This document shows, piece by piece, positions 1-64,000 of a stretch of 64,000 nucleotides of DNA. The notes beneath the pieces are model-generated. The model made no database searches. It saw nothing but the letters and a program-made list of their open reading frames with translations, and was not told the DNA's origin. The DNA is taken from positions 186,001 to 250,000 of the forward strand of contig JAIVFI010000042.1 of the NCBI GenBank assembly GCA_025558095.1, written 5' to 3'. Position 1 is the stretch's first letter. Every line of letters begins with the position of its first letter. This stretch comes from Hyaloraphidium curvatum SAG 235-1. Lineage: Eukaryota > Fungi > Monoblepharomycota. A program made the position numbers and the translations under genes.

Positions 1-1476
1 CGCCACGCTCGGCGACGCGGGAGTGGTGGCCGAGGCCATCGCGCGTGGGGCGCCGTGGTGCGCCAGACTGGGGGAGATGGCGGTTTCGGCGGCGGTGCTG
101 GCGGACCACAAGGGGGCAGGTGCGTTGGTGACCCAGCGACCGAACATGGGACCGTTTTCTCAACTCCCTTTGCAGCCGACTTGGTGCTCGACCACCGCGC
201 CCGGCACCACAGGCGGCACGCGGAATCCCCCGCTCCACCGCCCCCGACGGATCCCGTCCTCCTCGCCTGCGAGCTCGATCGCCACCGCATCCTTCCCTCC
301 CTCCTCGACCAGTACCCTGCTGGTCCCGAGGCACCCGCCGACGGCCCCGCCGACATCTTCTCCGAGGAACCCGATGAGGAGGAACCCTTGCCGACCACCT
401 ACTTCGACCACGTCGTGCGCAACCACTCCAAGCGCCGGCCGCCCAAAGCCACCCCCCGCCCGCGTCCCGCACCCCTCCTCGCCGCCAGCCGCCGCGGGCA
501 CGACCAATCTGTACGCGCGCTGCTCCTCCACCCCTCTTGGGACCCCGACGACCCCCCGTCGGGCACGACGCTCCCCTTGCTGTACGCCGTTCTCAACGAC
601 CACCGCGCCACCGTGCGCGCCCTCCTCGCTTCGGACGCCCCGGCGCACCTCCCCTACCCGTACCCCTTCTCGGCGCTCCCCCTCCTCCTCGGTGTGCTCG
701 CGGGCTCCCGCGGCGCAGTCCTCGCGCTGCTCCCCGCGCAGCCCCGCGAGGCCGGGGACCCCGTCGCGCAGGGCGATTTCCTCCTCCTGCGCCTCGCGGC
801 GTATTTTGGCGATGCGGGAACGGCGGATGCGCTGCTGGCTTGGTCACGGGCTGCAGGGAGGGAGGTCAGATGGGAGGAGGTGGCAGCTGTGGGGACGCGG
901 TTCGGACTGGGGGGCATGGTGAGGTGGGCGGCGGCGCGGATGCGGCGCGAGGTCGAGAGCGGGCGGACGTCCGCGCGGGGAGGCAAGGGCAGGGAACGCG
1001 GTTGGATGGGACGCGCGGCGGACGCGGTGCAGGGGGTCGTGGGGGCGGCGGCCGACTTTTTCGGCCTGTCGTACCGCGTCCGCCTCGCGGCCTACCGGGC
1101 GCGCGTGGCGGAAGAGCTCGGCCCCTTCGCACCCTGCACCGACCCGCTCGGCGTACCGCGCATCTTCGGCTTCGAGGGCCACGGCCTGGCAATTCCCCCT
1201 CTCGACACGGACGCGGACGGCGCCCCGACGGCCTTCGACCCCCGACCCGCGCCGGGCCTCCTTCCCCCGCACCCGGGCCTGCCGCGGCCGATGCGGTTCC
1301 CGCACCTGGGCAGGCTGCTTCGGAACGACGTGGTGTCGGCGGTCTCCTTGTTGGGGAGCATGCTGAGCGTGCAGCAGGAGGGCGATGGGGATGGTGATGC
1401 ATGGGAGTCGGAAGCCGAGGCCGGGGTGCAGGGGCCGGTGGACGAGGCGGACGTGCTGGCCGCAGAGGTGGATTGA
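1..1476 (+). CDS. Ankyrin-repeat protein (5' end probably outside window)
   Basis: Frame open from base 1; ankyrin-like helices APLLAASRRGHDQSVRALL, LPLLYAVLNDHRATVRALL, LLRLAAYFGDAGTADALL; stop at 1474-1476. Confidence 0.6.
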   Translation, partial: RHARRRGSGGRGHRAWGAVVRQTGGDGGFGGGAGGPQGGRCVGDPATEHGTVFSTPFAADLVLDHRARHHRRHAESPAPPPPTDPVLLACELDRHRILPSLLDQYPAGPEAPADGPADIFSEEPDEEEPLPTTYFDHVVRNHSKRRPPKATPRPRPAPLLAASRRGHDQSVRALLLHPSWDPDDPPSGTTLPLLYAVLNDHRATVRALLASDAPAHLPYPYPFSALPLLLGVLAGSRGAVLALLPAQPREAGDPVAQGDFLLLRLAAYFGDAGTADALLAWSRAAGREVRWEEVAAVGTRFGLGGMVRWAAARMRREVESGRTSARGGKGRERGWMGRAADAVQGVVGAAADFFGLSYRVRLAAYRARVAEELGPFAPCTDPLGVPRIFGFEGHGLAIPPLDTDADGAPTAFDPRPAPGLLPPHPGLPRPMRFPHLGRLLRNDVVSAVSLLGSMLSVQQEGDGDGDAWESEAEAGVQGPVDEADVLAAEVD

Positions 1477-1626
1477 GGTCTTTGATTGCTGATGGGAGAT
1501 GCTGCTGGGTAATGCAATGCTGATTGAAAGATCGTTGTGGCGCCTGCCGCCGGAGAGGTCGGCGGCGCCTGCGTATTTGCCACACGGCCATCCGCGACAC
1601 GCCGACTCCGTCTCCCGCGCGCGAAG

Positions 1627-3122
1627 ATGGCCGCCGAAGCAAAGTACAAGTGCGCATGGCCTTGTCGCGCTCTTTCGAGGCACGCTCAATCGAAAGGGTC
1701 CCGCAGCCGCACGGACCGCCTCGTCCCGCTGCCCCCCCACGACCCCGCCGTTCCGTGGCCCTCGCTGGACAGCAACGACTATCCAGCAGGCCCGCTGCCC
1801 GAGGTAACCAACCATGAGCGGCTGAAGAAGGTCCTCGAGCGCATCAGGAATCCGGACCTCGCGAGGCACGGCAAGACGTTTGCGCTGCTGGCGTGCCACA
1901 AGGGGAGGTCCGTTCGCGTCGTGGTGCCGAAGCACGGACCGCCGGAGCTCACTTTGCAATTCGCTAGGCTCGTGCTGGAGGAGTACGGCCCGCCGGAGGA
2001 GCGCCTGACGCGTTTCGGCGCGATGACGACCGACCCGTGGCCCAAGGAGACCTTCGACGAGGGAACCAAGTTCGTCTCCTGGTCGCAGGCGTAGGTGCTA
2101 GTCGCCGCGCTTCCATCCCCCACTGCTGATTTTCCCTCAATGCTGATACGTCCGCCGCTAGGAAATCCTTCGTGCACGCCTGCTTCGGCATCCTCCTTCA
2201 GAAGGGCCTCCTCAAGAACACTCAGACCCCCGCGCACCCCTGGGTTCCGGAATGGCAGGGTGCCGGCGACCCCCGCCGGGAAATCACCATCGAGCAGCTG
2301 CTCCAGATGCGCTCGGGGCTCAAGTGGGAGGAAGCCTACATTGCCCCCGAGCAGCACCCGTGGCCGGCCGTTTTGGAGATGATCTGGGGCGAGCATAACC
2401 ACGATGCCGCGGGCTACGCGGCCTCGTTTCCGCTGGAGCACCCGCCGGGGACCAAATTCTATTACTCATCTGGCACCTCGAACATCCTCGTGTCGATCCT
2501 CTATCGCATCCTGGGGCTGGGGCCTGAGGTCGAGAAGGGGGAAAGGATGGAGAAGTTCACCGCGTGGATCGAGGCGGAGTTGTTCTCCAAGCTCGGGATC
2601 CAGGGCGCGGAGCTGAGATTCGACGGGAGCGGCCTGTGGTTCGGGAGCTCGTACGTCTACTGCAAATCCAGGGAATTCGTGAGGTTCGGGGAGCTTTACC
2701 TCAGGGGTGGGTGCCTTCTAGCGCTGACCCGATCGCCTGCGCCGTTGACCCGTTGGGGGGGGGCGCAGACGGCGCGTTCGCCGGGAACAGGATCTTCCCC
2801 GCCGGTTGGGCCGATACGGCGCGTCGGCTGCAGTCCACCATCCCGCGGGACGAGCCCCTTTCCGACTTCGAATGTGGGTCCCATGCCCTCCAGTTCGCTG
2901 CCGCTGAGCTTTGCCCCCGAAACAGACGGCCAGCAGTGGTGGGTTTGCCGAGACGAGCGGTTCGGCGGGTTCGCCGCCCAGGGGTACCAAGGGCAGTTCA
3001 CGTACGTCGTGCCCGCGCTTGACTTGGTAATCGTGCGGAACGGAGAAACGCCGATGGATGTCTACAGCAACGTGGTGGAGGAGATCATCTACGAGACGCG
3101 GGACGCGCTCGCGGGCTTGTAG
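1627..3122 (+). CDS. Beta-lactamase class C-like / NylB-type serine hydrolase (spliced)
   Basis: Removing intron 2091-2161 (GT..AG) rebuilds the catalytic S-x-x-K motif (SWSQAKSF); also ITIEQLLQMRSGL, PGTKFYYSSG, AQGYQGQ and VPALDLVIV. Further short introns at ~1650-1706, ~2707-2768 and ~2874-2924. Confidence 0.85.
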
Positions 3123-3134
3123 AATCGCCCCGAG

Positions 3135-3686
3135 CTAGCCTTCGTCTGAATCCGGATCGGGCGGCATCCTCCTGAGGGTTACGGATATCCGTTCGGTCCG
3201 AGGCACCGCTACTCCGTCGACAACGTCCTCGGTCCGTCGCTCGATCCCGTGAGTCCACTCCCACCGCGCCGGCCCGTTCAAGCAGATCACGTCTCCGGGT
3301 TCCATGAACACCCCAACGCGTTCCCCGGCCCCCAGCCGTTCGAATTCCATCGTTGCCGTGCCCGAAATGGACGCGACCGCAATGCCGTCCTCGAAGCGCG
3401 CCAAATCCACGTGCGGTTTTAGCCCCTCCCCAGGTCGGTATCGGTTGACGATGCTCTGGTTGAATAGCGGCATCCTCCCCTGCAGGGAAGGATCGAGCAA
3501 CGGGGCCGAGGCGGCCTCGATGGGCGCGAAAAATGCGGGGAGCGCGCCGAAGAGCATGACCTGGTTCTGGCCCTCCCGTTGGAACCAGCCGAGGGAGGCC
3601 ATGCCAGCGAGGATCTCTGCTCTCTCATCGGAGGATAGGACGCGTTTGGCAACGGTGAGCCCCGGGATTTGCGCGTGGTGAGCCAT
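3135..3686 (-). CDS. AlkB-family 2OG-Fe(II) dioxygenase
   Basis: NQSIVNRYRPGEG, HxD (HVD), distal His (WTHGI), RISVTLR; convergent with the preceding gene. Confidence 0.9.
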   Translation of the reverse strand: MAHHAQIPGLTVAKRVLSSDERAEILAGMASLGWFQREGQNQVMLFGALPAFFAPIEAASAPLLDPSLQGRMPLFNQSIVNRYRPGEGLKPHVDLARFEDGIAVASISGTATMEFERLGAGERVGVFMEPGDVICLNGPARWEWTHGIERRTEDVVDGVAVPRTERISVTLRRMPPDPDSDEG

Positions 3687-3838
3687 GTTTCCACGCAGCG
3701 TCAGGCTCAGCGGGTGCTGGCTCCCCCATCCGGAGACCCCGAATCTTCACGCACACATGTCATCTAGAACGAGACAAAGTCAATCGTCTAAGCACTCTCA
3801 CACCGCCACAGAGGGTTACCCAGCCTCGCCAACCGTGT

Positions 3839-6800
3839 CTACCTGCCCCTTTTTGTCGTCCGCCTCCGCCTGATCGTCGTCCGCCGCTTCGTCGTGACCT
3901 TTCGCCGCGTGGTGGTCTTTTTCCTGCGCGTCGTCGTCTTTCCTGTACGCCTGGTCGTTGCAGGCCGCGACGTTGTGCGGCCACGTGTTGTCGGCACTCG
4001 CGCCGCGGTCGTCGGCCTGACAGCAGGAGTTGGTGTTCCGCTTGCAGGCCATCCGCCAGCCAACGGGCTAAACCGATCCTGCGCAGAGAAATGAGACCGG
4101 GGGTTGCCAAAGCCGAGCGCAGACTCACCGCCGGAAGCTGCAGCCAATCCGGAAGCTGCGCCGGCCACTTCCCCGCCCCTGCGTTGGCTGCCGGCTCCGC
4201 CACCCCGCAGCCCGCAAAGGTCTTGCCGGAGACCACGGCCGGCTTGGTGCTGCAGTAACCCGGCGGCCTCGCGTTGCCGGCAAAGGGGTTGACGGCCGGA
4301 CAGGCCGCGCTGCACGGGAGGGCAGGGTTCCTCCTGACCCAGACGTCGACCGCGTTCTGCGGGTAGGCCGCCGCAGGCACCATCCGGTCGACGGTGAAGG
4401 CGAGATACGTCGTACCGCAGCTGCACGCGCGGCGGTAGGATGCGGCGCTGGGCACCCAGCTCTCGGGGGTCGCGGAATCGTCAAACTCCCACAGGCCGGG
4501 CAGCTCGAGGACGAAGTCCTGTGCTGTGGTGGCCCAGTCGTTCGTCTCGAAGCTGAGGCCGCCGAAGCTGGCGAGGTTCTCGAAGGACAGGGTGTATACC
4601 GAGTCTGAGCGCACGTTGAAGCTGAAGGTGTTTTCGGCCTGCTCGTCAATCAGGACGCGCTTGCCGCATTCCCAGGTCATGTACTTCTTGCCGCCGAAGC
4701 CCGCCAGGGAGCGTTCGTAGGCAAAGAACGAGTTGTAGCGGCCGGCAAACGGCGGGCACACGTAGAAGTTCAGCTCGGGTCTGTACTCGCAGTTGTTGGG
4801 CACCGCTTCGGGCCCCGAATTGAACAGCCAGTAACTTCCCGGCGGCGAGCAGGGGAAACTGCCGTCGACGTCCTTCCACCCCGCCAGGAACGCGGCGGCG
4901 TCGGACGGCAGCACGGAATCGGCCGCGTTGCGCACGTTACCCGGCGCCCGCGCCCAGAAGACGTCGTGGAACCGCACGTTCTGGAACGGGTTCTCGGCGC
5001 GGATGAGGTCGACCCGCTTGTCGGGGTAGCGGAACCACCCCAGGAAGTTGGGCTGCGGGTACGACGGCAGGTCGAACTGTGGCTCGTGGATCTGGTTCCC
5101 GTCCCGCTGCGAGTTGACCAGCGTCGCGTTGACCAGGATCGTCTTGCCGTCCGATAGCCGCATGAGCGCCGAGTTGAGCCCGAACGCGTTGGTCCGCTCG
5201 ACGCCCGGGAAGATGCCGCTGACGGTGGTGCGCTGCGTGCTCGGGGTGAAGGGCGCGTCGACCACGGCATCCGGCTCGTTGGGGTAGCCGTGGTTCTCGG
5301 ATTCGCCGACCAGGAGGATGTTGGAGAGGGTGTAGTTGCGGTACAGGGAGTAGCGGAGCCACTCGGTGTTGATCCCGAAGGCGTAGTTGTCGAGCGCCAG
5401 GATGGTGTCGAAGGTCTGCGTCGTGATGCCCTGCGTCCGAGGGATGCAAGGGTTGGATGGATCAGAAAGGACCCCGTCCGCAGGACCCACGTAGTTGTCC
5501 AGCCCAATCTGGTTCTTATATGCGAGAAAGCCGGAGATGAGGTTGAACGCCCCGGTCGGCGGCGTCCAGCTGCACCGACTTCAGCTCCGAGCCAAGCATG
5601 ACTGACGAACGCCAGTCCTACTCACTTCTCCTTGACCCACCACCCGCTGTGCACGTTCGAGTGCGCGACGTTGTTCAGGAAAATGAGCCCCTCCCCGTCC
5701 GACTTGAGCACCTCCTTGGTCCCGCTCGACGCATCATTTTCAAATCTGCACGAGTCCCGGCAGGTCGTGCAGCCGATCTGCCCGTTGCCGTAGTTTGGCT
5801 CGTTGAACACCAGCTCCACCCTGATCCAGAACCCGTACCACGCCCCCACCGCCGCGTTCCCGACGAACGTGTTGTTCACGTTCGTGATCCAGAACGCCGA
5901 GGGAGTGTCGTCGAGCATCTGCAGGCGCAGGCCGGGGTGGTGGTCGCTGCAGCCCGGGAACTTGTACGCCCCGGATTCGTAGCCCCCCGGCACGGAGAGG
6001 GCGGTGACAACGAGGTTGTCCCAGAACTGGTTGCCCTCCTCGGACCCGTCCTCGAGGTAGAACGCGTGGCCGACGGACCAGTAGGCCACGACGGACTGGA
6101 TGAGGAGGTTCTGCGTCGCATGGATCGTCACGGCGCGGTTGAACGAGTCGTGCACCGAGGACCGCTTGAAGTACTGGCCGCGGGCGTCACCCCGGATGTG
6201 CCCTGGATCGGCCGTCCGTGAGACTGGGAAGAGCGTACCCTTAATGCGGACACTCACAGTGGATCGGGTACCGCGCAAGCCTCGAGCCCTGTCCCAGGAA
6301 CCGCGCCTCGATCCCCTCGATGTGAACGACCGAGTTCCCCGTGAAAACGGAGTGCCCGCCGTACTGGAGGAAGTCGTTGTAGCCCTCGTAGTACGGCTCG
6401 TTCGCATAAGGCGGGCTCTCGGGGCCCATGTCGCCCTCGATGACGACGTTGGACGTCAGCACGCCGACCTCGGCGCGCGTGTCGGCGGTCCACCCGAAAA
6501 AGTCCTGCTTCCTCCCAAAGTGCGAGTGCGGCAGCGGGGCGGCGAGGTCGATGCGGGTGGTCCCCGCGGCGGCGTCGTAGCTCGTCGACAGGACGGCGGC
6601 GCGGTCCGTCATGTTGGGCCCAAAATCGGTGGTCGCGACGACGATCTCGTCTCCGACACGCCAGTCGACCCGCCCGTCAACGAGGATGAAGGTCTGCCCC
6701 CGGGAAGCGGTGGCCGCCAGGTGCGTCCACGTCGGGTTCCGGCCCTGCCCGTGGATCTCGATGCGGCCCTGCTCAAAGGCCGCGAGCATCTTGGTGCCGT

Positions 6801-7239
6801 AGGAGCCCGGCGTCAGGAAGTGCGACATCCGGTAAGGGTACTCATCGATTCGCGCGGCGGGCCGCTCGAAGTTGATCAGAGTTATCCGCGCCCTCCGCTG
6901 GAAGAGGGCGTCCGCGGATCCGACGCGCAGCAGGCCGGAACCGCGGACCAGCACGGTCTCGGCGACAAGGGCGAGCTCCGGCGCCGCTGCCGCGCCATCC
7001 TCGAACGCGAGCTCGCCGGCGATCTCGACGACGCGGAGCCGCGGCGTGGCTGCGTCGAACACCACGGAGGCGCCGGCGGGAACGGCGACCGAGTCGCCCC
7101 ACGCAGGGACGCCGGCGGGGCTCCACGTCGCCGGCGCGCTCCACCGCCCCGAGCCCGCCGTCCGCTGCAGGGCGGCCGCGGGCACTGCCGCGACCAGCGC
7201 CGCGATGGCGAGGAGAGCGAGCATTGCGATGGGCGGCAT
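3839..7239 (-). CDS. Secreted G8-domain / parallel beta-helix protein (CEMIP/TMEM2/fibrocystin-like), spliced
   Basis: Signal peptide MPPIAMLALLAIAALVAA; G8 start SGRWSAPATW; WTHLAATA, WRVGDEIVVATT, RAEVGVLTSNV, RYPIH, SFNRAVTIHAT, GHAFYLEDGSE, SAFWITN. A GTGAGT..CAG intron near 4128-4079 joins a final T/R/K-rich exon ending at 3839. Confidence 0.8.
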
Positions 7240-7947
7240 GCCCGGCGTCCCGCGCCGGGGCGGTGTCGCCCGGGTTGAGGCGGCGGTCGGCCGGTCGGTG
7301 TATGACGCCGCTGCATGCGGCATCCCACTCGAACCCCTGGTTCGACGATCCCCGTCCGTTACAAGCCGGCCGGACCTCTATAATCTGCTTCGTGCTTGCC
7401 CTCCGCAGCTTGGCCGACGGCGGATTCGCGCCTGCGTGCGCAATGGCCCCGCCGCATCTCACCGGCGGCGGCTAATCCTCGCATCCCTGGAAGTTCGACT
7501 ACCTCACGACCCGTTCGGTGAAAGCAGGGCCTTAATCAAGTGGCGTCAAAAGACATTCTATCGGCGTCAGAGGCAGTGCGTACAGTGTCCCTGGCACCTC
7601 ATATTCGCTTCGTGCGGGAACGCGGACTGTTCGCTCGTCAGTCATCAACCTCGCACTGTCTAGAGTCCGAAAGTCTGCTTTTCTGCCTTGAGTTTTGTCT
7701 TTAGGTTAAGCAATCTCCGACTGCGGAACCGGAGTGCGACGGAGCCCATGGCTACAAACGGTACCCGGTCGGGCATCGCACGGGTCGGGCAGTGAAACAT
7801 CTACCAGGAACAGCCGACCAAATCCCGCGTTTCAACACGCGCGATGTCGCTGGAGGTGCGTCCCCCACGCCGCGCGACGCACGCGCTAACGATGCCGCAC
7901 CGGGCCAGCCGCGCCGGGTCTCCAGCTCGATTCCTCCGGCCCGAAGG

Positions 7948-8805
7948 TCAGTCTACGTCCTCGGACTTCTTCCGCCTCTTGGCCTCGGACGCTTCGGCCA
8001 GCATCTTCCGGATCCCCTTGTGGAACGTCTTGTGGATCGGCAGCCTCCCCCTGTAGTCCGCCAGATCCGGATCGGTCCCGCCGTCCAGCAGCACCCGCGC
8101 GACGTTGGCGCAGTTTTCGTGCGCGGCGCACGCCAGCGGGGTGATCTGGCTGTCGTCCAGCGCGTTGGGATCGGCCCCGTGGGCGAGGAGCAGCCTCATG
8201 CAGGCCACAAAATCGGGCCCGACCTGCGAGACGGCGTGCAGTGGCGTTTCCCCGTCGAACGTCCGCGCGTGCACGTCGTACTTCTTGCCAGCAGGGTGCG
8301 AACCACGTCCGGCTGCCCGCGGAGCACGGCGAGGTGCAGCGCCTGCGGCTGCGGCGTGTAGTTGTGCCGCGTGTCCTGCCCGCCGCCGGGTTTGATCCTC
8401 CTGCCGCCTTCGACGGCAGCCGGCTGCTTCCCCATCGGGATGGGATCGACTTTTCGCGGCATCTGGCTCTGCAGCGCCTTGACGAAGGGCTGCTCGTCGA
8501 ACTCCAGGTACCGCTCCCGCATGTCCGACACCTCCGATTTGATCCGCTCCACGTCCTCCCTGATCCGCCTGCACTCTTCTTTGTGCCCCGCTTTCCACCC
8601 TTTGACCTGGCAGTCGGGCCCGCAGTACCGCGGCCCCGAGCACTTCGAGCAGCGGAACAGCTTCCCGGCGTCGGTCTTGGTCCCGCCGCACGTCTCGCAC
8701 GCGTCGTGGTTGAAGTCGGCGGCGGACCGGCTTGTCGAGGGGGGTGCGGGCGTTGGCGGCGACGCGGAGGGCACTGCTGGTCAGCTGTGCGATCGTTTCC
8801 GCCAT
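7948..8805 (-). pseudogene. MYND zinc finger + ankyrin-repeat protein with apparent 1-nt frameshift near 8285 (pseudogene or sequence error); true start uncertain
   Basis: MYND C-x2-C...CSKC...YCGPDCQ...W..GHKEEC in one frame. The ankyrin ALHLAVLRGQPDVVRTLLA continues as KKYDVHARTFDGETPLH...GADPN...TPL in another frame with no intron at the junction. Confidence 0.65.
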
Positions 8806-9777
8806 CGTACGGAGGCGGTGTGGCGGTACGCGAGGAGCTTTGATGGCGTTGCCCGCCTACTCGCCGGGCCTGTTATGCTGGTTTCACGCCAGCGTTGACT
8901 TGAACTTCGCGTCCTGCTTCGCTTCGCGCGTTCACCACAAGCTCTTTTTCATCCGTCCGTCGGATCCGCCGCTGGCACCAATAAGCACCGAAGCACGAAT
9001 CTTGTATGCCAGTAATCGCCGATCGACGCATTTCGGACAATTCTTCCCGCCGGTCCCCTCGCCGCCCCCCTGCCTGTGACCCAACAACCCATGGCCTAAG
9101 GGCCGGACTCCGACCCGAGCTCCCCCTTCAGCCCGCGCGAATGGCTCGCTCTGTTCCCCCACCTGGTCCGCCGCACCCCCCGACCCCTTTGACTCTTCGC
9201 GGCGGCTGACCAGCCCGACGCCTGGCCGCGGACATCAGGGTGCCGCTTACCGTGGACGCGGTCTCGGACGCGTTTAGGAGCCTCCACGCAGTTGACGCTG
9301 GTAGAGGTGCAAATGGGACCCTGGACGGAATGGTTCGCGACGACGGTGTGCCTGCGGACGTCCGATCGGTCATCCGCCCCGCGTCCACCTCGCCGTGGTC
9401 CGCGAGCACCCCCAGCGCGGCACGCAGGCCCTCGACCTTGCTCGGGTGGTGCTCGTAGGGCAGTTTCTTGTCCATCACAGCTCTGCAGGTGCTCCTTGAG
9501 CCAATCTGCCACCAATGCCGAGGCGGCCGCAACGAGCTTCGCACCGTCGTGAAGGTCCGTTTGGCCCTTGCTCTCGACCGACGTGATCTTCTTCTCCCCC
9601 TCGGCCGGCAGCTTCTCGTAGAACAAGCGGGCCCAGTGCGGCGACAGGGCCTTTTTCGATGCACCATTGGGAAGGGAAGTTAGGCTTCGGGACGCGATTC
9701 CCATTAGGAGGAGTCGGACTGAGGCGAAGCGGTGGCTGGTTCCCGTCGGGAGTTGAGGCTGACGCGCGGGACAGCCT

Positions 9778-9935
9778 CCGACGCGGATTAAAAGCGAATC
9801 CCGTCGCCGCGCCATCGCAAACGAAGCTGCAGACGGCCCCGAGCACGATGAACGGGGATTGACACACCGCCGTGCCGGGGCCGCCGTCATCTCCGGCACT
9901 CCCCGTTACGCCACCCCCTTCGGTTCCCGGTTCGC
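9778..9935 (+). repeat. Diverged direct duplicate of 10210-10370 (5' end/start region of the coiled-coil gene)
   Basis: ccgacgcggattaaaagcgaatc...ggggatt...gccggggccgccgtc aligns by eye with ccgacgccggattaagagcgaatc...ggggatt...gccggggccgccgtc; the ATG is lost in this copy. Confidence 0.7.
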
Positions 9936-10241
9936 CGGTCGGCCCGGGCTCAAAGCATTTTCGACCCGTTGAGCGCCAGGATTCATGCTCGCCTCGGTCG
10001 CTATCCATCAACGAGTCCAAGACCGCCCGGCACCGAAGAGCCCGAGAATCGCGTTCCTCTGTCTTGGATTCGCATCCTATCGTTACAGGGGTCGTCCGAC
10101 GGCGCAATCGGAGCGCGGCGGAGGCCGTGGCTAAGGCCCGACGCGTGGGCTGTCGGGTCGGTCTCAGCCCCGTTGGTCACAGCCGCGGGGCTGACGCCTG
10201 AGCCTCTTCCCGACGCCGGATTAAGAGCGAATCGCGTTGCG

Positions 10242-12874
10242 ATGCCATCCGCAACGAAGCCGGAGACAACTTCGAGCGCGATGATTGGGGATTCGCGCAC
10301 CGCCGAGCCGGGGCCGCCGTCTTCGCCCGCGCTCCTGCCCACCCCCGCCCCGTCTGCACAGGGTTCGCCATCCGGCTCGCCATCCGGTTCGCCTCGGAAG
10401 GCGCCCCCTTCGGACGTGTACAAATGGCTTTTCGCCGGCGACTTGACCCCGCGCGGGTTCGTCGAGCGCCTGGCCAGGTACATGGCACCACGTAGCGCCG
10501 GCATTGCCAGACCTCTGAAAATGAACTACGATTTCCCCGCGGATGTGAGGCGAGAGCTGCCCGAGACGCTCTTCTCCTTCATCGACGACTGGAGGAAGGT
10601 ACCTCATGGAACCACCATGGCACGGTACCTCGCCAAGATGGACTTCGAGGACTTCGCTCCGCACCCGGAACTGCGTGTGGAGGGGATGGTGCGATACGAG
10701 CGCAACGAGATCGTTCAGTACTATACCTCGGACACCGCTCCCATCGACGTGCTCGAGGCCTTCGCCGCCTTCTTGCTCATGAACCCGAGCGGCAATCACT
10801 CGGGCCCCGTGCCCCTTCCCAACGGCGGCGTCAAGCGTCCCTCGGTTCATGTTGCCTGCGCCGACTTCTTAGGAGGCAAGCTGCTCGAGCTTGTTGGCCT
10901 CGTTCCATCCCGGCCGGCTCCCGCACCGGACCCGACGCCGGATTTGCGGCGCCTGGAGGAGGAGCTGGCGAAGGCCTTGAGCGATCTGGAGGAGGCCGAG
11001 CGCGAGCTGGAGGAGAAGATTGAGAAGCTGAGCGAGGAGGATGGGATCATTGCAGCTCGCGATGCAACGATTAACCAGCTGCAGTCGCTGATCAACGACT
11101 TGGGTGACGAGCTCCGAGCGGCACGAGCGGCGGTCTCCAAACTTCGCTCCGAGAACGATGAATTGATCAGGGAACGGGATGCGTTGTTGGCACAAGTGTC
11201 GGTGCTCGGCGACCAGGTCGCGCAGCTCCGAAGGCAGGCCGAAGAGCGCGAGCTCCGCATCAGGGCACTCGAAGCCGCCAATGCCGGTCTTCGGTCGGAA
11301 AACCAGCAGCTGGTGACGGGGAATGAAGGCCTGGGGGACCAGCTGGCCACCAGGGACGTGGAGCTCGCTACCGCACGTAATGCCCTCGCTCTACAAGCCA
11401 CGGAGCTGGCAGCAGCGCGGCAGGAGAACGAGCAGCTCGTGGCACAAAACAAGGGCCTGAGGGGCCAGCTGACGACGAAGAACATGGAGCTAGTCAACGC
11501 AAGCAATGCCCTCGCTTCACAAGCCACGGAGCTGGCGACGGCGCGGCAGCAGGTGGTCGATTTGGAGAGGAAGCTCCGCGAGGAGAAGGAGAAGAATTCC
11601 GAGGCGCGCAGTCTGCTCGCGATGGAGCGGCTGGAGATTGCCAAGGAGCGGCAGGAAATGGAGAGGCGAAGGACTCTTGACAGGGAGGCCATCGACAACG
11701 TGAGTTTTTTTGAGCGCTTGACTCCAGGGTCTTTGCCTAACCGGAACATGACAGCTCACGCGGGAGCTGGAGACAAAGAACAACCAGCTCGACGAAGCTG
11801 CACGGGAGGTGCGCAAGCTCGAGCAGGAGCGGGACACTTTCGAGCGGGAAGCTGCGAAGCAACGTGCGCGGGCGGATGTCGGGGACGCCAAGATCAAGGA
11901 GCTGAGCGACCAAGCTGCCTCAGACCGTGCCGTCATCAAGAGTCTTGGGGACGAAACTGCGAAATTCGAGCGCGAGGTGGACAAGAAGGATGTGGTGATT
12001 GGCAAGCTTTCCACTGAGAACGAGGGGCTCAAGGGCAGGCTGGCCAAGGCCACCGCCAGCATTGCGCAGCTCCGCGACAGCAAGGCAGAGGTGGAAAGGA
12101 CCAACGATAACCAGGAGTCGAAGATCGCCATCCTCGAGGCCAGGAACGACGGACTCGAGAGGGAACTGGCTGCCACCAGCGCACAGCTGGCGGCCAAACG
12201 CAACGGCCTCGATGAGGAAGCGCTGAAAGTCCGCCGCCTCGAGCGGAGCCTTGCACGCACGGAGGAGCATGTCCGCGAGGCGGAAGCGGACCGCGATCGC
12301 AGAGTTTCCGCCGCCGAAAGACGGGCGGCGGAGCAGATTCAGGCAGCGCAGGCGGATCGCGATCGCCGGGTTTCGGTCCTCCAGACCCAGCTGGCCGATC
12401 AGAGCAGCAGGATCTCGGAGCAGGCCGAGCAGATCCGCATGCTCAGCGGCCGCGTCGAGCAGTACGGCCGGCACGTGCAGGAGTGAGTGATTGCCCGCCT
12501 GCCTCAAATGCACGCGAGTGCTGACCAATGCAACCAGGACCGACCGCGTCGTCGACGAGGCCGCAGAACGGATTCGTCCCCGCTATGACGCGGTCGCCGT
12601 CCCCGGAACCAACATGCCCAACTGCGTGCTGCTCGATGAGCTGGATCCGGCCGTCGCCGCGGCAGTGGCGGCCGCTCCCGTTTCCCCGCCGCGCCTCAAC
12701 GCGGCTGACCCGGCGAACGCGGACATGATCCTACAGGAGAGCACCCAGGCACTCCAAAGGCTCCGCCAGCAGCTGCAGAACTTCAGCAACGGCAGGGCCT
12801 TCACCGTCAACATCAGGGACACCGGCCGCCGCAGCTTAATGGGCAATTTCTGGCGGAGGCTGACGGGCAAGTAG
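10242..12874 (+). CDS. Long coiled-coil protein with uncharacterised globular N-terminal domain (spliced)
   Basis: ATG 10242; heptad-rich E/L/A/R/Q region; GTGAGT introns at ~11700-11754 and ~12483-12537 join ORFs 9969-12017, 11809-12486 and 12491-12874 in frame. Confidence 0.7.
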
Positions 12875-12889
12875 ACGTCCGACACGAAG

Positions 12890-12958
12890 CTCTATGCCAT
12901 AGCCACCCCACATATGTACCATCCACTCCCTCTAGAGGAACTGCTCAACCTCGATCTC
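12890..12958 (+). repeat. Direct duplicate of 16047-16115 (last 8 codons, stop and 3' flank of PheRS beta)
   Basis: 66/69 nt identical by manual alignment; minus strand reads EIEVEQFL* versus EIEVEPFL*. Confidence 0.9.
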
Positions 12959-13184
12959 GTTGCTTGAGAGCTTCTGTGTTGTCTAGGCCGTGCGCGTGCG
13001 CGGTTCGTGGGTTGGTTGTCGCGCACTCGACCATCCGCAGGGTCGTAGGTTACTATCGCCACCGTGGTCTTCACCTCTGGAGCACCTTAGGGGCCTGGCC
13101 AAGCGGCGATTGTGACTCAGTCCGCCTGCGCCACAGGGACCCAAGGGCTAACCTCTGACTCACCCTCCAACTGGAAACACCGAA

Positions 13185-15767
13185 ATGAACCACATCGCAA
13201 CCATTCTCTGCGCCGCGCTCGGCGCCGCTCTCCTTGCTTCGGCAGGGGCGGCCGGACCCGGGCCGCCGCTCCCCGTCGCGCCGCTCTCCCCGCTCCCGCT
13301 CTCCCCGCGCTCGATGACATGCAAGCCGTACTCTTACGAGAACGCCACTGACCCGGCGACGGGCGGCCCTGCCTGCGCCGTCACGCAGGGGGTCCAGTGC
13401 GAGTACAGCTTTGCGTGCGCGATCGACACTTGGTTCTGCCCGTTCGAGGGGTGCGGTGACCCCGTGAACCGCCAGCCGCACACCTGCGGTGACTTTCCCC
13501 GCAACCGCACCACCTGCCGCTTCGACAGCAACGGCGTCGTCGGCTCCTCGTGGGCCGCCAACGCCACCGTGGCCGAGGAGAACGGCCGGTGCTTCTACGC
13601 CGGCGGCAAGGGCCTGTATGTCGGCCCTCCCTTCTCGAGGTCTATCTCCTTTGCCATATGGTACGGGGCCTGCAAATCAACGGCCCCGTGCCGGTGGGAC
13701 CTACTCTCGCAGACCGTGAACCAGTTGCGCAAGACGGGCCCCTCGGCGGGCACCTTCGAGGCCTCGCGCATCCTTCACCCCGGGGACCACGGCCGCGGCT
13801 CATTTAGCCCCAGCGAGGTCTGCCTCACCGCAATGCAGTGCCCGCCGATGCTCGGCCTGCTGTCCTCGGGGCCGGAAATCGATTACGGCGGCACCCAGTT
13901 CGCCTGCATACCCACCGACGCGGCATTCAGGGAGGGCATTGTCGTCAAACGAGACGGCCTCGGCAGAGCCGTCTGCCTGACCGACGGGTCGGGGGCGTGC
14001 CTGGTGCTCCCGGGATCATGCTGCGGCGCCATGGACTCCAACTCCTCCTCGTCAAACGTGGCGGCAATCTCTCCGATACGGTGGCCCACGAGGCCATGCA
14101 CGGCGGGGGAGGACTGGTGCGGCCGCGCCCTGGCCGCCGTTGAGGGCCGGTCTTCCTCCTTCCTGCTGCTGGGGTACAACTGCACGCTCACGACGTCGGC
14201 CCCCGCCCCGTACAACGTCACCGCGAACGTTCCGGACCCGAACGCGGGCCCCTGGGTCGTGCAGAGGTACGATAACTACTACTCAGGGCCCACGAGCAAC
14301 TACTCCTTCCTGTACCGCGCGGTCCGCCGCATGGGCAACGGGAGCATCGCCGCCATGGGCTACAGGTCGGTTGGGAGCGACTACGTCACGACCTTCGCGC
14401 TCGGCGACGCCGGCTGCGCCGCCAATCTGGTCAGGACGGCGCCCGCCGGCGTGGCCTATGCCATGCTCCCGTCCTACGACAAGGCCAACAACGACTCGGA
14501 ACTGCTGTGGATCCTCGGGCTGGATCCCAACCGCGCCGCGCCGCAGCCCCCGCCGGATCCTCCGACGCCCCCCGGCCGCGGCAGCTGGACCTGCGTGCAG
14601 CTCTGTAGCGAGGGCGGGAACTGGGCCGTGGTGCGCTATTATGGCGTGGGGGGCGGCGTGCAGTGCCGGGGGAACAATGCTGGGGGCTGCTCGCTCTACC
14701 GCGATTCTGGGTGCACGGATCTGGCCGACGGAGAGTACGCGCCCCATCCCTCTGGCGAGGTCGGGTACGTCTGCAGCCCGCAGGACCAAGCGTCCGGGTG
14801 GTGCGCGCATGCCGCGGCCGCGGTGCTGCCCTGGAACAGCGGTACGGCAGCCTGCGCCCCAACCGAGATCCGGCAGGCCTGCAACGGGACGTGCTCGCCG
14901 TCGGCGACGTGCGTGCGCTCGGGCAGGGAAACCTTCTGTTCGTGCAACGAGGGATTCTTCGGCGACGGGAAGGCGTGCAGCCCCGATCCGTGCCGGACCG
15001 GTAACGGGGGCTGCTCGCCCCAGGCCACCTGCATCCCCTCTGTGGGGGGCTCCGTCGCCTGCACGTGCTGGCCGGGCTACTTCGGTTCCGGGCGGAGCTG
15101 CCTCCCCGATCCCTGCGCCACCAACAACGGCGGGTGCTCGCGGTACGCCCGGTGCAGCCCCGTCTGGCCCTCCGGCAACACCTGCGCGTGCGGAAAGGGG
15201 TACGTCGGCGACGGCCGGCGGTGCATGTGGGACTACTGCGCGCAGGACGGCATCTGCCCCCCGAACGCGGTCTGCTCCCTGGACTCCCAGGGCGCCCCCA
15301 GGTGCTACTGCACGGGGGCTTACACCTCGAACGGCACGCACTGCGTTTCCAAGTGCCTCTACAACAACGGAGGCTGCTCCCGCTACGCCGCGTGCTCCAT
15401 CCGCAACGGCGCCATCGCGTGCGCATGCAAGGCTGCGTACTACGGCAACGGGCGGACGTGCACGGCCAAGGCTGCGGTGAGGCTGGCGCTGACGGCCCCG
15501 GCCACGGTGCGCCGCGGGCGCAGGGCAACGTTCGTGGCCAAAGCCACGAATTCCAAGGGGAAGGCGTTGGCGAGGCTGCAGGTGACGTTCCAGGTCGGGA
15601 GCGGGGCAAAGGTCAAGCGGACGACAGGGACGGCGGGGACATGCTCGTACGTCTACGCGGTGCCGGCCAGGGCGGTGCTCGGGAAGATCGCCGTGAGCGC
15701 CTCTTTCCCGGGGACCTCCACGCTGCTGCCGGCGTCGGCCAGGAAGACAGTGACGATAGCGAGATGA
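13185..15767 (+). CDS. Secreted cysteine-rich protein with tandem EGF-like repeats and a C-terminal basic Ig-like domain
   Basis: Signal peptide MNHIATILCAALGAALLASAGA; about 5 EGF repeats of type C..NNGGCS..A.C......C.C..GY.G.G..C; C-terminal beta-sandwich-like segment (TFVAKATNSKGKAL..VTFQVG...TTG.AG). Confidence 0.8.
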   Translation: MNHIATILCAALGAALLASAGAAGPGPPLPVAPLSPLPLSPRSMTCKPYSYENATDPATGGPACAVTQGVQCEYSFACAIDTWFCPFEGCGDPVNRQPHTCGDFPRNRTTCRFDSNGVVGSSWAANATVAEENGRCFYAGGKGLYVGPPFSRSISFAIWYGACKSTAPCRWDLLSQTVNQLRKTGPSAGTFEASRILHPGDHGRGSFSPSEVCLTAMQCPPMLGLLSSGPEIDYGGTQFACIPTDAAFREGIVVKRDGLGRAVCLTDGSGACLVLPGSCCGAMDSNSSSSNVAAISPIRWPTRPCTAGEDWCGRALAAVEGRSSSFLLLGYNCTLTTSAPAPYNVTANVPDPNAGPWVVQRYDNYYSGPTSNYSFLYRAVRRMGNGSIAAMGYRSVGSDYVTTFALGDAGCAANLVRTAPAGVAYAMLPSYDKANNDSELLWILGLDPNRAAPQPPPDPPTPPGRGSWTCVQLCSEGGNWAVVRYYGVGGGVQCRGNNAGGCSLYRDSGCTDLADGEYAPHPSGEVGYVCSPQDQASGWCAHAAAAVLPWNSGTAACAPTEIRQACNGTCSPSATCVRSGRETFCSCNEGFFGDGKACSPDPCRTGNGGCSPQATCIPSVGGSVACTCWPGYFGSGRSCLPDPCATNNGGCSRYARCSPVWPSGNTCACGKGYVGDGRRCMWDYCAQDGICPPNAVCSLDSQGAPRCYCTGAYTSNGTHCVSKCLYNNGGCSRYAACSIRNGAIACACKAAYYGNGRTCTAKAAVRLALTAPATVRRGRRATFVAKATNSKGKALARLQVTFQVGSGAKVKRTTGTAGTCSYVYAVPARAVLGKIAVSASFPGTSTLLPASARKTVTIAR

Positions 15768-15839
15768 GACGTATTCAGTGATTGATCTGATTGAAAGGCA
15801 GAATCCGTGCTTTCTATGGGTTTCCTAGAAAGTCAATCG

Positions 15840-16031
15840 GCGTCTGTCCGCAACATGAACGCAGCGGACGAGGCACACGCCGACAGGATCCTGGCCGCCA
15901 GCGCCCAGAGCCTCGAAAGGCTTGAGCAGGAGCTGAAAACTTCGGAAATGCCGGACCGCGGAGCCATCTTCAGGGCGGACGGCGGCGGCACGATATTCTC
16001 CGACGTCTGGAAGAAGCCGTATCGCAAGTAG
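15840..16031 (+). pseudogene. Relic paralogue of the C-terminal exon of the 10242-12874 coiled-coil gene
   Basis: NMNAADEAHADRILAASAQSLERLEQEL...WKKPYRK* aligns with RLNAADPANADMILQESTQALQRLRQQL...WRRLTGK*; both end gcaagtagacgt. Confidence 0.75.
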
Positions 16032-16088
16032 ACGTTCGGCAAACGCCTCTATGCCATAGCCACCCCACATATGTATCATCCACTCCCT

Positions 16089-18272
16089 CTAGAGGAACGG
16101 CTCCACCTCGATCTCCATGGCCGACGTCGGGAACGGCACGGCGAACTTTGCCAGCACCTCGGGGTGCACCACGCCCACGGTCCCGATCGGCCTGCCCTCG
16201 TAGACGACGTCCGCGCGGCGCCCGGGGAAGTACGTCGGGTCTGCAAATGTGCCGTGCGCGGTCAGCTCCTCCGTGCTCCGCCGCACGAGCGGCGAAGGAA
16301 CCCACTCGACGACTCCTCGAGCCAGTACGCGCCCCTCGCCGTCCTCTCCACCCCGTTCCCGGGCACCGCCGGCACCCCGTGCATCATCCGCATGACCCTG
16401 TCCAGGAACCCGTGCAGCACCTCGAAGCCGCTCCCGGACTTGCCGCAGTACACCGCGGCGAACCTCCTCGCGTTCCTCGCCCTCCTCTCGACGGCGTCGT
16501 CCTTGACCGCGATCTCCTGGCACTCGAACGCGCGGATGGGCAGGGGCTGCATGCGGTTCGCGCTGACGGTCTTGAGGAGGCCGGGCAGGAGGGTGGTCCG
16601 GACGACCTGGTACTCGACCGTCTTTGGATTCGCCAGCCGCACCGCGAGCCCCGAGTCGGCCTGGTTGAGGTGGGCAAAGTTCTCGTCGTGCGAGCACTGC
16701 ACCGGCGCGCGGCAAACTCAGTCCCCGCCCGGCGCCGCGCCACCCGCCCGCGCGCCACCCACCAGGATCAGCGGCATCACCTCGACCCACCCCGCCTGCG
16801 CCGCCTCCCTCCTCAGCATGTCCGACACCCTGTTCACGGGCAGCGGCGCGCCGATGGTGTTGTTCCCCGGCAGCGTCTTGGGCACCCTGTTGAACCCGTA
16901 CGCGATGCCCACGTCCTCGGCCACGTCGCAGGGGTGCAGGACGTCCGAGCGGGTGGGAGGGCACGAGACCGCGAGGATTTCCGAGGCGGACTTGTCGACG
17001 AGCTCCGCGGCGTCGGAGGGGGCGACGGGGGAAGGGGAGGCGGAGAGGGCCATGCGCTGCACGAGGGAAGACATCTCGCCGAGGGCGAGGCGCAGGCCGA
17101 GGGTGCGGTTGATGTAGGCCGGGTCGACGCGGAAGACGCGGGGGGCGAAGGAGGGGTAGCTGAGCACGGTGCCGTCGGGGTAGGCGACGTCGACGGGCTC
17201 GATGCTGTGGCGGGAACGGGGGGTCGGACGGGGCCACCCACCGGGGCAGGCGGGGGAGGGACCCACGAGAAGGGCTGCGCGCAGTACTCGGAGAATATGC
17301 ACACGATCTGGTTCAGCACGATGTTGGCCTTGTTCAGGTCCGTCGCGGTGGCCTCGATGAACACGTTCCTGGTCTCGCCGGCGACGATCTTGGTCATCTC
17401 CGAGTTGATGATGGGCGGCAGCGAGAGCACGCGCCGCTGCGAGTCGAGCACGACGGGGTACACGGGCGAGTCGCGGATGATGTGGAGGTACTTGCCGATG
17501 TGGCGGTCGGGCTGCCGTCGACGCGTGAGCGGCGCGGACGGGCGGTGGCACAGCGCTGCGCACCTCGAAGTGGGCCATGATCCCGTGCCCGTCCAGCTGC
17601 TTGCCCTCGCCCCGCAGCGGCTCGAACTTGGGCAGCTCCTCCGGCGGCAGCGCGTCGTAGTACACCCCCTTGGACGCGTCCATCTTGTCCAGGTCGTGGG
17701 TGCCCACCGACACCAGGGTGCGCTTGCGCGCCAGCGTGCCGTGCAGCTTCTCCTGCAGGTCGATGAAGCTGTTGTACGCCGAGCCCGAGAAGTGGATGTC
17801 CCGGAGGACCGCGCCGACGACGTAGCGCCGGATGCGGGCGGTCGATTCGGCGACGTGGATGGTGATGGGTTTGCCGTCCGAGGTCTGCGGGGGGGCGATG
17901 GTGTAGGCCGGGGGGCGGCTCGCGGGGTCGGTGAAGATGCGCAGGGCGCGGGCGATGCCCTCGGGGCAGAGCATGTCGTATCTGCACACGCAGGAGGGTA
18001 GACGCGTCAGAAGCAAGGGGGGTGGAGGTCCCGCCGGGCGGCACGCCCCACCTGTTTGCGGGGATGTCGATGCGGAACACAGTGCGGTCCTTGCCGCCCA
18101 GCTTGGCGATTTCCTCCTCCGACAGCCCCTCGTTGTCGCCCAGCTCCTCGGCCGACACCTCCTCCTCGAGCTCGATGCCGTACTCGAAGCAGAGGTCGAA
18201 GAACTCCTCCGAGGTGTAGGTCCGGCCCATCTGGGCGAACAGGTAGTTGCGGTCCACGTTGACGGTCGGCAT
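16089..18272 (-). CDS. FRS1: Cytoplasmic phenylalanyl-tRNA synthetase beta subunit (spliced)
   Basis: MPTVNVDR..., FFDLCFEYGIELEE, IDIPANR|YDMLCPEG, YNSFIDLQEKLH, VLSLPPIINS, PPTRSDVLHPCDVAEDVGIAYGFN, NPKTVEYQVVRTTLLPGLLKT, GVVHPEVL. Confidence 0.96.
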
Positions 18273-18507
18273 CGCGGGTCGGCGGGGGCGGGGGAGGGAG
18301 CGGGAGGTGGGGGACGCGTGCCGCCGGGGCCGGCGGGGAGGGCGGTGGCCGGAGGGGGCCGGGGAGAGTTTGCTGTTCCGCCGGGAGGTTGGTTAGGGAA
18401 TCCTCTAAGGGCCCGGGGGCGTTGCTTGGTTGTTGACCGGATATCTGCTAGGCATCCTAGAAAAACGCGTCTGAAACGAAAGCGCGGTTCCCCGGCATTG
18501 GGCGGCG

Positions 18508-21414
18508 ATGGACGCGCAGGCGCGCATCCTCGAGCTCCTCTCGCAGCTGCCGCCCGAGGCGCGCGCGCAGATGCTGGCGGAGCGGCCCGAGCTCGCGGGA
18601 CTGCCGGCGGGACTGCCGCAACCCGCGCAACCCCCGCCGTCCGCGCGCCCGCTGCTCGAGACGGAGGAGGCGCTGCGGCTGAGGGCGCAGCTGATGGCGC
18701 GGGGATCGCCCGGCGGCCAGACGCCGCCCGCCCCGCAGCCCCCCGCACGCACGCCCCCCGCGCCCAGCCCGCACTCGTCGCCGCCCCAGCCGCCCCAGCC
18801 GCCGCAGCCGCCGCATGCACACGTGGCGCAGCTCGCGGCTCAGCAGCCGGCTCATCCGGCCCCGCAGCACGTGCCGCCCCCGCCGGTCCCGCCTCCCCCG
18901 GCCCCCCAGCCGGCCCACCCGGCAATCACCGTGACGCACCGCGCGTTCCCGCCCCCGCCGCCGCTCCCGCCCGCACCGCCGCCGGCACAGAGGGAGCCGC
19001 CGCCGCCCGGCACGCGCCCCGCCCACCCGCACACGCACACCCATCCGCCCCACCCGCAGCAGCAGCCCGCGCACCCGGCACCCGCGCAGCCCGCACCCGC
19101 CCCGCACTCGGCGCCCGCCGCCCACCCGCCCCCGCCGTCGCACCCCGCCCCCGCCCCCGCGCCGCACTCGGCCCCGCCGACAATCGTCGTGCGCGAGCGT
19201 GCCGCACCCCCGGACGGCAAGCCCCCGCCGCCCCCGCCCCCGACGGTGCACGTCGTCCAGCGACAGGATCCCAAGCCGCGGCCGTCGCCGCCGAGCGGGG
19301 GCCAGGGCCAGGGAGGCCAGCGCGGGCAGCCCGCCAAGCCGGCGCAGCGGGGCTACTCGCAGCCCGCGAAGCCGGTGCCGGCGACGCTGGCGAGGATCCA
19401 GACGGGCGGCGGGGCGGGAGCAGGGAGCAGGTCGCCCGAAGAAGGCGGGCAGGGGAACGGTGCGCAGTCGGGCAAGGCGCATGGAGGGCAAGGGGGCCCG
19501 GGCTCGCCGGCGCCCCAGCATGCGCAGCAGTCGCAGAACGGTCAGCAATCCCAGCAGGTGCAGCAGGCGCAGCAGGCGCATGCGCTGAACGGATCGGGAC
19601 AGCACGGACAGGGACATCACGGACAGGAACAGCAGGATCAGCAGCACGCAAAGCCGGCCGAGCCGAGCAAGCCGCCCACGCCGGCCCAGCCCGCGCCGCC
19701 CGTGCAACCTCCGCCGCCCGCTCAACCTCCTCCGCCCACGCAACCGGCCCCGCAGCATCAGCCTGCGCCGTTCTCCAGCCAGCCCCCGCCGCCCTCGACC
19801 CAGCCGCCGCCTCCGCCTCCCGCTTCCGCGACGCCTCCTCCGCCGCCACCCGCCCAGAGCAACGCCCAGCCGAACGCGGCGCAGCCGGTCGCACAGCAGG
19901 CGCCCGTCGCAAACAGCCAGCCCTCGGCCCCGAGCGCCCCGCAGAGCAAGCCCGCCGAGCCCGCGAAGCACCAACCCTCCCCCGCCCCCGCGAGCAAGCC
20001 GCAACCCGCCAAGCTCCCCGCCCGCCCCGCCACCCCGCCCACCAACGCCCCCCCTTCCGCCCCCCCGAAGTCCGCCTCCGAAGCGGCCAAACCCCGCCCC
20101 CCGAGCATCACCACCGCCCCCGCGGCCACCCCCCCCGCCCCCGCGCTCGCCCTGGTCCCCCGCGCGCCGCACCCCGCCGAGCCGCTCATCTCGCAGTGGC
20201 GCCGCGAGCTCGACATGGACCTCCTCTCCCTCTCGCACGCGGAGAGGGAGGCCGATGCCGAGCAGCGCGAGCTCGACCGGCGGCAGGCCGAGACCCGCGA
20301 GGCCAAGGACAAGGTCGCGCTGGCGCGGGAACGCGTGGCTGCCGCCGCCGACGCGCTGCGGCGGGCCGAGGTGGAGCTGGCGAGCAGGGAGGGCGAGCTC
20401 CGCGGGGGCGAGGGGACGGTGGCGATGCTGGAGCAGCGCGCGAGGGAGAGGAGGGAGGAGGTGCTCCGCCTCGGGGCGATCGTGCAGGCGAAGAAGGCGC
20501 AGCTCCGGAGCCTGGGGGTGGAGTGGGTCGAGGAGGGGCAGCACGCGGCGGGGATGGGGAGCGGGGGGGTGGGGAGCCCAGAGGGGGGGTGGGAGCAGGG
20601 GGAGGTCAGGTCGCCGATGGAGGAGGAGAGGGAGGAACGCAGGGATGGGGCGAGCAGCAGGGGGCCGCCGAGCGGGAGGAGGGAGGGGGGCACGCCGACG
20701 CCGGCGCCGCAGGAGCGGCAGGCGTTCACGGTTTCGGAGCTGCGGAGCATGCGCGAGGGGCGGGGGAGGGAGGATCCCGAGGAGCGAAGGGAGAGGGAGC
20801 GGCGCGAGGCGGTGGAGAGGGAGCGGTACGAGGACGACCGCAGGGGAGGGTACGGTGCGCGGTGGGAGGACGACAGGCGGTACGGGGGCAGGGACAGCTA
20901 CCGGCCGCAGAGGAGGGAGCGGGAGCCGTCGCCCGAGGAGGAGCGCAAGCGGCGGCGGACCGAGTACGAGCGGGGCTTCGACGCGAGGGGGTACGAGAGG
21001 GGGTACGACGACAGGGGGTACGGGAGGGGGTACGATGCAGGGGGGAGGGCGTACGACGGGGGAGGCGGCAGGCCGTACGACGACCGCAGACCCGGGGATT
21101 CGGCGAGGCCGTACGACAACGGCAGGCCCGATTCCGCGAGGCCGATCGAGAGCGCGCGAGGCGATTCGAGGAGCGACAGCGGCAGGGCGGCGGAACCGGC
21201 CCGGGAGCAGCGCCCCAACGGCAACGGCGCCGGCGCGGCCAAGACGACGAGCAAGCAGGCCTTCGACGACGAGATCTGCCTCGCATTCAACATGGACGGG
21301 TGCTTCATGGCGGCGTGCAAGTTCAAGCACATCTGCGGCGTGTGCAAGAGCGCGGACCACACGGCGAAGGAGTGCCCGTCGGCGCCGCCGCCGGGGCAGG
21401 AGCAGGGCAGATAG
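18508..21414 (+). CDS. Pro/Gln-rich protein with central coiled coil, R/E/D/Y-rich tract and C-terminal CCCH + CCHC zinc fingers (putative RNA-binding)
   Basis: 968-aa ATG ORF divergent from PheRS beta (235-bp gap); C-terminus CLAFNMDGCFMAACKFKH ICGVCKSADHTAKEC. Confidence 0.7.
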   Translation: MDAQARILELLSQLPPEARAQMLAERPELAGLPAGLPQPAQPPPSARPLLETEEALRLRAQLMARGSPGGQTPPAPQPPARTPPAPSPHSSPPQPPQPPQPPHAHVAQLAAQQPAHPAPQHVPPPPVPPPPAPQPAHPAITVTHRAFPPPPPLPPAPPPAQREPPPPGTRPAHPHTHTHPPHPQQQPAHPAPAQPAPAPHSAPAAHPPPPSHPAPAPAPHSAPPTIVVRERAAPPDGKPPPPPPPTVHVVQRQDPKPRPSPPSGGQGQGGQRGQPAKPAQRGYSQPAKPVPATLARIQTGGGAGAGSRSPEEGGQGNGAQSGKAHGGQGGPGSPAPQHAQQSQNGQQSQQVQQAQQAHALNGSGQHGQGHHGQEQQDQQHAKPAEPSKPPTPAQPAPPVQPPPPAQPPPPTQPAPQHQPAPFSSQPPPPSTQPPPPPPASATPPPPPPAQSNAQPNAAQPVAQQAPVANSQPSAPSAPQSKPAEPAKHQPSPAPASKPQPAKLPARPATPPTNAPPSAPPKSASEAAKPRPPSITTAPAATPPAPALALVPRAPHPAEPLISQWRRELDMDLLSLSHAEREADAEQRELDRRQAETREAKDKVALARERVAAAADALRRAEVELASREGELRGGEGTVAMLEQRARERREEVLRLGAIVQAKKAQLRSLGVEWVEEGQHAAGMGSGGVGSPEGGWEQGEVRSPMEEEREERRDGASSRGPPSGRREGGTPTPAPQERQAFTVSELRSMREGRGREDPEERRERERREAVERERYEDDRRGGYGARWEDDRRYGGRDSYRPQRREREPSPEEERKRRRTEYERGFDARGYERGYDDRGYGRGYDAGGRAYDGGGGRPYDDRRPGDSARPYDNGRPDSARPIESARGDSRSDSGRAAEPAREQRPNGNGAGAAKTTSKQAFDDEICLAFNMDGCFMAACKFKHICGVCKSADHTAKECPSAPPPGQEQGR

Positions 21415-21649
21415 GGCGGTGTGGCCAGAGCGGAATGGGGAGCGTGATATACCCCTTTGATCGTCCAGCTTCCGCCGCAGTCGAGTCCATCCAGTTAGCT
21501 GCGCAACACAGTGTCCACATAGCCGCAGAGGAAGTAACTGACTGCGCCTAGGATGCCGTCCAACTGGTGTTGTGCCCCTCCTGTGCGCGCGCGACTCCGC
21601 GATCAGCTCAAAACCTCGCCGGCGATCCTCCGCGCCCCTCTCGCAGCAC

Positions 21650-22954
21650 ATGGCCTCCAGTTCCTCCAGCGTCGGCGCATTCGTTCCTCCTGTTGTTGCG
21701 ACACCGGCAGGGGGCGCGGCGGGCGACCTACCGGTCCCCGTGCAGAGCCGGCCGGGGCTGCTTTCGGACACCCCCGTGCTCGACTCCCTGCTCCCCGTGC
21801 TAACCCCGGACGCGCTATTCCGCCTCGGCGCGACATGCCGCGCGCTGCATGGTCCAGTCAACGCTTACGCGGCCCGGGCCTTCAACGGAGACGCGCTCCT
21901 CGCGCGGTTCTTTCCTGGCGAAGTTGCAGCATTCCGCGCACTCCTGGCTCTGACGGGCGCGATCGTCTCCGGCTCGGCGGTGCTTCAACTACTGAACAGA
22001 GTGCGCTACAATGAATCGGATCTGGACGTTTATGTGCTGGCGCTGGCCGCGACGGATCTCTGCCACTGGCTCCTCGAACACGGGTACTCCCTGGGGCTCC
22101 CCGGCGAACTGGACGTCGGAAGCCAGCTCAGAGATTTGCACTATGCTATCGACTCTTTGGTTGACGATTGGTGGCGCGGGTACCGTAGGCCCGAACTCAG
22201 CGTCGAAACACTGGAGGACTACGAGCAGGGCAACTCCGTGTTCACATTCACCAGAGGCACCGACAGGGTGCAGGTGATCGTATGCAAGGGCGACGTCTTT
22301 GCTTCGGTGCTCAACTTCCACAGCACCGCGGTGCGCAACATCCTGAAGTACCGAGCCGCGTACTCGCTCTGCCCGCTAGCCACCTTGCGCAACAAAACGT
22401 CGCTGCTCCTGTATAGGGTGGGCGAGAACCTGCTGGACCCTCGCATGCAGGAGGTCATTCAGAGGTACCGCGGTCGCGGGTTCGAAATGACCGTTTCGGG
22501 GCGCCAGGAGCGCGAGCTCGGCGCTGGAGCGCGCATCGTGGGAGATCCGTGGACCTGGACTGTTCCCCAACCCATGGTCGATCTGGAGCGGCTGTTAATG
22601 GGGAACGGCATGCGCGAGGTGCCGCCCGATGCGATCGGTGGCAGGCGCTGGGAGCTCGCACAGGCCCGGGATCGGCCAATGCTGTTTGTGCGCGTGTTGG
22701 ACGGGGAGGGTTTCGAGGTCAAGCACAGGAGAGATGCGGAGTACGTGGATGAAGAAGAAGATGAGGCTGAGGAGTTTGAGGCGGACGAGGAAGAGGAGAC
22801 CGACGAGGAAAGCTGGGACGACGACGGGGAGGACGCCCCCGACACGCGCTCCGCCGTCCCAGAGGTACACCGCGCACCACGATCCCGGATTGGCGCTTTT
22901 CGAGCCTTCGTAAGAGCCTTGTGGGAGTCTCTGGCGAGGAACCGCCCGAGTTGA
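21650..22954 (+). CDS. F-box-like + Pol-beta-type nucleotidyltransferase-motif protein with acidic tail
   Basis: F-box-like DTPVLDSLLPVLTPDALFRLGATCRAL; NTase signature GAIVSGS-x12-DLDVYV; downstream VQVI and FHSTAV segments; single ORF. Confidence 0.6.
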   Translation: MASSSSSVGAFVPPVVATPAGGAAGDLPVPVQSRPGLLSDTPVLDSLLPVLTPDALFRLGATCRALHGPVNAYAARAFNGDALLARFFPGEVAAFRALLALTGAIVSGSAVLQLLNRVRYNESDLDVYVLALAATDLCHWLLEHGYSLGLPGELDVGSQLRDLHYAIDSLVDDWWRGYRRPELSVETLEDYEQGNSVFTFTRGTDRVQVIVCKGDVFASVLNFHSTAVRNILKYRAAYSLCPLATLRNKTSLLLYRVGENLLDPRMQEVIQRYRGRGFEMTVSGRQERELGAGARIVGDPWTWTVPQPMVDLERLLMGNGMREVPPDAIGGRRWELAQARDRPMLFVRVLDGEGFEVKHRRDAEYVDEEEDEAEEFEADEEEETDEESWDDDGEDAPDTRSAVPEVHRAPRSRIGAFRAFVRALWESLARNRPS

Positions 22955-23062
22955 GAAGGGAGGCGTGGATTTCGGAAGATAGAGCTTGCAATTTAACTGG
23001 CATCCAATCCAATCAAACAACACCCCGATGACAGATACACACAATGAGAATGACCAGGCGCA

Positions 23063-24559
23063 TTACTCGTCGAGACCGTCCATGCTGCAGGAGGGCGTTG
23101 AGGGAATGCCGGTTAGTCGCAGCTGCCGCGCAGGAACTGGGTCATGCACCCACGCCGGATCGATGGCCCCTGTGAGAAGCTTCATTGCGCACGCGGTCGC
23201 GAGGATGAATTGAAGTGTGGCGACGTCGCATCCGAGCAGGAGCTTCGTCAGGGCGGTTCAGCGCGGATAAACGGACGAAACCACGCACCTTGAGCATGTA
23301 CATGCCCGGACCCAGCTCCCGACCCTTGCTGGCCCACTCCTCCTGCTCCATCTCGTATTGCGAGGTGCAATCTTTAAGGAGTTAGTTGTAGAGACACCTA
23401 CTGCACCTACGGCTGACGACCCTACCGACCTATCATCGCGCCAACTGCGCTGTCGTTGTCCAGCCTCGAGAGGAAGTCCTGAGCACCACGATCGCCGCCC
23501 ACTTGGGCAAACTGGAACGCCACCGCGCCGGCCCCGTAACGCGTCTTGGCGAGGTCGGCCTTGGCCCTCTTGATGGCGTTGAAGACGTCGGTCTCGCTGT
23601 CGGGAATGCCGTCTGGAAGCCACGCAGAGATCAGTGAGGGACGGTGCGCTGCACGAGTAGAACGCACCGGTGATCGTGATCACCAGCACCGGCTTCGGAA
23701 GCTTGCCGTTCTGCGCCGGCTTCACGACCATGGGCTTGAGGACGCGGCTCTCGAGCTTCTCGCCCATGGGCGTGGAGAAGTTGAACGAAAGCTGAGGAGG
23801 AAGATCAGGACTGCTCGCAATCCGGCATTAGCCCGTGATCTCACCTTCTTGAAAAACGCCATGACGTCCGAGGCGGTCTTGACGTTGTCCATTTCCACTT
23901 TGTTGCTGAACGGGCGCACAGAGATCCCATCGTCGTCGTAGAGGCACACTAAGGCGCAGACCATCTCCAAGATGTTGACCATGTCGGTCTTGCGGCCATC
24001 CTGGTGGCAATGAAGGTATGAATTTCTCGCAACCGCTCGTGCTTCCTCCTGCTCCGCTCACCTGGGCCTCGGCTGCCTCGATCGATCCGCTGTCGTCCAC
24101 AAAGAGAACGATATCATCTGCGATAGGGCCCAGATCAGGCATGACCGCAGGCACTGCGTGTGGCGTCGCTTACAAAGGCCGAGGATCGAGAACGCCGCCA
24201 CCTCGTCCAATTCGTCAATCTCCCCGCGGAACCCGGGGTGAAGGCCCCCCGTTTGGATCCTGTTTGCATTGTACCCGATGCGCTGCGCCAAATCGGCGGC
24301 CACTCGCTGGAGCCGGTTCTCGCTAGTTCGTGATCAGCTGATCAGCGCCGCTCCCGGCACCGGAGAGCCTCGCCGCCCACTCGTAGAACGCCTGCAGTTT
24401 CTGCTCAGTGACTATCCTCCTGAGATTGGAAATGATGTCGCCGCCGTAGGGCGCGGCGTAGCCGGCGCCGACCATCCCGCCAGTCGCGGAGTACGGCGGG
24501 GGCGGGGCCAGAGGCGCGGCGTTCTGCTGGGCGGCCACGTGCTTCGAAAGAGCTCCCAT
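23063..24559 (-). CDS. vWA-domain protein, copy A (multi-exon)
   Basis: Starts MGALSKH; MIDAS DDSGS (IVLFVDDSGSI), TPMG, KPVLVITIT|DG.P, AFQFAQVG, FLSRLDND; ends MDGLDE*. Confidence 0.8.
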
Positions 24560-24990
24560 GTTGCTAGCTGGTGCTTATGAGGTGCGCGCTGAGCGCCGCT
24601 GCCCGAATGCTGTTTTCGTCAAGTGCTGTGGGAGTTCGTCAGTCAGTCAATCAAGTTGTGCACGGAAACCGCGGAAGGATCAGACACTACTTGAAATTCG
24701 GTCCAGGCACGCTCCGCCGTCATTGATGGATTGTAACAGCTTCAAAATGCTTATCCGAATTGCATCCACTCGAACGGATGCATACAGGGGGGGCAGGTCC
24801 ATGCTGAAGTGCCGACCGGGAGACAGTTTGATTGACTGACTTTCGCGATGGACTGACTGACTTTCAGGCACCAAGAAGCAGCAGCGCTTGTCGAGCCGCC
24901 GACTGCCATTGCGCCGCAGGTGAAGACCGAGTGGCGGAACTGTGTTGCCTCGTGCCTCACCGCCGTGCGCGTCACAGACAACTGCTCGCA

Positions 24991-26636
24991 ATGGGAGCCC
25001 TCTCGAAACACCTGAAGAATGCCAACGGCCCGGTTCAAGTCGGATCTGTGGCAGCTACGGAGCAGACAGTGAAGACGAGCACCCTGAATCTAGGCCTCTA
25101 CAAGACGGGGACAACCACGACGACGACGGCGGCGAACAACCCTTACGCCACCGGAGCACCCCCCGCGGCACCTCTGGCGCAGCCTTCCTATGTTCCGGCT
25201 GCCAACACTCAGCCTCTTTACCAGGCCCAGCCGGGGTACGGACAGCCCGCCCAAGCTCAGCTGCCGGGCGCGTTCCCGGCGCAGGCCTCGTACTCGCAGG
25301 CCTCGTACTCGCAGGCGGCGCCGCAGCAGGTGTACGCCCAACCCCAAACCTACGCCCAGCCGAGCTACCAGCCGGCATACCAGCAGCCGCCGCCGGCCTA
25401 CGGCGCCCCGGTGCCCGGCGGGATGGCTTCGGCCGGATCGTACAGCGATCCGTTCCTCAATCCCGCCGTCCGCGGGACGTACTCTGGACCGTACCGTGAG
25501 CTTGATTCGGACCCCTGAGCTTCCATCTTCTGATCGCGACCGTTTGCAGGCGGAGATCTGATCGGCAACCTTAAGAGGATCGTCCACGCCAACAAGCTCC
25601 AGGCCTGGTACAGGTACGCCGTGGCCTACAGCGCTCTCGAATGTCGAGACTGATCCGATCCCGACCTCAGTGATGCAAGGCTGCAGCAGCTGGCGGGCGA
25701 GCTAGCTGGAAGGCTGGGCCAAAAGTCCATGATGATCGAGTCCGCCGGCATCCATGCGGCGCTCCAGGGGGAGATCGACACGGTCGACGAGGTTGCGATG
25801 TTCAGCATTCTTGCCCTTTACGACACGATCCTGTACGTCGACGACAGCGGGAGCATCGACTTCGAGGAGCGCAGGGACGGCCGCAAGAGCGATTTGATCA
25901 CTATGATAGAGATGATTGCCTCCATGGTTCGTTGTCGGCCTGACTACCATTTCCGCTTAGTAACTCGCTCCTAGGTTTGCATTTACGACGATGACGGCAT
26001 CAGCATCCGGTTCATGAACTCGCCGCAAGCTTTCGACAACGTGCGCACGCAGCAGGACGTGATGAACGTGATCCGCCAGGTCCGCTTCGCCGGGATGACC
26101 CCTCTCGGCACCAACCTGGACCGGAAAGTGCTGCAGCCCATGGTCATCCAGCAGGCGCAGCGGTCGAACCTCCCGAAGCCGGTCCTGGTCATTACGATCA
26201 CGGACGGAACCCCGCAAGGCGAGGAGGGGAACAACAACAACCGCGTCTTCGACGTCATCAAGGGCGCCAAGGCGGCCCTCGCTCGCACTCCCTACGGAGC
26301 CGGTGCCGTCGCGTTCCAGTTCGTCCAGGTTGGGCAGGACCGCCAGGCCCAGTCGTTCCTGGAGAGACTCGACAACGATCCCCAAGTCGGTGACATGATA
26401 GGTCGGTGCGACCGCGAGCCGCAGGCGTTCATTTGATCAGAACTCCGCACATATTGCACGTCATGTTTCGAGATGGAGCAAGAAGAATGGGCCCGGAAGG
26501 GCCAGCAGTTGGGGGCGGGGATGTACCTGCTCAAGATGTTGACCGGCGCCATCGATCCCGAGTGGGTTCATCGCTGCTTGGCCAGACATCCATTCTGACA
26601 ATCGACTGCAACAGCATGGATGCGGCCGATGGCTGA
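24991..26636 (+). CDS. vWA-domain protein, copy B with Q/P/Y/A-rich N-terminus (multi-exon)
   Basis: Starts MGALSKH; ILYVDDSGSI, GMTPLG, KPVLVITITDGTP, AFQFVQVG, FLERLDND; ends MDAADG*. Confidence 0.82.
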
Positions 26637-26857
26637 GGAGCCCGCCGCCGTTCACTCGATTCCCCAGCAGAGTTTTGGCCTCAAGTAGCCATCTGATTGT
26701 AACGTCTGCGACATAGACCGGCCGCTATGCATCCAGCTTCGCATTCTCCGCGAACAACCCTTCATTCTACTCTCCTGAGCTCGATGTGTCGAGCAGCAGC
26801 ATCCGGTTGAAGCGCCTACGCCTCCGGCTCCACCTTGTCCGCGAACGACGGTGATCC

Positions 26858-28342
26858 CTATCCAGGGCAAACCGTTTCCACCGTCAAGTAGATCCCCGAG
26901 CCGCGCAGGAGCGACCACAACCCCAGGATCACCGTCAGCAGGGTGGCCGTGATGGTCCTGAGCGACCTGAACCCGACCTGGAACCCCAGGAACCTGGCGC
27001 GGAACCTTGCCAGGTCCTCCTTGTACGATTCGAGCAGGGCGTCGTGCCGCGAGAGCCTGTCCCGCTCCGCGGATGCGTTGGCGCCCGGAGGCGGCTCCCA
27101 CCGGGCCAGCAGCTCGCGGATGTCCTGCTGCGCCGTGGCGTAGCACGTAACGATGGCGTTCACCTGGGAATTGCACACGGCTATGACGAACAGGTCCTGG
27201 TAGAACGCAACGAGGAAGAAGAGAAGGAAGCAAACGTATCCCAGGGGAATACAGGATGCCACTGAAGCGTTGATGACCGCCGCAACGACGCAGCCGAGGC
27301 TGACCGAGAAAAAGACTCGACCGGCGGCGTCTTGGAAGGGCACGCGAGATTCCCAAGCGGAAACGAGCATGCTATGCAGGTCGATGTACGCCTCGCGCGG
27401 TGCGAAGCCTGTGGTTGGCTGCAAGTTCGAGCCAGTCGTCTTGTTTGCAGCTGCAGCCAGGACCGCGGCGCGCGAGGAAATGAGACTGTCGAGCGCCACG
27501 GTCATGGCGCGGCGGTACAGATTGGCGGAGAGACGCAGAAGGAAGGGGTTGGTTGGGAAGCGATAAAGTGGGGTGAGAGCCATGTTGGTGTGCGCAACAA
27601 GGAAGATGGCGGCGAGCACCGCGCTCCAGACGGTGCCCCAAGTTTGGGAACTGAAGGTCAAGAGCACCGTCCACATGGTGCCGAGAGAGCCGATGTAAAG
27701 GCTGCTGGGAACGCGCCACGTCAGCTCAAGCAGGCGCCACAGTGCTGCCTGCGAGCCGAGCCGTCCGCTGCATCCCGCACGCGGGCAGGGACAGCCTGCA
27801 TCCTTTGGATCGTGTGCAAAGAGCAGGCTCTGCCGACCTCGCTCGTCCATTTTGCCACCCTCATCCACCGCCTGCACCCAGCGCACGTAGCCCGCGAGGA
27901 CATGGGTGCTCAAGTCATCCGACATGGCAGCTTTGCCGAAGGAGGCTCGCACGGGGCCGATCAACCATATGAGGAGGCCAAAGAGAGAGAACACGGCGAA
28001 CGCGACGCAGGCCGCGGTAAGGTGCGAAGAGGAGAAGACGTCTCGCCCGAAGACGACCAACGGGGCCAGCATCGCGAGGTCCAGGCAGAGCCTTGGCAGC
28101 GCGCGCAGCCCGGGACGGCCACTCCACGGCTGCAGGGCGAGTTGCATCTGCGCGAGGCCCCGCAGGAGGCGCGGCCGGAGCGCCGCGAGGAGCTCAGAGC
28201 GGCCGAGAGCAGAAGCGGGGGCAGGCGCGTCGCCGATGTCCGCCGCCGCCAACCTCGCGCTGCGGGCCGGGGCATGCGACGTCGGGAACAGTGCCAGCCA
28301 CTCTGCGTCCGAGAAGAGTTCTCGCGGGCCCCAGGTCGCCAT
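26858..28342 (-). CDS. Multi-pass membrane protein of unknown function
   Basis: Uninterrupted ORF from MATWGPRELF with about 7 hydrophobic segments. Confidence 0.7.
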   Translation of the reverse strand: MATWGPRELFSDAEWLALFPTSHAPARSARLAAADIGDAPAPASALGRSELLAALRPRLLRGLAQMQLALQPWSGRPGLRALPRLCLDLAMLAPLVVFGRDVFSSSHLTAACVAFAVFSLFGLLIWLIGPVRASFGKAAMSDDLSTHVLAGYVRWVQAVDEGGKMDERGRQSLLFAHDPKDAGCPCPRAGCSGRLGSQAALWRLLELTWRVPSSLYIGSLGTMWTVLLTFSSQTWGTVWSAVLAAIFLVAHTNMALTPLYRFPTNPFLLRLSANLYRRAMTVALDSLISSRAAVLAAAANKTTGSNLQPTTGFAPREAYIDLHSMLVSAWESRVPFQDAAGRVFFSVSLGCVVAAVINASVASCIPLGYVCFLLFFLVAFYQDLFVIAVCNSQVNAIVTCYATAQQDIRELLARWEPPPGANASAERDRLSRHDALLESYKEDLARFRARFLGFQVGFRSLRTITATLLTVILGLWSLLRGSGIYLTVETVCPG

Positions 28343-28499
28343 CCCGGGGGAGGCGGAAAACTCGGACACTTTCCTCCGCCGCCCTCCGCCCGATCGATGG
28401 TACTCAACTCGAATACCGGAAGTCCATTGATGTCGGAAGAGAACCACAGGACGTTCGATTTCTCAATAAGTAGCATCAGATTGTAAAGCTCACGACATG

Positions 28500-29528
28500 T
28501 TACAGCTGCGACGACGCCTCTTCCTTCACCTGATCCGAGAGCTGGTGAAGCACGTACCCCGTCCACTTCCCATTGTTCACCGGCACATCCAACCCCGCGG
28601 CCTTGAATGCTTGCCTCGTCTTTGCCGCCGCTTCTTCCCCACCGGACGTCACGTGTGATTGGCCACGGACCGGCTTGAGGGCCGCGACCGCGCCGATCAC
28701 CTCGGCCGGTGGTAAAGCCGCAAGCACGCACATCACCCTCGCCGTGTCCTCGCGCAGGGGATGCTGAAAAGCGACCAGGGTCGTGCATCCGTTGACAAAG
28801 GCCGGGGGCAGCGAGGCCGCGACCGCTTCGGCGGTCCCGGCAAAGTCGAGGGACAGGAAAACCGAGTCGCCCGGCGGCCTTGGCGGGGCGCGCCAAAGGA
28901 AGGTACCCGGGACGTCGGGCTGCTGTTCGGCCTTGAGCGCAGGTTCGAGGATCTTTTCCACCATGAACTCGCTCGGCGTGCCCAGGCTGACGGTCAGGGG
29001 CGTCGAGTAGGCCAGGCCGGGTGTCATGACGATCGCGTGGCCGTCGAGGTAGTCGCGCGAGCCCGAGTGCTCGATCATGGCCAGGTCGTCGAGGTACAGC
29101 TCGGTGAATTCGAGGCGCACCGGATGAGCCTGCAGGGCTTCGGGGAGCTGTGCCGAGGGGTCCAAATCCACGAGCGACGCGTCGATTCCCATCTTTTCCA
29201 GTCCCGCAATGACGGCGGGGAGCGGCACGCCCATGCGGAGCTTCTTCTTTGCGGCGGAGAGCTGCGGGTGCTCCCCGATGGTGCGCGCGGGTGGAGCGCA
29301 CAGGTCCGCATCGGCCTCGGCGGTACGGAAGAAGTACGTCGGCACGCACGGCGTGTCCCGCTTAGTCGCCACGGCGCACGCTGTCAGCCCGCGGAGCACC
29401 TCGGCGGCGGCGGCGGGCGACGGAGCTTCCCAAAACACGTGCAGCAGGAACGTCGCGCCGGGCGCGTACGTGACCCGGCCCTTCTCGGCCGCCAAGAGCT
29501 CGTTGAGGGACTTGTACTGGCCGGCCAT
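28500..29528 (-). CDS. Hypothetical protein, possible dimeric alpha/beta-barrel (ABM-like) fold
   Basis: ORF from MAGQYKS; pattern FLLHVFW..., TPCVPTYFF, LEFTELYLDDLAMIEH resembles ABM/quinol monooxygenase motifs. Confidence 0.55.
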   Translation of the reverse strand: MAGQYKSLNELLAAEKGRVTYAPGATFLLHVFWEAPSPAAAAEVLRGLTACAVATKRDTPCVPTYFFRTAEADADLCAPPARTIGEHPQLSAAKKKLRMGVPLPAVIAGLEKMGIDASLVDLDPSAQLPEALQAHPVRLEFTELYLDDLAMIEHSGSRDYLDGHAIVMTPGLAYSTPLTVSLGTPSEFMVEKILEPALKAEQQPDVPGTFLWRAPPRPPGDSVFLSLDFAGTAEAVAASLPPAFVNGCTTLVAFQHPLREDTARVMCVLAALPPAEVIGAVAALKPVRGQSHVTSGGEEAAAKTRQAFKAAGLDVPVNNGKWTGYVLHQLSDQVKEEASSQL

Positions 29529-30053
29529 CGCGATGTGCCTGGACGAGTTTCTCCGCTTCGATCGATCGAGCTTGACATCCTCCTCGGAAGCCGATCCATG
29601 GAAATCAATCCACTTGATCTGCAGCCAGTGCACCGTTATGCGAGCGTAACTGGATGATCTGCGAAGACCGCGAAGGACAGGTGGGGTGGAGTGCTTGTGC
29701 CCGCCGCTTCCGAAGGCCGCCGCGAGGCCCGTGCCAATCGCGCAAACGAGCCAACCCCTGGAGTAACAGATTCAGATTCACTCCGTATCGGCGTCGGGCG
29801 CCGTGGATTGTGTCGATAGCGCCGCGTGGCTGCGCTGGGATGGGAGAGTTAACGCGACAGAGACAACCCCCGGCAATTCGCGCCGATCCCGCAACGGAAG
29901 AACTAGCTAGAGACTATGGATCTGTATCTCCGCGTTATGGCCGGAATGAATTGTTGGCAGGCCTGTTTTCGGTGATCGACCCCCGACTGATTTAGGCGGC
30001 GGCAGGGCGGCCCGTCTGCACTCTGGGTCTGAGCGGACGAGGCCACGCGCGCC

Positions 30054-32286
30054 ATGGCCAGCAGCAGCGGCGGGGCGCCGGGCGCGCCGGGGCCGCCGGA
30101 GCCGCTCGACGCAGCAATGCCCGACATCGGCGCGGCGGCGATAGTCGACGACGTGCCCGCCGTGTCGGTCGAGCACGCGGCGCCGCAGCGGCCCGCGATC
30201 GCGATCCCCTCGCCGAACGTGCTGCGCAAGATCGCCGACGCGCAGCTGCGACGCGTTGAGCCCGGCACCCCGATCGACTACACCGAGTTCGTGATCCCGG
30301 ACACCGGCGAGAAGGTGTCGACAATCGACCGCGTCATGAAGGGTGGGCACGCCGCGCGTCCAAGCGCCCGTTGCGGCCCCTAATTGCGCCGTGTTCTGGG
30401 GCAGACGTGCCGCCGCCGGCGACGGGACGGCCCACGGACGCAGAGTTCTGGTCCAAGAAGGACCCGTCGAAGCCGGACCTCGACTTCCTTAAGCAGCACT
30501 TTTTCCGCGAGGGCCGGCTGACCGAGGACCAGTGCCTCTACATTATCGACAAGGGCACGGAACTGCTCCGCAAGGAGCCGAACGTGCTCGAGGTCGACGC
30601 GCCCATCACCGTGGCCGGGGACATTCACGGGCAGTACTACGACCTAATGAAGCTCCTGGAAGTGGGCGGGAACCCGGAGACGACGCGCTACCTTTTTCTT
30701 GGTGACTACGTCGACCGCGGATACTTTAGTATTGAGGTGGGGGACCTGTTTTGGCCGCCGCGGGCGGACGGTGTGAACCCATCCTCCTTCACCCCTCCGC
30801 AGTGTTACATATACCTTCTGGCGATCAAGATTTGGTACCCCAACACGTGTTTCATGCTCCGCGGCAACCACGAGTGCCGCCACCTCACCGATTACTTTAC
30901 CTTCAAACTCGAGTGTGGGTACCCGACCTTCGCCTGTCTTCGTGCCCTCCATGGCTTCCTCTGACTCTTTCTTCGCCTCTTTCCGCTCGCTCTTATCCCT
31001 TTCGCGTGGACAGGCAAGCACAAGTACACCGAACGCGTGTACGATGCCTGCCTCGACTCCTTCTGCTGCCTCCCCCTTGCCGCCATCATGAACAAGCAGT
31101 TCCTCTGCATCCACGGCGGCCTCTCCCCGGAGCTGGCGACGGTCGACGACATCCGCCACCTGAACCGCTTCCGCGAGCCCCCGACCCACGGGCTCATGTG
31201 CGACCTGCTCTGGGCCGACCCGCTCGAGGACTTTGGGCAGGAGAAGAACCAGACCGAGATGTACTCCCACAACCACGTGCGGGGGTGCAGCTACTTCTTC
31301 TCGTACGCCGCGGCTTGCACCTTTTTGGAGCGCAACAACCTGCTCAGCGTGATCCGCGCTCACGAGGCCCAGGACGCCGGGTACCGCATGTACCGCAAGA
31401 CGCGCACCACCGGCTTCCCGTCTGTGATCACGATCTTTTCGGCGCCGAACTACCTCGACGTCTACTCTAACAAAGGTGCGGTTTTGAAGCCGTGGAGGGG
31501 TTTTGAAGGGAGATCGGGGGGCCGGTTGGGAAGGGTAGAGCCGGAGGTGACTTTTGACAACAAACTGACCTTCCTTCCCTCGACAGCCGCGGTTCTCAAA
31601 TACGAGAACAACGTTATGAACATCAGGCAGTTCAATTGCAGCCCACATCCTTACTGGTTGCCGAACTTCATGGGTACGCCCGCTCGATTCTTTTGGGCGT
31701 CCCTTTCCCTAACGTCGGACTTCCGGTAGATTGCTTCACGTGGAGTTTGCCGTTCGTGGGCGAGAAAGGTGGGCCGCGGCGTTGGGCGCGTTTTTGGAGC
31801 TGGGCCGTTGACACGTTTCGGAACCCATTTCTGACCGATAAACCAGTTGCCGATATGCTCATGGCGATCCTCTCTGTAACGAGCAAGGAGGAGCTGGACG
31901 ACGACAGCCTGTTCTCGGAGGACCAGCCGGACGAGGTCATGGAGGATGCAGTGCTGCAACCCGAGAGCGCCCAGACCAGCCCGACGGAGCACCGCCGGCA
32001 GGTCATCCGAAACAAGATCCGGGCGATCGGGAGGCTCGCGCGCATCTTCGGGACGCTGCGGGAGGAGTTCGAGTCGGTGTCGGAGCTCAAGACGCGGATG
32101 GGCACGGACAAGCTGCCGTACGCGTCGCTGGCGCTGGGAGCCGAGGGGCTCAAGGCGCAGATCTCGTCGTTCGAGCAGGCGCGCGCGGCGGACCTGGACA
32201 ACGAGAGGCTGCCGGTGGGCGGGGGGCACGCGACGATTCCGCGGAGGTCGACGCCGCCCGCGGCGCCGAAGGAAGAGGGGAGCTGA
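30054..32286 (+). CDS. CNA1: Calcineurin A catalytic subunit (PP2B), spliced
   Basis: [61 protein letters not shown], calmodulin-binding [15 protein letters not shown], autoinhibitory [16 protein letters not shown]. Confidence 0.97.
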
Positions 32287-32401
32287 GGCAGGCGGGTGCG
32301 GGGAGGGTCTTGCGGGCAGATATATGGCGACGTGTATGTGCGGTCATTTACGGGCAAATTCGGAGCAGAACGCCTTCTGATTTCCGGTTCGGACCCCGAC
32401 A

Positions 32402-33574
32402 TTACTCCCAAACGACCTTCTCCTTCCTCAAGAACCCGTCCACGCCATCTTTCGCGCTCGCTGGCGAAAAATCAAAATCAGACCATGAAGGAAAAGTGCA
32501 ATGCGCTGTCGTAACCCACACAGCATCATGTTCTCGACCATCACGCGCGAGGCGTACGCGTAGGCTGCAGCAGGAGGCGAGGTGAGGACGAACTATTGAG
32601 GGTGCGGCGCAACGACGCACCGTCCTCCAATTTCGCCATATCCGCATGCTTCCAGAAGGCGTGCTATATTTGCTGCCCCGTGAGCAGAGATCTTCAATGG
32701 CGACCGACAGTCCAGCCCACCTTGCCGATGACGAGGGTGGCAAACGAGCGCGTCCCGATCGTTGTGCACGTGTCGTCGATCGCCGCGTCGAGCTCGTCAT
32801 GGGGGACGACCTTGGACACCAAGCCTTGCTGCCAAGCCTCGTGGGCCGTCAGCGGCTCGCCCTGGAAACCACCAGCGCGATCCGTCAGGGAAACAGAACC
32901 TACGACGCCGACGAACAGGATCCCACGGTGAAAAGCATGTGGAGCGAATGCTTTGAAGGCACCGACAGCGGCCTCGCGAGCGGGATCGAAGGAGTCGTGC
33001 AAAACAGCCCGATTTGAACCCCCGGAGTCGCGAACGTCGCCCTATCCGACGCGATTGCCAAGTCCGATTGCGCGACCAGCTGCGTGCCCGCCGCAGTCGT
33101 CAGGCCCTGCACCCGCGCGATGACGGGCTGCGGCAGGCGCCGCAGGAGCAGCATCACGTCCTGGCACTTTGCAAACACCTTCTCCACCAGGGCGCGGTCC
33201 TGCGTTGCCATCTCTTTCAGGTCGTGTCCGCTCGAAAAGACCGGACCGGCCGACTCGAGCACGACGACCTTGCACTTGCGGTTCACGCCCCGCAGGCTGC
33301 CTTCGATGTCGTCCAGGTCGAGCCAGCCGTCCCTGTACTCCCAGCCCGGGTTCACGGCCTTGAGTTGCGCCTCCAGGTCCGCGAGCACGTCGTACGAGAG
33401 CGCGTTGCGCTTCCGCTCGTTGTTAATGTTGACGCGCGCGAGGTACGGAATCGCGCGGCGCGAGGGGGCCTCCGCCTGCGCCGCGGCTGCGGAGGCGCGC
33501 CGGAGTTGGTGCATCGCGGGCTGCAGCGCCGTCCACCGGCGGCACGCACGGACGGAGGCCGCAGCGGAGGCCAT
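32402..33574 (-). CDS. ECHDC3: Enoyl-CoA hydratase domain-containing protein 3-like (crotonase), likely mitochondrial; spliced
   Basis: Arg/Ala-rich presequence; KRNALS, GPVFSSGHDLKE, PQPVIARVQGLTTAAGTQLVA, FATPGVQIGLFCTTP, MLFT; ends GFLRKEKVVWE*. Confidence 0.85.
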
Positions 33575-33725
33575 CGGCGTCGGCAGTTACGGGCGAGTGG
33601 CAAATGGTGGCGCCCCCGCACGCCTCTCCGCAAGCGAACGCACGAGGCTCGATCGAGCCAAAGCACTGCTTTCTGTTGCATATTCCGCATTAAGAGATAG
33701 TACATCCGTCTGGAAGAGTTGGAAA

Positions 33726-35955
33726 CTACAAGCGAGAGTTCGCCGTCGCCGCGCTCGTGCCCAGCTTCTTCGGCGCGACGAAGCCGCGCTCCTTGGCGAT
33801 GTCGCGCAGCTTGGTCTTCTGGACTTTCTGGCCGTTAGTACCGACGGTCATCGGCCAATCGCTGACGAAATGGATCTTAGCGGGGACCTGTGACCTCGTC
33901 AGCGTGCGAGATCCGCGAAAAGTGATGAAGCGCCCGACGTCACCTTGTACGACGCCAGGTTATCCCTGCACCGCTTGAGCAGATCGTTCTCCAGCGCCTC
34001 CCTCTCGGCTTCCGGCAACTTGTCGCCGTCGGTATCCTTGAGCGACACGAACCCGATCGGCACGTCGCCGAGGCCTTCGACCTGCACGCCGACAACCTGG
34101 GCGATGTGCACACGGGGGTGCAGCAGGAGCTCCTTCTCGATGTCCTCGGGGTTCGTGAGCTGTCGGTACGAGTTAGTTTGCCGACGGAGCGACCGTGTCA
34201 GGCGACCCACGTAGCCGCGAACGCGAAGCGTGTCACCGAGTCGCCCAAGGAACACAAAGCTGCGGTTGTCCGTCGTCCCTGGAGGGTGGAAAGCTTGCCC
34301 CAAGTCGCCCGTCTTGTACCAGGACTTGCCCGTCTTGTCAGTGGCAAAGGCCTTGTTGGTCGCCGCCTCGTTGTTGAGGCTAAACAGGTGTCAGTCAACC
34401 ATCGTCCAGTTTCCTTGTGTAACGCGACTCACTAGCACTGGATTATGCCGACGTAATGGAACTGCAGCTCGCCAGGCTCGCCGTCCTTGACCTCCTCGTT
34501 CGTGTCGATGTCGGCGACCCGGACCTCCATGATCCGCGGGTCCGGGCTGATGAGCGTGCCACCGTTCTTCATGCGGACGTCCTGCGGGTGCCGCGGTGTC
34601 CATGCCCCGATGCCGCCCATCACCTCGCTCGATCCGTAGCAGTTCATGCCGACGACACGGCCGCCGAACTTGGAGTCCAGCTTGCGGGTGACGGTTTCGG
34701 CCAGAGCAGCGAAGCTGGAGCCATTTGCGTGAGCTAAAAGACCCCAGCAGGTACAGAATGAACTCACTTGGGGTAGAGCGCGTGCCGCCAGCGCGGGAAG
34801 GAGAACTTTACGGGGCGCTCAACGCCGTCGGCACCCCTGACGTTTGCTGTTGTGCCGACGGCCTCAATCAGACCGTCGATGATAATGTCCGGCGCTGCAA
34901 TGTGGGTCACGCCCCTGGAAGGCGTGAAGGAATGAGATAGGCGACGAGAGGTCGGGCCAGGAGCCGGGACGAACCATCCCTCGGCAAACGCGTTGGTAGA
35001 CTCCGGCGTGTAAAACCTCTGGACCACAGCAGTGCACCCGGGCCCAAGAATCGGCCCGAGAATGATGTTGTATCCAAACGTACCACAGCAGGGGCTGCGA
35101 TTGGGCAGGTCGGGGAGGTGACGAGGGACAACTCGGGTTCACCCACATTGTGCACAGCATCGTATCCTGCTCCAATACCCTCATCCTCCTGGACGCCGGA
35201 TCCGCAGACACGGTCGACGGCCGCGAGGGAGCCTTCATCTCAATCACGGCGGCAATCAGCACCAAGTGAACCACGAGTCCGAGCTGGTCGTGGGTGGCGA
35301 GCTTCGGGAACCTGGGGACGAGATGCGCAAAGCTAATCGTCAGTTTCTGCCATGAACCGTAATCAGATAGCAATCCCCACCCGGTAGTGCCGGATGTGGT
35401 GTAGGAAATGGCCAAGTCCTCGGGGCGGCCGGTTGCGGGCGCGTCGGCCTCAGGGAAAGCGTCGAGACTCGCCACTTCGATGACCCCCGAGATCGTGGAC
35501 GGCCTGCCCTTGAGGTTGACGATCTTCATCCGCGGCTCGGCGCGGCTCTCCTCCGCCATTCCAACGTAGTCGGTATCGATGAAACCACCTTGTGTGACGA
35601 CCACAACCGGGAGCGCGGTGCGGAAAAAGTGGCGCATCTCCTCGGTGCGGAAGCGCGTGTTGAGCGCGATGGTGTTGGCTCCGATGCGCGTCAGGCCGAC
35701 GTGGAGGGCGACGAACTCGGCGCAGTTGGGCAGCCAGAGGACGACGTTGTCGCCGCGGCGCACACCGAGGCCATGGAGGAAGTTGGCGGCGCGCCGGGAG
35801 AGCGTGCCGAGCTCCGCAAAGGAGAGGACGCGGTTGTCCTCGGCATCGACGTAGGCGATCGCGTCCGGCTGCCTCCGCACGACGGCATCGAGGCGCTCGT
35901 AGATCGTCCGTTCCGGAAGCACGGACGACACGTCGATGTCGCGGGGAGTGGCCAT
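33726..35955 (-). CDS. AMP-binding acyl-CoA synthetase/ligase with PTS1 (..SRL*), multi-exon
   Basis: LGVRRGD, YTTSGTTG|FPK, YGSSE, KTGDLG, GRLGDTLRVRG, LASYK|VP; last exon ends ANSRL*. Confidence 0.88.
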
Positions 35956-36155
35956 TTCGAAAAGCTCGCTCCCCAAATGTGCCCTTGGCACCAGCGGTGC
36001 TTGCGAGAGAGTTTCGTCGAGCACCCTGAGTGCTCGCGGCCGTGCCTCGGTGTGACGACGGTCAAGGCAGCTAGAGAGCGAGCCGGCGCGGGAGACAAAC
36101 ACAGCGTCTGGCTTGTGTACTCCAAGCTTCTGTGCCTTTCTCCGCGCCCTGGACG

Positions 36156-37236
36156 ATGTCATTCATGTCATCGCGCGGCACGGACAGCACGGACGCCGCG
36201 ATTCACTATGCCGGAACGCACGCCCGGGATCCTGCCGTCCGCGCCCTGCTGGAATCCATCGGCGATCCGAAGGCTCTCTCCGCCTGGGCTCCCCCAATCG
36301 ACTGGCGGCGATTCAAGGGCATCATGCCGCTGCTGATGAAGTTGGTCGCTTACGGTGTCGACACGGACGAGAATCTCGCGCTGCTCTTCGGTCCGCACGC
36401 CGGGGCAATGAGGCGGTCCCTGGCGGAAGCGAGGATGTACGCCGGCGCGATGCCCGGTTCGCCGGCACACGCCGTGAGGTCATCGTACGCGATGCAGACT
36501 CAGAAAGAGCTCGCGGCGTCCTTCCAGCGGTGCAATGTTTGCGGCAAGTCCGAGGAGGACGACCTGGTCACTCTGTTGAGGTGCAGCGCGTGCAAGAGGG
36601 CACGCTACTGCTCGCCCGAATGCCAAAGACGCGGCTGGATGGCTCACAAACCGGAGTGTCTGGCTGCGCGCAAGCTAGAGGTGCCGATCGAGGTCAAGGA
36701 GGCGGCAGACGCGGCTTTGGACGCGGAGTTCGAAGAAAGCAGGATGGAGCACGAACAGTCCATGAAGGAGACCATTGCCAAGGAAATGGCGAGCTTTGTT
36801 TCGGGGTCTACGTCACACGACTCGGATGGCAAGCGGCGCACGCGAGATCTGCCGTGGTGCGGGGAAGAGATCCTGGAGGACGCGGCGAAGCAGCTGGGGC
36901 TCGAAACGGAGCGGTGCAACTTTATCGTGGCGCCTCCGGGTGTGAAGCCTCCGAATGGAGCAGCGGTTCGGCGTGCCATTTCGTTCCGCGGGAAGAGCAA
37001 GAGCATGATCGTGTGCTACACTCGCCTGTTTACTGAGCAAGAGCATGATCGTGTGCTACACTCGCCTGTTTACTGGGCGCGGTGAAGGAAACCATAACGG
37101 CACGGCGATCGACGGCGTGTTTACTCGCGAGGGACCAGAAGATCTGTTTGAGGGGCCGCCGTTCGTTTTGGTGAACGCTGGATCGCCTTTCAGACTGGAC
37201 GCATTTCAGCGCCACCTAGAGGGAATTGTGAACTGA
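36156..37236 (+). pseudogene. MYND zinc-finger protein frameshifted by a 40-bp tandem duplication
   Basis: CNVC...CSACKRARYCSPECQRRGWMAHKPEC; collapsing the repeat at 36995-37074 restores a continuous frame to the stop at 37236. Confidence 0.7.
36995..37074 (+). repeat. Perfect 2 x 40-bp tandem duplication
   Basis: gagcaagagcatgatcgtgtgctacactcgcctgtttact repeated twice. Confidence 0.97.
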
Positions 37237-37290
37237 GAAAAGAGATGGATATACGATTGCATTCAATGAGGCTTCTTGTCCGCGATCCAG

Positions 37291-38206
37291 CTACATTTTG
37301 TGCCGGGATGCCCCGGGCTGCGGCCCAACCGGCAGCGATGCGCTCCAGCCTCCATCCACTGACACAGCCTGTCCCGTCACGTACGAGCTCGCGTCAGTGG
37401 CGAGGAAAAGTACCGCTTGGGCGATCTCCGCGGGCAGACCGAACCGGCTCAAGGCGTTCAGCGTGGCCACGCCGGGGAGTTCCCCACGCCTGGCGGCGGC
37501 GGCGAACGCGGTGGCGTTGAGCGAGGTCCGGATGACGCCGGGGTTCACTGCGTTGACTGGAAGAAGAAACGGGTCAGGGAGGCCAGGATCCAGTCAGGCG
37601 GCTCTCACTCCGGATGCCGGACCTGCCCAACGGCCATGCAAGCGACTTCACAAGATTGATGACGCCAGCCTTGGCCGCACCGTAGGCCGGTGCCGAGCCC
37701 TTGTACCCCAAGCTTCCCAATCCCGCCACGGACGCCGTCATGATCAAGCTCCCGCCCGGCTCTGGCTTGTCCTTGCCCGTCACGCGCATCGCCGCCGCAC
37801 CGTGCTTTGCCGCCAGCACTCCCGACAGCAAATTCACCCTCAACGTTCTCATAAAGTCCTCTGGTGTCACTTGTTCCAGCAGGTATTCCTCCGAGGCGAC
37901 GCCCGCGTTGGCGTGGAAGACATCGAGCCGCCCGTGTTCGGCGACGGCGCGTTCGCACAGGGCCTTCACATCGGCCTCGCTTGCCGCGTCCATCAGCACC
38001 GTCTCGACGCGCGTGCCTGCGAACCGTTTGGTTTCGGCGACCAGGGAGGAGAAGCCGTCCGGAGAGCGGAGGTCCGCCGCGTAGACGACTGACGCGCCAG
38101 CCGAGCAGAAGGCCAGGACCACCGCGCGGCCGATGCCTTCCATAGAACCGGCGCCGGTCACGATGCAGACGCGCGACGCGAGCGGCTGGGCGCCGATTGA
38201 TGCCAT
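37291..38206 (-). CDS. Short-chain dehydrogenase/reductase (classical SDR), spliced
   Basis: VTGAGSMEGIG, GRLDVFHANAG, TAS, YGAAK, NPGVIRT, SSYVTGQAVSVDGG; ends HKM*. Confidence 0.92.
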
Positions 38207-38453
38207 TGTGGAGGAATCGCAAAGGTGGACGAACGTGGGAGACAAATTCAAGTCCTTGTACGTACTCCCCCATGTCGGTCCCGTTTCACGCTCCATGGAC
38301 GATCCGACGGAGGGAGGAACGGACAGTTAAATGCTTGCTCGCGACGGCTCGCGAACGCCTCCGTATTTCTAACCCCGTTGATGACATTGAACAAGAAACT
38401 CTCCACAGGGACTTCCAACGAAACCAAATCAGCCTAGCCAGGCAACGAAGTCG

Positions 38454-39096
38454 CTAGCAATCCCAGCCCTCTCCCAGCTCCCGCACAGCAACACTGCAGG
38501 TTTGCACAATCAGTCTCGCGCCTCCAGAATTCAAGTGCATCGAGGAACCCACTGGCAACCGCCGCACATGACGAAACCCCGCACGCTGACCCAACGGTCG
38601 CTCCTGACGGGAGTCTTGGCCGCTCCACGCCTCCGCCCTTCGTCGAAGCCGCCGGCGCAGGCTCCGCCTTCAACTTCGATCCAAATGTCCGGCGATACGA
38701 CGATGGAGACCCCGCCGCACATGGCTGCGATGACGGGAAATTGGGGCGTCAATCGATGTGTACTCAAGCCATAGGTCGGTGGAACGAACCAAAGACGTCG
38801 ATAACAGTCTCCCCGAGCTGCAGCTCCGCGCCGCGCAAGTCGAGCATTACGCCGCCGAAGAGCGCGGTCGCGGCGAGCTTCTTGGGCACGGTGCGTCCCA
38901 CCCAGCGGCCCTGGGACCCGCTGAAGCACGCCAGGTACGATTTGGACTCGCGGGGAGGCGCGTCCAGGGGATGTACCGGGGCGGAGGTCGCCTCGGTCTC
39001 CGGAGCCGGAGGTGCGGAAGGCCCGCCGGCATCGCTCTCGTACGGGGGAGGAACGTCGGCGAGGAGTCCAACTTCGTCGGGGAGTTTGGGCTGCAT
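38454..39096 (-). CDS. LiaF/DUF2154-like beta-rich protein (bacterial-type), spliced
   Basis: ATALFGGVMLDLRGAEL, AMCGGVSIVV, EVEGGACAGGF, VRGFVMCGG: the repeated (F/C)GG pattern of DUF1707/DUF2154 proteins. Two short introns inferred. Confidence 0.65.
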
Positions 39097-39428
39097 TGTA
39101 GATTCGATAGAGTGGTGCTAATGCTTCGAGATTCGAGCTTTTGGGTCGATCAGGCGTTGCGTCGCCCGGGTCAGTGTGGTTTTCCCCGCCCTCAGCAATT
39201 GTGCCGAAGGCTGTGTAACCGTCTCCCTCGAATCTCCTGTGGAAGAATTTTGCGAAAACTCAGTTCGTCCAACAGCCGGACCGTCCAGACAGCGAATGCA
39301 TCCGTCCTTCCGCCTCAATTCCGATTCCCAAAGGCACCCTACAGATATGGCAACCCCGACTCCCAGCTCTACCAACCTTGTTATCTCCTCCTCCCAAAAC
39401 CAAAAAAGAAGAAAGCACCAGTGGTACT

Positions 39429-42400
39429 CTAAATGCCCTGCGAGCTCCCATGGCTCGGCATCCGGGACGAGAGCGAAGACCGGAGCATGAAGAAGCTCCG
39501 CGACTCGTCGGCCTCGTCGCCTTCGCTGCCGACGATGGCGCTCTGTCCCGCTGCAACGTTCTCGAAGCTGTCTGCGAGGTCCGACTCCAGGTCCGTGAAT
39601 GAGTCCCCGCTGATCGACTTGGGAGACCCGGGGCGCGAAGCCGCGGCGTTCTCGATCTCGTCCAGGTACCCGCGCAGCACGCGCGCGCGCGCTTCGTTGG
39701 CCGCGACTGCGTTGGAGAGCTCGAGGCGCCGGGGAAGGTGGTCGACTTCCGGGATCATGATCCGCATCGTCTCAGACGACTGGTTGAGGCGTGCGAGCTC
39801 GGTCCGCACGGCCGCGCCGAGGGTCACGGTCTCGCGAGCGAGGGCGGCGTCGGCGTCCGTCTGGAACGAGGTCCAATCAACGAGCTCCTCCTCGACAGCA
39901 CGGAGCACGCGGTGGGCGACCGCCCTGAGCGACGCGGCCTGCTTCTCGATGTCGTCGAGCTCGGCCAGCCGCCGCTCCCTGTCAGCGTTGGAGCCGACCG
40001 ACGAGGCCACGCTCGAGACCGAGGACGTGCCCGAGCCGAACTGCAGCATCTGGCTTTCGACCATCTCGAGCGTACTGTTGGCGATGTCGTTGCGGATCTG
40101 CCTGCGCTCGGCTTCGACGTCGTCCCAGATCTTGGTGTAGCTGCGCACGACCTCGGAGAGCTGGGCCGCGTCGCGCCGCCTGCGGGCAATGAACCTGGCG
40201 GCATCGGTCACGCGCGAGCGCGCGGCCTCCATCCTGTCCCTGAGCAGCTCGATGTTCTCCGACGCCGCAAGATCCTCGGATGCTTGCACGTGCGACGGGG
40301 GCGGCGATCCGGCGATCTGACGCAGGATGGGCACGAGCGCCGCGCCCATGGTCGAGTCGGCGGCGATCCCATCGGATTGCAAGAGCTGGTTCGCGAGGTC
40401 GCTTGCCCGCACGGAAGACCGCGACATGGATGACCTGCGGGAGGTGCAGCGCGAGCTGGACGCCGAAGCTCGGGACGAGGCGCTGGCCGACATCTTGTCC
40501 TGGTGTCCCACGGGCTGGTTGGCAGCAGAGGCCGCCTCGGAGGCGGGCGAACGGAGCTCGCGGCTGAGCGCGGGCGCGAGCGGAGATGCTCCGGCCGCTC
40601 CGAACGGCTTGTAGATCATGGGAATCCGGATGCGACGCCCTGTCCTCGTGGTCGGCTGTGCGGGCTCCCGCTTCTCGGTCTCGGCGATCCGAATGGGCTC
40701 GTCCTTGGCCGCCGCCGTGGGAAGGAGGGCCTCGAAAGCGTGGTCGTTGAGCAGGACGTCGTTGGAGGCGTCCACCTTCTTCTCCCCGCCCTTGCCCCGG
40801 CGAGTGGCCGCCTCGGCCCGGATCTCGGTGTCGAGCATCCTGTCCATGGCCGTCTCGATGGTCCCCGTGACTTCGGCGTCCGTGCGCGGCTCCGCGGCAG
40901 TGGTCTCCTCCCGCGAGCGGAGGTCGATGCGGTGCTTGACGAAGTCGAACTTGCGGTCCTCGGAGAGCTTGGCTGGCACCGTGCGGGTGACGGCGGCCAC
41001 CTTGTGCTTGACGAAGTCGAGCTGGAGCGTCTTCTTCGGCGCCACGGGTTCTGCCGAAACGACCTGCCCGACGCCGTTCCTGAGCTCGATGGATTCGACA
41101 CTGAGCGGGGAAAGGAAGGATGAGACAAGGATCCGATGGGCGGCAGACGGCCGAGCAACCCACGCTTCGCGCAGCCACTTGTTGTCAGCCTCCACCTTGG
41201 CGAGCTCCTCTGCGGCCGTCATTTTGTACGGTACCTCGGCCCGCAGCGCGGCGGCAGCCGAGACGATCGGCGCCATCCCAGGGGGCACGCGCGGCTCCAC
41301 GTGCAGCTTCCAGAACCTGCTGTGCCTGCCGATCACCGCGGCAGCCGTGAGCGTCTTCCACAGCCTTCGGTTCTCGTCCGCGACGGCGTTGATCCTGGGC
41401 CGCAGCTTGGCCTCGGACTTGGCCTCGATGACCTGCCTCCGCCTGCCGAAGTCGACGGCTTCCTCCCTGAGCCGCATCTCCTCCATGGCCAGCGTCGCCG
41501 CGATGGCCTCCCGCGCGACCTGCGGGGTCGTCGCGGTCTGCTCGGCGGAAATGTCGGCCGAAAGGTCTTGAGCGGGACCGAACATGCGCGCCAGGCGCGT
41601 GAAGAAGCCCGGCTGCGGCTCGTCCTGCTCCGCAGCGGCGTCCGCGACCGTCGTTGCTTCAACCTCGGGAGCCTGGGCAACGTTGACGGCCTCGGGTGCC
41701 TTGATGGGCTCCGCAGCAGCGGCCTCGAGGGCAGGCGCAGCAGTTTCGACGGTCGCAGGAGGTTGCTCGACGGCAGCCTCGGCCGCAACGGCCTCAGCGG
41801 CAACAGCCTCGACAGCCTGCTCGCCGCTAGCCTCCGCCTTGGCCTCGGTCTGCGGCAGGATCGAGTTGACGAAGCCGCTCCAGCGGGCCTGCAGCCCCGC
41901 GACGACCTGGTCGTACACCTCCGAACCGCGGAACATGGATTCCCTGGTCCCCACGTCGCGCTCGGCGGTCAGCAGCTGCTCAAAGAGCGAGTCCTGCTTC
42001 GAACGGCGGCCGGCGTAGAGGTGGTTGTCCTCGGGCGAGAGCGGCTTGGTTTCGGCGGTTTCTTGCTCGGGCGCAGCACGCCGGACTTGCACGACGGGGA
42101 CATCTTCCACTGCCTCGGCCGCTTGCCGGGGCTGCACCTCGATCGACGGCTCTGCTGCGGGCTTGACGGTCTGCTCGGCGGGCTGGGCTGCCACTTCCGG
42201 TGCGGGCGAGTTTGCAAGCTGCTCCTCGTGCTCCACGCGCCTGACGGTCGGCTCCACGGGGCGAGCCAGCTCGGGCAGCGGCGCCGAGACGGGGCCGGAC
42301 TGCATAACGAGCACGTCAGCCATCGATCAAAAAGCGCATGAGGCACCCAATCACCTTTGCCACCAGCTCGTCCCTTTCCGCGCGCAGCCTGAACGTCGTC

Positions 42401-44845
42401 TTCTGCAGCTGCCTCGCCACCATCTCCGACCTCCGCCTCGCCCTCTCCGACTCGTCCAGCCTCGCATCGAGCTCGACGACGCGCCGCATGAGCACCTCCT
42501 GCTCCACGCGCTGCCCGTCGCGGAGGTGCAGCCTCCCTTCGAGCTTCCTGATCTCGGCGCGCAAGACACCGGTGTGGCCCTCCTGGTCCTGCGCAATGTC
42601 CATCCACAGCTTGCGCTCCTGCTCGGACTTGTCCTTCTGCTCCCGCAGCGCGCCCGCCTCCTCCTCGGCGTGTGCACGGGCCTGGACGGCCTCGGCAGCC
42701 GCAGCCTCGGCGACCTGTGCGCGCCCGCGCATCTCCACCGCCTGCGTCCTCGCGGCCTCGAGCTCCACGTTGCGTCTCCTCAGCGTGTCCGCCAGCGCCG
42801 CGATCGCCCCCCTCGCCTCCCCGATCCGCCCCCTGGCCTCCTCCACCTTGCCGCGGAGCTCCTCGTTCTCGGCCCTCAACGCCCTGACCCGTCCCTCCAT
42901 CTCCCCCTCCCTCTCCGCCGCCCTGCTCGCCTCCCCCTCCCCCGCCTCGGCACGCGCACGCGCCTCGTCCCTTTCCGCGCGCACGGTCGCCAGCTCCTCC
43001 TCGAGCTGCCCCGCCCTCGCCGCCGCCCTCTCGCGGAGCGAATGCAGCGCCCAGTTGGCCCGCGCGAGCTCCCTTTTCAGCGCCTCCTCCGTCCTGCTGG
43101 GCGCCTCCTCCCGCGCGTTGACTGCCGGTTCCCTCGCGACCGCAGAGGGGCGGGGCATCGCCACCCCCGCCTCCGCAGCCCTGCTCCCGAGCCTGGAGTT
43201 ACCGAGCCGCTCGATCCACGCCTTGCCGCTCGCCACCTCGGCCCTCGCCCTGTCGAGGATCGCGCCCGCCAGCGCCTCCCTGCTCGGCACCAGCGCCCCC
43301 GGTGCCGGGTGCGCCAGGGCGAATAGCACGGCGAGCTGCGGGTCCTCTTCCTCCTCGGCGCGAAGGGCGCCGCGGACGGAGCGGGAGGGCTTGGCGGCGG
43401 GGGGTTCGGCGGGGATGCCGCCGAGGGAGAGGGCCGAGAGCCAGTCGGTGGGGTCGAACTCGGCGGGTTCGTGGGCGGGGGCGGGGGTGGGGGGGAGCCG
43501 GCGCAGGGCGGCGGCGGCCTCGGCGAGCTTCTGCCGATCCCGATCGGGTGAGCAGACGTGCGTCGGGCATGCGACGGGGTTGCGTACCTCGGCCTGGGCG
43601 CGGGCTTCCTTCTCCGCCTGCAACCCGGCGGCCTCCCACCTGGCCTTCCACTCGGCCGCCGCCTTCCTCGCCTCCGCGAGCTCCCTCTCCGCCGCCTCCC
43701 TCCTCCCCCTCTCCCTCCCCGCCTCTTCTTCCCGCACCCTGGCCCGCCCCTCCAGCTCCGATACGAGCTCCCGCGCCTCGGCGGCCGACTCGAGCGCCTC
43801 GCGCCAGTTGTCGGGGAGCCCCTTCGCCAGATCCCTCGCGGCCCTCAGCCGGTCGAACAGCCCCGCGACCATGCGGGCGTCCGTCGCCGCGCGCTCCCGC
43901 AGGCGGGCGAGCTCCTCCCCGAGCTTCGTCGCGACCTCCCTCGCCTGGTCGGCTTCGGAACGAAGCCTGGCCTGTTCCGCGCCGTGGGCTTCCCGCGCGC
44001 TGGCGAGCGACCGCTCGGCGGTGGCGAGCCAGGCGTGCCGGTCGCGCAGCTCGAGGTCGCGCTGGGAGAGGAGCGTGCGGAGGCGCGAGACCTCGGAGGG
44101 CTGCTTCGGAACGGGGGGTGTGAATCGCGTGATCGGAGGGTGATCGCGGGGCCGTAGGTACCTGCGGAGCGGGCTTGGGTTCCTGCGGTTCGGCGGCGTG
44201 ATCGGGCTTCTTGGGGTCGGCGGACTGCCTGTCCGCCTGCTTGCTTGACGGGGAATCGCGCCTGGGGGCCGCGCGATCAAACGCCGCCGCGACATCGCCG
44301 CCCTTGTCCATCGCCAGCTGCCTGGGGGTCTTTCCCGCGTCGTCGGCGGCGTCGGGATCGGCCCCGCGCTCGAGCAGGAACGCGACCACGCCGGGGGAGG
44401 GACGCGGCGCGTCGAGCGCGTGGTGCAGCGGCGTGCGGCCCAAGAGATCGCGGGCGCGGAGGGAGGCGCCGCCCTCGAGGAGCACCCTGACGGCGCCGCC
44501 GTTGCCCCGCAGGCATGCGACCATCAGGGGGGTTGCGTCGGCGTCGACTGCGGCGCGCACGTCGACGCCAGCGGGCGGGTGGTGCGGGAGGTGCGCGAGC
44601 GTCTGGAGCAGCCATGCGGCGCCGCCCAGCCGCTGGTCGGGGTGCAGCCCCTCACGCAGGAGACGCTGCACGAATCTTGGATCCTTGTCGAGCATCAGCA
44701 GCGCGAGCAGGACGGCGGGCCGCGAGCGGTGGTTGCCGGGGTTGATGCCGCCCATGCCCGCCGGCCCGGATCCCGGTGCCCACGGGCCGTTGGCCGCGCC
44801 CGACGCCCGCCGCAGCGACTCGAGCATGCGCCGCGCCGCCCACAT
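39429..44845 (-). CDS. Large ankyrin-repeat + coiled-coil protein (three ORFs joined by splicing; start may be further upstream)
   Basis: Ankyrins ATPLMVACLRG and GRTPLHHA..GADPD. A phase-0 intron from 44161 (GTACC..AAG) joins PAPQ to QPSEV; a phase-0 intron near 42356-42300 (GTGATT..GCAG) joins LVAK to SGPV. Confidence 0.65.
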
Positions 44846-45628
44846 TGTGCCGGGGCCGATCTAAGGTTGCCTGGGGTGTGTGCCGGGGCCGCCTGGGAGA
44901 AGGGCGGATCAGCCGCTGATACGCTTCCCGCCGCGCCGCGCGCCCGCCGCCGCCGCTGCGCCGCCGCCGCCGGCGTCCCGGCCATTTTCGCGCGGCGATA
45001 CGGGCGGCGGCGGCGGCGGCGCGCGCGCATTCGCCCCGCGGCGCAGGGGGGGACACACACCGCTCGCCGCCGTGTCCTCCGCCCGCGCTCGGCTGGCCGG
45101 ACCGAAAATCAGACCCCCGCGTCCGCCCTTTTAAGGCACCCGGAGCCGCGCGGCGCCGGTGGCAACGCGCTCCGGAGGGGGAATGCTCGCGGATCCGGGG
45201 GTCACGAGACAGTCGACGGTCCACGGAGGATCGTCGCTGCACAGCCACCTTGGGGCCGATCTCGAGATCGCGGGACAGCCGCTGGGGGTCCGAGGATGGC
45301 CGAGACAACGGTGCTCGATGGCTCGTGTATGTGCCTGGATGCTGCCTGGGTGAATATGCGGGGGGCAGGCGGGCGCCTGGCGAGGGACGCGGTGTCCCGG
45401 CCCGGCCGCGCAAGACGGAATGACGCGATCGCAACCGCGACCTGCGCGGTCTGAACAGCCGCGGATGCCTTTTCCACGATGCTGGTGAAGCATGAAGAAT
45501 CCAGTGGAGCGAAAGGTGGAACTGGACGGCATCGAGTGACGCGGGATGATCGCGAGATCGGGAATGTCTCGAGAATGCAACGGAGGCCCACTCCGCGAGC
45601 GCTGTCTCGGCTCGCAGCTTCCCAGAAG

Positions 45629-46511
45629 TCAAATTTTGGCCGCCTTCTTCGTCGCCTCGAGCAATGCCGCCGTCTTGTTGTACAGGGCCAATGCCTGCGA
45701 GTGCGCGGCGTTCAGCACCGCCGGCCACAGTAGAGGGCCCAGTCCGGGAGACCGGAGGACCAACCTGACCCTTCTTCATCGACACGATGTACGCCGGCCC
45801 CGCCCTCGCTTTCGGCGCCGTCCGCTCCGCCAGCCTCACCGCCGCCCCCACCACGTCCTCGTCGAGTTCGTCCGCGAACCCGCAGCGGGCCAGCTCCTCC
45901 CCTTTGAACTTCAGGCCGTACATGAAATCCCGCACGGCGGCGGGCCCCATCCTCCGCGCGAGCATCTCCGCGACGTTGGCCTGCATGCCCGCCGGGTCGT
46001 CCGAGGCTTCGAACAGCTTCCACGCGGGGGGCAGGTCGATCTCGTTCATGCAGGCCGTACTGCGGGACGGGTGGGCGACGCGGTAGTCGAAGGCCAGGGC
46101 GAGGCCGACGGCGCCTGCGTAGCAGTGGCCGTTCACGGCGGCGACGGTCGGCATGCGGAAGGCGAGGATGCGGAGGGCGAGCTCCGTGAAGGGGGCCAGG
46201 TAGGCCGGGCCCATCCTCGCGAGCGAAGGCAGATCTGCTCCGTTGCTCGAGATCTTGTTCCGCGCGAATCCCTGGTCTGGCGATCCTGCGACGACGCCGG
46301 CGTCGGCGGCCGCGACCACCAGCGCCGCCGGCGGCCTGCCCTCCCGGTCGTGCACGTCTTCGACGGCGTCCAGCGCGGAGAGCATCGCGCGCATCAGGTT
46401 CGGTGTGAGCGCGCGGGAGGGGGTGGGATCGTGCATCGCGACGAGGAACAGGGGGCCGAGGCGGGAGAGGGTCACGACAGGGGGGGTGCCGAAGAGCTGC
46501 GGGCGGGGCAT
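45629..46511 (-). CDS. Enoyl-CoA delta-isomerase-like crotonase with PTS1-like AKI*
   Basis: SSNGADL, FRMPTVAAVNGHCYAGAVGLALAFDYR, CMNEIDL; an inferred last intron gives ...KKAAKI*. Confidence 0.82.
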
Positions 46512-46732
46512 TGCTGGCGAACTTGCCGAGGAACCGAGCGAGCTGACGGAGCGGGCACGAAGGGGTCCGCCGCGAGGAATGCGTGGCCGTTCGTGGCGGT
46601 GGAACGTGTTTGGCCAGCGACGTCCGCCGCCGAAGCGCGGAACATTCCTCGCGGTCACCGCGGGCGGGATCGAGGGGGACACCCGCGCTCGACCTCCGAC
46701 GGAGGCCGCCGCGAAGAGCACTTCGCTGCACG

Positions 46733-47847
46733 ATGTCGGCGACGGAGCCGCCGTGGGTGGCGGACCTCCGCGGCCGCCCGGGCGCCGTGGCCTGGCTCCG
46801 CTCTTGGGACTCCCTGGAAGACGGCGGGCCCTTCTGGCCCCGAGTGCGCGGGCGGGCGTGTTTCGACGCATACGTTTCGGCGATCGACGGCGATGCGGTC
46901 GACGCCGCGGCGCTCTGCGGACCCTTTGCCGGGGGCAATGGGACAGTCCAAGGCGGGGCGAGCTACGCGCTCCTGTACGAGGCCGCGAAGCAGCTGGCCG
47001 CCTCCACCCTCCCCGGTTCAACGATGCGCCTCTCGTCGACAAAGTACGCGGCGCCGGTTCCCGGGGGATGGCTGCGCGTGACGGCGCGGGTCGTCGGGCG
47101 GAAGGATGGCACCGTGGTGATCGATTCCGCGGTCGGCGCCGACGGGGCCAAGCCGGGGGTGACTACGCTCACGACGTGGAGTAACGCGGCGGAGGATGCG
47201 GGCACCGTGCGGCGAAATGAGGTGCCGGTGAAGGGGATGCTGCCGGCGCTCGAGGCCGAGATCGGGGACGGGAGGGCGCCGAACATCGTCGTGGCCATGG
47301 TGCGGTCGCTGTTCGGGAGCATGCCGGAAAATTTCGGGTACGATGCGCAGGGCATGCGGTTGGTCCGGGCGCGATTTTGGGGCGGCATCCTGATGAGTGA
47401 CGTCTCTATTGGACACTAGGTGGCACGATCTTCGGCATTACCAGAAGCTCGTCAGCCCCGGAAACCTCGTCTACCTCTCCGAGCTGCCCCCCGGTATATC
47501 GAACCCAACCGGAACCATCGACCTGGCCGCCCTCGCGGTGCACGCCGAGTACGTGCCGTCGCTCTCCCGCTTCCACATCATCTGAAACCCCCTTTGCGCG
47601 CAGCTTCACCACCGCAGGCACCACCTGGGAAGCCTACAACAAGCCCACCGCGCACACGAGCATCACCTACGAGCCCACGGCCTTCGCACGCTCGGCGATG
47701 CCGCGGTGGGTCTGCGCGCGCGTCAGGTGCGGGCCGCTGGAGGGGAGGCGGGCGAAAGCCGAGTCGGTGCTGGAAGACGAGGAAGGGAGGGTGCTGGCGA
47801 AGGTGGAGGCGACGGTGGCCGTCGTCGGGGGCGAGTTTAGGCTGTGA
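46733..47847 (+). CDS. Hot-dog-fold thioesterase-like protein (probably double hot-dog), spliced
   Basis: GPFAGGNGTVQGGASYALLYEA, LSSTKYAAPVP, second NPTGTID repeat, SVLEDEEGRVLAKVEATV; ends GGEFRL*. Confidence 0.65.
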
Positions 47848-49154
47848 TGCGGGACTTTGAAGGCGGTGGGTGGGCGCGGTTTGACCCGAGGGGAAGCCCG
47901 ACTTCTGGTTTAGTTTGAGGTCCCTCCTGGAATCTCTGCTGGGCTGCAATGAAAGTTGGAAAGGTCCTGGGAGGCACCTCATTGGAAACCGTTCATGGGG
48001 CGCCTCGCCAATGTTCCTCCTGCTCTATGCGCTACTACTACATGTGCTCAATCTTTCGTGCGCCGCCTAGAGGTCCCGCCGCGCTCACTCGATGGTCCAC
48101 GCTCGTCCGACCTGTTGCTCCTCCTAGCCTTGCGCCACGCTCTTCCGCGCATCCACACTCTCCGCCCGTCGGCTCCACTCCACTCGTCTGCCATCATCTA
48201 TTATGCTTGCTCCAGACCGCTATTCTCTCCCCCGGCGACGCTGACCGCCGCGTCACCAACGCCTCACGGTCCCGCGGTCCCAGTTTCCCCGAGACCCCTT
48301 GCCGCACGCACGTCAGGACCGCAATCTATCCCGAAAAGGCTATGCTCGACGTTATTTTAGGCTTTGATCGATCTCGGGCATTTGCCCCGGACGCCGCGTC
48401 AGCCCGATCGCGGCCGCTCCCTCCCGCTCGCCGCCCCACACGCAAATCCCTCCCGCCCTACAGCCCGCCAGCGCCGGCCCGCTCGCCGCCTTCAAGAACA
48501 CGCCCGCGAGACCCGACCTCCCGGCCGCAGCGGCCCCGCCGACCCCCAACGCCCGTCAACAACCCCACTCACCTGTTTCCTCCTTTCCACTCCTTCCTCG
48601 TCGCCCTTCACCAACGCCGCGCCAACCATGAACAACGGCAACGCTCAACAGGCAACGCTCAACAGGTTAGTACCCTCTCGCGTGGTCCGGGTCTGGGGTC
48701 TTGGTCTATGGGGTCGCCGCCGCCGAGGTCGGGCTGCCGAGGCGCGCCGGTACGTTCCCCTGCTCCTGGGAGTTTGCGGATCTCCCCCTAGTCGACGCCG
48801 GCGTAACGGCGTGGCACCGTCTGCTGTTGGGGCGGACTGTTTCAGCCCGCGCAGACCGGTTGGCGCACTGCACAAAGCGGAAATGCTAGGCCACAGACCG
48901 CGAAGGTACGCCGTCTGCTCGTAGCCCACACGATAGACTCGATGATGGCGGCACAAGCCCTTTCCGTGATCCTCCTAGGTGGGGCCCGGGCCTTGGGAGT
49001 GATCTTACCCTGCCCGGCAGCGTACATGCGCCCCAGGCCATCAGGGACTCGCGTCACTCTCAACTGACTCAACTTGACCCCCGCCATCCACTGCTGTCGC
49101 CGCCTCCGTAACTCCGCGTTGCTCTGCCTTTGGCCGCCTACAGCGAGCCCGAGT

Positions 49155-49630
49155 TGCGAAGGTACAGGACGTCTGACATTCGGACAAGGGTATTTTCATT
49201 TTCGGTTCGGAGGCGTGGAGGCGTCGGTCCTCGCGATCGACTCGTGATCGACTCGCGATCGACTCGCGAGTGACTCGCGAGTCACTCGCGAGCGACTCGC
49301 GAGCGACTCGCAAGTGACTCGGCACAGCCACCCTCCTGGGATATATAAAGAGCGGGACATGTAACAGTACAATCTTGATCGCCAGTTGACTCTACGTGCT
49401 CTCCGTGTCGTTCGACCACCGTGCGGAACCCCGCCCGGCCGGATCCTCGTTCTGAGAGCCCTTGGGACGCACCCCGGGAGACATCCCGTAACCTCTTTCC
49501 CCCGGCTACAGTCAAGTATCTTCAGCGCTGTTCGCTTATTCATATTCAGGGCCTATCCGACCCGAAGAGCCGAGCGGGATTCGCGCGCCGGGTTAGAGCT
49601 TCAGGCCCGGTTCCGACCCGGACCGTCGCA
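49155..49630 (+). repeat. 5' LTR (476 bp)
   Basis: TGCGAAGGT...ACCGTCGCA (8/9 terminal inverted repeat); matches 59334-59809 with no differences seen. Confidence 0.97.
49230..49349 (+). promoter_or_regulatory. LTR U3 array of ~8 x 11-bp GACTCGCGA(GT/TC) units followed by TATATAAA
   Basis: 11-nt periodic repeats at 49230-49321; TATATAAA at 49342-49349. Confidence 0.8.
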
Positions 49631-49631
49631 C

Positions 49632-49649
49632 TGGTCCGACCTCCGTGAT
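49632..49649 (+). other. Primer-binding site, 18 nt, tRNA-Tyr type
   Basis: TGGTCCGACCTCCGTGAT, 1 nt after the LTR; its complement ends AGGTCGG-A-CCA (C1:G72 and A73, the eukaryotic tRNA-Tyr acceptor identity). Confidence 0.7.
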
Positions 49650-49797
49650 CCTGCTCTCGGGTCTTCGACACCTCGTTCGACTTCAGTTTCGACTTCGATA
49701 ATCCAAAAACAACTTCGCCTGGCACCGGCGCTTGTCGACTGCCACTCTTTTCTGTCAACCGTATTCCGTCAACCAAGTTCATTCCCCTTCGCCAAAC

Positions 49798-51453
49798 ATG
49801 GACCCCGTTCAAGAAGCCGCCCCTCAGCAGGAGGTTCAGCAGCCTCAGGAAGCTAACGATTTGCAGAACAACCCGCAGGCCCAGGCGATTATCCAAGCTG
49901 CGCAGGCCGCGATCCAGCAAGTCGGCGCCGCCGCCAACGACGTCGCCCAACTCGCCGCCCAGCAAGCCGCCCAGCAAGCCGTCGCCGATCAGCTTGCCGC
50001 TCAGCTCGTGGCGCAACAGACCGCTCAGCAGTTGCCAGCTGCCCAAGTTCAACAGCAAGCCGCCGCCGAGCAGCTTGCAGCGCAGCAGCTCCAGCAGCTC
50101 GCCGCACAGCAGCAGGGTCAGCGGAGCGAGCAAGCCCCGGCTGTCAACGCTGCCGCCGCTGGTCTCCAGCCGCAGCAGTTCGTCGACGCCGTACGGGCCA
50201 TCGTTGGCGCTCAGCCGCCGAACGATGGAAGCACCGGCCTCCCCCAGGCGGATCGCCAGGGCGGAGCCGCCAAGCTCCCGGCTCAGCTGCTGCCTGCTTC
50301 TGTTCAGCCCTTCGATCCCGCTACGCAGGACCCGGAAGACTTCTTCCGCGACCTCACTACGGTTCTCACGGCGTTCGGCTCCATCAACAACCTCGTCAAG
50401 GTCTTCCCGGTCTTCCTTGGGCCTCTGCCGCGCGCAATGTGGCACAACATCACGCCGCAGAACCGCCCTCCGGACTATCCCGCGACGGCCACCTATCCTC
50501 CGGTGACCCAGAACGATGTGCTTGCCTGGCTACGCTACCACTTCGAGCCCCGCGACGCATCGATGCATTATCGCCGGCACTACAACACGATTCAGATGAC
50601 CAACGATGAGACCCTCGACGCCTTCGTTGCCCGCGTATCCCTGGCCGAGACGCGTTTCCTCTCGCACTGCGGCGATCAGCTTCCTACCAGGGAAGTGCAA
50701 GACAGCGTGTACGGCCAGAACCTGCTCTATGGACTGCGCCCGGAGCTACGCGGGAAGGCGCTGGAGCTCCTCGGGGATCACCTCATCAACCGCACTTCCG
50801 TCACCAAGGTCATCGAGAAGATGCGCACCGTCATGCAAGCATCGGGCCCTGCGCAGCCGCGCGACATCCGTTTCCTGGGCCAGAACTCGATTTCGGAGAT
50901 TCCGGCTCTGGTCGGCCAGCACTCGTCTTCGGGCTCCTCCAAGGCGACCGACAAGGCGACGACGGAAGTGCTGCTGGCTCATACGCAGGCTCTCACAAAG
51001 CTGCTGGAGCCTAAGGGAGAGCGCAGGCCCACCGGTGGACCGCCGGGGGAGTCTGCGTTCCGGCCTCCGCGCCGTTTCGTCCCCTTCCAGTCTCGTCGGA
51101 GCCAGCCGTTGCCGCCTTCGGGGCCGAACAGCGACCTCGTCGAGATCAAGGAGCTCATCACCAAGCTGCTGCCGTCGCCTCGCCATCAGGTTCAGGCCGC
51201 GGAGACCAGGTCGAACCCCCCCGCGAGGCCTCCTCCGATCGATCGGCCCCGCCAGCAGCAGGAGCGCCAGGATCGCCGGCCCTTCACCTCGGAGTACCGC
51301 GACCAGAAGCGCTTCCAGCCTCGCCACTGCCATCTCTGTGGCATGGATGGGCATGCTCAGGACGAGTGCTGGGAGTTGGAGAAGAATGCCAACCGCCGCC
51401 CACTCAACTGGAAGTCTCGCCTCGGCAACACCCCTTCGATGCCAAAAAACTAG
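49798..51453 (+). CDS. gag: Gag with Q/A-rich N-terminus and CCHC zinc knuckle
   Basis: MHR-like IQMTNDETLDAFVARV; CHLCGMDGHAQDEC. Confidence 0.93.
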   Translation: MDPVQEAAPQQEVQQPQEANDLQNNPQAQAIIQAAQAAIQQVGAAANDVAQLAAQQAAQQAVADQLAAQLVAQQTAQQLPAAQVQQQAAAEQLAAQQLQQLAAQQQGQRSEQAPAVNAAAAGLQPQQFVDAVRAIVGAQPPNDGSTGLPQADRQGGAAKLPAQLLPASVQPFDPATQDPEDFFRDLTTVLTAFGSINNLVKVFPVFLGPLPRAMWHNITPQNRPPDYPATATYPPVTQNDVLAWLRYHFEPRDASMHYRRHYNTIQMTNDETLDAFVARVSLAETRFLSHCGDQLPTREVQDSVYGQNLLYGLRPELRGKALELLGDHLINRTSVTKVIEKMRTVMQASGPAQPRDIRFLGQNSISEIPALVGQHSSSGSSKATDKATTEVLLAHTQALTKLLEPKGERRPTGGPPGESAFRPPRRFVPFQSRRSQPLPPSGPNSDLVEIKELITKLLPSPRHQVQAAETRSNPPARPPPIDRPRQQQERQDRRPFTSEYRDQKRFQPRHCHLCGMDGHAQDECWELEKNANRRPLNWKSRLGNTPSMPKN

Positions 51454-51491
51454 CTTTGCCCTCAGTGCCGCACGGCCATAGGGGGGCAGAG
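51444..51491 (+). other. -1 programmed ribosomal frameshift signal
   Basis: A_AAA_AAC immediately before the gag TAG; pol is in the -1 frame; downstream stem 51454-51463 pairs with 51482-51491. Confidence 0.85.
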
Positions 51492-54400
51492 ATCCAAGCT
51501 CTTGAACCACATGTGGAACCTCTTCCTGGAACTTCCCCGCTGCCGGACGGCACGGACCCTTCATCTCCTGGCGGATCGCCGGAGTTGTCGGATTCCGCGA
51601 CCGATGAACCGACGGCGGAGGACCACGTTCATCATTGGCCCTTCGGGGGCACGGAGTACATCCTCTTCCTCGAGGCGGAGGCAGCTCGACAGGCCGCCGT
51701 TCGTCAGCAGCGGGAGGCGCTCATGCCGATCGACGAGACCCTGGCCCCGCCGCCGGCAGCGGATTCGGCGTCGCCCGGCTCGGTCGAGGTCGTGGGAAAC
51801 GGTGAACCGGCGGCACAGGATGCGGACGCGGGATCAGCGGATGCACCTATGCACGAGGGCCCGACCGTCCGCGCCGTTCCCGGACCTTTCGAAAGGCCCC
51901 CTCCTCCTTCCGCCTACGCACGACCACCGCTGCCTGGCCCTCGGCCTCGCCCGCGGCCACCTGCTCCGGTCGCCCCTCCGCCGGATCGCTGGACGTGGAC
52001 TTCGCAAGTGCAGTTCCACTATCAGGCGGCACGCGTTTCGGCATGGGTCAACGGCGTGAATACCCCCGCGGCCCTCGTCGACTCCGGTGCCTCAGTGGTG
52101 GCGGTTCGGTCGTCCTTCTTCTGCCGGATCCACCCGTCGCCACCGATCAAACCATGGACACTCGGCACCCTCAGCACGGCCGCGGCCGGCGGAACCATGT
52201 GGGTCCGCGGAGTTGCTAAGATGGACATCCTGGTCGGGAATCAACACTGCGTCATGGACGTCGCCATCATGGACGGTCTCATGGACGACGTGATCCTCGG
52301 CACCCCTTGGCTCTCCGCCCTACGCGTTCAGATGGACTGGGAGACGCCGGTCCTCTATTTCAAGGACGATCCGGAGGGGGTCGTCGTGCCAATGCACATT
52401 GTTGCGCGACCGCTCTTCGGATCACACCTGGTCGCCCCGCTCCATTCAACCACCTCCATCACGGTCTACCCCAACGAGGACGTCTCGATCACCGCTGAGC
52501 TGGCCCCGACGACTCCCTTGGCGACCGTCGTGGAGATGGACTTGACAGGGGTCATCGAGACGCCGAACACTTCGCCGTTCGATCGCCTCTTCATCATCCC
52601 GTCGGCGACGCCCGACAGAGACGGTCGGCTGCCGATTCTCATCCGCAACTACGGGACGACACCGGTCACGATCGGCCCGGGCACCCACCTCGGCCGCTTC
52701 CGCGTGCGGATTCCTGGATTTCTCGCTCCGGAACCGCCCACGTATCTGGCTCCCGCGCAGATCTCGATGCTGGAGCCCGAGCTGCCCCACACCGAACCGG
52801 CCGAATCCACGCTCACGGTCGAGGAGACCATCGATCTGTTCGCGGTGCCCTCGCCGGGATCGATTGGACCACCTCAGCCTCCCGGCGTGGAGCCTCCTCC
52901 GGTCGAGGCTATCGAGCTCAAGATGGACCAAACGATCCTGAGCGAGGGGGACAAACCTCGTTTCCATAAGCTCTGCGACCGCTACCGGGACGTGTTTGGT
53001 CCTTGGATCGGCAAGCTGCGCAACCATCGCTTCCGGATCGACACGGGCGACCTCAAGCCGATCCACCAGATGCCGTACCGGACCCCGTTCCGGCTTCGCG
53101 GGGAAATGGACAAGATCATCGACGACCTGCTCGTGCAGGGCGTAGTCGTCCCCTCGCGAAGCCCCTGGGCCACGCCCTGCATCATGGTGCCAAAAGGGCA
53201 CGGCTCGGGCGAATGGCGCCTGGTGATCGATTACCGGAAGCTCAACGCCGCCACCAAGCGCGACGTCTACCCGATGAAGAACCCAAGCGACACTCTCGCT
53301 CTCCTCAGCGCGGCCAAGGTGTGGAGCGTTTGCGACATCCGCTCCGGCTTTTGGCACGTGGAGGTGGCCGACGAGGACAAGGAAAAGACGGCCTTCACGA
53401 CGCACCGCGGTCTCTACCAGTGGGAGCGGATGGCCATGGGCTTTACCAACGCTCCTGCAACCTTTGCTCGGATCATGGACGAGCTCCTCGCCGGCCTCCA
53501 GTGGTACTGCTTGGTGGTCTTCATCGACGACATCATTATCTTCTCGCAGACGGTCGACGAGCACCTCGTGCACCTGGAGCTCCTCTTTGACCGACTGCGC
53601 GAGGCCGGGATGACTCTGAAGCTGGCCAAATGCAAGTTCTTCCGCCGCGAGGTCAAATACCTCGGGCATTACGTCACCGCCGACGGCCTCAAGGTCGACC
53701 CCGAGAAGACCCGCGCGGTGGACCAGTTCCCCCGCCCAACGACCAAGAAGGAGCTCCAATCGTTTCTCGGCCTCTCCAACTACTATCGCCCCTTCATTGC
53801 CGGCTACGCCAACATTGCCAGCCCGCTCACCCGCCTGACGCAGGACGGCGTCTCGGTCTCTCGGGCCTGGGACGACGCATGCGAGGCCGCCTTCCGTATG
53901 CTAAAGGAACGGCTTACGTCGGCGCCCGTGCTCCGTCGCCCCGACTTTTCCAAGCGCTTCGTCTTGTTCACGGATGCCAGCGATATCGGCCTCGGCGCGG
54001 TGCTCAGCCAGCGGGACTCCGATGGCAAGGAGTACGTCATCGCCTACGCCAGCCGCGCTCTGCAGCCGAACGAGCGCAAGTGGGACACTCGGGAGCGCGA
54101 AGCCCTGGCCGTTGTTTGGGCATGCGAGCATTTCCGGGCGTATTTGATCGGGGACGAGTTTGAGGTGGTCACCGACCATAGCGCCCTCAAATGGCTCTTG
54201 GAGACCTCCAAGCCGGGCCGCCTACAGCGCTGGATCCTCCGGCTCTCGGACTTCAGGTTCCAGATCATCCATCGCTCGGGCAAAGCGAACTCCAACGCCG
54301 ACTTCCTGTCTCGTCAGCTCGTGGCGCCGTCGCCCGACGAGGACGTGCCTATGGGCGACCCCGAGGAAATCTTGGACATCCCTGCCTTTTGGCCCCCAAA

Positions 54401-56501
54401 CCCTCCCGACCCCTTGCCTTTTTCTTCTTTTTCTGGGGGGGGACGGGCGCCCGGATTCCTCTCCGGGAGTGATCTCGGTCAGACTTCCCGTTCTTCGTCA
54501 ACCCCAGTCACCGAGTCAGACTCGGGACGAGCTACTGCGGGTTCCTCAGTCAATTGTGAATCAATGGAGCGAGTGCTGTCTGGCACGGAGTTCCCGGCCA
54601 CGGTTGCCGCAGTGGAGGGAACCCTGTGGAGCGATCCGGGGACCCTGCCCGAGGCTGCGGCACCGGAGACGCAGATCCTCCTGCCGATCCCAACGACGAA
54701 CGCACAGGTCGACCCGGCAGACGTGCCTGAGCGAGACCTGGCGTTCCTTCATCCGGCACTGCTTGAGGTGCTACCCGATGTCGGGGGCATCAGTGCTATT
54801 GACCTTGCCGACGTCAGATCCCGGGATGCCCTGCGCAAAGTGCAAGAAGCCGACGTCGAGACCAGCGCGCTGATCCGCTTCGTGCGAGACGGGGAGCTCC
54901 CTCCCAACGTGAATCTGGCCAAATTCTGCAAGAAGTACGGCGAGCAGTACTTCCTCGCTACGGACGGCGTGCTCTGCCGGCGCGATGTACTCGCGACTGG
55001 TACCCGTCGTATCCCGGTCACCCAGCTCGTGATACCGCACGAGCTGAGGGAGGCCTACCTGCAACGTGCGCACGACGATCCCCTGAGCGGGCACGTCGGG
55101 CGACACCGGGCGTACAGCAATCTGCGGCGCCGCGTATATTGGGTCGGCATGGCGCACGACGTTCGCCGCTGGACGCGAGCCTGCCTTACATGCATGACCC
55201 GGAAGATGCCTTCGGTATCGAACCAGGGCTTACTGAAATCGGTTCCTCTCACAGGTCCCAACGAGGACATCTACATCGACTACATCGGCGAGATCAATCC
55301 GGCCACGCCCCGCGGCAACAAGTACCTTCTCGTCGTCTACGATCCGTTCACTAAATGGGTCGCGGCGTATCCGACTCCGGACCTCTCTGGGCCGACGACG
55401 GCGAAGCTGCTCTATACGCGATGGATTCTCGAGCACGGTCTTCCGAAGCGGATTCACCACGACAACGCCTCGAACCTGGACAACCATTACATGGAGTACC
55501 TGCTCAAGCTACTCGGCATCAACCGGGGCCTGGTCACGGTTGGGCATCCCAGGGCTTCCCTCGCGGAGCGCCCGAACCGGTGGATCATCGACGCCCTGAG
55601 CGCAGCGGTCTCCAAGAACTACCAGACATGGGACGAGGACATCGTGGGGGTCATCTTTGCCTTCCGGACCTCCATCCACGCGACGACCGGCGAAACTCCG
55701 TTCTTTCTGATGCATGGTCGGGATGCTCGTATTCCGCTCGACCTACTTTACGACGAGACCGAGATTCGCGAGCCAGTGCACCTGCGGGCCAGCGACGAGG
55801 AGGACAAGAAGACAGAGGATGAGCGCCGGCGGACCTACGTCGTGGAGCTCGTGGCGCAGCTTCGTGCGGCCTACGACCTGGTGGCCGAGAAGATGGCCGC
55901 AGCGGCGGAGACTCGGAACGCCAAGGCCAACGCTACCCGGCTTCCGATTACCTTCCGCCCCGGCGACCTCGTGCTCATCTGGGGACCAGAACGACCGCGC
56001 AAGGGCGAGCCGGGCAAGTTCGTCTCTCGTTATCTTGGGCCCTACCGCATCGAGGAGTCAGGCCACACCGAGCTCACCTGGAAGTGTAGACACGTCTACG
56101 AGACCGACCACGTCACCACTGTGCATGTGGACCGGCTGGCGCGCTACAAGCCTTGGGAGTCGGCCACCTTCAACGCGCGCTCGTGGAACGCACGCGCCCC
56201 GGAGCTCGCCGCCGGTGAAGAGCTCGATCTCTCGGAACCGGTGAACGAGTTCGAAGAGGAAATCGAGGTCGAGAACGCGCTTGGGAACGAGCAGGAGTAC
56301 ACCGTCGAGGACATCGTCGGCCACGAGGGCCAGGGTCACGGACTCAAGTTCGAGGTCAAGTGGCGGGGCTTCGCTCGCACGACCAAGCTCCCTCTGGACA
56401 TGTTGCACGGCGCCATAGGGATCGTCCGCGCCTATGCCGATCGCGTTGGTCTCCAGCTCCCGACGGGTCTCCCCAGGCGCATGCGGACTCGGCGTCGCTA
56501 G
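51444..56501 (+). CDS. pol: Pol: aspartic protease, RT, RNase H, integrase, chromodomain (intact)
   Basis: ALVDSGAS; RLVIDYRKLN, MGFTNAPATF, FIDD; TDAS...E...TDH; HHCC plus D,D,E; GPY motif; YTVEDIVGH...FEVKWRGF. Confidence 0.97.
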   Translation, partial: KKLALPSVPHGHRGAEIQALEPHVEPLPGTSPLPDGTDPSSPGGSPELSDSATDEPTAEDHVHHWPFGGTEYILFLEAEAARQAAVRQQREALMPIDETLAPPPAADSASPGSVEVVGNGEPAAQDADAGSADAPMHEGPTVRAVPGPFERPPPPSAYARPPLPGPRPRPRPPAPVAPPPDRWTWTSQVQFHYQAARVSAWVNGVNTPAALVDSGASVVAVRSSFFCRIHPSPPIKPWTLGTLSTAAAGGTMWVRGVAKMDILVGNQHCVMDVAIMDGLMDDVILGTPWLSALRVQMDWETPVLYFKDDPEGVVVPMHIVARPLFGSHLVAPLHSTTSITVYPNEDVSITAELAPTTPLATVVEMDLTGVIETPNTSPFDRLFIIPSATPDRDGRLPILIRNYGTTPVTIGPGTHLGRFRVRIPGFLAPEPPTYLAPAQISMLEPELPHTEPAESTLTVEETIDLFAVPSPGSIGPPQPPGVEPPPVEAIELKMDQTILSEGDKPRFHKLCDRYRDVFGPWIGKLRNHRFRIDTGDLKPIHQMPYRTPFRLRGEMDKIIDDLLVQGVVVPSRSPWATPCIMVPKGHGSGEWRLVIDYRKLNAATKRDVYPMKNPSDTLALLSAAKVWSVCDIRSGFWHVEVADEDKEKTAFTTHRGLYQWERMAMGFTNAPATFARIMDELLAGLQWYCLVVFIDDIIIFSQTVDEHLVHLELLFDRLREAGMTLKLAKCKFFRREVKYLGHYVTADGLKVDPEKTRAVDQFPRPTTKKELQSFLGLSNYYRPFIAGYANIASPLTRLTQDGVSVSRAWDDACEAAFRMLKERLTSAPVLRRPDFSKRFVLFTDASDIGLGAVLSQRDSDGKEYVIAYASRALQPNERKWDTREREALAVVWACEHFRAYLIGDEFEVVTDHSALKWLLETSKPGRLQRWILRLSDFRFQIIHRSGKANSNADFLSRQLVAPSPDEDVPMGDPEEILDIPAFWPPNPPDPLPFSSFSGGGRAPGFLSGSDLGQTSRSSSTPVTESDSGRATAGSSVNCESMERVLSGTEFPATVAAVEGTLWSDPGTLPEAAAPETQILLPIPTTNAQVDPADVPERDLAFLHPALLEVLPDVGGISAIDLADVRSRDALRKVQEADVETSALIRFVRDGELPPNVNLAKFCKKYGEQYFLATDGVLCRRDVLATGTRRIPVTQLVIPHELREAYLQRAHDDPLSGHVGRHRAYSNLRRRVYWVGMAHDVRRWTRACLTCMTRKMPSVSNQGLLKSVPLTGPNEDIYIDYIGEINPATPRGNKYLLVVYDPFTKWVAAYPTPDLSGPTTAKLLYTRWILEHGLPKRIHHDNASNLDNHYMEYLLKLLGINRGLVTVGHPRASLAERPNRWIIDALSAAVSKNYQTWDEDIVGVIFAFRTSIHATTGETPFFLMHGRDARIPLDLLYDETEIREPVHLRASDEEDKKTEDERRRTYVVELVAQLRAAYDLVAEKMAAAAETRNAKANATRLPITFRPGDLVLIWGPERPRKGEPGKFVSRYLGPYRIEESGHTELTWKCRHVYETDHVTTVHVDRLARYKPWESATFNARSWNARAPELAAGEELDLSEPVNEFEEEIEVENALGNEQEYTVEDIVGHEGQGHGLKFEVKWRGFARTTKLPLDMLHGAIGIVRAYADRVGLQLPTGLPRRMRTRRR

Positions 56502-56571
56502 TAACACCAACGACGTCTATCCGGTCACAGCACTACCATCTCTGTGCTCCGATCCCCGGCTTTTCACTGAC

Positions 56572-57557
56572 TCAAACCCGACGTACTACCTCGAGCCTAT
56601 CCTCGACCCCCTCGAACGCCAACTTGTGATACCCGGACTGAAAATGCGTGTTCAGATTGCCCAGGAGGCCCTTAGCCTTGTGCTTTACCAGATGGCACCA
56701 CGGGAACGAGCATACCGCCACTTCGCCCTTGGTGGGGCTCCGGTACAGTTCGCCGGCGTACGTTCCGGCAATCTTCCATCGGAGGAAGGAGCCTGCCGGC
56801 ACGGCATCAGGGACCTTCTTCGTCACCCGTTCCGCCTTCAAGCCCCAGACCGGCGACGACTTCTTCATCTGGCACATTCAGTGACGATCAGCGCTTGTGG
56901 GGCGTACTCCCGTCGAGCCGTTCACCTGCGCAATCTGCTCCCGGGCCTCCCCGCGCTGCACCACATGCCCCTCGTCTTTACCTGAAGTTGCCGTTTGGGC
57001 CGTCTGGAAGGCGCTCCCTTGTTCAGTGGCGGCCTCGAAGTCGCCTAAGTGGTCCAGCTCCCAAGAGGGCGCATGAAGCGTGACTGACAGCACGGGGACT
57101 TCGTCGGCCGCCTCGAGCTCCTCCCTCGAGTCCGCCGCCGACTCGCCCTCGCCGACGGAAGGCGCACCCTTCGACGACATCGCCGGCAGGAAGACGCCGG
57201 AGGTCCGGGTTGCGGCCGCGGCCGCGATCGGGTCGTTGCCTCTGGCCCCGCCAGCCTCGCGCAGCTTGGCGGTCCCGCCGGCCTCGCGCAGCTCGGCGAC
57301 GAGCCGACGGAGCACTCGGACCTCGACAACGACGTTCCCAGCCTCTTCGGCCAGCGGCAACATCCCGCGCATGGCGGCCAGACGCACCAGTTGCAGGAAG
57401 CAGTCGACCACGTCGTCCTCCTGGCGCGGCGCTGAGCTCCCGTTCGAGGACCACGCCGCTACGCTCTTACCTTGGTGCACAGCAGGACGTCGAAGGTCGG
57501 CAACCGAACCTCGAACCACGAACTCGGCGGGACGACGTTCGGCAGCTCCGCACTCAT
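56572..57557 (-). CDS. Antisense three-exon accessory gene (~292 aa) with C-terminal BED/C2H2-like zinc finger, inside the retrotransposon
   Basis: Exons 57557-57471, 57420-56926 and 56868-56572. Phase-0 introns of 50 nt (GTAAGA..CCAG) and 57 nt (GTGAAC..CTGAT..CCAG) each remove a stop. Motif CSFPWC-x16-H-x5-H (GNLNTHFQSGYH). Confidence 0.68.
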
Positions 57558-57696
57558 GACAGGCGCGGAGATCCCCCCAGCTCTTCTGGACCCTACGTCG
57601 CGATCCCCCGCGAGCGCTTTCGTCGACGCAATGGCGTACGGCCCTCGCTCGCGCCCCGTCCCCCGTGGCGGGGACTGGTGACCCGGTGTGCGGGCG

Positions 57697-57857
57697 AACT
57701 CGCGGTCGACTCGACTCGCAGTTGACTCGCGGTTGACTCGCGGTTGGCTCGCGGTTGACTCGCAAGTGACTCGCGAGTCACTCGCGAGTCGCTCGCAAGT
57801 CACTCGCGAGCGACTTGCGATGCACTCGCGAGTTGCCTGCGCTTCGCACCATATAAG
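57697..57857. promoter_or_regulatory. Internal array of ~12 x 11-bp LTR-type GACTCGCG repeats plus CATATAAG; putative bidirectional promoter
   Basis: Same unit as the LTR array (gtgactcgcgagtcactcgcgag is shared exactly); lies between the ATG at 57557 (-) and the ATG at 57926 (+). Confidence 0.75.
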
Positions 57858-57925
57858 CGGCGGACCACAGGAGGCCGCGGCCGCGGACTACGCACCCAAC
57901 GTCGACCTCGCCGCTACCGTCTCCC

Positions 57926-59191
57926 ATGGCGACCCCCACGACTGCCGGCCACAACCTGCGGCCCCGCCGGCCGCATGTGGCCACGGCGCCGCCGCCGGCG
58001 ACTGCGCCCGTCGCTGCGTTGCCTGGCGTCGTACCCCCGGACTATCGGTCGGCGCTTGCCTCCCTCTCGACCCGGCTGGACGACCTCCGGGCCGACCTCG
58101 ACGTCAGACACTCCCAGACGACGGCCCACTTGCACAAGGTCGAGCAGGCCGCCTTCTCCGCGGTCATGCCCATCCGCGCAGCCCTCGACGCACTCCACCC
58201 GGTGCTCAACACCCTCGTCAATGTCGGCAACCTGGAGCAGCACGCTCTTGACCGCGTAACGGCGACGCTCGAGCAGCAAGAGGCCCGCCTGGACGCCCAG
58301 ATCCGCCAGCAGCGTGACGAGCTCCAGGTGGTCCTCAGTGGCCGCCACCGCGAACTTGAGTTCGCCGTCACCGCCTTGCGCCGGACCGACGACGCTCGTC
58401 TCGGTGCCATCGAGACGCAGCTCGACCGGCTTGCGTTGGTGCTCGAGGCTCAACGTCAGAACTTCAACGGCATTCTCCTGGTGGACGAAGCTACCATCGA
58501 GGAGTTGAGGGAGTTCGGCTCTTCCCTCGCCGGGCTGGTTGCTCAGACCGGGACCAACCTCGAAACCACCATCGAGACCGTCGTCGAGACCAATCTCGCC
58601 CGTCACAACAATGGCCCCATGGCGGAGTTTGCGGCCGACCTCAAGAGCGTCCTGGCGGCCCATCTGCAGCGATTTGGGTCGGAGCAGCACAAGCAGCTCA
58701 TGCTTTCAGCTCAAGACCACACCACGCTCCTCACGGCCGGCCTGAACGCGCAGCGCGAGCACTTCACCAAGACCGCCGACGAGCAACGGGCCCTCCTGCG
58801 TCGCTTCCTCGGCAATCAAGTGGCTCCCCTGGCGGGGCAAACGACGCCCGCCGTGGTCACCTCCACGCCGGTCGGCCGCGTCAAGGACGAGGACCTCGTC
58901 ACCTCCGACGATGAGGCTGGGGATATGCAACCTCCAGCTCCTCGCCCCGAGAGCGTGTCCAGCAGCGACGCCTCCTCCATCGTCTCGCAGGACGACGGCC
59001 TCTTGGCCGCCCTGTACGACGACATCCCGGCCGCTCCCTACAAGTCGACCATGCCCCCGGTCTACACCCCCTCGGCCGCGGACGGCTCAGCCGTGCATGC
59101 CGCCTTCGCTCTCGGCTTTACCCGCCGGCTCCGCGCCCCGCCGCCGAGCGACGACGAGGCGGACGCCGACGTCGACTTTGAGGACGCCTAA
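57926..59191 (+). CDS. Retrotransposon ORF3: 421-aa helical/coiled-coil protein with N-terminal GHNLRPR motif and acidic tail
   Basis: Intronless ATG ORF ~70 nt after a TATA-like box; GC-ending codons like gag/pol; no signal peptide or TM segment. Confidence 0.85.
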   Translation: MATPTTAGHNLRPRRPHVATAPPPATAPVAALPGVVPPDYRSALASLSTRLDDLRADLDVRHSQTTAHLHKVEQAAFSAVMPIRAALDALHPVLNTLVNVGNLEQHALDRVTATLEQQEARLDAQIRQQRDELQVVLSGRHRELEFAVTALRRTDDARLGAIETQLDRLALVLEAQRQNFNGILLVDEATIEELREFGSSLAGLVAQTGTNLETTIETVVETNLARHNNGPMAEFAADLKSVLAAHLQRFGSEQHKQLMLSAQDHTTLLTAGLNAQREHFTKTADEQRALLRRFLGNQVAPLAGQTTPAVVTSTPVGRVKDEDLVTSDDEAGDMQPPAPRPESVSSSDASSIVSQDDGLLAALYDDIPAAPYKSTMPPVYTPSAADGSAVHAAFALGFTRRLRAPPPSDDEADADVDFEDA

Positions 59192-59322
59192 GCCACCCTT
59201 CGGCCCTACACTCTCCAACATCTGTTGTCTCCACCTCGGCCTTCAACATCTTCTACTGCAAGCATGACGTCACTCCGCGGAGGATCTTCGATTTCGTGGC
59301 GCCGAGGGCGGCGCCTTCTTTT

Positions 59323-59333
59323 GGGTGGGGGCG
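59323..59333 (+). other. Polypurine tract
   Basis: GGGTGGGGGCG directly before the 3' LTR. Confidence 0.7.
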
Positions 59334-59809
59334 TGCGAAGGTACAGGACGTCTGACATTCGGACAAGGGTATTTTCATTTTCGGTTCGGAGGCGTGGAGG
59401 CGTCGGTCCTCGCGATCGACTCGTGATCGACTCGCGATCGACTCGCGAGTGACTCGCGAGTCACTCGCGAGCGACTCGCGAGCGACTCGCAAGTGACTCG
59501 GCACAGCCACCCTCCTGGGATATATAAAGAGCGGGACATGTAACAGTACAATCTTGATCGCCAGTTGACTCTACGTGCTCTCCGTGTCGTTCGACCACCG
59601 TGCGGAACCCCGCCCGGCCGGATCCTCGTTCTGAGAGCCCTTGGGACGCACCCCGGGAGACATCCCGTAACCTCTTTCCCCCGGCTACAGTCAAGTATCT
59701 TCAGCGCTGTTCGCTTATTCATATTCAGGGCCTATCCGACCCGAAGAGCCGAGCGGGATTCGCGCGCCGGGTTAGAGCTTCAGGCCCGGTTCCGACCCGG
59801 ACCGTCGCA
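59334..59809 (+). repeat. 3' LTR (476 bp)
   Basis: Copy of 49155-49630; ORF-track translations inside the two LTRs are identical (offset 10179). Confidence 0.97.
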
Positions 59810-59847
59810 GAGTGGTGGCGCCGGAATCGCCTGTCGCTGTCTCCGCG

Positions 59848-61715
59848 ATGGCTCCTCCGCCCGAACAGTCCGACAGGATGGACGTCGACGACCATTCGTG
59901 CGTACCGCTCTCCACGACCTCCACGCCACCAATTCTGACGCTCTTATACTCAGTGATGACGACGTGGTGTTTCTCAGCGAGTTTGCTCCGGTCCGCTTCG
60001 CCCCGAGTTCTGCCCATATCAGCCCCCAGGACACACACACGCTCGCTATAGGCGCCTTCACCGTCAACGTCAAACCGCATCAAACGTTGTCGACCGAGGA
60101 AGTCGCTTTGCGCACAGACCGAATCAAGACCTACACCGATTCGGTGCTGTGGGCACGGGACCTCGTCTTCATTCAGGAACCTCTGGGCGACGCCGCCACG
60201 CTTGCTGGCAGGATGCTGCGCATGCCTGTCGATGCGCAACTATGGCGGTCGCATGTGGGCAACCGCCCAACCGTCTTTGCTCGCGCCGGCTTTGGAGGTT
60301 TTGAGCACGTTCACGTGCCTGACTTTGGCAGTTCCGCTCTGCTGCTCAGCACGCACCCCGATGCCTTTTCCGAGTTCATTTGGCTTTGCGGCGCATACCA
60401 CGTCAAACCTGAGCTCGGTGCCCTCGATGCTACCTCACGCTGTGCCTGGTCGTTCTGGGCCAACACGCAAGTTCCTGGCGTTGCACTTGTTGCCGCCTCG
60501 TTCTGGGGCCGCAAAAACCGATCCCGCGAGGGCGGGCGGCTCCCAGAGGGCGCAGATGGCATGGAACTGATCATGGCATTTGCGCTGGGAGCCATGCGTG
60601 TCTTGCGCACCAAGACCGGCTGTGACGTTGTTCTATGTCTCCTTGGTGGTGACGCGAACGACGACGGCACTTGGGTGACATGCATACGCAACCCACTGCG
60701 CGCCGGTGGCCGTTTGGAGAGCAAGTTCCACAGTCTCTCGGATGAGGCGCTCAGCCGAGATCTCGGCACCAAACGTAATGTCGACGGTCTGCTGTTGTGT
60801 GCTCTGCCGCCTCCGAACGCGGCAATGGACCGTTTGATTGGGCTGCGACGGCAGCACTGGGCACAAGGCGGTGTACCTGAGCGGATTGGCTCGCACCCCG
60901 TCGTTGGTGGTTGCTTCCTCGTGGACGTGCGGCCGCGTGCTGACGAGTGCGGACCTCTTCTCAAAGCCGAGGGTTCATTGCAGCCGGCAGACCAATTCGC
61001 CGATGTGGAAGGCACACCAGTGGAACCCGAACTGGTAGCGCCCCCAAGGTCCCCCATCACGTTGGACGGCGCTCAGGCCGCCCCCGGCCCGTTCTATGCC
61101 ATCACTGCCCCATCTTCCCCCCCGGCACCAGCGCAGACCGTGCGGGCAAGGGGGCGCCACCGGGGCCGCGCCGTGCCTGAGCCGAGGGAGAAGCAGGTTA
61201 GGGCAGCAACACCCGAGCACCTCAAGCTGGACCCCGACACCCTGCGTTCGACCATCATCAACGAGATGAAGACCGGCCTCATCCAGACTTTAATCACGAT
61301 GCTCCGAGAGACCGGATACACAGTGCCTGAGGCCGAGTCCTTCGCGATCCAATATCTCAAGAAACTCCACAACACCACGTATCAAACCCATGCCCAGCTC
61401 CGAAATCTCGACAGCAAGCGGTTCTATTGCGGACACAGGGGAGACACACCTGAGGCCTGCAAGAGTACCATCTCCTCGGAAATGCGCGGGGCCGGGTTTG
61501 ACACCTGCCACTCCGCCAACAAGGCCTTGATGGATCGCACCATGATCACAAACATGATAATCAGCCTGGAAGATGCCCGCCGGCTGATTCCGAACGCCGT
61601 TGCACGCTACGTCGATAGGGATGAGGCAGTGTGCAGTGTGCGCAACGTGCCCAAGGCGGATGGAAAGGGCAAGGGCAAGAAGGCGGCGGAAAGAGCCGGA
61701 TCGTCGTCGGACTAA
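59848..61715 (+). CDS. Exonuclease-endonuclease-phosphatase (DNase I-like) fold protein with unknown C-terminal domain; 5' end at or interrupted by the retrotransposon
   Basis: Ordered EEP motifs AFTVNV, DLVFIQE, LGGDAN, RNVDGLL, GSHPVV; intron ~59898-59953 (GTGCGT..CTGAC..CAG) joins MAPPPEQ..DHS to DDDVVF in frame. Confidence 0.6.
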
Positions 61716-61954
61716 GAAGAGCATGGAGCTTTAGGCATGTTCGATTGAGGGACGTCTTGGAACTTTCCTCATGGGGGCATAGCAAGCGACAGAACAGAGC
61801 ATCATCCCTTCCACTTGCCCACCCATCACGCCACCGCAGCCAGCCAGTTGCAAATGGGGTGCTGATACCGCCCGGGCCACACCTAGGGCCTGAACTCGCC
61901 CCCGACGACAACCACGGTGTTGGAGGTGGCCTCACTAGTGACCAGGTCACTCCA

Positions 61955-64000
61955 TCACGGTCGCGGCTGGTTGATCGGCACGTAGTTGGACTCGCTGCCG
62001 CAGTTCGCGAAACAGATCCTGTTCCAGTTCCACAGCGACGTCGACGTGTACTCCGGCACGAACCTCCCCGCGAGATCGGGGTAGAACGGCAGCGAGGTGG
62101 CGTCCTGCGTCGCCCTGTTGCTCCAGAAGCCCAGGTTGGTCGCGGCGACGGCCTTGGTGTGCGGGCTGCGGCACCGGTCCGCGCGGCTCTGGGTCACGTT
62201 GACCCGGTTGAGGAGCCCCTGGACGGTGATGAAGTCCCCGGCGGCATTCCGGGCGCGGACAAAGTACGTCGCGTGGTTGGCGTTGATGTCCGCCTGGGCG
62301 GCCTCGTTGCCGCCGACCACGGTGTCCGTGATCGCCGTTCCCTCCTCGATCTGCACCGACGGGCCGATGAGCACCGCGGCCATCTGCACCCGCGAGAAGG
62401 TGGAGTACTCCGCGAGCGCGTTGCGGGGCACGTTGAGCAGGGCCCCGCGGGCGCGGTGGCCGTAGGTGCGGATGCGCTTCGCGACGACGTTGCGGTCGTC
62501 GAACGCCGAGCTGGCGAGCCCCGCATCGATGGGGTTACTGGCGAACACGCCCGTGCTGGGCAGCCCGGAATCGAGCACGATGGTCCATGTGTCGGGTGCG
62601 ACCTGCTGGGCGGACAGCACGCCCCTGCGGACGCCCGTCGTCTGCAGGTTGTCCTTGTGGAAGAACTCGAGCCTGTCGCCCGGCTTGATTTGGTAGCGCC
62701 AAAGCGGCATGTTGGTGATCGTCAGCGTCCGCCGGTCCGGCGAGACCGTGATCGGCGAAAACACCGTCGTCTGGTGGAAGTTGACCGCGTCGTCGCCCTG
62801 GTACGCGAAAGTCGAATCCTTGACCATGATGCTCCCCTGCGTCAGCGTCGACCACACCCCGTCCGCGGCCCCCGACATGGGCCTGGGGCTCGTCAAGCCG
62901 ACCGGGACGGGCACGTCCACCCTGAGCCTGTCGATCCACACCTGCTTGGAGCCCGAGCCGACCCAGACGGCCTTGCCGGGCACCGAGCGGACGAACACGT
63001 CGCGGAGGATGCAGTTGACGCACAGCCGGAGGCGGAACCCGTGCACCTCGTAGGTGAGGTGCTTGATCATGTAGAGCTCGCCCGGGACGGGGGAGCCGCT
63101 GCCGAAGTTGTTCTTCTGGTTGTCGAACGAGATGGTGAAGGTCGGCCCGATCATCGCGTTGGCGCTCAGGCCGCCGTCGGCGACGGTGAGGTTCTGCACC
63201 GAAAGCATCTTGGCGTCGGGGAAGTCGCCGGCATGGAAGCGGAGCATGCTCCCTTTGGGCGCGCCGATCAGCGGCTCGCCGTTCCTCTGCTGGCGCTTGC
63301 CCAGGCGGCGACGGTTCTCCTGGACCTCGGGCACGAGGTAGAACTCGTACCGACCGCGCACGCCGATGGTGAGGAACTGCGGGTCCACGGGATGCACGGA
63401 TTGGTACGCAAAGATGGTATCCGAGTCGACGACGCCGCCGGGGGTGGGCGGGGAGATGAAGGTGAAGGTCCAGCTGGTCTTGTTCCCCGAGATGGATTGG
63501 GACACGAAGCGCGTGAGCGAGGCGATCCGCCAGCGGTTCCCTGCGGGCCGGCGGAGCGGGGCTGTTAGTCGTCGAACGATGGACGCAGCCGAAGCATCCT
63601 CACAATCCCAATCGACCTGGAAGTTCAGAAAGCGGCAGCGGTAGCAGTTGTTGATGTCGAAGAAGGGCAGCGCCAGGCCGTCCTCGGAAAAGGGCCCTGC
63701 GTCGATAGATGCCCGGGTAAAGAGCAGCAGCGCGCCGTTGCCGACGATGGTAAAGTCGTGCAGCGCCCAGCCAAACTTCAAGTGGGTCAGCTGGTAGGTC
63801 TTGCCCGCGGTGAAGATAACCTCGCACGGCCCCAAGTTGCCCGTGGCGATCTCGTGGCATCGATCCAACATGTTCTGCACGTTCCAGGTGACGTCGCCGC
63901 CGTTGTCCGCGCCCCAGTTCCACGAGTACAGCTTGTAGGTCTTTTGCTTTGCGTTGGGCGGCAGCGGCTCGCGCATCGTCCAGTTGAACCACTGAAAAGT
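61955..64000 (-). CDS. Right-handed parallel beta-helix protein (pectin-lyase-like / GH110-like), 5' end outside window
   Basis: MSGAADGV, STFAYQGDDAVNFH, HRARGALL; repeating beta-helix pattern; probable in-frame intron near 63541-63604. Confidence 0.7.
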   Translation of the reverse strand, partial: TFQWFNWTMREPLPPNAKQKTYKLYSWNWGADNGGDVTWNVQNMLDRCHEIATGNLGPCEVIFTAGKTYQLTHLKFGWALHDFTIVGNGALLLFTRASIDAGPFSEDGLALPFFDINNCYRCRFLNFQVDWDCEDASAASIVRRLTAPLRRPAGNRWRIASLTRFVSQSISGNKTSWTFTFISPPTPGGVVDSDTIFAYQSVHPVDPQFLTIGVRGRYEFYLVPEVQENRRRLGKRQQRNGEPLIGAPKGSMLRFHAGDFPDAKMLSVQNLTVADGGLSANAMIGPTFTISFDNQKNNFGSGSPVPGELYMIKHLTYEVHGFRLRLCVNCILRDVFVRSVPGKAVWVGSGSKQVWIDRLRVDVPVPVGLTSPRPMSGAADGVWSTLTQGSIMVKDSTFAYQGDDAVNFHQTTVFSPITVSPDRRTLTITNMPLWRYQIKPGDRLEFFHKDNLQTTGVRRGVLSAQQVAPDTWTIVLDSGLPSTGVFASNPIDAGLASSAFDDRNVVAKRIRTYGHRARGALLNVPRNALAEYSTFSRVQMAAVLIGPSVQIEEGTAITDTVVGGNEAAQADINANHATYFVRARNAAGDFITVQGLLNRVNVTQSRADRCRSPHTKAVAATNLGFWSNRATQDATSLPFYPDLAGRFVPEYTSTSLWNWNRICFANCGSESNYVPINQPRP

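Follow-up and report, generated by a model that had tools for sequence, protein, structure and literature searches.

A 64,000-nt stretch of the genome of Hyaloraphidium curvatum (contig JAIVFI010000042.1, positions 186,001 to 250,000; hereafter the window) was found to contain a complete Ty3/gypsy element of 10,655 bp (49155-59809), in which the region between pol and the 3' LTR carries an internal array of the same 11-bp units that are present in the U3 of both LTRs. This array is flanked on one side by a sense ORF (ORF3) and on the other by a putative gene on the opposite strand. We consider it about an even prospect that the array belongs to an internal LTR-like, probably bidirectional promoter driving two lineage-specific accessory genes, as judged from its sequence and surroundings. 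The coordinates of all the features are listed in Table 1.

The identity of the element as an LTR retrotransposon, proposed in the preliminary description, was borne out by the identical LTRs, the GAGT target duplication and the pol domains, the host being a chytrid-like fungus. The LTR pair (476 bp each, 100% identity) forms direct repeats with TG..CA ends and with the short target-site duplication GAGT on both sides, as expected for Ty3/gypsy LTRs, and the element is complete and very recently inserted. Pfam analysis of pol located Asp_protease_2 (residues 224-315), RVT_1 (609-769), RT_RNaseH (860-963), Integrase_H2C2 (1223-1281) and rve (1297-1395), giving the domain order PR-RT-RNase H-INT of Ty3/gypsy (Metaviridae), and no Pfam match was obtained for the presumed gag ORF. 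Residues 1645-1670 of pol matched half of the Pfam Chromo profile (E=0.022; 15.1 bits against a cut-off of 25.1 bits), and the integrase tail may weakly be called chromodomain-like. The C-terminal tail of pol also appeared chromodomain-like by eye. A stretch starting with TGG directly follows the 5' LTR (the window holds no tRNA for comparison), and the purine-rich GGGTGGGGG stands directly before the 3' LTR. The nearest relatives of pol are approximately 45-53% identical and none is labelled as plant Retand; the pol search yielded no relative closer than about 53% identity and none from H. curvatum. One distant pol locus (L006) lies on a contig carrying neither LTRs nor tandem repeats, and its downstream ORF is unrelated to ORF3. 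Another distant pol locus (L005) has virus-like surroundings, as judged from the gene table. Neither locus sheds light on the accessory cassette. Since pol ends at 56501 and the 3' LTR starts at 59334, the interval between them (56502-59333) is 2,832 bp in length.

Table 1. Features of the H. curvatum element (positions within the window)
Feature	Position	Strand	Description
5' LTR	49155..49630	+	476 bp, TG..CA; GAGT target-site duplication outside
U3 array, 5' LTR	49230..49321	.	8 full 11-bp units (GACTCGCGAnn) plus partial ninth
LTR TATA, TATATAAA	49342-49349		20 bp downstream of 5' U3 array
Presumed gag ORF	49732..51453	+	Coding-like codon usage; 88-nt overlap with pol, -1 frame
pol ORF	51366..56501	+	Aspartyl protease, RT, RNase H, integrase (H2C2 + core), weakly chromodomain-like C-terminus
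Antisense exon 3, proposed	56575..56868	-	98 aa, net charge +9; stop codon 56574-56572
Intron 2, proposed	56869..56925	-	57 nt, GTGAAC..CAG, phase 0; excises in-frame TGA 56880-56878
Antisense exon 2, proposed	56926..57420	-	165 aa, net charge -13, coding-like codon usage
Intron 1, proposed	57421..57470	-	50 nt, GTAAGA..CAG; joins exon 1 frame to exon 2
Antisense exon 1, proposed	57471..57557	-	29 aa; ATG 57557-57555, first ATG leftward of array
Internal array	57698..57835	.	About 13 11-bp units by hand register, one 5-bp irregularity; strongly self-complementary
TATA-like ATATAAG	57851..57857	+	15 bp past internal array, 68 bp before ORF3 ATG
ORF3	57926..59191	+	421 aa, intronless orphan, annotated as hypothetical protein
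Polypurine-like tract (GGGTGGGGGCG)	59323..59333	+	Adjoins 3' LTR
3' LTR	59334..59809	+	U3 array 59409-59500; TATATAAA at 59521-59528

Tandem Repeats Finder detected three arrays with an 11-bp period, two of 8.4 copies each (49230-49321 and 59409-59500) and one spanning 57713-57833. The same array is thus present in both LTRs and internally as originally described, but the internal units number about 13 instead of about 12, and the unit motif had to be corrected: its invariant core is ACTCGCG(A/G), and no more than about half of the units form the full palindrome. The internal and U3 arrays are collinear, with 81% identity over 90 nt including an identical stretch of 30 nt. After MAFFT alignment the ATATAAG of the internal array was aligned with the LTR TATA, the spacing between array and TATA being 15 bp internally versus 20 bp in the LTR; on the minus side of the internal array no TATA was found. 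This collinear arrangement of array plus TATA fits a regulatory link among the three arrays. When one mismatch at most was allowed, ACTCGCGAGT was detected at 17 sites against 3.1 expected, 15 of the 17 being inside the three arrays. Likewise, 17 sites were found for CTCGCGAG (4.5 expected), including 12 inside the arrays and 5 outside the element, the latter being at about chance level and providing evidence neither for nor against a host regulon. A variant LTR differs from the LTR of the window inside the array only, indicating that the array is the evolving module. The divergence of the internal array from U3, in an element with identical LTRs, shows that the module is older than the current burst and came through replication. 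The internal array folds strongly as RNA or DNA (z = -7.9), and the palindromic array might have a structural function instead of acting as a promoter. In other retrotransposons the U3 repeats are bound by host factors, and the WCGCGW core of the unit presumably resembles the sites of host fungal APSES/MBF-type factors.

The sense ORF of the accessory region is real, its exact sequence being present in the NCBI protein collection, but the coiled coil assigned to it at first obtained no profile support. The ORF3 protein is composed of a basic Pro-rich N-terminus, a predicted helical region (residues 38-299) and an acidic disordered tail (residues 300-421). Its codon log-odds score, determined after training on pol and gag together, was 0.42 versus 0.43 for the gag ORF, and its third-position GC and codon usage are gene-like and similar to those of gag and pol. 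Gene calls for the same ORF exist at three further sites of the assembly. Both a word-index search and a HMMER scan of 1.84 billion representatives returned, apart from ORF3, only a chimeric gene model; in Pfam there was sub-threshold noise alone, the matches to PDB sequences all had E>=0.23, and the low-confidence structure model gave zero matches with Foldseek. The analysis also showed that one gene model of the H. curvatum assembly is mis-annotated. BLASTP against the gag of the element itself detected no similarity, indicating that ORF3 is not a detectable gag duplicate. An envelope-like protein was ruled out after inspection for a hydrophobic segment, which is absent (maximum Kyte-Doolittle 19-mer score, 1.2). 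Nor was there any indication for the earlier suggestion of a chromatin-tethered partner, the weak chromodomain match being located in pol and ORF3 carrying no chromatin-binding domain.

On the opposite strand a gene model was obtained at the place of the proposed zinc-finger gene, but it is not a single ORF: an in-frame TGA splits the Cys/His motif from the upstream ORF, and the motif is joined to this ORF only if the 57-nt GT..AG intron is removed. The codon log-odds scores of exons 1, 2 and 3 were 0.27, 0.32 and 0.16, respectively, to be compared with 0.13 for the best ORF in non-coding frames of gag-pol and 0.18 for the antisense frame of ORF3. Intron 2 read in frame scored -0.43, and the long ORF in its upstream portion -0.31. 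Exon 2, with GC3 of 0.81 and GC2 of 0.51, resembles gag and pol, and contains a 27-bp tandem duplication (57247-57298). By these measures exons 1 and 2 look coding, while exon 3 is only marginal over the null. In single-intron genes of the host the total intron length is 54-62 nt, and intron sizes of approximately 50-65 nt are implied for host genes (total intron lengths and single-intron cases were used, multi-intron genes being ambiguous under brute-force solving); with host introns as short as these the proposed 50- and 57-nt introns are plausible. Intron 2 has a weak donor (GTGAAC), and in DNA of 65% GC GT..AG pairs occur often.

The zinc finger itself did not hold up beyond one CCHH-like pattern, C-x4-C-x16-H-x5-H, located at approximately 56626-56712 of exon 3 in basic surroundings. 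Such a pattern is uncommon, 128,000 residues of six-frame translation containing 5 sites. Neither exon 2 nor exon 3 matched any Pfam family at E<=10; in PDB, the phmmer match of exon 3 to the Krueppel-like finger of KLF5 was non-significant (E=0.42), as were all the PDB matches of the antisense pieces, and the AlphaFold model of exon 3 was unusable (pLDDT 39.8). Neither a significant C2H2/BED-type profile match nor a confident beta-beta-alpha model was obtained. The origin from a hAT/BED transposase fragment or a nested TE was ruled out by the zero profile matches and the C-terminal position of the finger. In the search of the protein collection, exon 2 (as a region of a 295-aa ORF) gave no match, not even to a gene model of its own, and the antisense gene is unannotated; an exact look-up of eight ORFs of the window in the protein collection found none of them (0/8). 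Searches of 1.8-5.8 billion proteins, of Pfam and of PDB detected no homologue of either protein.

The head-to-head organization of the two genes around the internal array was confirmed, the antisense ATG and the ORF3 ATG (57926) each being the first ATG on its own side of the array, and no frame looks coding on the sense strand of 56502-57925. Sibling cassettes, one full cassette being covered by the comparison, show 0-3 substitutions and one 1-bp indel relative to the window (at least 99.8% identity), and are too alike for dN/dS. As to whether the ORFs are absent or degenerate in sibling copies, the two genes behaved differently: ORF3 is intact in four copies, but most of the antisense gene is missing in three of the siblings. 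These three siblings, arranged in tandem on contig JAIVFI010000011.1, have lost exons 2-3 and kept the array and the intact ORF3, indicating that neither persistence nor duplication depends on the antisense gene in cis. On two other contigs the copies have undergone rearrangement or deletion. The preliminary description had also considered recent capture of an ordinary host gene, of which we found no sign: no host parent locus of either gene was detectable among 1.84 billion representatives or 5.8 billion clusters, ORF3 matching only itself and TE copies and exon 2 giving zero matches.

From this anatomy we infer promoter activity, splicing, transcript ends and protein functions as follows. 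The centre of the accessory module would be a second, diverged copy of the enhancer and core promoter that the element carries in U3, consisting of about 13 units and the TATA. Rightward, an unspliced subgenomic mRNA would start approximately 40 nt before the ORF3 ATG and run on to the poly(A) site in the 3' LTR, and its product would be the 421-aa helical protein with the acidic tail; alternatively, ORF3 could be expressed from a spliced LTR-driven RNA. Leftward, the putative antisense gene would encode a protein of about 292 aa, with an acidic middle and a basic C-terminal part carrying the CCHH-like motif, and would retain two short introns, as expected of a gene that splicing of the sense genomic RNA leaves in place. 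Retroelements pass through a sense RNA intermediate, and the presence of introns in the antisense gene together with their absence from the sense gene fits this passage. Since the same units are present in U3 and in the internal array, a factor recognising them, either a host protein or the antisense product, would activate the genomic RNA and the accessory transcripts together.

The antisense protein, with its basic CCHH finger and an acidic activation-like region, might itself be the sequence-specific DNA-binding factor that acts on the ACTCGCG units of the LTRs and the internal array, as the preliminary description suggested, forming an autoregulatory loop for transactivation, anti-silencing or copy-number control with ORF3 as partner. 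The occurrence of the same units at three sites and at about chance level elsewhere in the window, the transcription-factor-like charges of exons 2 (-13) and 3 (+9), the rarity of the Cys/His pattern with a Krueppel-like finger as its best, non-significant PDB match, and the precedents of foamy-virus Tas (PMC8670036) and the antisense TRP28 ORFs of Retand (PMC11963269) all point to such a loop. The finger, however, has neither a zinc-finger profile match at E<=10 nor a confident structure model, is encoded by the exon with the lowest score, past an in-frame stop, depends on a putative intron, and belongs to the exons missing in three siblings. Moreover, ORF3 has no chromatin-binding domain, and the presumed resemblance of the unit core to APSES/MBF-type sites points to host factors. 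We therefore hold this autoregulatory reading to be rather unlikely. Its full form, in which the element has evolved complex-retrovirus-style regulation independently, with its own sequence-specific regulator (the antisense CCHH protein), the helical partner ORF3, the internal bidirectional promoter and an autoregulatory or anti-silencing loop over all three arrays, appears to us distinctly unlikely.

The antisense gene may, on the other hand, be a chance frame with fortuitous Cys and His residues, ORF3 being the sole gene and either the array plus TATA a one-directional duplicated U3 promoter or ORF3 expressed by splicing. Long ORFs are indeed common on all frames of this 65% GC window, ORF3 is annotated and the antisense gene is not, the minus side has no TATA and the in-frame TGA is present, exon 3 scores at the null level, and the derivative copies that lost the antisense region were still duplicated. 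Against a chance frame stand the score of exon 2, which over 165 codons clearly exceeds the null maximum and is accompanied by gene-like GC3 and GC2, the end of the coding signal at the proposed splice sites, the opening of exon 1 by the first leftward ATG, and the absence of any coding-looking sense frame in 56502-57925; altogether, a sole-gene cassette is in our judgement improbable. The whole cassette could even be passive cargo or a scar, either sequence transduced from the host or another element or a recombination product that trapped part of U3, with the ORFs playing no part in the life cycle of the element and the array structural at most. Transduction by LTR elements is known (PMC11963269), a partial U3 before ORF3 is a possible remnant of read-through capture, the array folds strongly, and rearranged or deleted copies exist on two other contigs. 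Nevertheless, neither a host nor a foreign homologue was found among 1.84 billion representatives or 5.8 billion clusters, the codons of ORF3 are like those of gag and pol and the ORF is intact in four copies, the first ATGs are placed on either side of the array, and the 81% identity of the array to U3 between identical LTRs indicates a module older than the burst that survived replication; we regard passive cargo as very unlikely.

To our knowledge, LTR retrotransposons with extra genes are found mainly in plants and animals, and the functions of the accessory genes are almost all obscure. The H. curvatum element provides a compact, apparently active fungal example, in which accessory genes flank a copy of the element's own enhancer repeats, with a testable wiring diagram that comprises a single motif, three arrays and two proteins. 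Complex retroviruses are characterized by internal promoters and by accessory genes in sense and antisense orientation. Should the internal promoter and at least one of the proteins be functional, these hallmarks would have arisen outside retroviruses, and the element would serve as a small model for the control or protection by a retroelement of its own transcription; if they are non-functional, it still represents a well-delimited new family with two orphan ORFs.

Among known systems, the Arabidopsis VANDAL transposons encode VANC, an anti-silencing protein that targets the tandem motifs of the TE itself, but VANDAL is a DNA transposon and VANC belongs to a different protein family, neither H. 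curvatum ORF having matched any Pfam family. The pX region of deltaretroviruses encodes Tax and Rex in sense and HBZ in antisense orientation, and Tax-responsive 21-bp repeats are located in U3. The likeness to the H. curvatum element lies in accessory genes of both orientations that follow the structural genes and precede the 3' LTR, and in U3 tandem repeats as the regulatory target. In contrast, HBZ starts in the 3' LTR instead of at an internal array, the hosts are animals, and homology is absent. Antisense retroviral genes are also mentioned in connection with Retand (PMC11963269). The vertebrate CGCG element TCTCGCGAGA drives bidirectional transcription (PMC6192621) and is bound by the BEN domain of BANP (PMC10206803). 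It shares the palindromic CTCGCGAG core with the arrays described here, bidirectional transcription being established there and an analogy only here, but acts as single sites in TATA-less CpG-island promoters, whereas the H. curvatum arrays are 11-bp tandem repeats with about half of the units non-palindromic and a TATA on the sense side; neither a BEN domain nor any other match was detected in the proteins of the element.

Retand, a Tat-lineage plant Ty3/gypsy element (PMC11963269), shares with the H. curvatum element a long stretch separating pol from the 3' LTR, in which antisense ORFs of predicted DNA-binding function and often tandem-repeat arrays are located, identical LTRs in recent copies, and non-autonomous deletion derivatives. 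Retand is, however, a plant non-chromovirus with TRP28-domain antisense ORFs, whereas the H. curvatum element resides in an early-diverging fungus, has a chromodomain-like pol tail, carries an extra sense ORF with both ORFs being orphans, and uses as internal repeats the units of its own U3, followed by a TATA. The foamy-virus Tas acts on both the LTR and an internal promoter (PMC8670036), and here the likeness is a second promoter inside the element, before the accessory genes near the 3' end and regulated together with the LTR through common response elements; in H. curvatum this likeness is one of sequence only, in that the putative internal promoter (array plus TATA) is collinear with the array plus TATA of U3. 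The foamy virus differs as a vertebrate retrovirus with the internal promoter within env, a proven function of Tas and no sequence similarity, while the promoter and transactivator of the H. curvatum element are hypothetical and one of its genes is antisense. In general, the architecture is thus not without precedent.

The cassette was found to lie inside a complete LTR retrotransposon of 10,655 bp (49155-59809), bounded by two identical LTRs of 476 bp with TG..CA ends and flanked on both sides by GAGT. Within the 1,711-codon pol ORF, Pfam search identified protease, RT, RNase H and the zinc-binding and core domains of integrase in the Ty3/gypsy order, together with a sub-threshold chromodomain match at the C-terminus; the 573-codon ORF upstream of pol, presumed to be gag, gave no Pfam match at all. 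The two ORFs overlap by 88 nt (51366-51453), and the position of pol in the -1 frame suggests -1 frameshifting. With the end of pol at 56501 and the first base of the 3' LTR at 59334, the 2,832-bp segment 56502-59333, placed between the two in the preliminary description, is indeed the post-pol region. Judging from its surroundings, the element is inserted in ordinary gene-bearing DNA. The host H. curvatum is a Monoblepharidomycete, an early-diverging fungus. Window 17931-21861 is very GC-rich (0.72-0.76), with frames of >1,100 codons open on both strands, for which no Pfam match was obtained. Host ORFs at 13185-15767, 44652-47042 and 9969-12017 gave matches to EGF-domain repeats, enoyl-CoA hydratase and ATG16-like protein.

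Repeat arrays and TATA boxes of the element (window positions)
Feature	Position	Sequence	Description
U3 arrays	49230-49321 and 59409-59500		eight full 11-bp units per LTR
LTR TATA box		TATATAAA	20 bp downstream of each U3 array
Internal array	57698-57835		about 13 units, post-pol region
Internal TATA box		ATATAAG	15 bp downstream of internal array

Alignment by BLAST and MAFFT indicates that the internal segment is collinear with the U3 segment (81% identity over 90 nt, with a 30-nt run identical) and that the TATA boxes of the two align with each other. The motif excess over shuffled sequence comes wholly from the three arrays, and elsewhere in the window, beyond the limits of the element, the motif is about as frequent as expected by chance. 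The invariant core of the unit is ACTCGCG(A/G), and about one unit in two completes the palindrome ACTCGCGAGT. On another contig, a variant LTR (L002:13162-13495) agrees with the window LTR outside the array and carries nine homogenised CGATCGA-type units inside it, this array turnover being the sole LTR divergence seen; because the two differ only there, sequence comparison marks the array as the part of the LTR that evolves fast.

The sense gene ORF3 (421 aa; 57926-59191, plus strand) starts at the first ATG that follows the internal TATA box. Its exact sequence is present, residue for residue, in the NCBI protein collection (from a contig of assembly GCA_025558095.1), where one other H. curvatum gene model is its sole relative. 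GC content by codon position (0.73/0.47/0.84) is like that of gag and pol, and the codon log-odds is 0.42, as against 0.13 or less for null ORFs and 0.43 for the gag ORF, the last score coming from training data because pol and gag together made up the training set. Beyond the element's own copies, no homologue was found by word-indexed search of 5.8 billion clusters or by HMMER run in full against 1.84 billion representatives, and Pfam, PDB sequence search and Foldseek were all negative. Direct comparison of ORF3 with the element's own gag was also negative. The single-sequence AlphaFold model is weak (mean pLDDT 52.8), and predicts almost continuous helix for residues 38-299 (pLDDT 65-84 across residues 45-175 or so); the tail that follows (residues 300-421; net charge -15) is predicted to be disordered. 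Heptad-like segments are located near residues 67-117 and 146-186, and ORF3 contains no hydrophobic segment.

The minus strand has its first ATG leftward of the array at 57557-57555, which opens 29 codons ending at a GTAAGA donor, and excision of a 50-nt GT..AG interval (57470-57421) brings back the frame of a long ORF. This ORF is gene-like in composition over 57420-56926 (log-odds 0.32), and its GC contents at the three codon positions, measured over 56881-57420, are 0.76/0.51/0.81; it is not coding-like upstream of 57420 (score -0.31) and ends with TGA at 56880-56878. Beyond the TGA the same frame is open for 101 codons, in which the coding signal is weaker (0.58/0.44/0.78; score 0.16), and a 57-nt phase-0 GT..AG interval (56925-56869; in-frame score -0.43) would excise the stop. 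From the spans of neighbouring host genes and the lengths of their products, host introns are estimated at about 50-65 nt. The antisense gene is proposed as three exons of 29 + 165 + 98 codons, a model rather than an observation, of which the product would be acidic in the middle (net -13) and basic towards the C-terminus (+9). Searched and folded one by one, the exons gave no homologue, and the structure model of exon 3 was unusable. Exon 2 carries a 27-bp tandem duplication (1.9 copies; window 57247-57298), by which a short peptide is doubled and the frame preserved.

Look-up of ORF3 gave three places on JAIVFI010000011.1 at a spacing of 11,079 bp. These loci (L002-L004, about 498.8-542.2 kb) are tandem deletion-derivative copies without window positions about 55,305-57,337, joined at a short microhomology, and have lost the integrase C-terminus, the chromodomain and antisense exons 2-3 bar 83 nt. 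Still present in them are antisense exon 1, the array and an ORF3 that matches the one in the window exactly. A 1,278-bp spacer belongs to each unit, as does a variant 5' LTR in which a 1,164-bp insert at LTR position about 322 is spanned by a 402-codon ORF without Pfam match. The triplication may have arisen by segmental duplication, or it may be an artefact of the assembly. At the end of JAIVFI010000045.1 (L001:1-3591), inverted and direct element fragments of 99.8-100% identity are rearranged; since inverted pol replaces the ORF3 5' end there, the annotated 411-aa hypothetical protein KAI9000422.1 (P0001) is chimeric, its gene model beginning in inverted pol C-terminal DNA (first ~73 residues without similarity to ORF3) and joining ORF3 sequence from residue 84 onwards. 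An older copy, 98.5-99.4% identical, breaks off short of the cassette. From these sibling copies, the family is judged to be multi-copy and young; among the copies found, the window alone has the complete cassette. The nearest pol proteins elsewhere show about 45-53% identity. A distant metagenomic locus, L005 (ENA ERZ25039518 contig_36100), carries a chromodomain-bearing gypsy-type gag/pol pair between genes that match Prim-Pol, DUF5906 (helicase-like) and Pox_A32 ATPase, and would be a retroelement within a virus-like or polinton-like context.

The anatomy of the element and cassette is solid; the functions considered here are inferred from it. Since the internal array and TATA box mirror U3 and the first ATG on each side opens a coding-like frame, the simplest reading, to which we give about an even chance, is a promoter module with an internal LTR-derived promoter between two genes. 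In the sense direction this promoter would transcribe ORF3, and via the largely palindromic units of the array it would drive the antisense gene; one factor would act on both the internal array and U3, thereby coupling accessory-gene and genomic transcription. The cassette would be copied through the sense RNA, a route that fits the intron pattern because the antisense gene, as modelled, retains its introns, which the sense gene lacks altogether. The array-recognising factor may be a host protein or the antisense product. For U3 repeats of other retrotransposons a host factor is the rule, and the WCGCGW unit core presumably recalls fungal APSES/MBF sites.

A full self-binding circuit, in which the antisense product acts on the element's own arrays, is considered unlikely: C-x4-C-x16-H-x5-H is located in its basic C-terminal part, and six-frame translation of the window (128,000 residues) contains only 5 patterns of the class C-x2-4-C-x12-18-H-x3-6-H, but zinc-finger profiles give no match, and the zinc finger assigned in the preliminary description is not supported by them. 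It is similarly improbable that only ORF3 is real as a gene, a reading to be set beside the gene-like exon 2 on one side and, on the other, the absence of the antisense gene from the annotation and the score of exon 3, no better than that of the antisense frame of ORF3 (0.18). Least probable of all, the cassette would be a passive scar or cargo.

The cassette architecture underlying the proposed promoter module has known parallels, and the specific combination appears to be new; a search of the literature yielded no account of retroelements in H. curvatum. Deltaretroviruses carry accessory genes in sense and antisense orientation, plus U3 repeats. In foamy viruses, Tas regulates an internal promoter together with the LTR (PMC8670036), and in vertebrates a CTCGCGAG-core element drives bidirectional transcription (PMC6192621). 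These three systems have no sequence in common with the H. curvatum element, which is distinguished by its early-diverging fungal host, an integrase with a chromodomain-like tail, two accessory genes that are both orphans, and internal repeats made of the LTR enhancer repeat units.

Follow-up and report, generated by a model that had tools for sequence, protein, structure and literature searches.

The antisense gene and its retrotransposon

The window analysed here, a 64-kb stretch of Hyaloraphidium curvatum SAG 235-1 DNA (contig JAIVFI010000042.1), contains a Ty3/gypsy LTR retrotransposon of 10.65 kb (49155-59809) that carries, between pol and the 3' LTR, a coding gene on its antisense strand (Table 1). 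The gene consists of three minus-strand exons, all multiples of 3 in length, which join in phase 0 and give a product of 292 aa plus stop with a C-x4-C-x16-H-x5-H pattern near the C-terminus. It lies back to back with a sense frame, ORF3, across an internal array of 11-mers.

Table 1. Features of the antisense gene and of the surrounding element, in positions of the window
Feature	Position	Strand	Description
5' LTR	49155..49630	+	476 nt; 11-mer array 49230-49321; TATA box 49343
gag-like ORF	49798..51453	+	551 aa; stops just past likely -1 frameshift heptamer
pol frame	51015..56501	+	protease, RT, RNase H, integrase; weak C-terminal chromodomain match
Exon 3	56868-56572	-	297 nt, 98 aa + stop; basic domain with W, C-x4-C-x16-H-x5-H
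Intron 2	56925-56869	-	57 nt, GT..AG, in-frame stop
Exon 2	57420-56926	-	495 nt, 165 aa; short motif shared with homologue, likely helix, then acidic linker
Intron 1	57470-57421	-	50 nt, GT..AG, in-frame stop
Exon 1, coding part	57557-57471	-	87 nt, 29 aa; begins at first ATG downstream of array
Internal 11-mer array and TATA-like box	57698..57856		LTR-like unit with 10-nt palindrome; box at 57851 faces ORF3
Sense ORF3	57926..59191	+	421 aa, intronless, likely coiled coil and acidic tail
3' LTR	59334..59809	+	476 nt, identical to 5' LTR; short purine-rich tract just before

The two LTRs begin with TG and end with CA, and the element is flanked by a 4-nt target-site duplication, GAGT; the identity of the LTRs together with this duplication indicates a recent insertion. 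The LTR termini, the duplication and the protease-RT-RNase H-integrase order place the element in Ty3/gypsy, and the pol chromodomain match that would mark a chromovirus lies below the Pfam cut-off (E 0.024). The 120 pol relatives listed are unclassified and at most 52% identical to the window's pol. The 551-aa ORF had no match in Pfam and is taken as gag from its position. An A-run heptamer at 51440-51453, immediately 5' of the gag stop and with pol in the -1 frame, is the likely ribosomal frameshift site. A primer-binding site was found at 49632-49650, downstream of the 5' LTR; a eukaryotic tRNA-Tyr presumably matches it with its 3' end, and would be an unusual primer. No tRNA genes were found in the 64-kb window. 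Beyond the element, a long plus-strand frame at 59810-61715 belongs to no clear Pfam family; the element sits at its start, and the frame is possibly a gene interrupted by it.

Splicing of the antisense gene

Because each intron contains an in-frame stop, it takes splicing to link the finger with the upstream exons. The 1.2-kb region holds 235 possible GT..AG pairs of 40-80 nt, so that the joins are not provable from the sequence alone and outside evidence is needed. One public run, X1, was found to hold the stretch; it is available as contigs, and its kind, "RNA?", is a guess of the tool. An X1 contig skips exactly intron 2 (56868>56926, 57 nt, CT..AC on the plus strand) at a depth of 198, with 255 nt on the shorter side. 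Intron 1 is likewise skipped exactly (57419>57470, 50 nt) at a depth of 611 with 82 nt on the shorter side, and this join reads CT..AC on the plus strand with the cut placed one position on. The pieces listed for both junctions show no mismatch to the window; the contigs carry no strand, start or end information and do not resolve cover over the introns themselves. The initial annotation had proposed that three minus-strand pieces, separated by introns of 50 and 57 nt, join in phase 0 to encode about 292 aa, as a spliced gene antisense to the LTR retrotransposon around it, and had named the junctions 57471/57420 and 56926/56868 as the check. Its coordinates and splice sites were confirmed by the exons, the surrounding Ty3/gypsy element and the X1 contigs, probably RNA, in which both junctions are exact.

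The joins could be something other than splicing of this copy if X1 were DNA, or if the contigs came from an intron-less copy elsewhere. The RNA label is a guess, at least one copy in the family is rearranged, and there is a non-canonical joint. However, both joins fall exactly at minus-strand GT..AG, a homologous protein spans join 2, and the depth, with steps between about 7 and 611 inside the element and a value of about 1 in the right flank, is unlike that of DNA. On account of these steps X1 is probably an RNA run, and an artefact is very improbable, the least likely of the rival explanations. The six loose ends listed, of 25 in X1, do not map in the window, which therefore offers no host intron to confirm RNA. 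The antisense gene is almost certainly real and spliced, and it is expressed in at least one data set.

Several other X1 features were observed around the element. A joint at 55298>57338 (depth 104, short side 28 nt) takes out the last part of integrase and the larger share of the antisense gene; it was rejected as splicing, having GT-AG on neither strand and a short overlap at its ends, and is probably a deleted copy. Contigs of diverged pol relatives, about 88-93% identical and of low depth, cover 53232-53684 and 55412-55620, so that related families are present. Just left of the element, 48500-48900 has a cover of 968 and a repeat-unit variant of 14 nt; a loose end there, at a GT, has no matching position in the window. 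A multi-copy gene or a further repeat may account for this region.

In each of the three exons, synonymous codon use in the antisense frame resembles that of other genes in the window, and none of 2000 base shuffles reached the observed score in any exon (z 2.9, 5.1 and 4.6), a test that is weak alone since a plus-strand frame over exons 1 and 2 scores equally high. Exon 1 rests on the observed junction and on codon use. Exon 2 also contains a 27-nt in-frame duplication at 57247-57298.

Introns on the antisense strand would survive retrotransposition, since the genomic RNA that is copied reads CT..AC across them and leaves them unspliced. GTRAG donors, a pattern chosen after the fact, are absent from the sense strand of the 10.65-kb element against 7-10 expected, and none of 200 simulations was as low. 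The antisense strand has 12 against 23-27 expected, and host strands have about 6-8 per equal length. This lack of GTRAG on the sense strand fits selection against splicing of genomic RNA, and it agrees, within the limits of a post hoc pattern, with the earlier proposal that introns persist on the antisense strand only. The sense ORF3 had been called intronless, and it is indeed one uninterrupted frame.

A single homologue and the conserved domain

A HMMER search of 1.84 billion cluster representatives with the exon-3 product returned two matches, of which one is real. This is P0121, an unnamed or hypothetical H. curvatum protein of 274 aa (E 4e-11), in which the domain is likewise C-terminal. 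The other (P0122, E 4e-5) is a surface protein with Ig repeats from a bacterium; it matches outside the finger and was set aside as chance. P0121 and the antisense protein share 43% identity over 90 aa; W8, C53, C58, N71, H75 and H81 of exon 3 are kept, but the spare His59 and His63 are not. The Cys/His conservation for which a check had been suggested was thus found for all four putative zinc ligands, in this one homologue. The alignment continues unbroken across the exon 2/3 join, which shows the second join to be right at the protein level. A second motif, in exon 2, is also common to both proteins (0 of 1000 shuffles reach its score), whereas exon 1 has no similarity to the P0121 N-terminus (447 of 1000 reach it). 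Conservation limited to the domain, at 43%, implies selection on the finger.

Further searches added no relatives. Among longer proteins, a word-index search with exon 3 scored none of 36 candidates, a two-sequence profile scored one of 3302, which was P0121 itself, and the finger profile found relatives in none of 172 candidate stretches in metagenomes and none of 49 in viral contigs. No identical match to the exon-3 product was found among the 1.84 billion cluster representatives or by exact look-ups; ORF3 is on record, so the expectation that annotation had missed the antisense gene holds.

Type of the zinc finger

The protein is laid out as a helix-like motif, an acidic linker (19 D/E vs 9 K/R) and a basic finger (17 K/R vs 8 D/E). 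The C-terminus probably binds zinc, and the finger is likely of CCHH type, BED-like in look and not placed in the BED family. Whether it is a diverged, DNA-binding BED finger is an even bet. The BED signature comprises C-x2-C and two N-terminal aromatics (PMC3365051). The antisense protein and P0121 both have C-x4-C at the first knuckle; their second ligand pair, H-x5-H, falls within the H-x3-5-[H/C] of BED; and of the aromatics W and F the Trp is conserved, with the second aromatic absent directly after it in both proteins. In the antisense protein 44 residues separate this Trp from the first Cys. In the BED domain of Hermes, 16 residues lie between the second Cys and the first His, bases are read by an Asn placed four residues before this His, and a pair of quasi-palindromic repeats is bound by two such domains (PMC10368747). 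The antisense finger resembles this type (PF02892; hAT transposases, DREF, ZBED) in its C..C..H..H order, the 16-residue spacing, the Asn four before the His, the N-terminal Trp and a His spacing within 3-5. It differs by C-x4-C, the absent second aromatic, the long insert after Trp, the lack of a Pfam or fold match and the lack of an attached transposase.

Database searches gave few assignments. Pfam returned no family for exon 2, exon 3, the finger alone or the whole of P0121, and a PDB sequence search returned only KLF5 (E 0.42), the two-sequence profile yielding nothing relevant. The named Atlas (language-model) clusters nearest to both the antisense protein and P0121 are zf-BED or the related zf-C2H2_12. 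This support is weak, with a recognition of 2277 against the tool's mark of 2300 and P0121 scores of at most 0.83, and only 12% of members in the BED cluster bear the family. AlphaFold models were of low confidence, with pLDDT 39.8 for the single-sequence model, which is uninformative, and 51.5 for the two-sequence model, in which two strands and a helix lie over the ligands. With this model Foldseek gave no match at E <=0.001 and VIA-align reached at best Z 2.9 (PH-like folds), none at Z 5; because the model is poor, these blanks count neither for nor against a fold. Of the zinc finger with a BED-like helix described in the initial annotation, the likely CCHH finger stands; BED is a candidate identity, with neither Pfam, PDB nor fold support and with C-x2-C and the second aromatic missing. 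The proposed fold check gave strands and a helix at low confidence and no fold-search match.

A different assignment would make the gene real but its finger a matrin/JAZ/U1-type, RNA-binding one, which may bind for example sense/antisense dsRNA and so damp RNA silencing or handle genomic RNA. Both proteins have H-x5-H followed by Lys, with H-[FL]-x-S after the first His, a pattern reminiscent of matrin/JAZ fingers. The His helix of P0121 also matches Pfam zf-C2H2_14 (CIZ1-like) weakly, at E 0.019 over 15 residues, but nothing comparable came up for the finger of the antisense protein. In the matrin/JAZ/U1 group the Cys-to-His spacing is about 12, shorter than the 16-18 between the second Cys and first His here, and the Atlas neighbours are BED-type. 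Binding of double-stranded RNA by JAZ fingers is on record (10.1101/210187). Over gag and RT the X1 cover is 38, and in the integrase region beyond the antisense stop it stays at 130-200, which could reflect a long sense/antisense overlap; yet the contigs are strandless, and a 3' bias of sense RNA would likewise raise the cover. An RNA-binding role is unlikely.

Internal array, ORF3 and a candidate two-way promoter

The internal array proper spans 57698-57833 and has the same unit as the LTR arrays, with the palindrome at its core; the three arrays hold 12 of the 17 occurrences of the 8-nt core. On the plus strand of the 64 kb, ATATAA occurs three times, once in either LTR and once at 57851, always some 20 nt past an array. 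No minus-strand ATG lies between 57851 and 57558, but there are 24 between the end of the 3' LTR and 57557, which disfavours an antisense start in the 3' LTR. The spliced X1 contig extends through ORF3 to 59361, which would also fit this less likely start, and no TATA-like box was found on the minus strand between the array and the ATG. The internal array is reasonably likely to be a two-way promoter, with antisense RNA starting between 57850 and 57560. A bacterial promoter scan, a method not apt for this DNA, found nothing.

ORF3 has no membrane-length hydrophobic stretch and is not env-like by hydrophobicity; its Pfam rows are weak and sub-threshold, and no relatives were found in 48 candidate stretches of viral contigs. 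Its region has the highest X1 contig depth in the element. The ORF3 protein clusters with a named H. curvatum protein, 99.7% identical to it over 338 aa. P0124, a named H. curvatum protein on another contig, joins pieces antisense to integrase (55150-54855, minus) to most of ORF3 (58184-59188, plus) at a 7-nt shared sequence, and this hybrid structure points to another copy of the element that is inverted or rearranged.

Proposed role of the antisense protein

An accessory DNA-binding regulator is the whole best explanation for a spliced gene with a likely CCHH finger beside the element's own 11-mer promoter arrays, and we rate it at somewhat below even odds. In the proposed mechanism, an LTR-derived internal promoter would drive ORF3 forwards and the spliced gene backwards. 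The reverse-strand RNA would lose its two introns and yield the 292-aa protein, whose C-terminal finger would bind the palindromic 11-mer arrays and sustain or tune transcription of the element. The introns would persist through retrotransposition since the genomic RNA is the opposite strand. Binding of the protein to the arrays, with activation or protection of LTR and ORF3 transcription as its effect, is tentative; such binding is suggested by proximity and by analogy with Hermes BED and VANC. A more specific form, in which an element-encoded, sequence-specific transcription factor with a BED-derived finger would bind the arrays of both LTRs and of the internal two-way promoter in an autoregulatory or anti-silencing loop, is doubtful. 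Such a loop would resemble retroviral Tax/HBZ or VANC.

The gene could instead be a passenger, a host or hAT-transposon gene captured with its promoter and expressed with no service to the element, P0121 then representing a possible source family in the host. Introns of host type would point to capture at the DNA level, the only homologue comes from the same or a very close species, the viral (0/49) and metagenome (0/172) stretches hold no relatives, and conservation is confined to the finger and one short motif. Against this, the element has identical LTRs and the frame within it is unbroken and has deep cover, the adjoining promoter-like array is the LTR's own repeat rather than a host motif (8-nt core 12/17 in arrays), and the domain-limited conservation implies selection on the finger. 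We consider a passenger improbable.

It is quite unlikely that the antisense RNA itself does the work, by self-limiting silencing of pol, or that the protein acts through protein contacts such as integration targeting or partnership with ORF3. Regulatory antisense RNA has been discussed for retrotransposons (PMC7264820), and the upstream region common to both genes would suit co-expressed partners. However, the conserved ligands, the helix Asn and the basic charge suit nucleic-acid binding better.

Relation to known antisense genes of transposable elements

Additional ORFs that lie antisense between pol and the 3' LTR (aORF-3R) form a known class of unknown function, with maize Grande gene23, rice RIRE2, Silene Retand/TRP28 and bean PvRetro13 as examples (PMC7264820; PMC11963269). 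For Grande gene23, a promoter of its own and a nuclear product are on record (PMC7264820). The gene in the window has the position of aORF-3R and, as a candidate promoter of its own, an array with a TATA-like box. The known aORF-3R cases are in plants, with no intron mentioned in the review or in the available part of the second source (PMC7264820; PMC11963269). Their products are TRP28, SMC-like or unknown, in contrast to the CCHH finger here, and the present gene differs further by its back-to-back sense ORF3 and by an array that repeats the LTR's own unit.

Among fungi, the gene brtn is said to have one short intron, as Zhao et al. reportedly described in 2011. It is an antisense gene after pol in Boty-like Ty3/gypsy elements of Botrytis and Sclerotinia (PMC7264820, PMC8365987, PMC4227169). 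The two systems are alike, by description and not by sequence, in being fungal Ty3/gypsy with an antisense gene after pol, Boty having a chromodomain (PMC4227169) and the present element a weak chromodomain match; they differ in that Boty is from ascomycetes, against Monoblepharomycota here, and that no divergent ORF3 is mentioned in the available parts of its descriptions.

Further parallels exist in retroviruses and DNA transposons. HBZ of HTLV-1 is spliced, and it is a bZIP rather than a zinc-finger protein. By analogy only, HTLV-1 HBZ and HTLV-2 APH-2 are also antisense regulatory genes of a retro-element (PMC11963269), unlike here being retroviral and driven from the 3' LTR (PMC7264820). 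VANC proteins target tandem repeats of their own VANDAL transposon (PMC5735166). The working model likewise proposes an element-encoded protein acting on its own tandem repeats; VANC belongs to an Arabidopsis DNA transposon and has binding shown, whereas binding here is predicted by analogy.

A literature search of titles and abstract openings, with subscription papers and supplements outside its scope, found no report of this element or of a BED-like antisense gene in an LTR retrotransposon. The words antisense and BED are absent from the main text, in its accessible part, of an atlas of Arabidopsis transposon products (PMC13547354), and a 2020 review asks for a search for spliced antisense transcripts in retrotransposons (PMC7264820). 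Antisense accessory genes are known, and this protein family is new. What distinguishes the case is an intact element with two observed junctions, an unannotated protein family and a back-to-back pair of genes around an LTR-type array.

The case bears on the open question of what antisense accessory genes do in LTR retrotransposons, and it is unusually testable, with an intact element, public junctions, a small candidate DNA-binding domain and the element's own repeats as candidate target. Annotation by ORFs only misses such spliced antisense genes. The antisense-gene layout is extended to an early-branching fungus, and if the finger does bind the arrays, both a protein and its target site would be identified within one intact LTR element.

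Follow-up and report, generated by a model that had tools for sequence, protein, structure and literature searches.

The window that we have analysed (the whole stretch of DNA, 64 kb in length) harbours at positions 49155-59809 a Ty3/Gypsy LTR retrotransposon which carries, between pol and its 3' LTR, two accessory genes, viz. the spliced ORF4 in antisense and ORF3 in sense orientation, separated by an array of short repeats. The general features of the element are the following.

49155..49630, plus strand: 5' LTR of 476 bp, with TG...CA ends
49230-49321: U3-type array of 11-bp repeats in the 5' LTR, with a TATA-like site at 49342
49632..49642, plus strand: primer-binding site, starting with TGG
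49798..51453, plus strand: gag, 551 aa, with a CCHC knuckle read from the sequence
51723..56501, plus strand: pol, with protease, RT, RNase H, integrase and a partial chromodomain
59319..59333, plus strand: polypurine-tract-like stretch 5' of the 3' LTR
59334..59809, plus strand: 3' LTR, without a difference from that at the 5' end
49151-49154 and 59810-59813: 4-bp target-site duplication, GAGT

The assignment to Ty3/Gypsy is based upon the order PR-RT-RH-IN between two LTRs and the presence of a primer-binding site, a polypurine tract and a target-site duplication, and the closest solved structure to pol in a search of PDB sequences is Ty3 Gag-Pol (E 2e-97). Because the LTRs are identical, the target-site duplication is present and both gag and pol are open, this copy is recent and intact. 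A slippery heptamer (A-AAA-AAC) is located immediately 5' of the gag stop codon, with pol in the -1 frame. The primer-binding site resembles what we presume to be the 3' end of tRNA-Tyr, and a search of the LTR for a self-priming match gave none. No Gag family match was obtained in a Pfam scan of gag, and the chromodomain-like tail of the integrase, a feature by which the chromovirus clade is recognised, matches Pfam Chromo at E 4e-4 over profile positions 1-27 of 53, which is below the curated cut-off. An Arg-rich tail (56484-56498, plus strand) ends the element's own Pol after the chromodomain and is a possible nuclear-import or chromatin-binding element. To the right of the element lies a long open frame (59970-61715, plus strand) that has no relevant Pfam match and contains motifs which we take to be reminiscent of an EEP-type endonuclease; the element is inserted just upstream of this frame or inside its 5' part. 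A host ORF of 673 aa (61955-63976, minus strand) likewise has no Pfam match, and its repeats, judged by eye, suggest a beta-helix protein.

On sequence comparison the element is an isolated Ty3/Gypsy lineage. The nearest integrase regions among the 32 proteins found by a Pol search are 24-33% identical to that of the element, the nearest RT-RH regions among 49 metagenome loci are at most 44% identical, and viral contigs yielded no relatives of Pol. Neither these 32 proteins nor the 49 metagenome loci are accompanied by an ORF3-like sequence.

The features of ORF3, which occupies the region nearest to the 3' LTR, are as follows.

57926..59191, plus strand: ORF3, an accessory protein of 421 aa, very probably not an Env
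57944..57970, plus strand: AGHNLRPRR, candidate acidic-patch motif (residues 7-15)
58037..58822, plus strand: predicted helical rod (residues 38-299)
58823..59188, plus strand: acidic tail rich in Ser and Pro, for which two short helices are predicted (residues 356-365 and 387-397)

The codon use of ORF3 fits that of a real gene of the element. Its in-frame codon log-odds is 0.37, and none of the other five frames exceeds 0.08. Its synonymous index (0.64-0.71) is similar to that of pol, on which the measure was not trained (0.66); the spacer gives 0.50-0.57 and shifted frames give 0.41-0.49. Residues 1-37, which include the motif, have a codon log-odds of only -0.10, yet this is the best of the six frames, and these 37 codons show a GC3 of 0.84 and a synonymous index of 0.64 vs. 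0.50-0.57 in the spacer. Met1 is the sole ATG from the array to the ORF.

A previous reading of this DNA, made from the sequence alone, had proposed that ORF3 occupies the position of env and nevertheless is not an Env, and the latter proposal is very probably correct. The protein contains no Cys, no Trp and no N-x-S/T sequon, and its top 19-residue Kyte-Doolittle window reaches 1.2, so that no hydrophobic segment is present; judged by hydropathy, the claimed lack of a signal peptide and a TM helix holds. The positional part of the claim is correct in that ORF3 is a sense ORF ahead of the 3' LTR, but it does not directly follow pol, from which it is separated by a gap of 1.4 kb (56502-57925) containing the antisense spliced gene and the repeat array. 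The arrangement of an N-terminal nonamer, a long helical region and an acidic tail, also proposed earlier, is recovered from the sequence and from a single-sequence structure model (mean pLDDT 52.8), in which the ends of the protein (residues 1-37 and 300-421) are of low confidence and mostly non-helical. The tail (residues 300-421, 122 aa) contains 22 D/E, 7 K/R, 13 S and 15 P residues.

It is highly likely that ORF3 is a coiled-coil oligomer, as had been supposed, in view of the modelled helix and of a homotrimer model of residues 36-300 that scored 0.53 vs. 0.00 for the best of 3 controls, the trimer being the only assembly tried. The predicted interface is of the coiled-coil type and spans residues 40-212 continuously and in addition residues 247-277; the trimer runs had at least 56% of contacts in common and a pLDDT of at least 65. 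Of 30 solved homo-pairs 21 attain the mark applied to this score, and of 23 single chains none does, a calibration made on two copies only, and long coiled coils may pass the mark through their likeness to solved ones.

Our searches indicate that ORF3 is an orphan at the sequence level. Its sole relative is P0001 from Hyaloraphidium curvatum, which is 99.7% identical across the common part, making this fungus very likely the host of the element, and which was the only match in a word-indexed search (7,995 candidates scored) and in a HMMER search over 1.84 billion representatives; metagenome and viral contigs contained no ORF3, and nothing significant was found in NCBIfam, PHROGs or PDB sequences. 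P0001 fuses an antisense integrase sequence (55150-54855) to ORF3 from position 58175 and lacks residues 1 to about 83, the motif included. Whether a rearranged copy or an erroneous gene model, it is uninformative regarding conservation of the motif. The best placement of ORF3 in the ESM Atlas (0.79) is a lead at most, and a Pfam match to Baculo_PEP_C (E 0.0014, below the cut-off) was taken to reflect a generic coiled coil and rejected as a family assignment. Foldseek gave a best viral match of E 0.1 and no match in the PDB. A VIA-align fold search returned generic long helices with a top Z of 8.2; HIV gp41 appears at rank 3 (Z 7.9, rmsd 10.8), level with dozens of coiled coils that are unrelated and score Z 7-8.

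The motif AGHNLRPRR is found where it had been reported, at residues 7-15, and its claimed likeness to the chromatin-binding site in the Gag protein of prototype foamy virus (PFV; residues 534-546) is real but incomplete. The PFV peptide, which binds the acidic patch, is described as GGYNLRPRTYQPQRYG, with Arg540 as the anchor and Tyr537 invariant (PMC12125541). Of the 8 residues of GGYNLRPR, ORF3 shares 6, the arginine anchor among them, but His takes the place of the invariant Tyr and the downstream foamy residues (TYQPQRYG) are missing, and unlike in Gag the motif is N-terminal and on a separate accessory protein. Arg12 occupies the position of Arg540 in PFV and of Arg582 in lamin A, and His9 that of Tyr537 and Tyr579, respectively; the Asn-Leu preceding the anchor arginine is retained (N10-L11-R12), whereas the Tyr expected three residues before the anchor is not. 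In the work on PFV, exchange of Tyr537 for Gln is described as lowering nucleosome capture about 5-fold without abolishing it (PMC12125541), and a Tyr-to-Ala variant as still bound to mitotic chromosomes (PMC6042332). The motif class extends beyond foamy Gag at the level of the YNLR core, which is also present in lamin A, whose YNLRS has been placed by cryo-EM on the acidic patch of H2A-H2B, its modest affinity being compensated by local concentration (bioRxiv 10.1101/2024.08.05.604734), and in plant NMCP1, whose RYNLRR was interpreted in the report concerned as a possible actin site (PMC3617829). Like lamin A and NMCP1, ORF3 pairs a long coiled coil with a disordered end that carries a YNLR-class motif. 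It differs from them in having no sequence homology and no Ig fold or CAAX that we could see, and in that its motif is in the head, its rod is modelled as a trimer and its gene belongs to a mobile element.

In 200,000 shuffles of ORF3, the pattern G[YHF]NLRPR did not occur, [YHF]NLR[PS]R occurred in 12 and the loose [YHF]xLRxR in 3,497, rates that flatter the motif as the patterns were written post hoc with His allowed. Within the six frames of the window, [YHF]NLR[PS]R has a single occurrence. Among the 32 Gypsy Pol proteins, YNLRSR ends one (0.011 expected) and [YHF]xLRxR is present within the last 60 aa of two (0.08 expected). Taken over the full length of Pol, however, the loose motif shows no enrichment (3 occurrences vs. 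2.3 expected), and a related pattern does not occur in the ORFs of the 49 metagenome loci, which amount to 59,765 aa. YNLRSR in P0028 (1986-1991) and YPLRDR in P0030 (1267-1272) lie near the C-termini, and RYP-x-R variants occur in several more Gypsy Pol tails; acidic-patch motifs of integrase tails may possibly form a wider class. For ORF3 itself, the motif would give binding to the acidic patch slightly less than an even chance. Its RPRR would also fit a plain basic or furin-type cluster, and chromatin tethering by ORF3 is something that we infer.

The antisense gene and the array that separate ORF3 from pol have the following features.

56572..57557, minus strand: accessory gene ORF4, in antisense, encoding 292 aa; exons at 57557-57471, 57420-56926 and 56868-56572
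57421-57470 (50 nt) and 56869-56925 (57 nt), minus strand: phase-0 GT-AG introns of ORF4, at contig joints of run X1
56626..56712, minus strand: predicted zinc finger, C-x4-C-x16-H-x5-H, in exon 3 of ORF4; BED-like as a lead
57697..57857, no strand assigned: internal array, about 12 units of 11 bp with the palindromic core ACTCGCGAGT, the unit being that of the LTR array
57850: TATA-like CATATAAG after the internal array

The contigs of a single run, X1, which is presumed to be RNA and whose contigs carry no strand, start or level, skip 56869-56925 and 57421-57470, and because removal of both minus-strand GT-AG introns joins the three exons, ORF4 is open over 292 aa. Its in-frame codon log-odds is 0.22 vs. 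at most 0.05 in the other five frames, its synonymous index is 0.64 vs. 0.66 for untrained pol, and the codon bias is element-like in every exon. Exon 3 contains the Cys2-His2 ligands and the upstream Trp of the zf-BED pattern, the detailed BED consensus used here being one that we assume. In the ESM Atlas this exon is placed at 0.92-0.94 near small clusters, of which that at rank 5 (0.92) has zf-BED on 12% of its members, with a recognition value of 2277 that is slightly below the 2300 mark. Its only match among PDB sequences is a KLF5 finger (E 0.42), a Pfam scan of the finger gave nothing, and the ORF4 model (pLDDT 39.8) is too poor for a fold search. Assignment of the finger to the BED type is thus a lead. 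In a search of longer proteins only, none of 36 candidates scored as a homologue of exon 3, nor was one found of exons 1 and 2 in profile scans (for exon 1, Pfam only) and in tblastn against the loci of Pol relatives. A match of exon 3 to L001 (E 0.015) falls inside an RT match and was dismissed.

Other X1 contigs bear upon the element as a whole. One of them crosses the array uninterrupted into the 3' LTR. Contig depth is 611 over ORF3, 38 over gag and about 1 outside the element, depths that cannot rank the genes; over the 3' half of pol (53655-56461) it rises from 38 to 130-190, which a long antisense transcript could explain, as could RNAs from deleted copies. A joint between 55298 and 57338 (2,039 nt skipped) has no GT-AG on either strand in 9 registers, which excludes an intron, and is probably due to a deleted copy; together with the inverted junction of P0001, it points towards further copies at other sites of the genome, which would be rearranged and probably non-autonomous. 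Low-depth, diverged contigs (about 80-90% alike) at 53232-53684 and 55238-55765 represent related Gypsy families in run X1, and the X1 matches listed include no diverged piece of ORF3.

ORF4 (from 57557) and ORF3 (from 57926) start on either side of the internal array and run apart from it, each start codon being the first ATG away from the array on its side, and the array is built from the same 11-bp unit that is present in 8 copies upstream of the TATA of the LTR. The core ACTCGCGAGT is a perfect palindrome, and all 7 of its exact copies in the window are in the LTRs or the internal array. With one mismatch allowed there are 17 matches vs. 3.1 expected (a count reached in 0 of 100 shuffles), and 15 of the 17 fall in the three arrays. 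The repeat includes the core TCG(C/T)GA bound by ZBED1; TCGCGA itself has 47 copies in this GC-rich window, 16 of them within the arrays. On neither side of the internal array does the sequence align to the LTR, and therefore the array is a copy of the repeat and not a nested LTR. Positions 57697..57857 are predicted to be a bidirectional internal promoter, the divergent transcription, and with it a sense mRNA of ORF3, being read from the layout because the contigs carry neither strand nor start and one of them spans the array unbroken, and it is likely that the ORF3/ORF4 cassette has an internal promoter of its own. The gene for the predicted antisense zinc finger and the LTR-type array, neither of which the earlier reading had noted, are a better clue to the function of ORF3 than the motif.

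Putting these observations together, we tentatively favour, at rather less than even odds, a mechanism in which a trimeric, nucleosome-docking ORF3 rod is combined with a two-gene regulatory cassette on internal LTR-type repeats. The internal array would fire both ways, driving ORF4 and ORF3. ORF4 would bind the ACTCGCGAGT palindromes in the LTR and in the internal promoter, giving feedback analogous to that of foamy Tas. ORF3 would form a parallel trimer with three weak arginine anchors clustered at one end, which would dock on the acidic patch of H2A-H2B with a gain in avidity, and the three acidic tails at the opposite end may help to keep the promoters of the element active against silencing. 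The narrower proposal, that ORF3 acts in transcription of the element rather than in tethering of the particle, is by itself rather unlikely.

The alternative that survives best, although somewhat unlikely, is that the motif is due to chance or is a nuclear-import basic cluster, with ORF3 serving, for example, as a particle scaffold or a sequesterer of host-defence factors. The replacement of Tyr by His, the frequency of the loose pattern among shuffles, the Arg-rich tail also present on the element's Pol and the lack of conservation data all agree with this, whereas the rarity of the six-residue pattern in the same shuffles and the location of the motif in a disordered terminus, which is typical of such motifs, argue against it. 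Distinctly less probable is a role of ORF3 in tethering the particle or the pre-integration complex to chromosomes with no part in transcription. That is the role described for the PFV Gag motif (PMC12125541, PMC6042332); the similar motifs in the tails of other Gypsy Pol proteins are in line with it, and a rod of roughly 170 residues would be suitable. However, the integrase already has a chromodomain-like tail, there is no evidence for binding of ORF3 to Gag or integrase, and the lack of enrichment over whole Pol proteins and the absence from the metagenome loci noted above also count against this role.

It is very improbable that ORF3 and ORF4 are passengers, either a captured divergent host pair or the remnant of a nested DNA transposon. 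The introns of ORF4 and its BED-like finger, a domain associated with hAT transposases (PMC7471704), could be so explained, and the CpG-rich palindrome could be a housekeeping promoter element of the host, but no host homologue of ORF3 exists among the 1.84 billion representatives, the spacer contains the LTR's own repeat unit, and both frames are intact and codon-biased. Barely credible is a degenerate Env, i.e., the core of a class I fusion trimer that has lost its signal peptide and anchor, for although ORF3 is a sense ORF ahead of the 3' LTR, its trimer model has a second helical interface segment, gp41 ranks third in the fold search and Tor elements are described as driving env by an internal promoter (PMC4402516), the protein lacks a hydrophobic segment as well as any Cys, Trp or sequon, gp41 scores no better than dozens of coiled coils unrelated to it and no viral fold match has E below 0.1.

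The favoured combination of a docking rod and a regulatory cassette has partial parallels in several known systems. The internal promoter of foamy viruses is described as serving two accessory genes, Tas and Bet, with Tas acting on both the LTR and the internal promoter (PMC6669543), and the present layout, in which a candidate internal promoter is joined to two accessory genes, one a putative regulator, would be analogous; unlike in foamy viruses the genes here are divergent, one being antisense and spliced, there is no env, and no homology is shown. For the plant elements Retand, Grande and RIRE2 and the fungal Boty, extra ORFs in sense or antisense orientation, together with tandem repeats, are described in the region that separates pol from the 3' LTR, and Grande gene23 has its own promoter and a nuclear product, while TRP28 is predicted to bind DNA (PMC7264820, PMC11963269). 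Retand belongs to a non-chromovirus plant lineage with TRP28, whereas the present element has a chromodomain-like tail, both a sense and an antisense gene, a BED-like finger and, internally, an array of the repeat unit found in its own LTR. The pairing of a finger, BED-type as a lead, with palindromic sites of TCGCGA core recalls ZBED1/DREF, human ZBED1 being a BED protein described as binding a palindrome in which the TCG(C/T)GA centre matters (PMC7471704). Unlike in ZBED1/DREF, the finger of ORF4 is at the C-terminus and an hATC domain was not found in the protein. We have found no published account of this combination of genes and repeats in the literature covered, to which subscription journals and supplements largely do not belong, and a transposable-element annotation of this genome may exist. 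It is unlikely, as a complete scenario, that a circuit like that of complex retroviruses has evolved here independently, in which a bidirectional internal promoter made of the palindromes of the LTR drives both a BED-type transactivator of these palindromes and a lamin-like trimeric rod holding the nucleosome acidic patch by the motif class of foamy Gag and lamin A, the two jointly activating the element or protecting it against silencing.

The roles of the extra ORFs of LTR retrotransposons are stated to be unknown in a review that suggests a regulatory part for them (PMC7264820). The element described here pairs a candidate DNA-binding protein with candidate sites in both of its promoters and adds a candidate nucleosome anchor, and hence it represents an unusually testable case for the function of such ORFs. 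If the anchor works, binding of the acidic patch by YNLR-class motifs, described for foamy Gag and lamin A, would extend to an accessory protein of a retrotransposon in an early-branching fungus.
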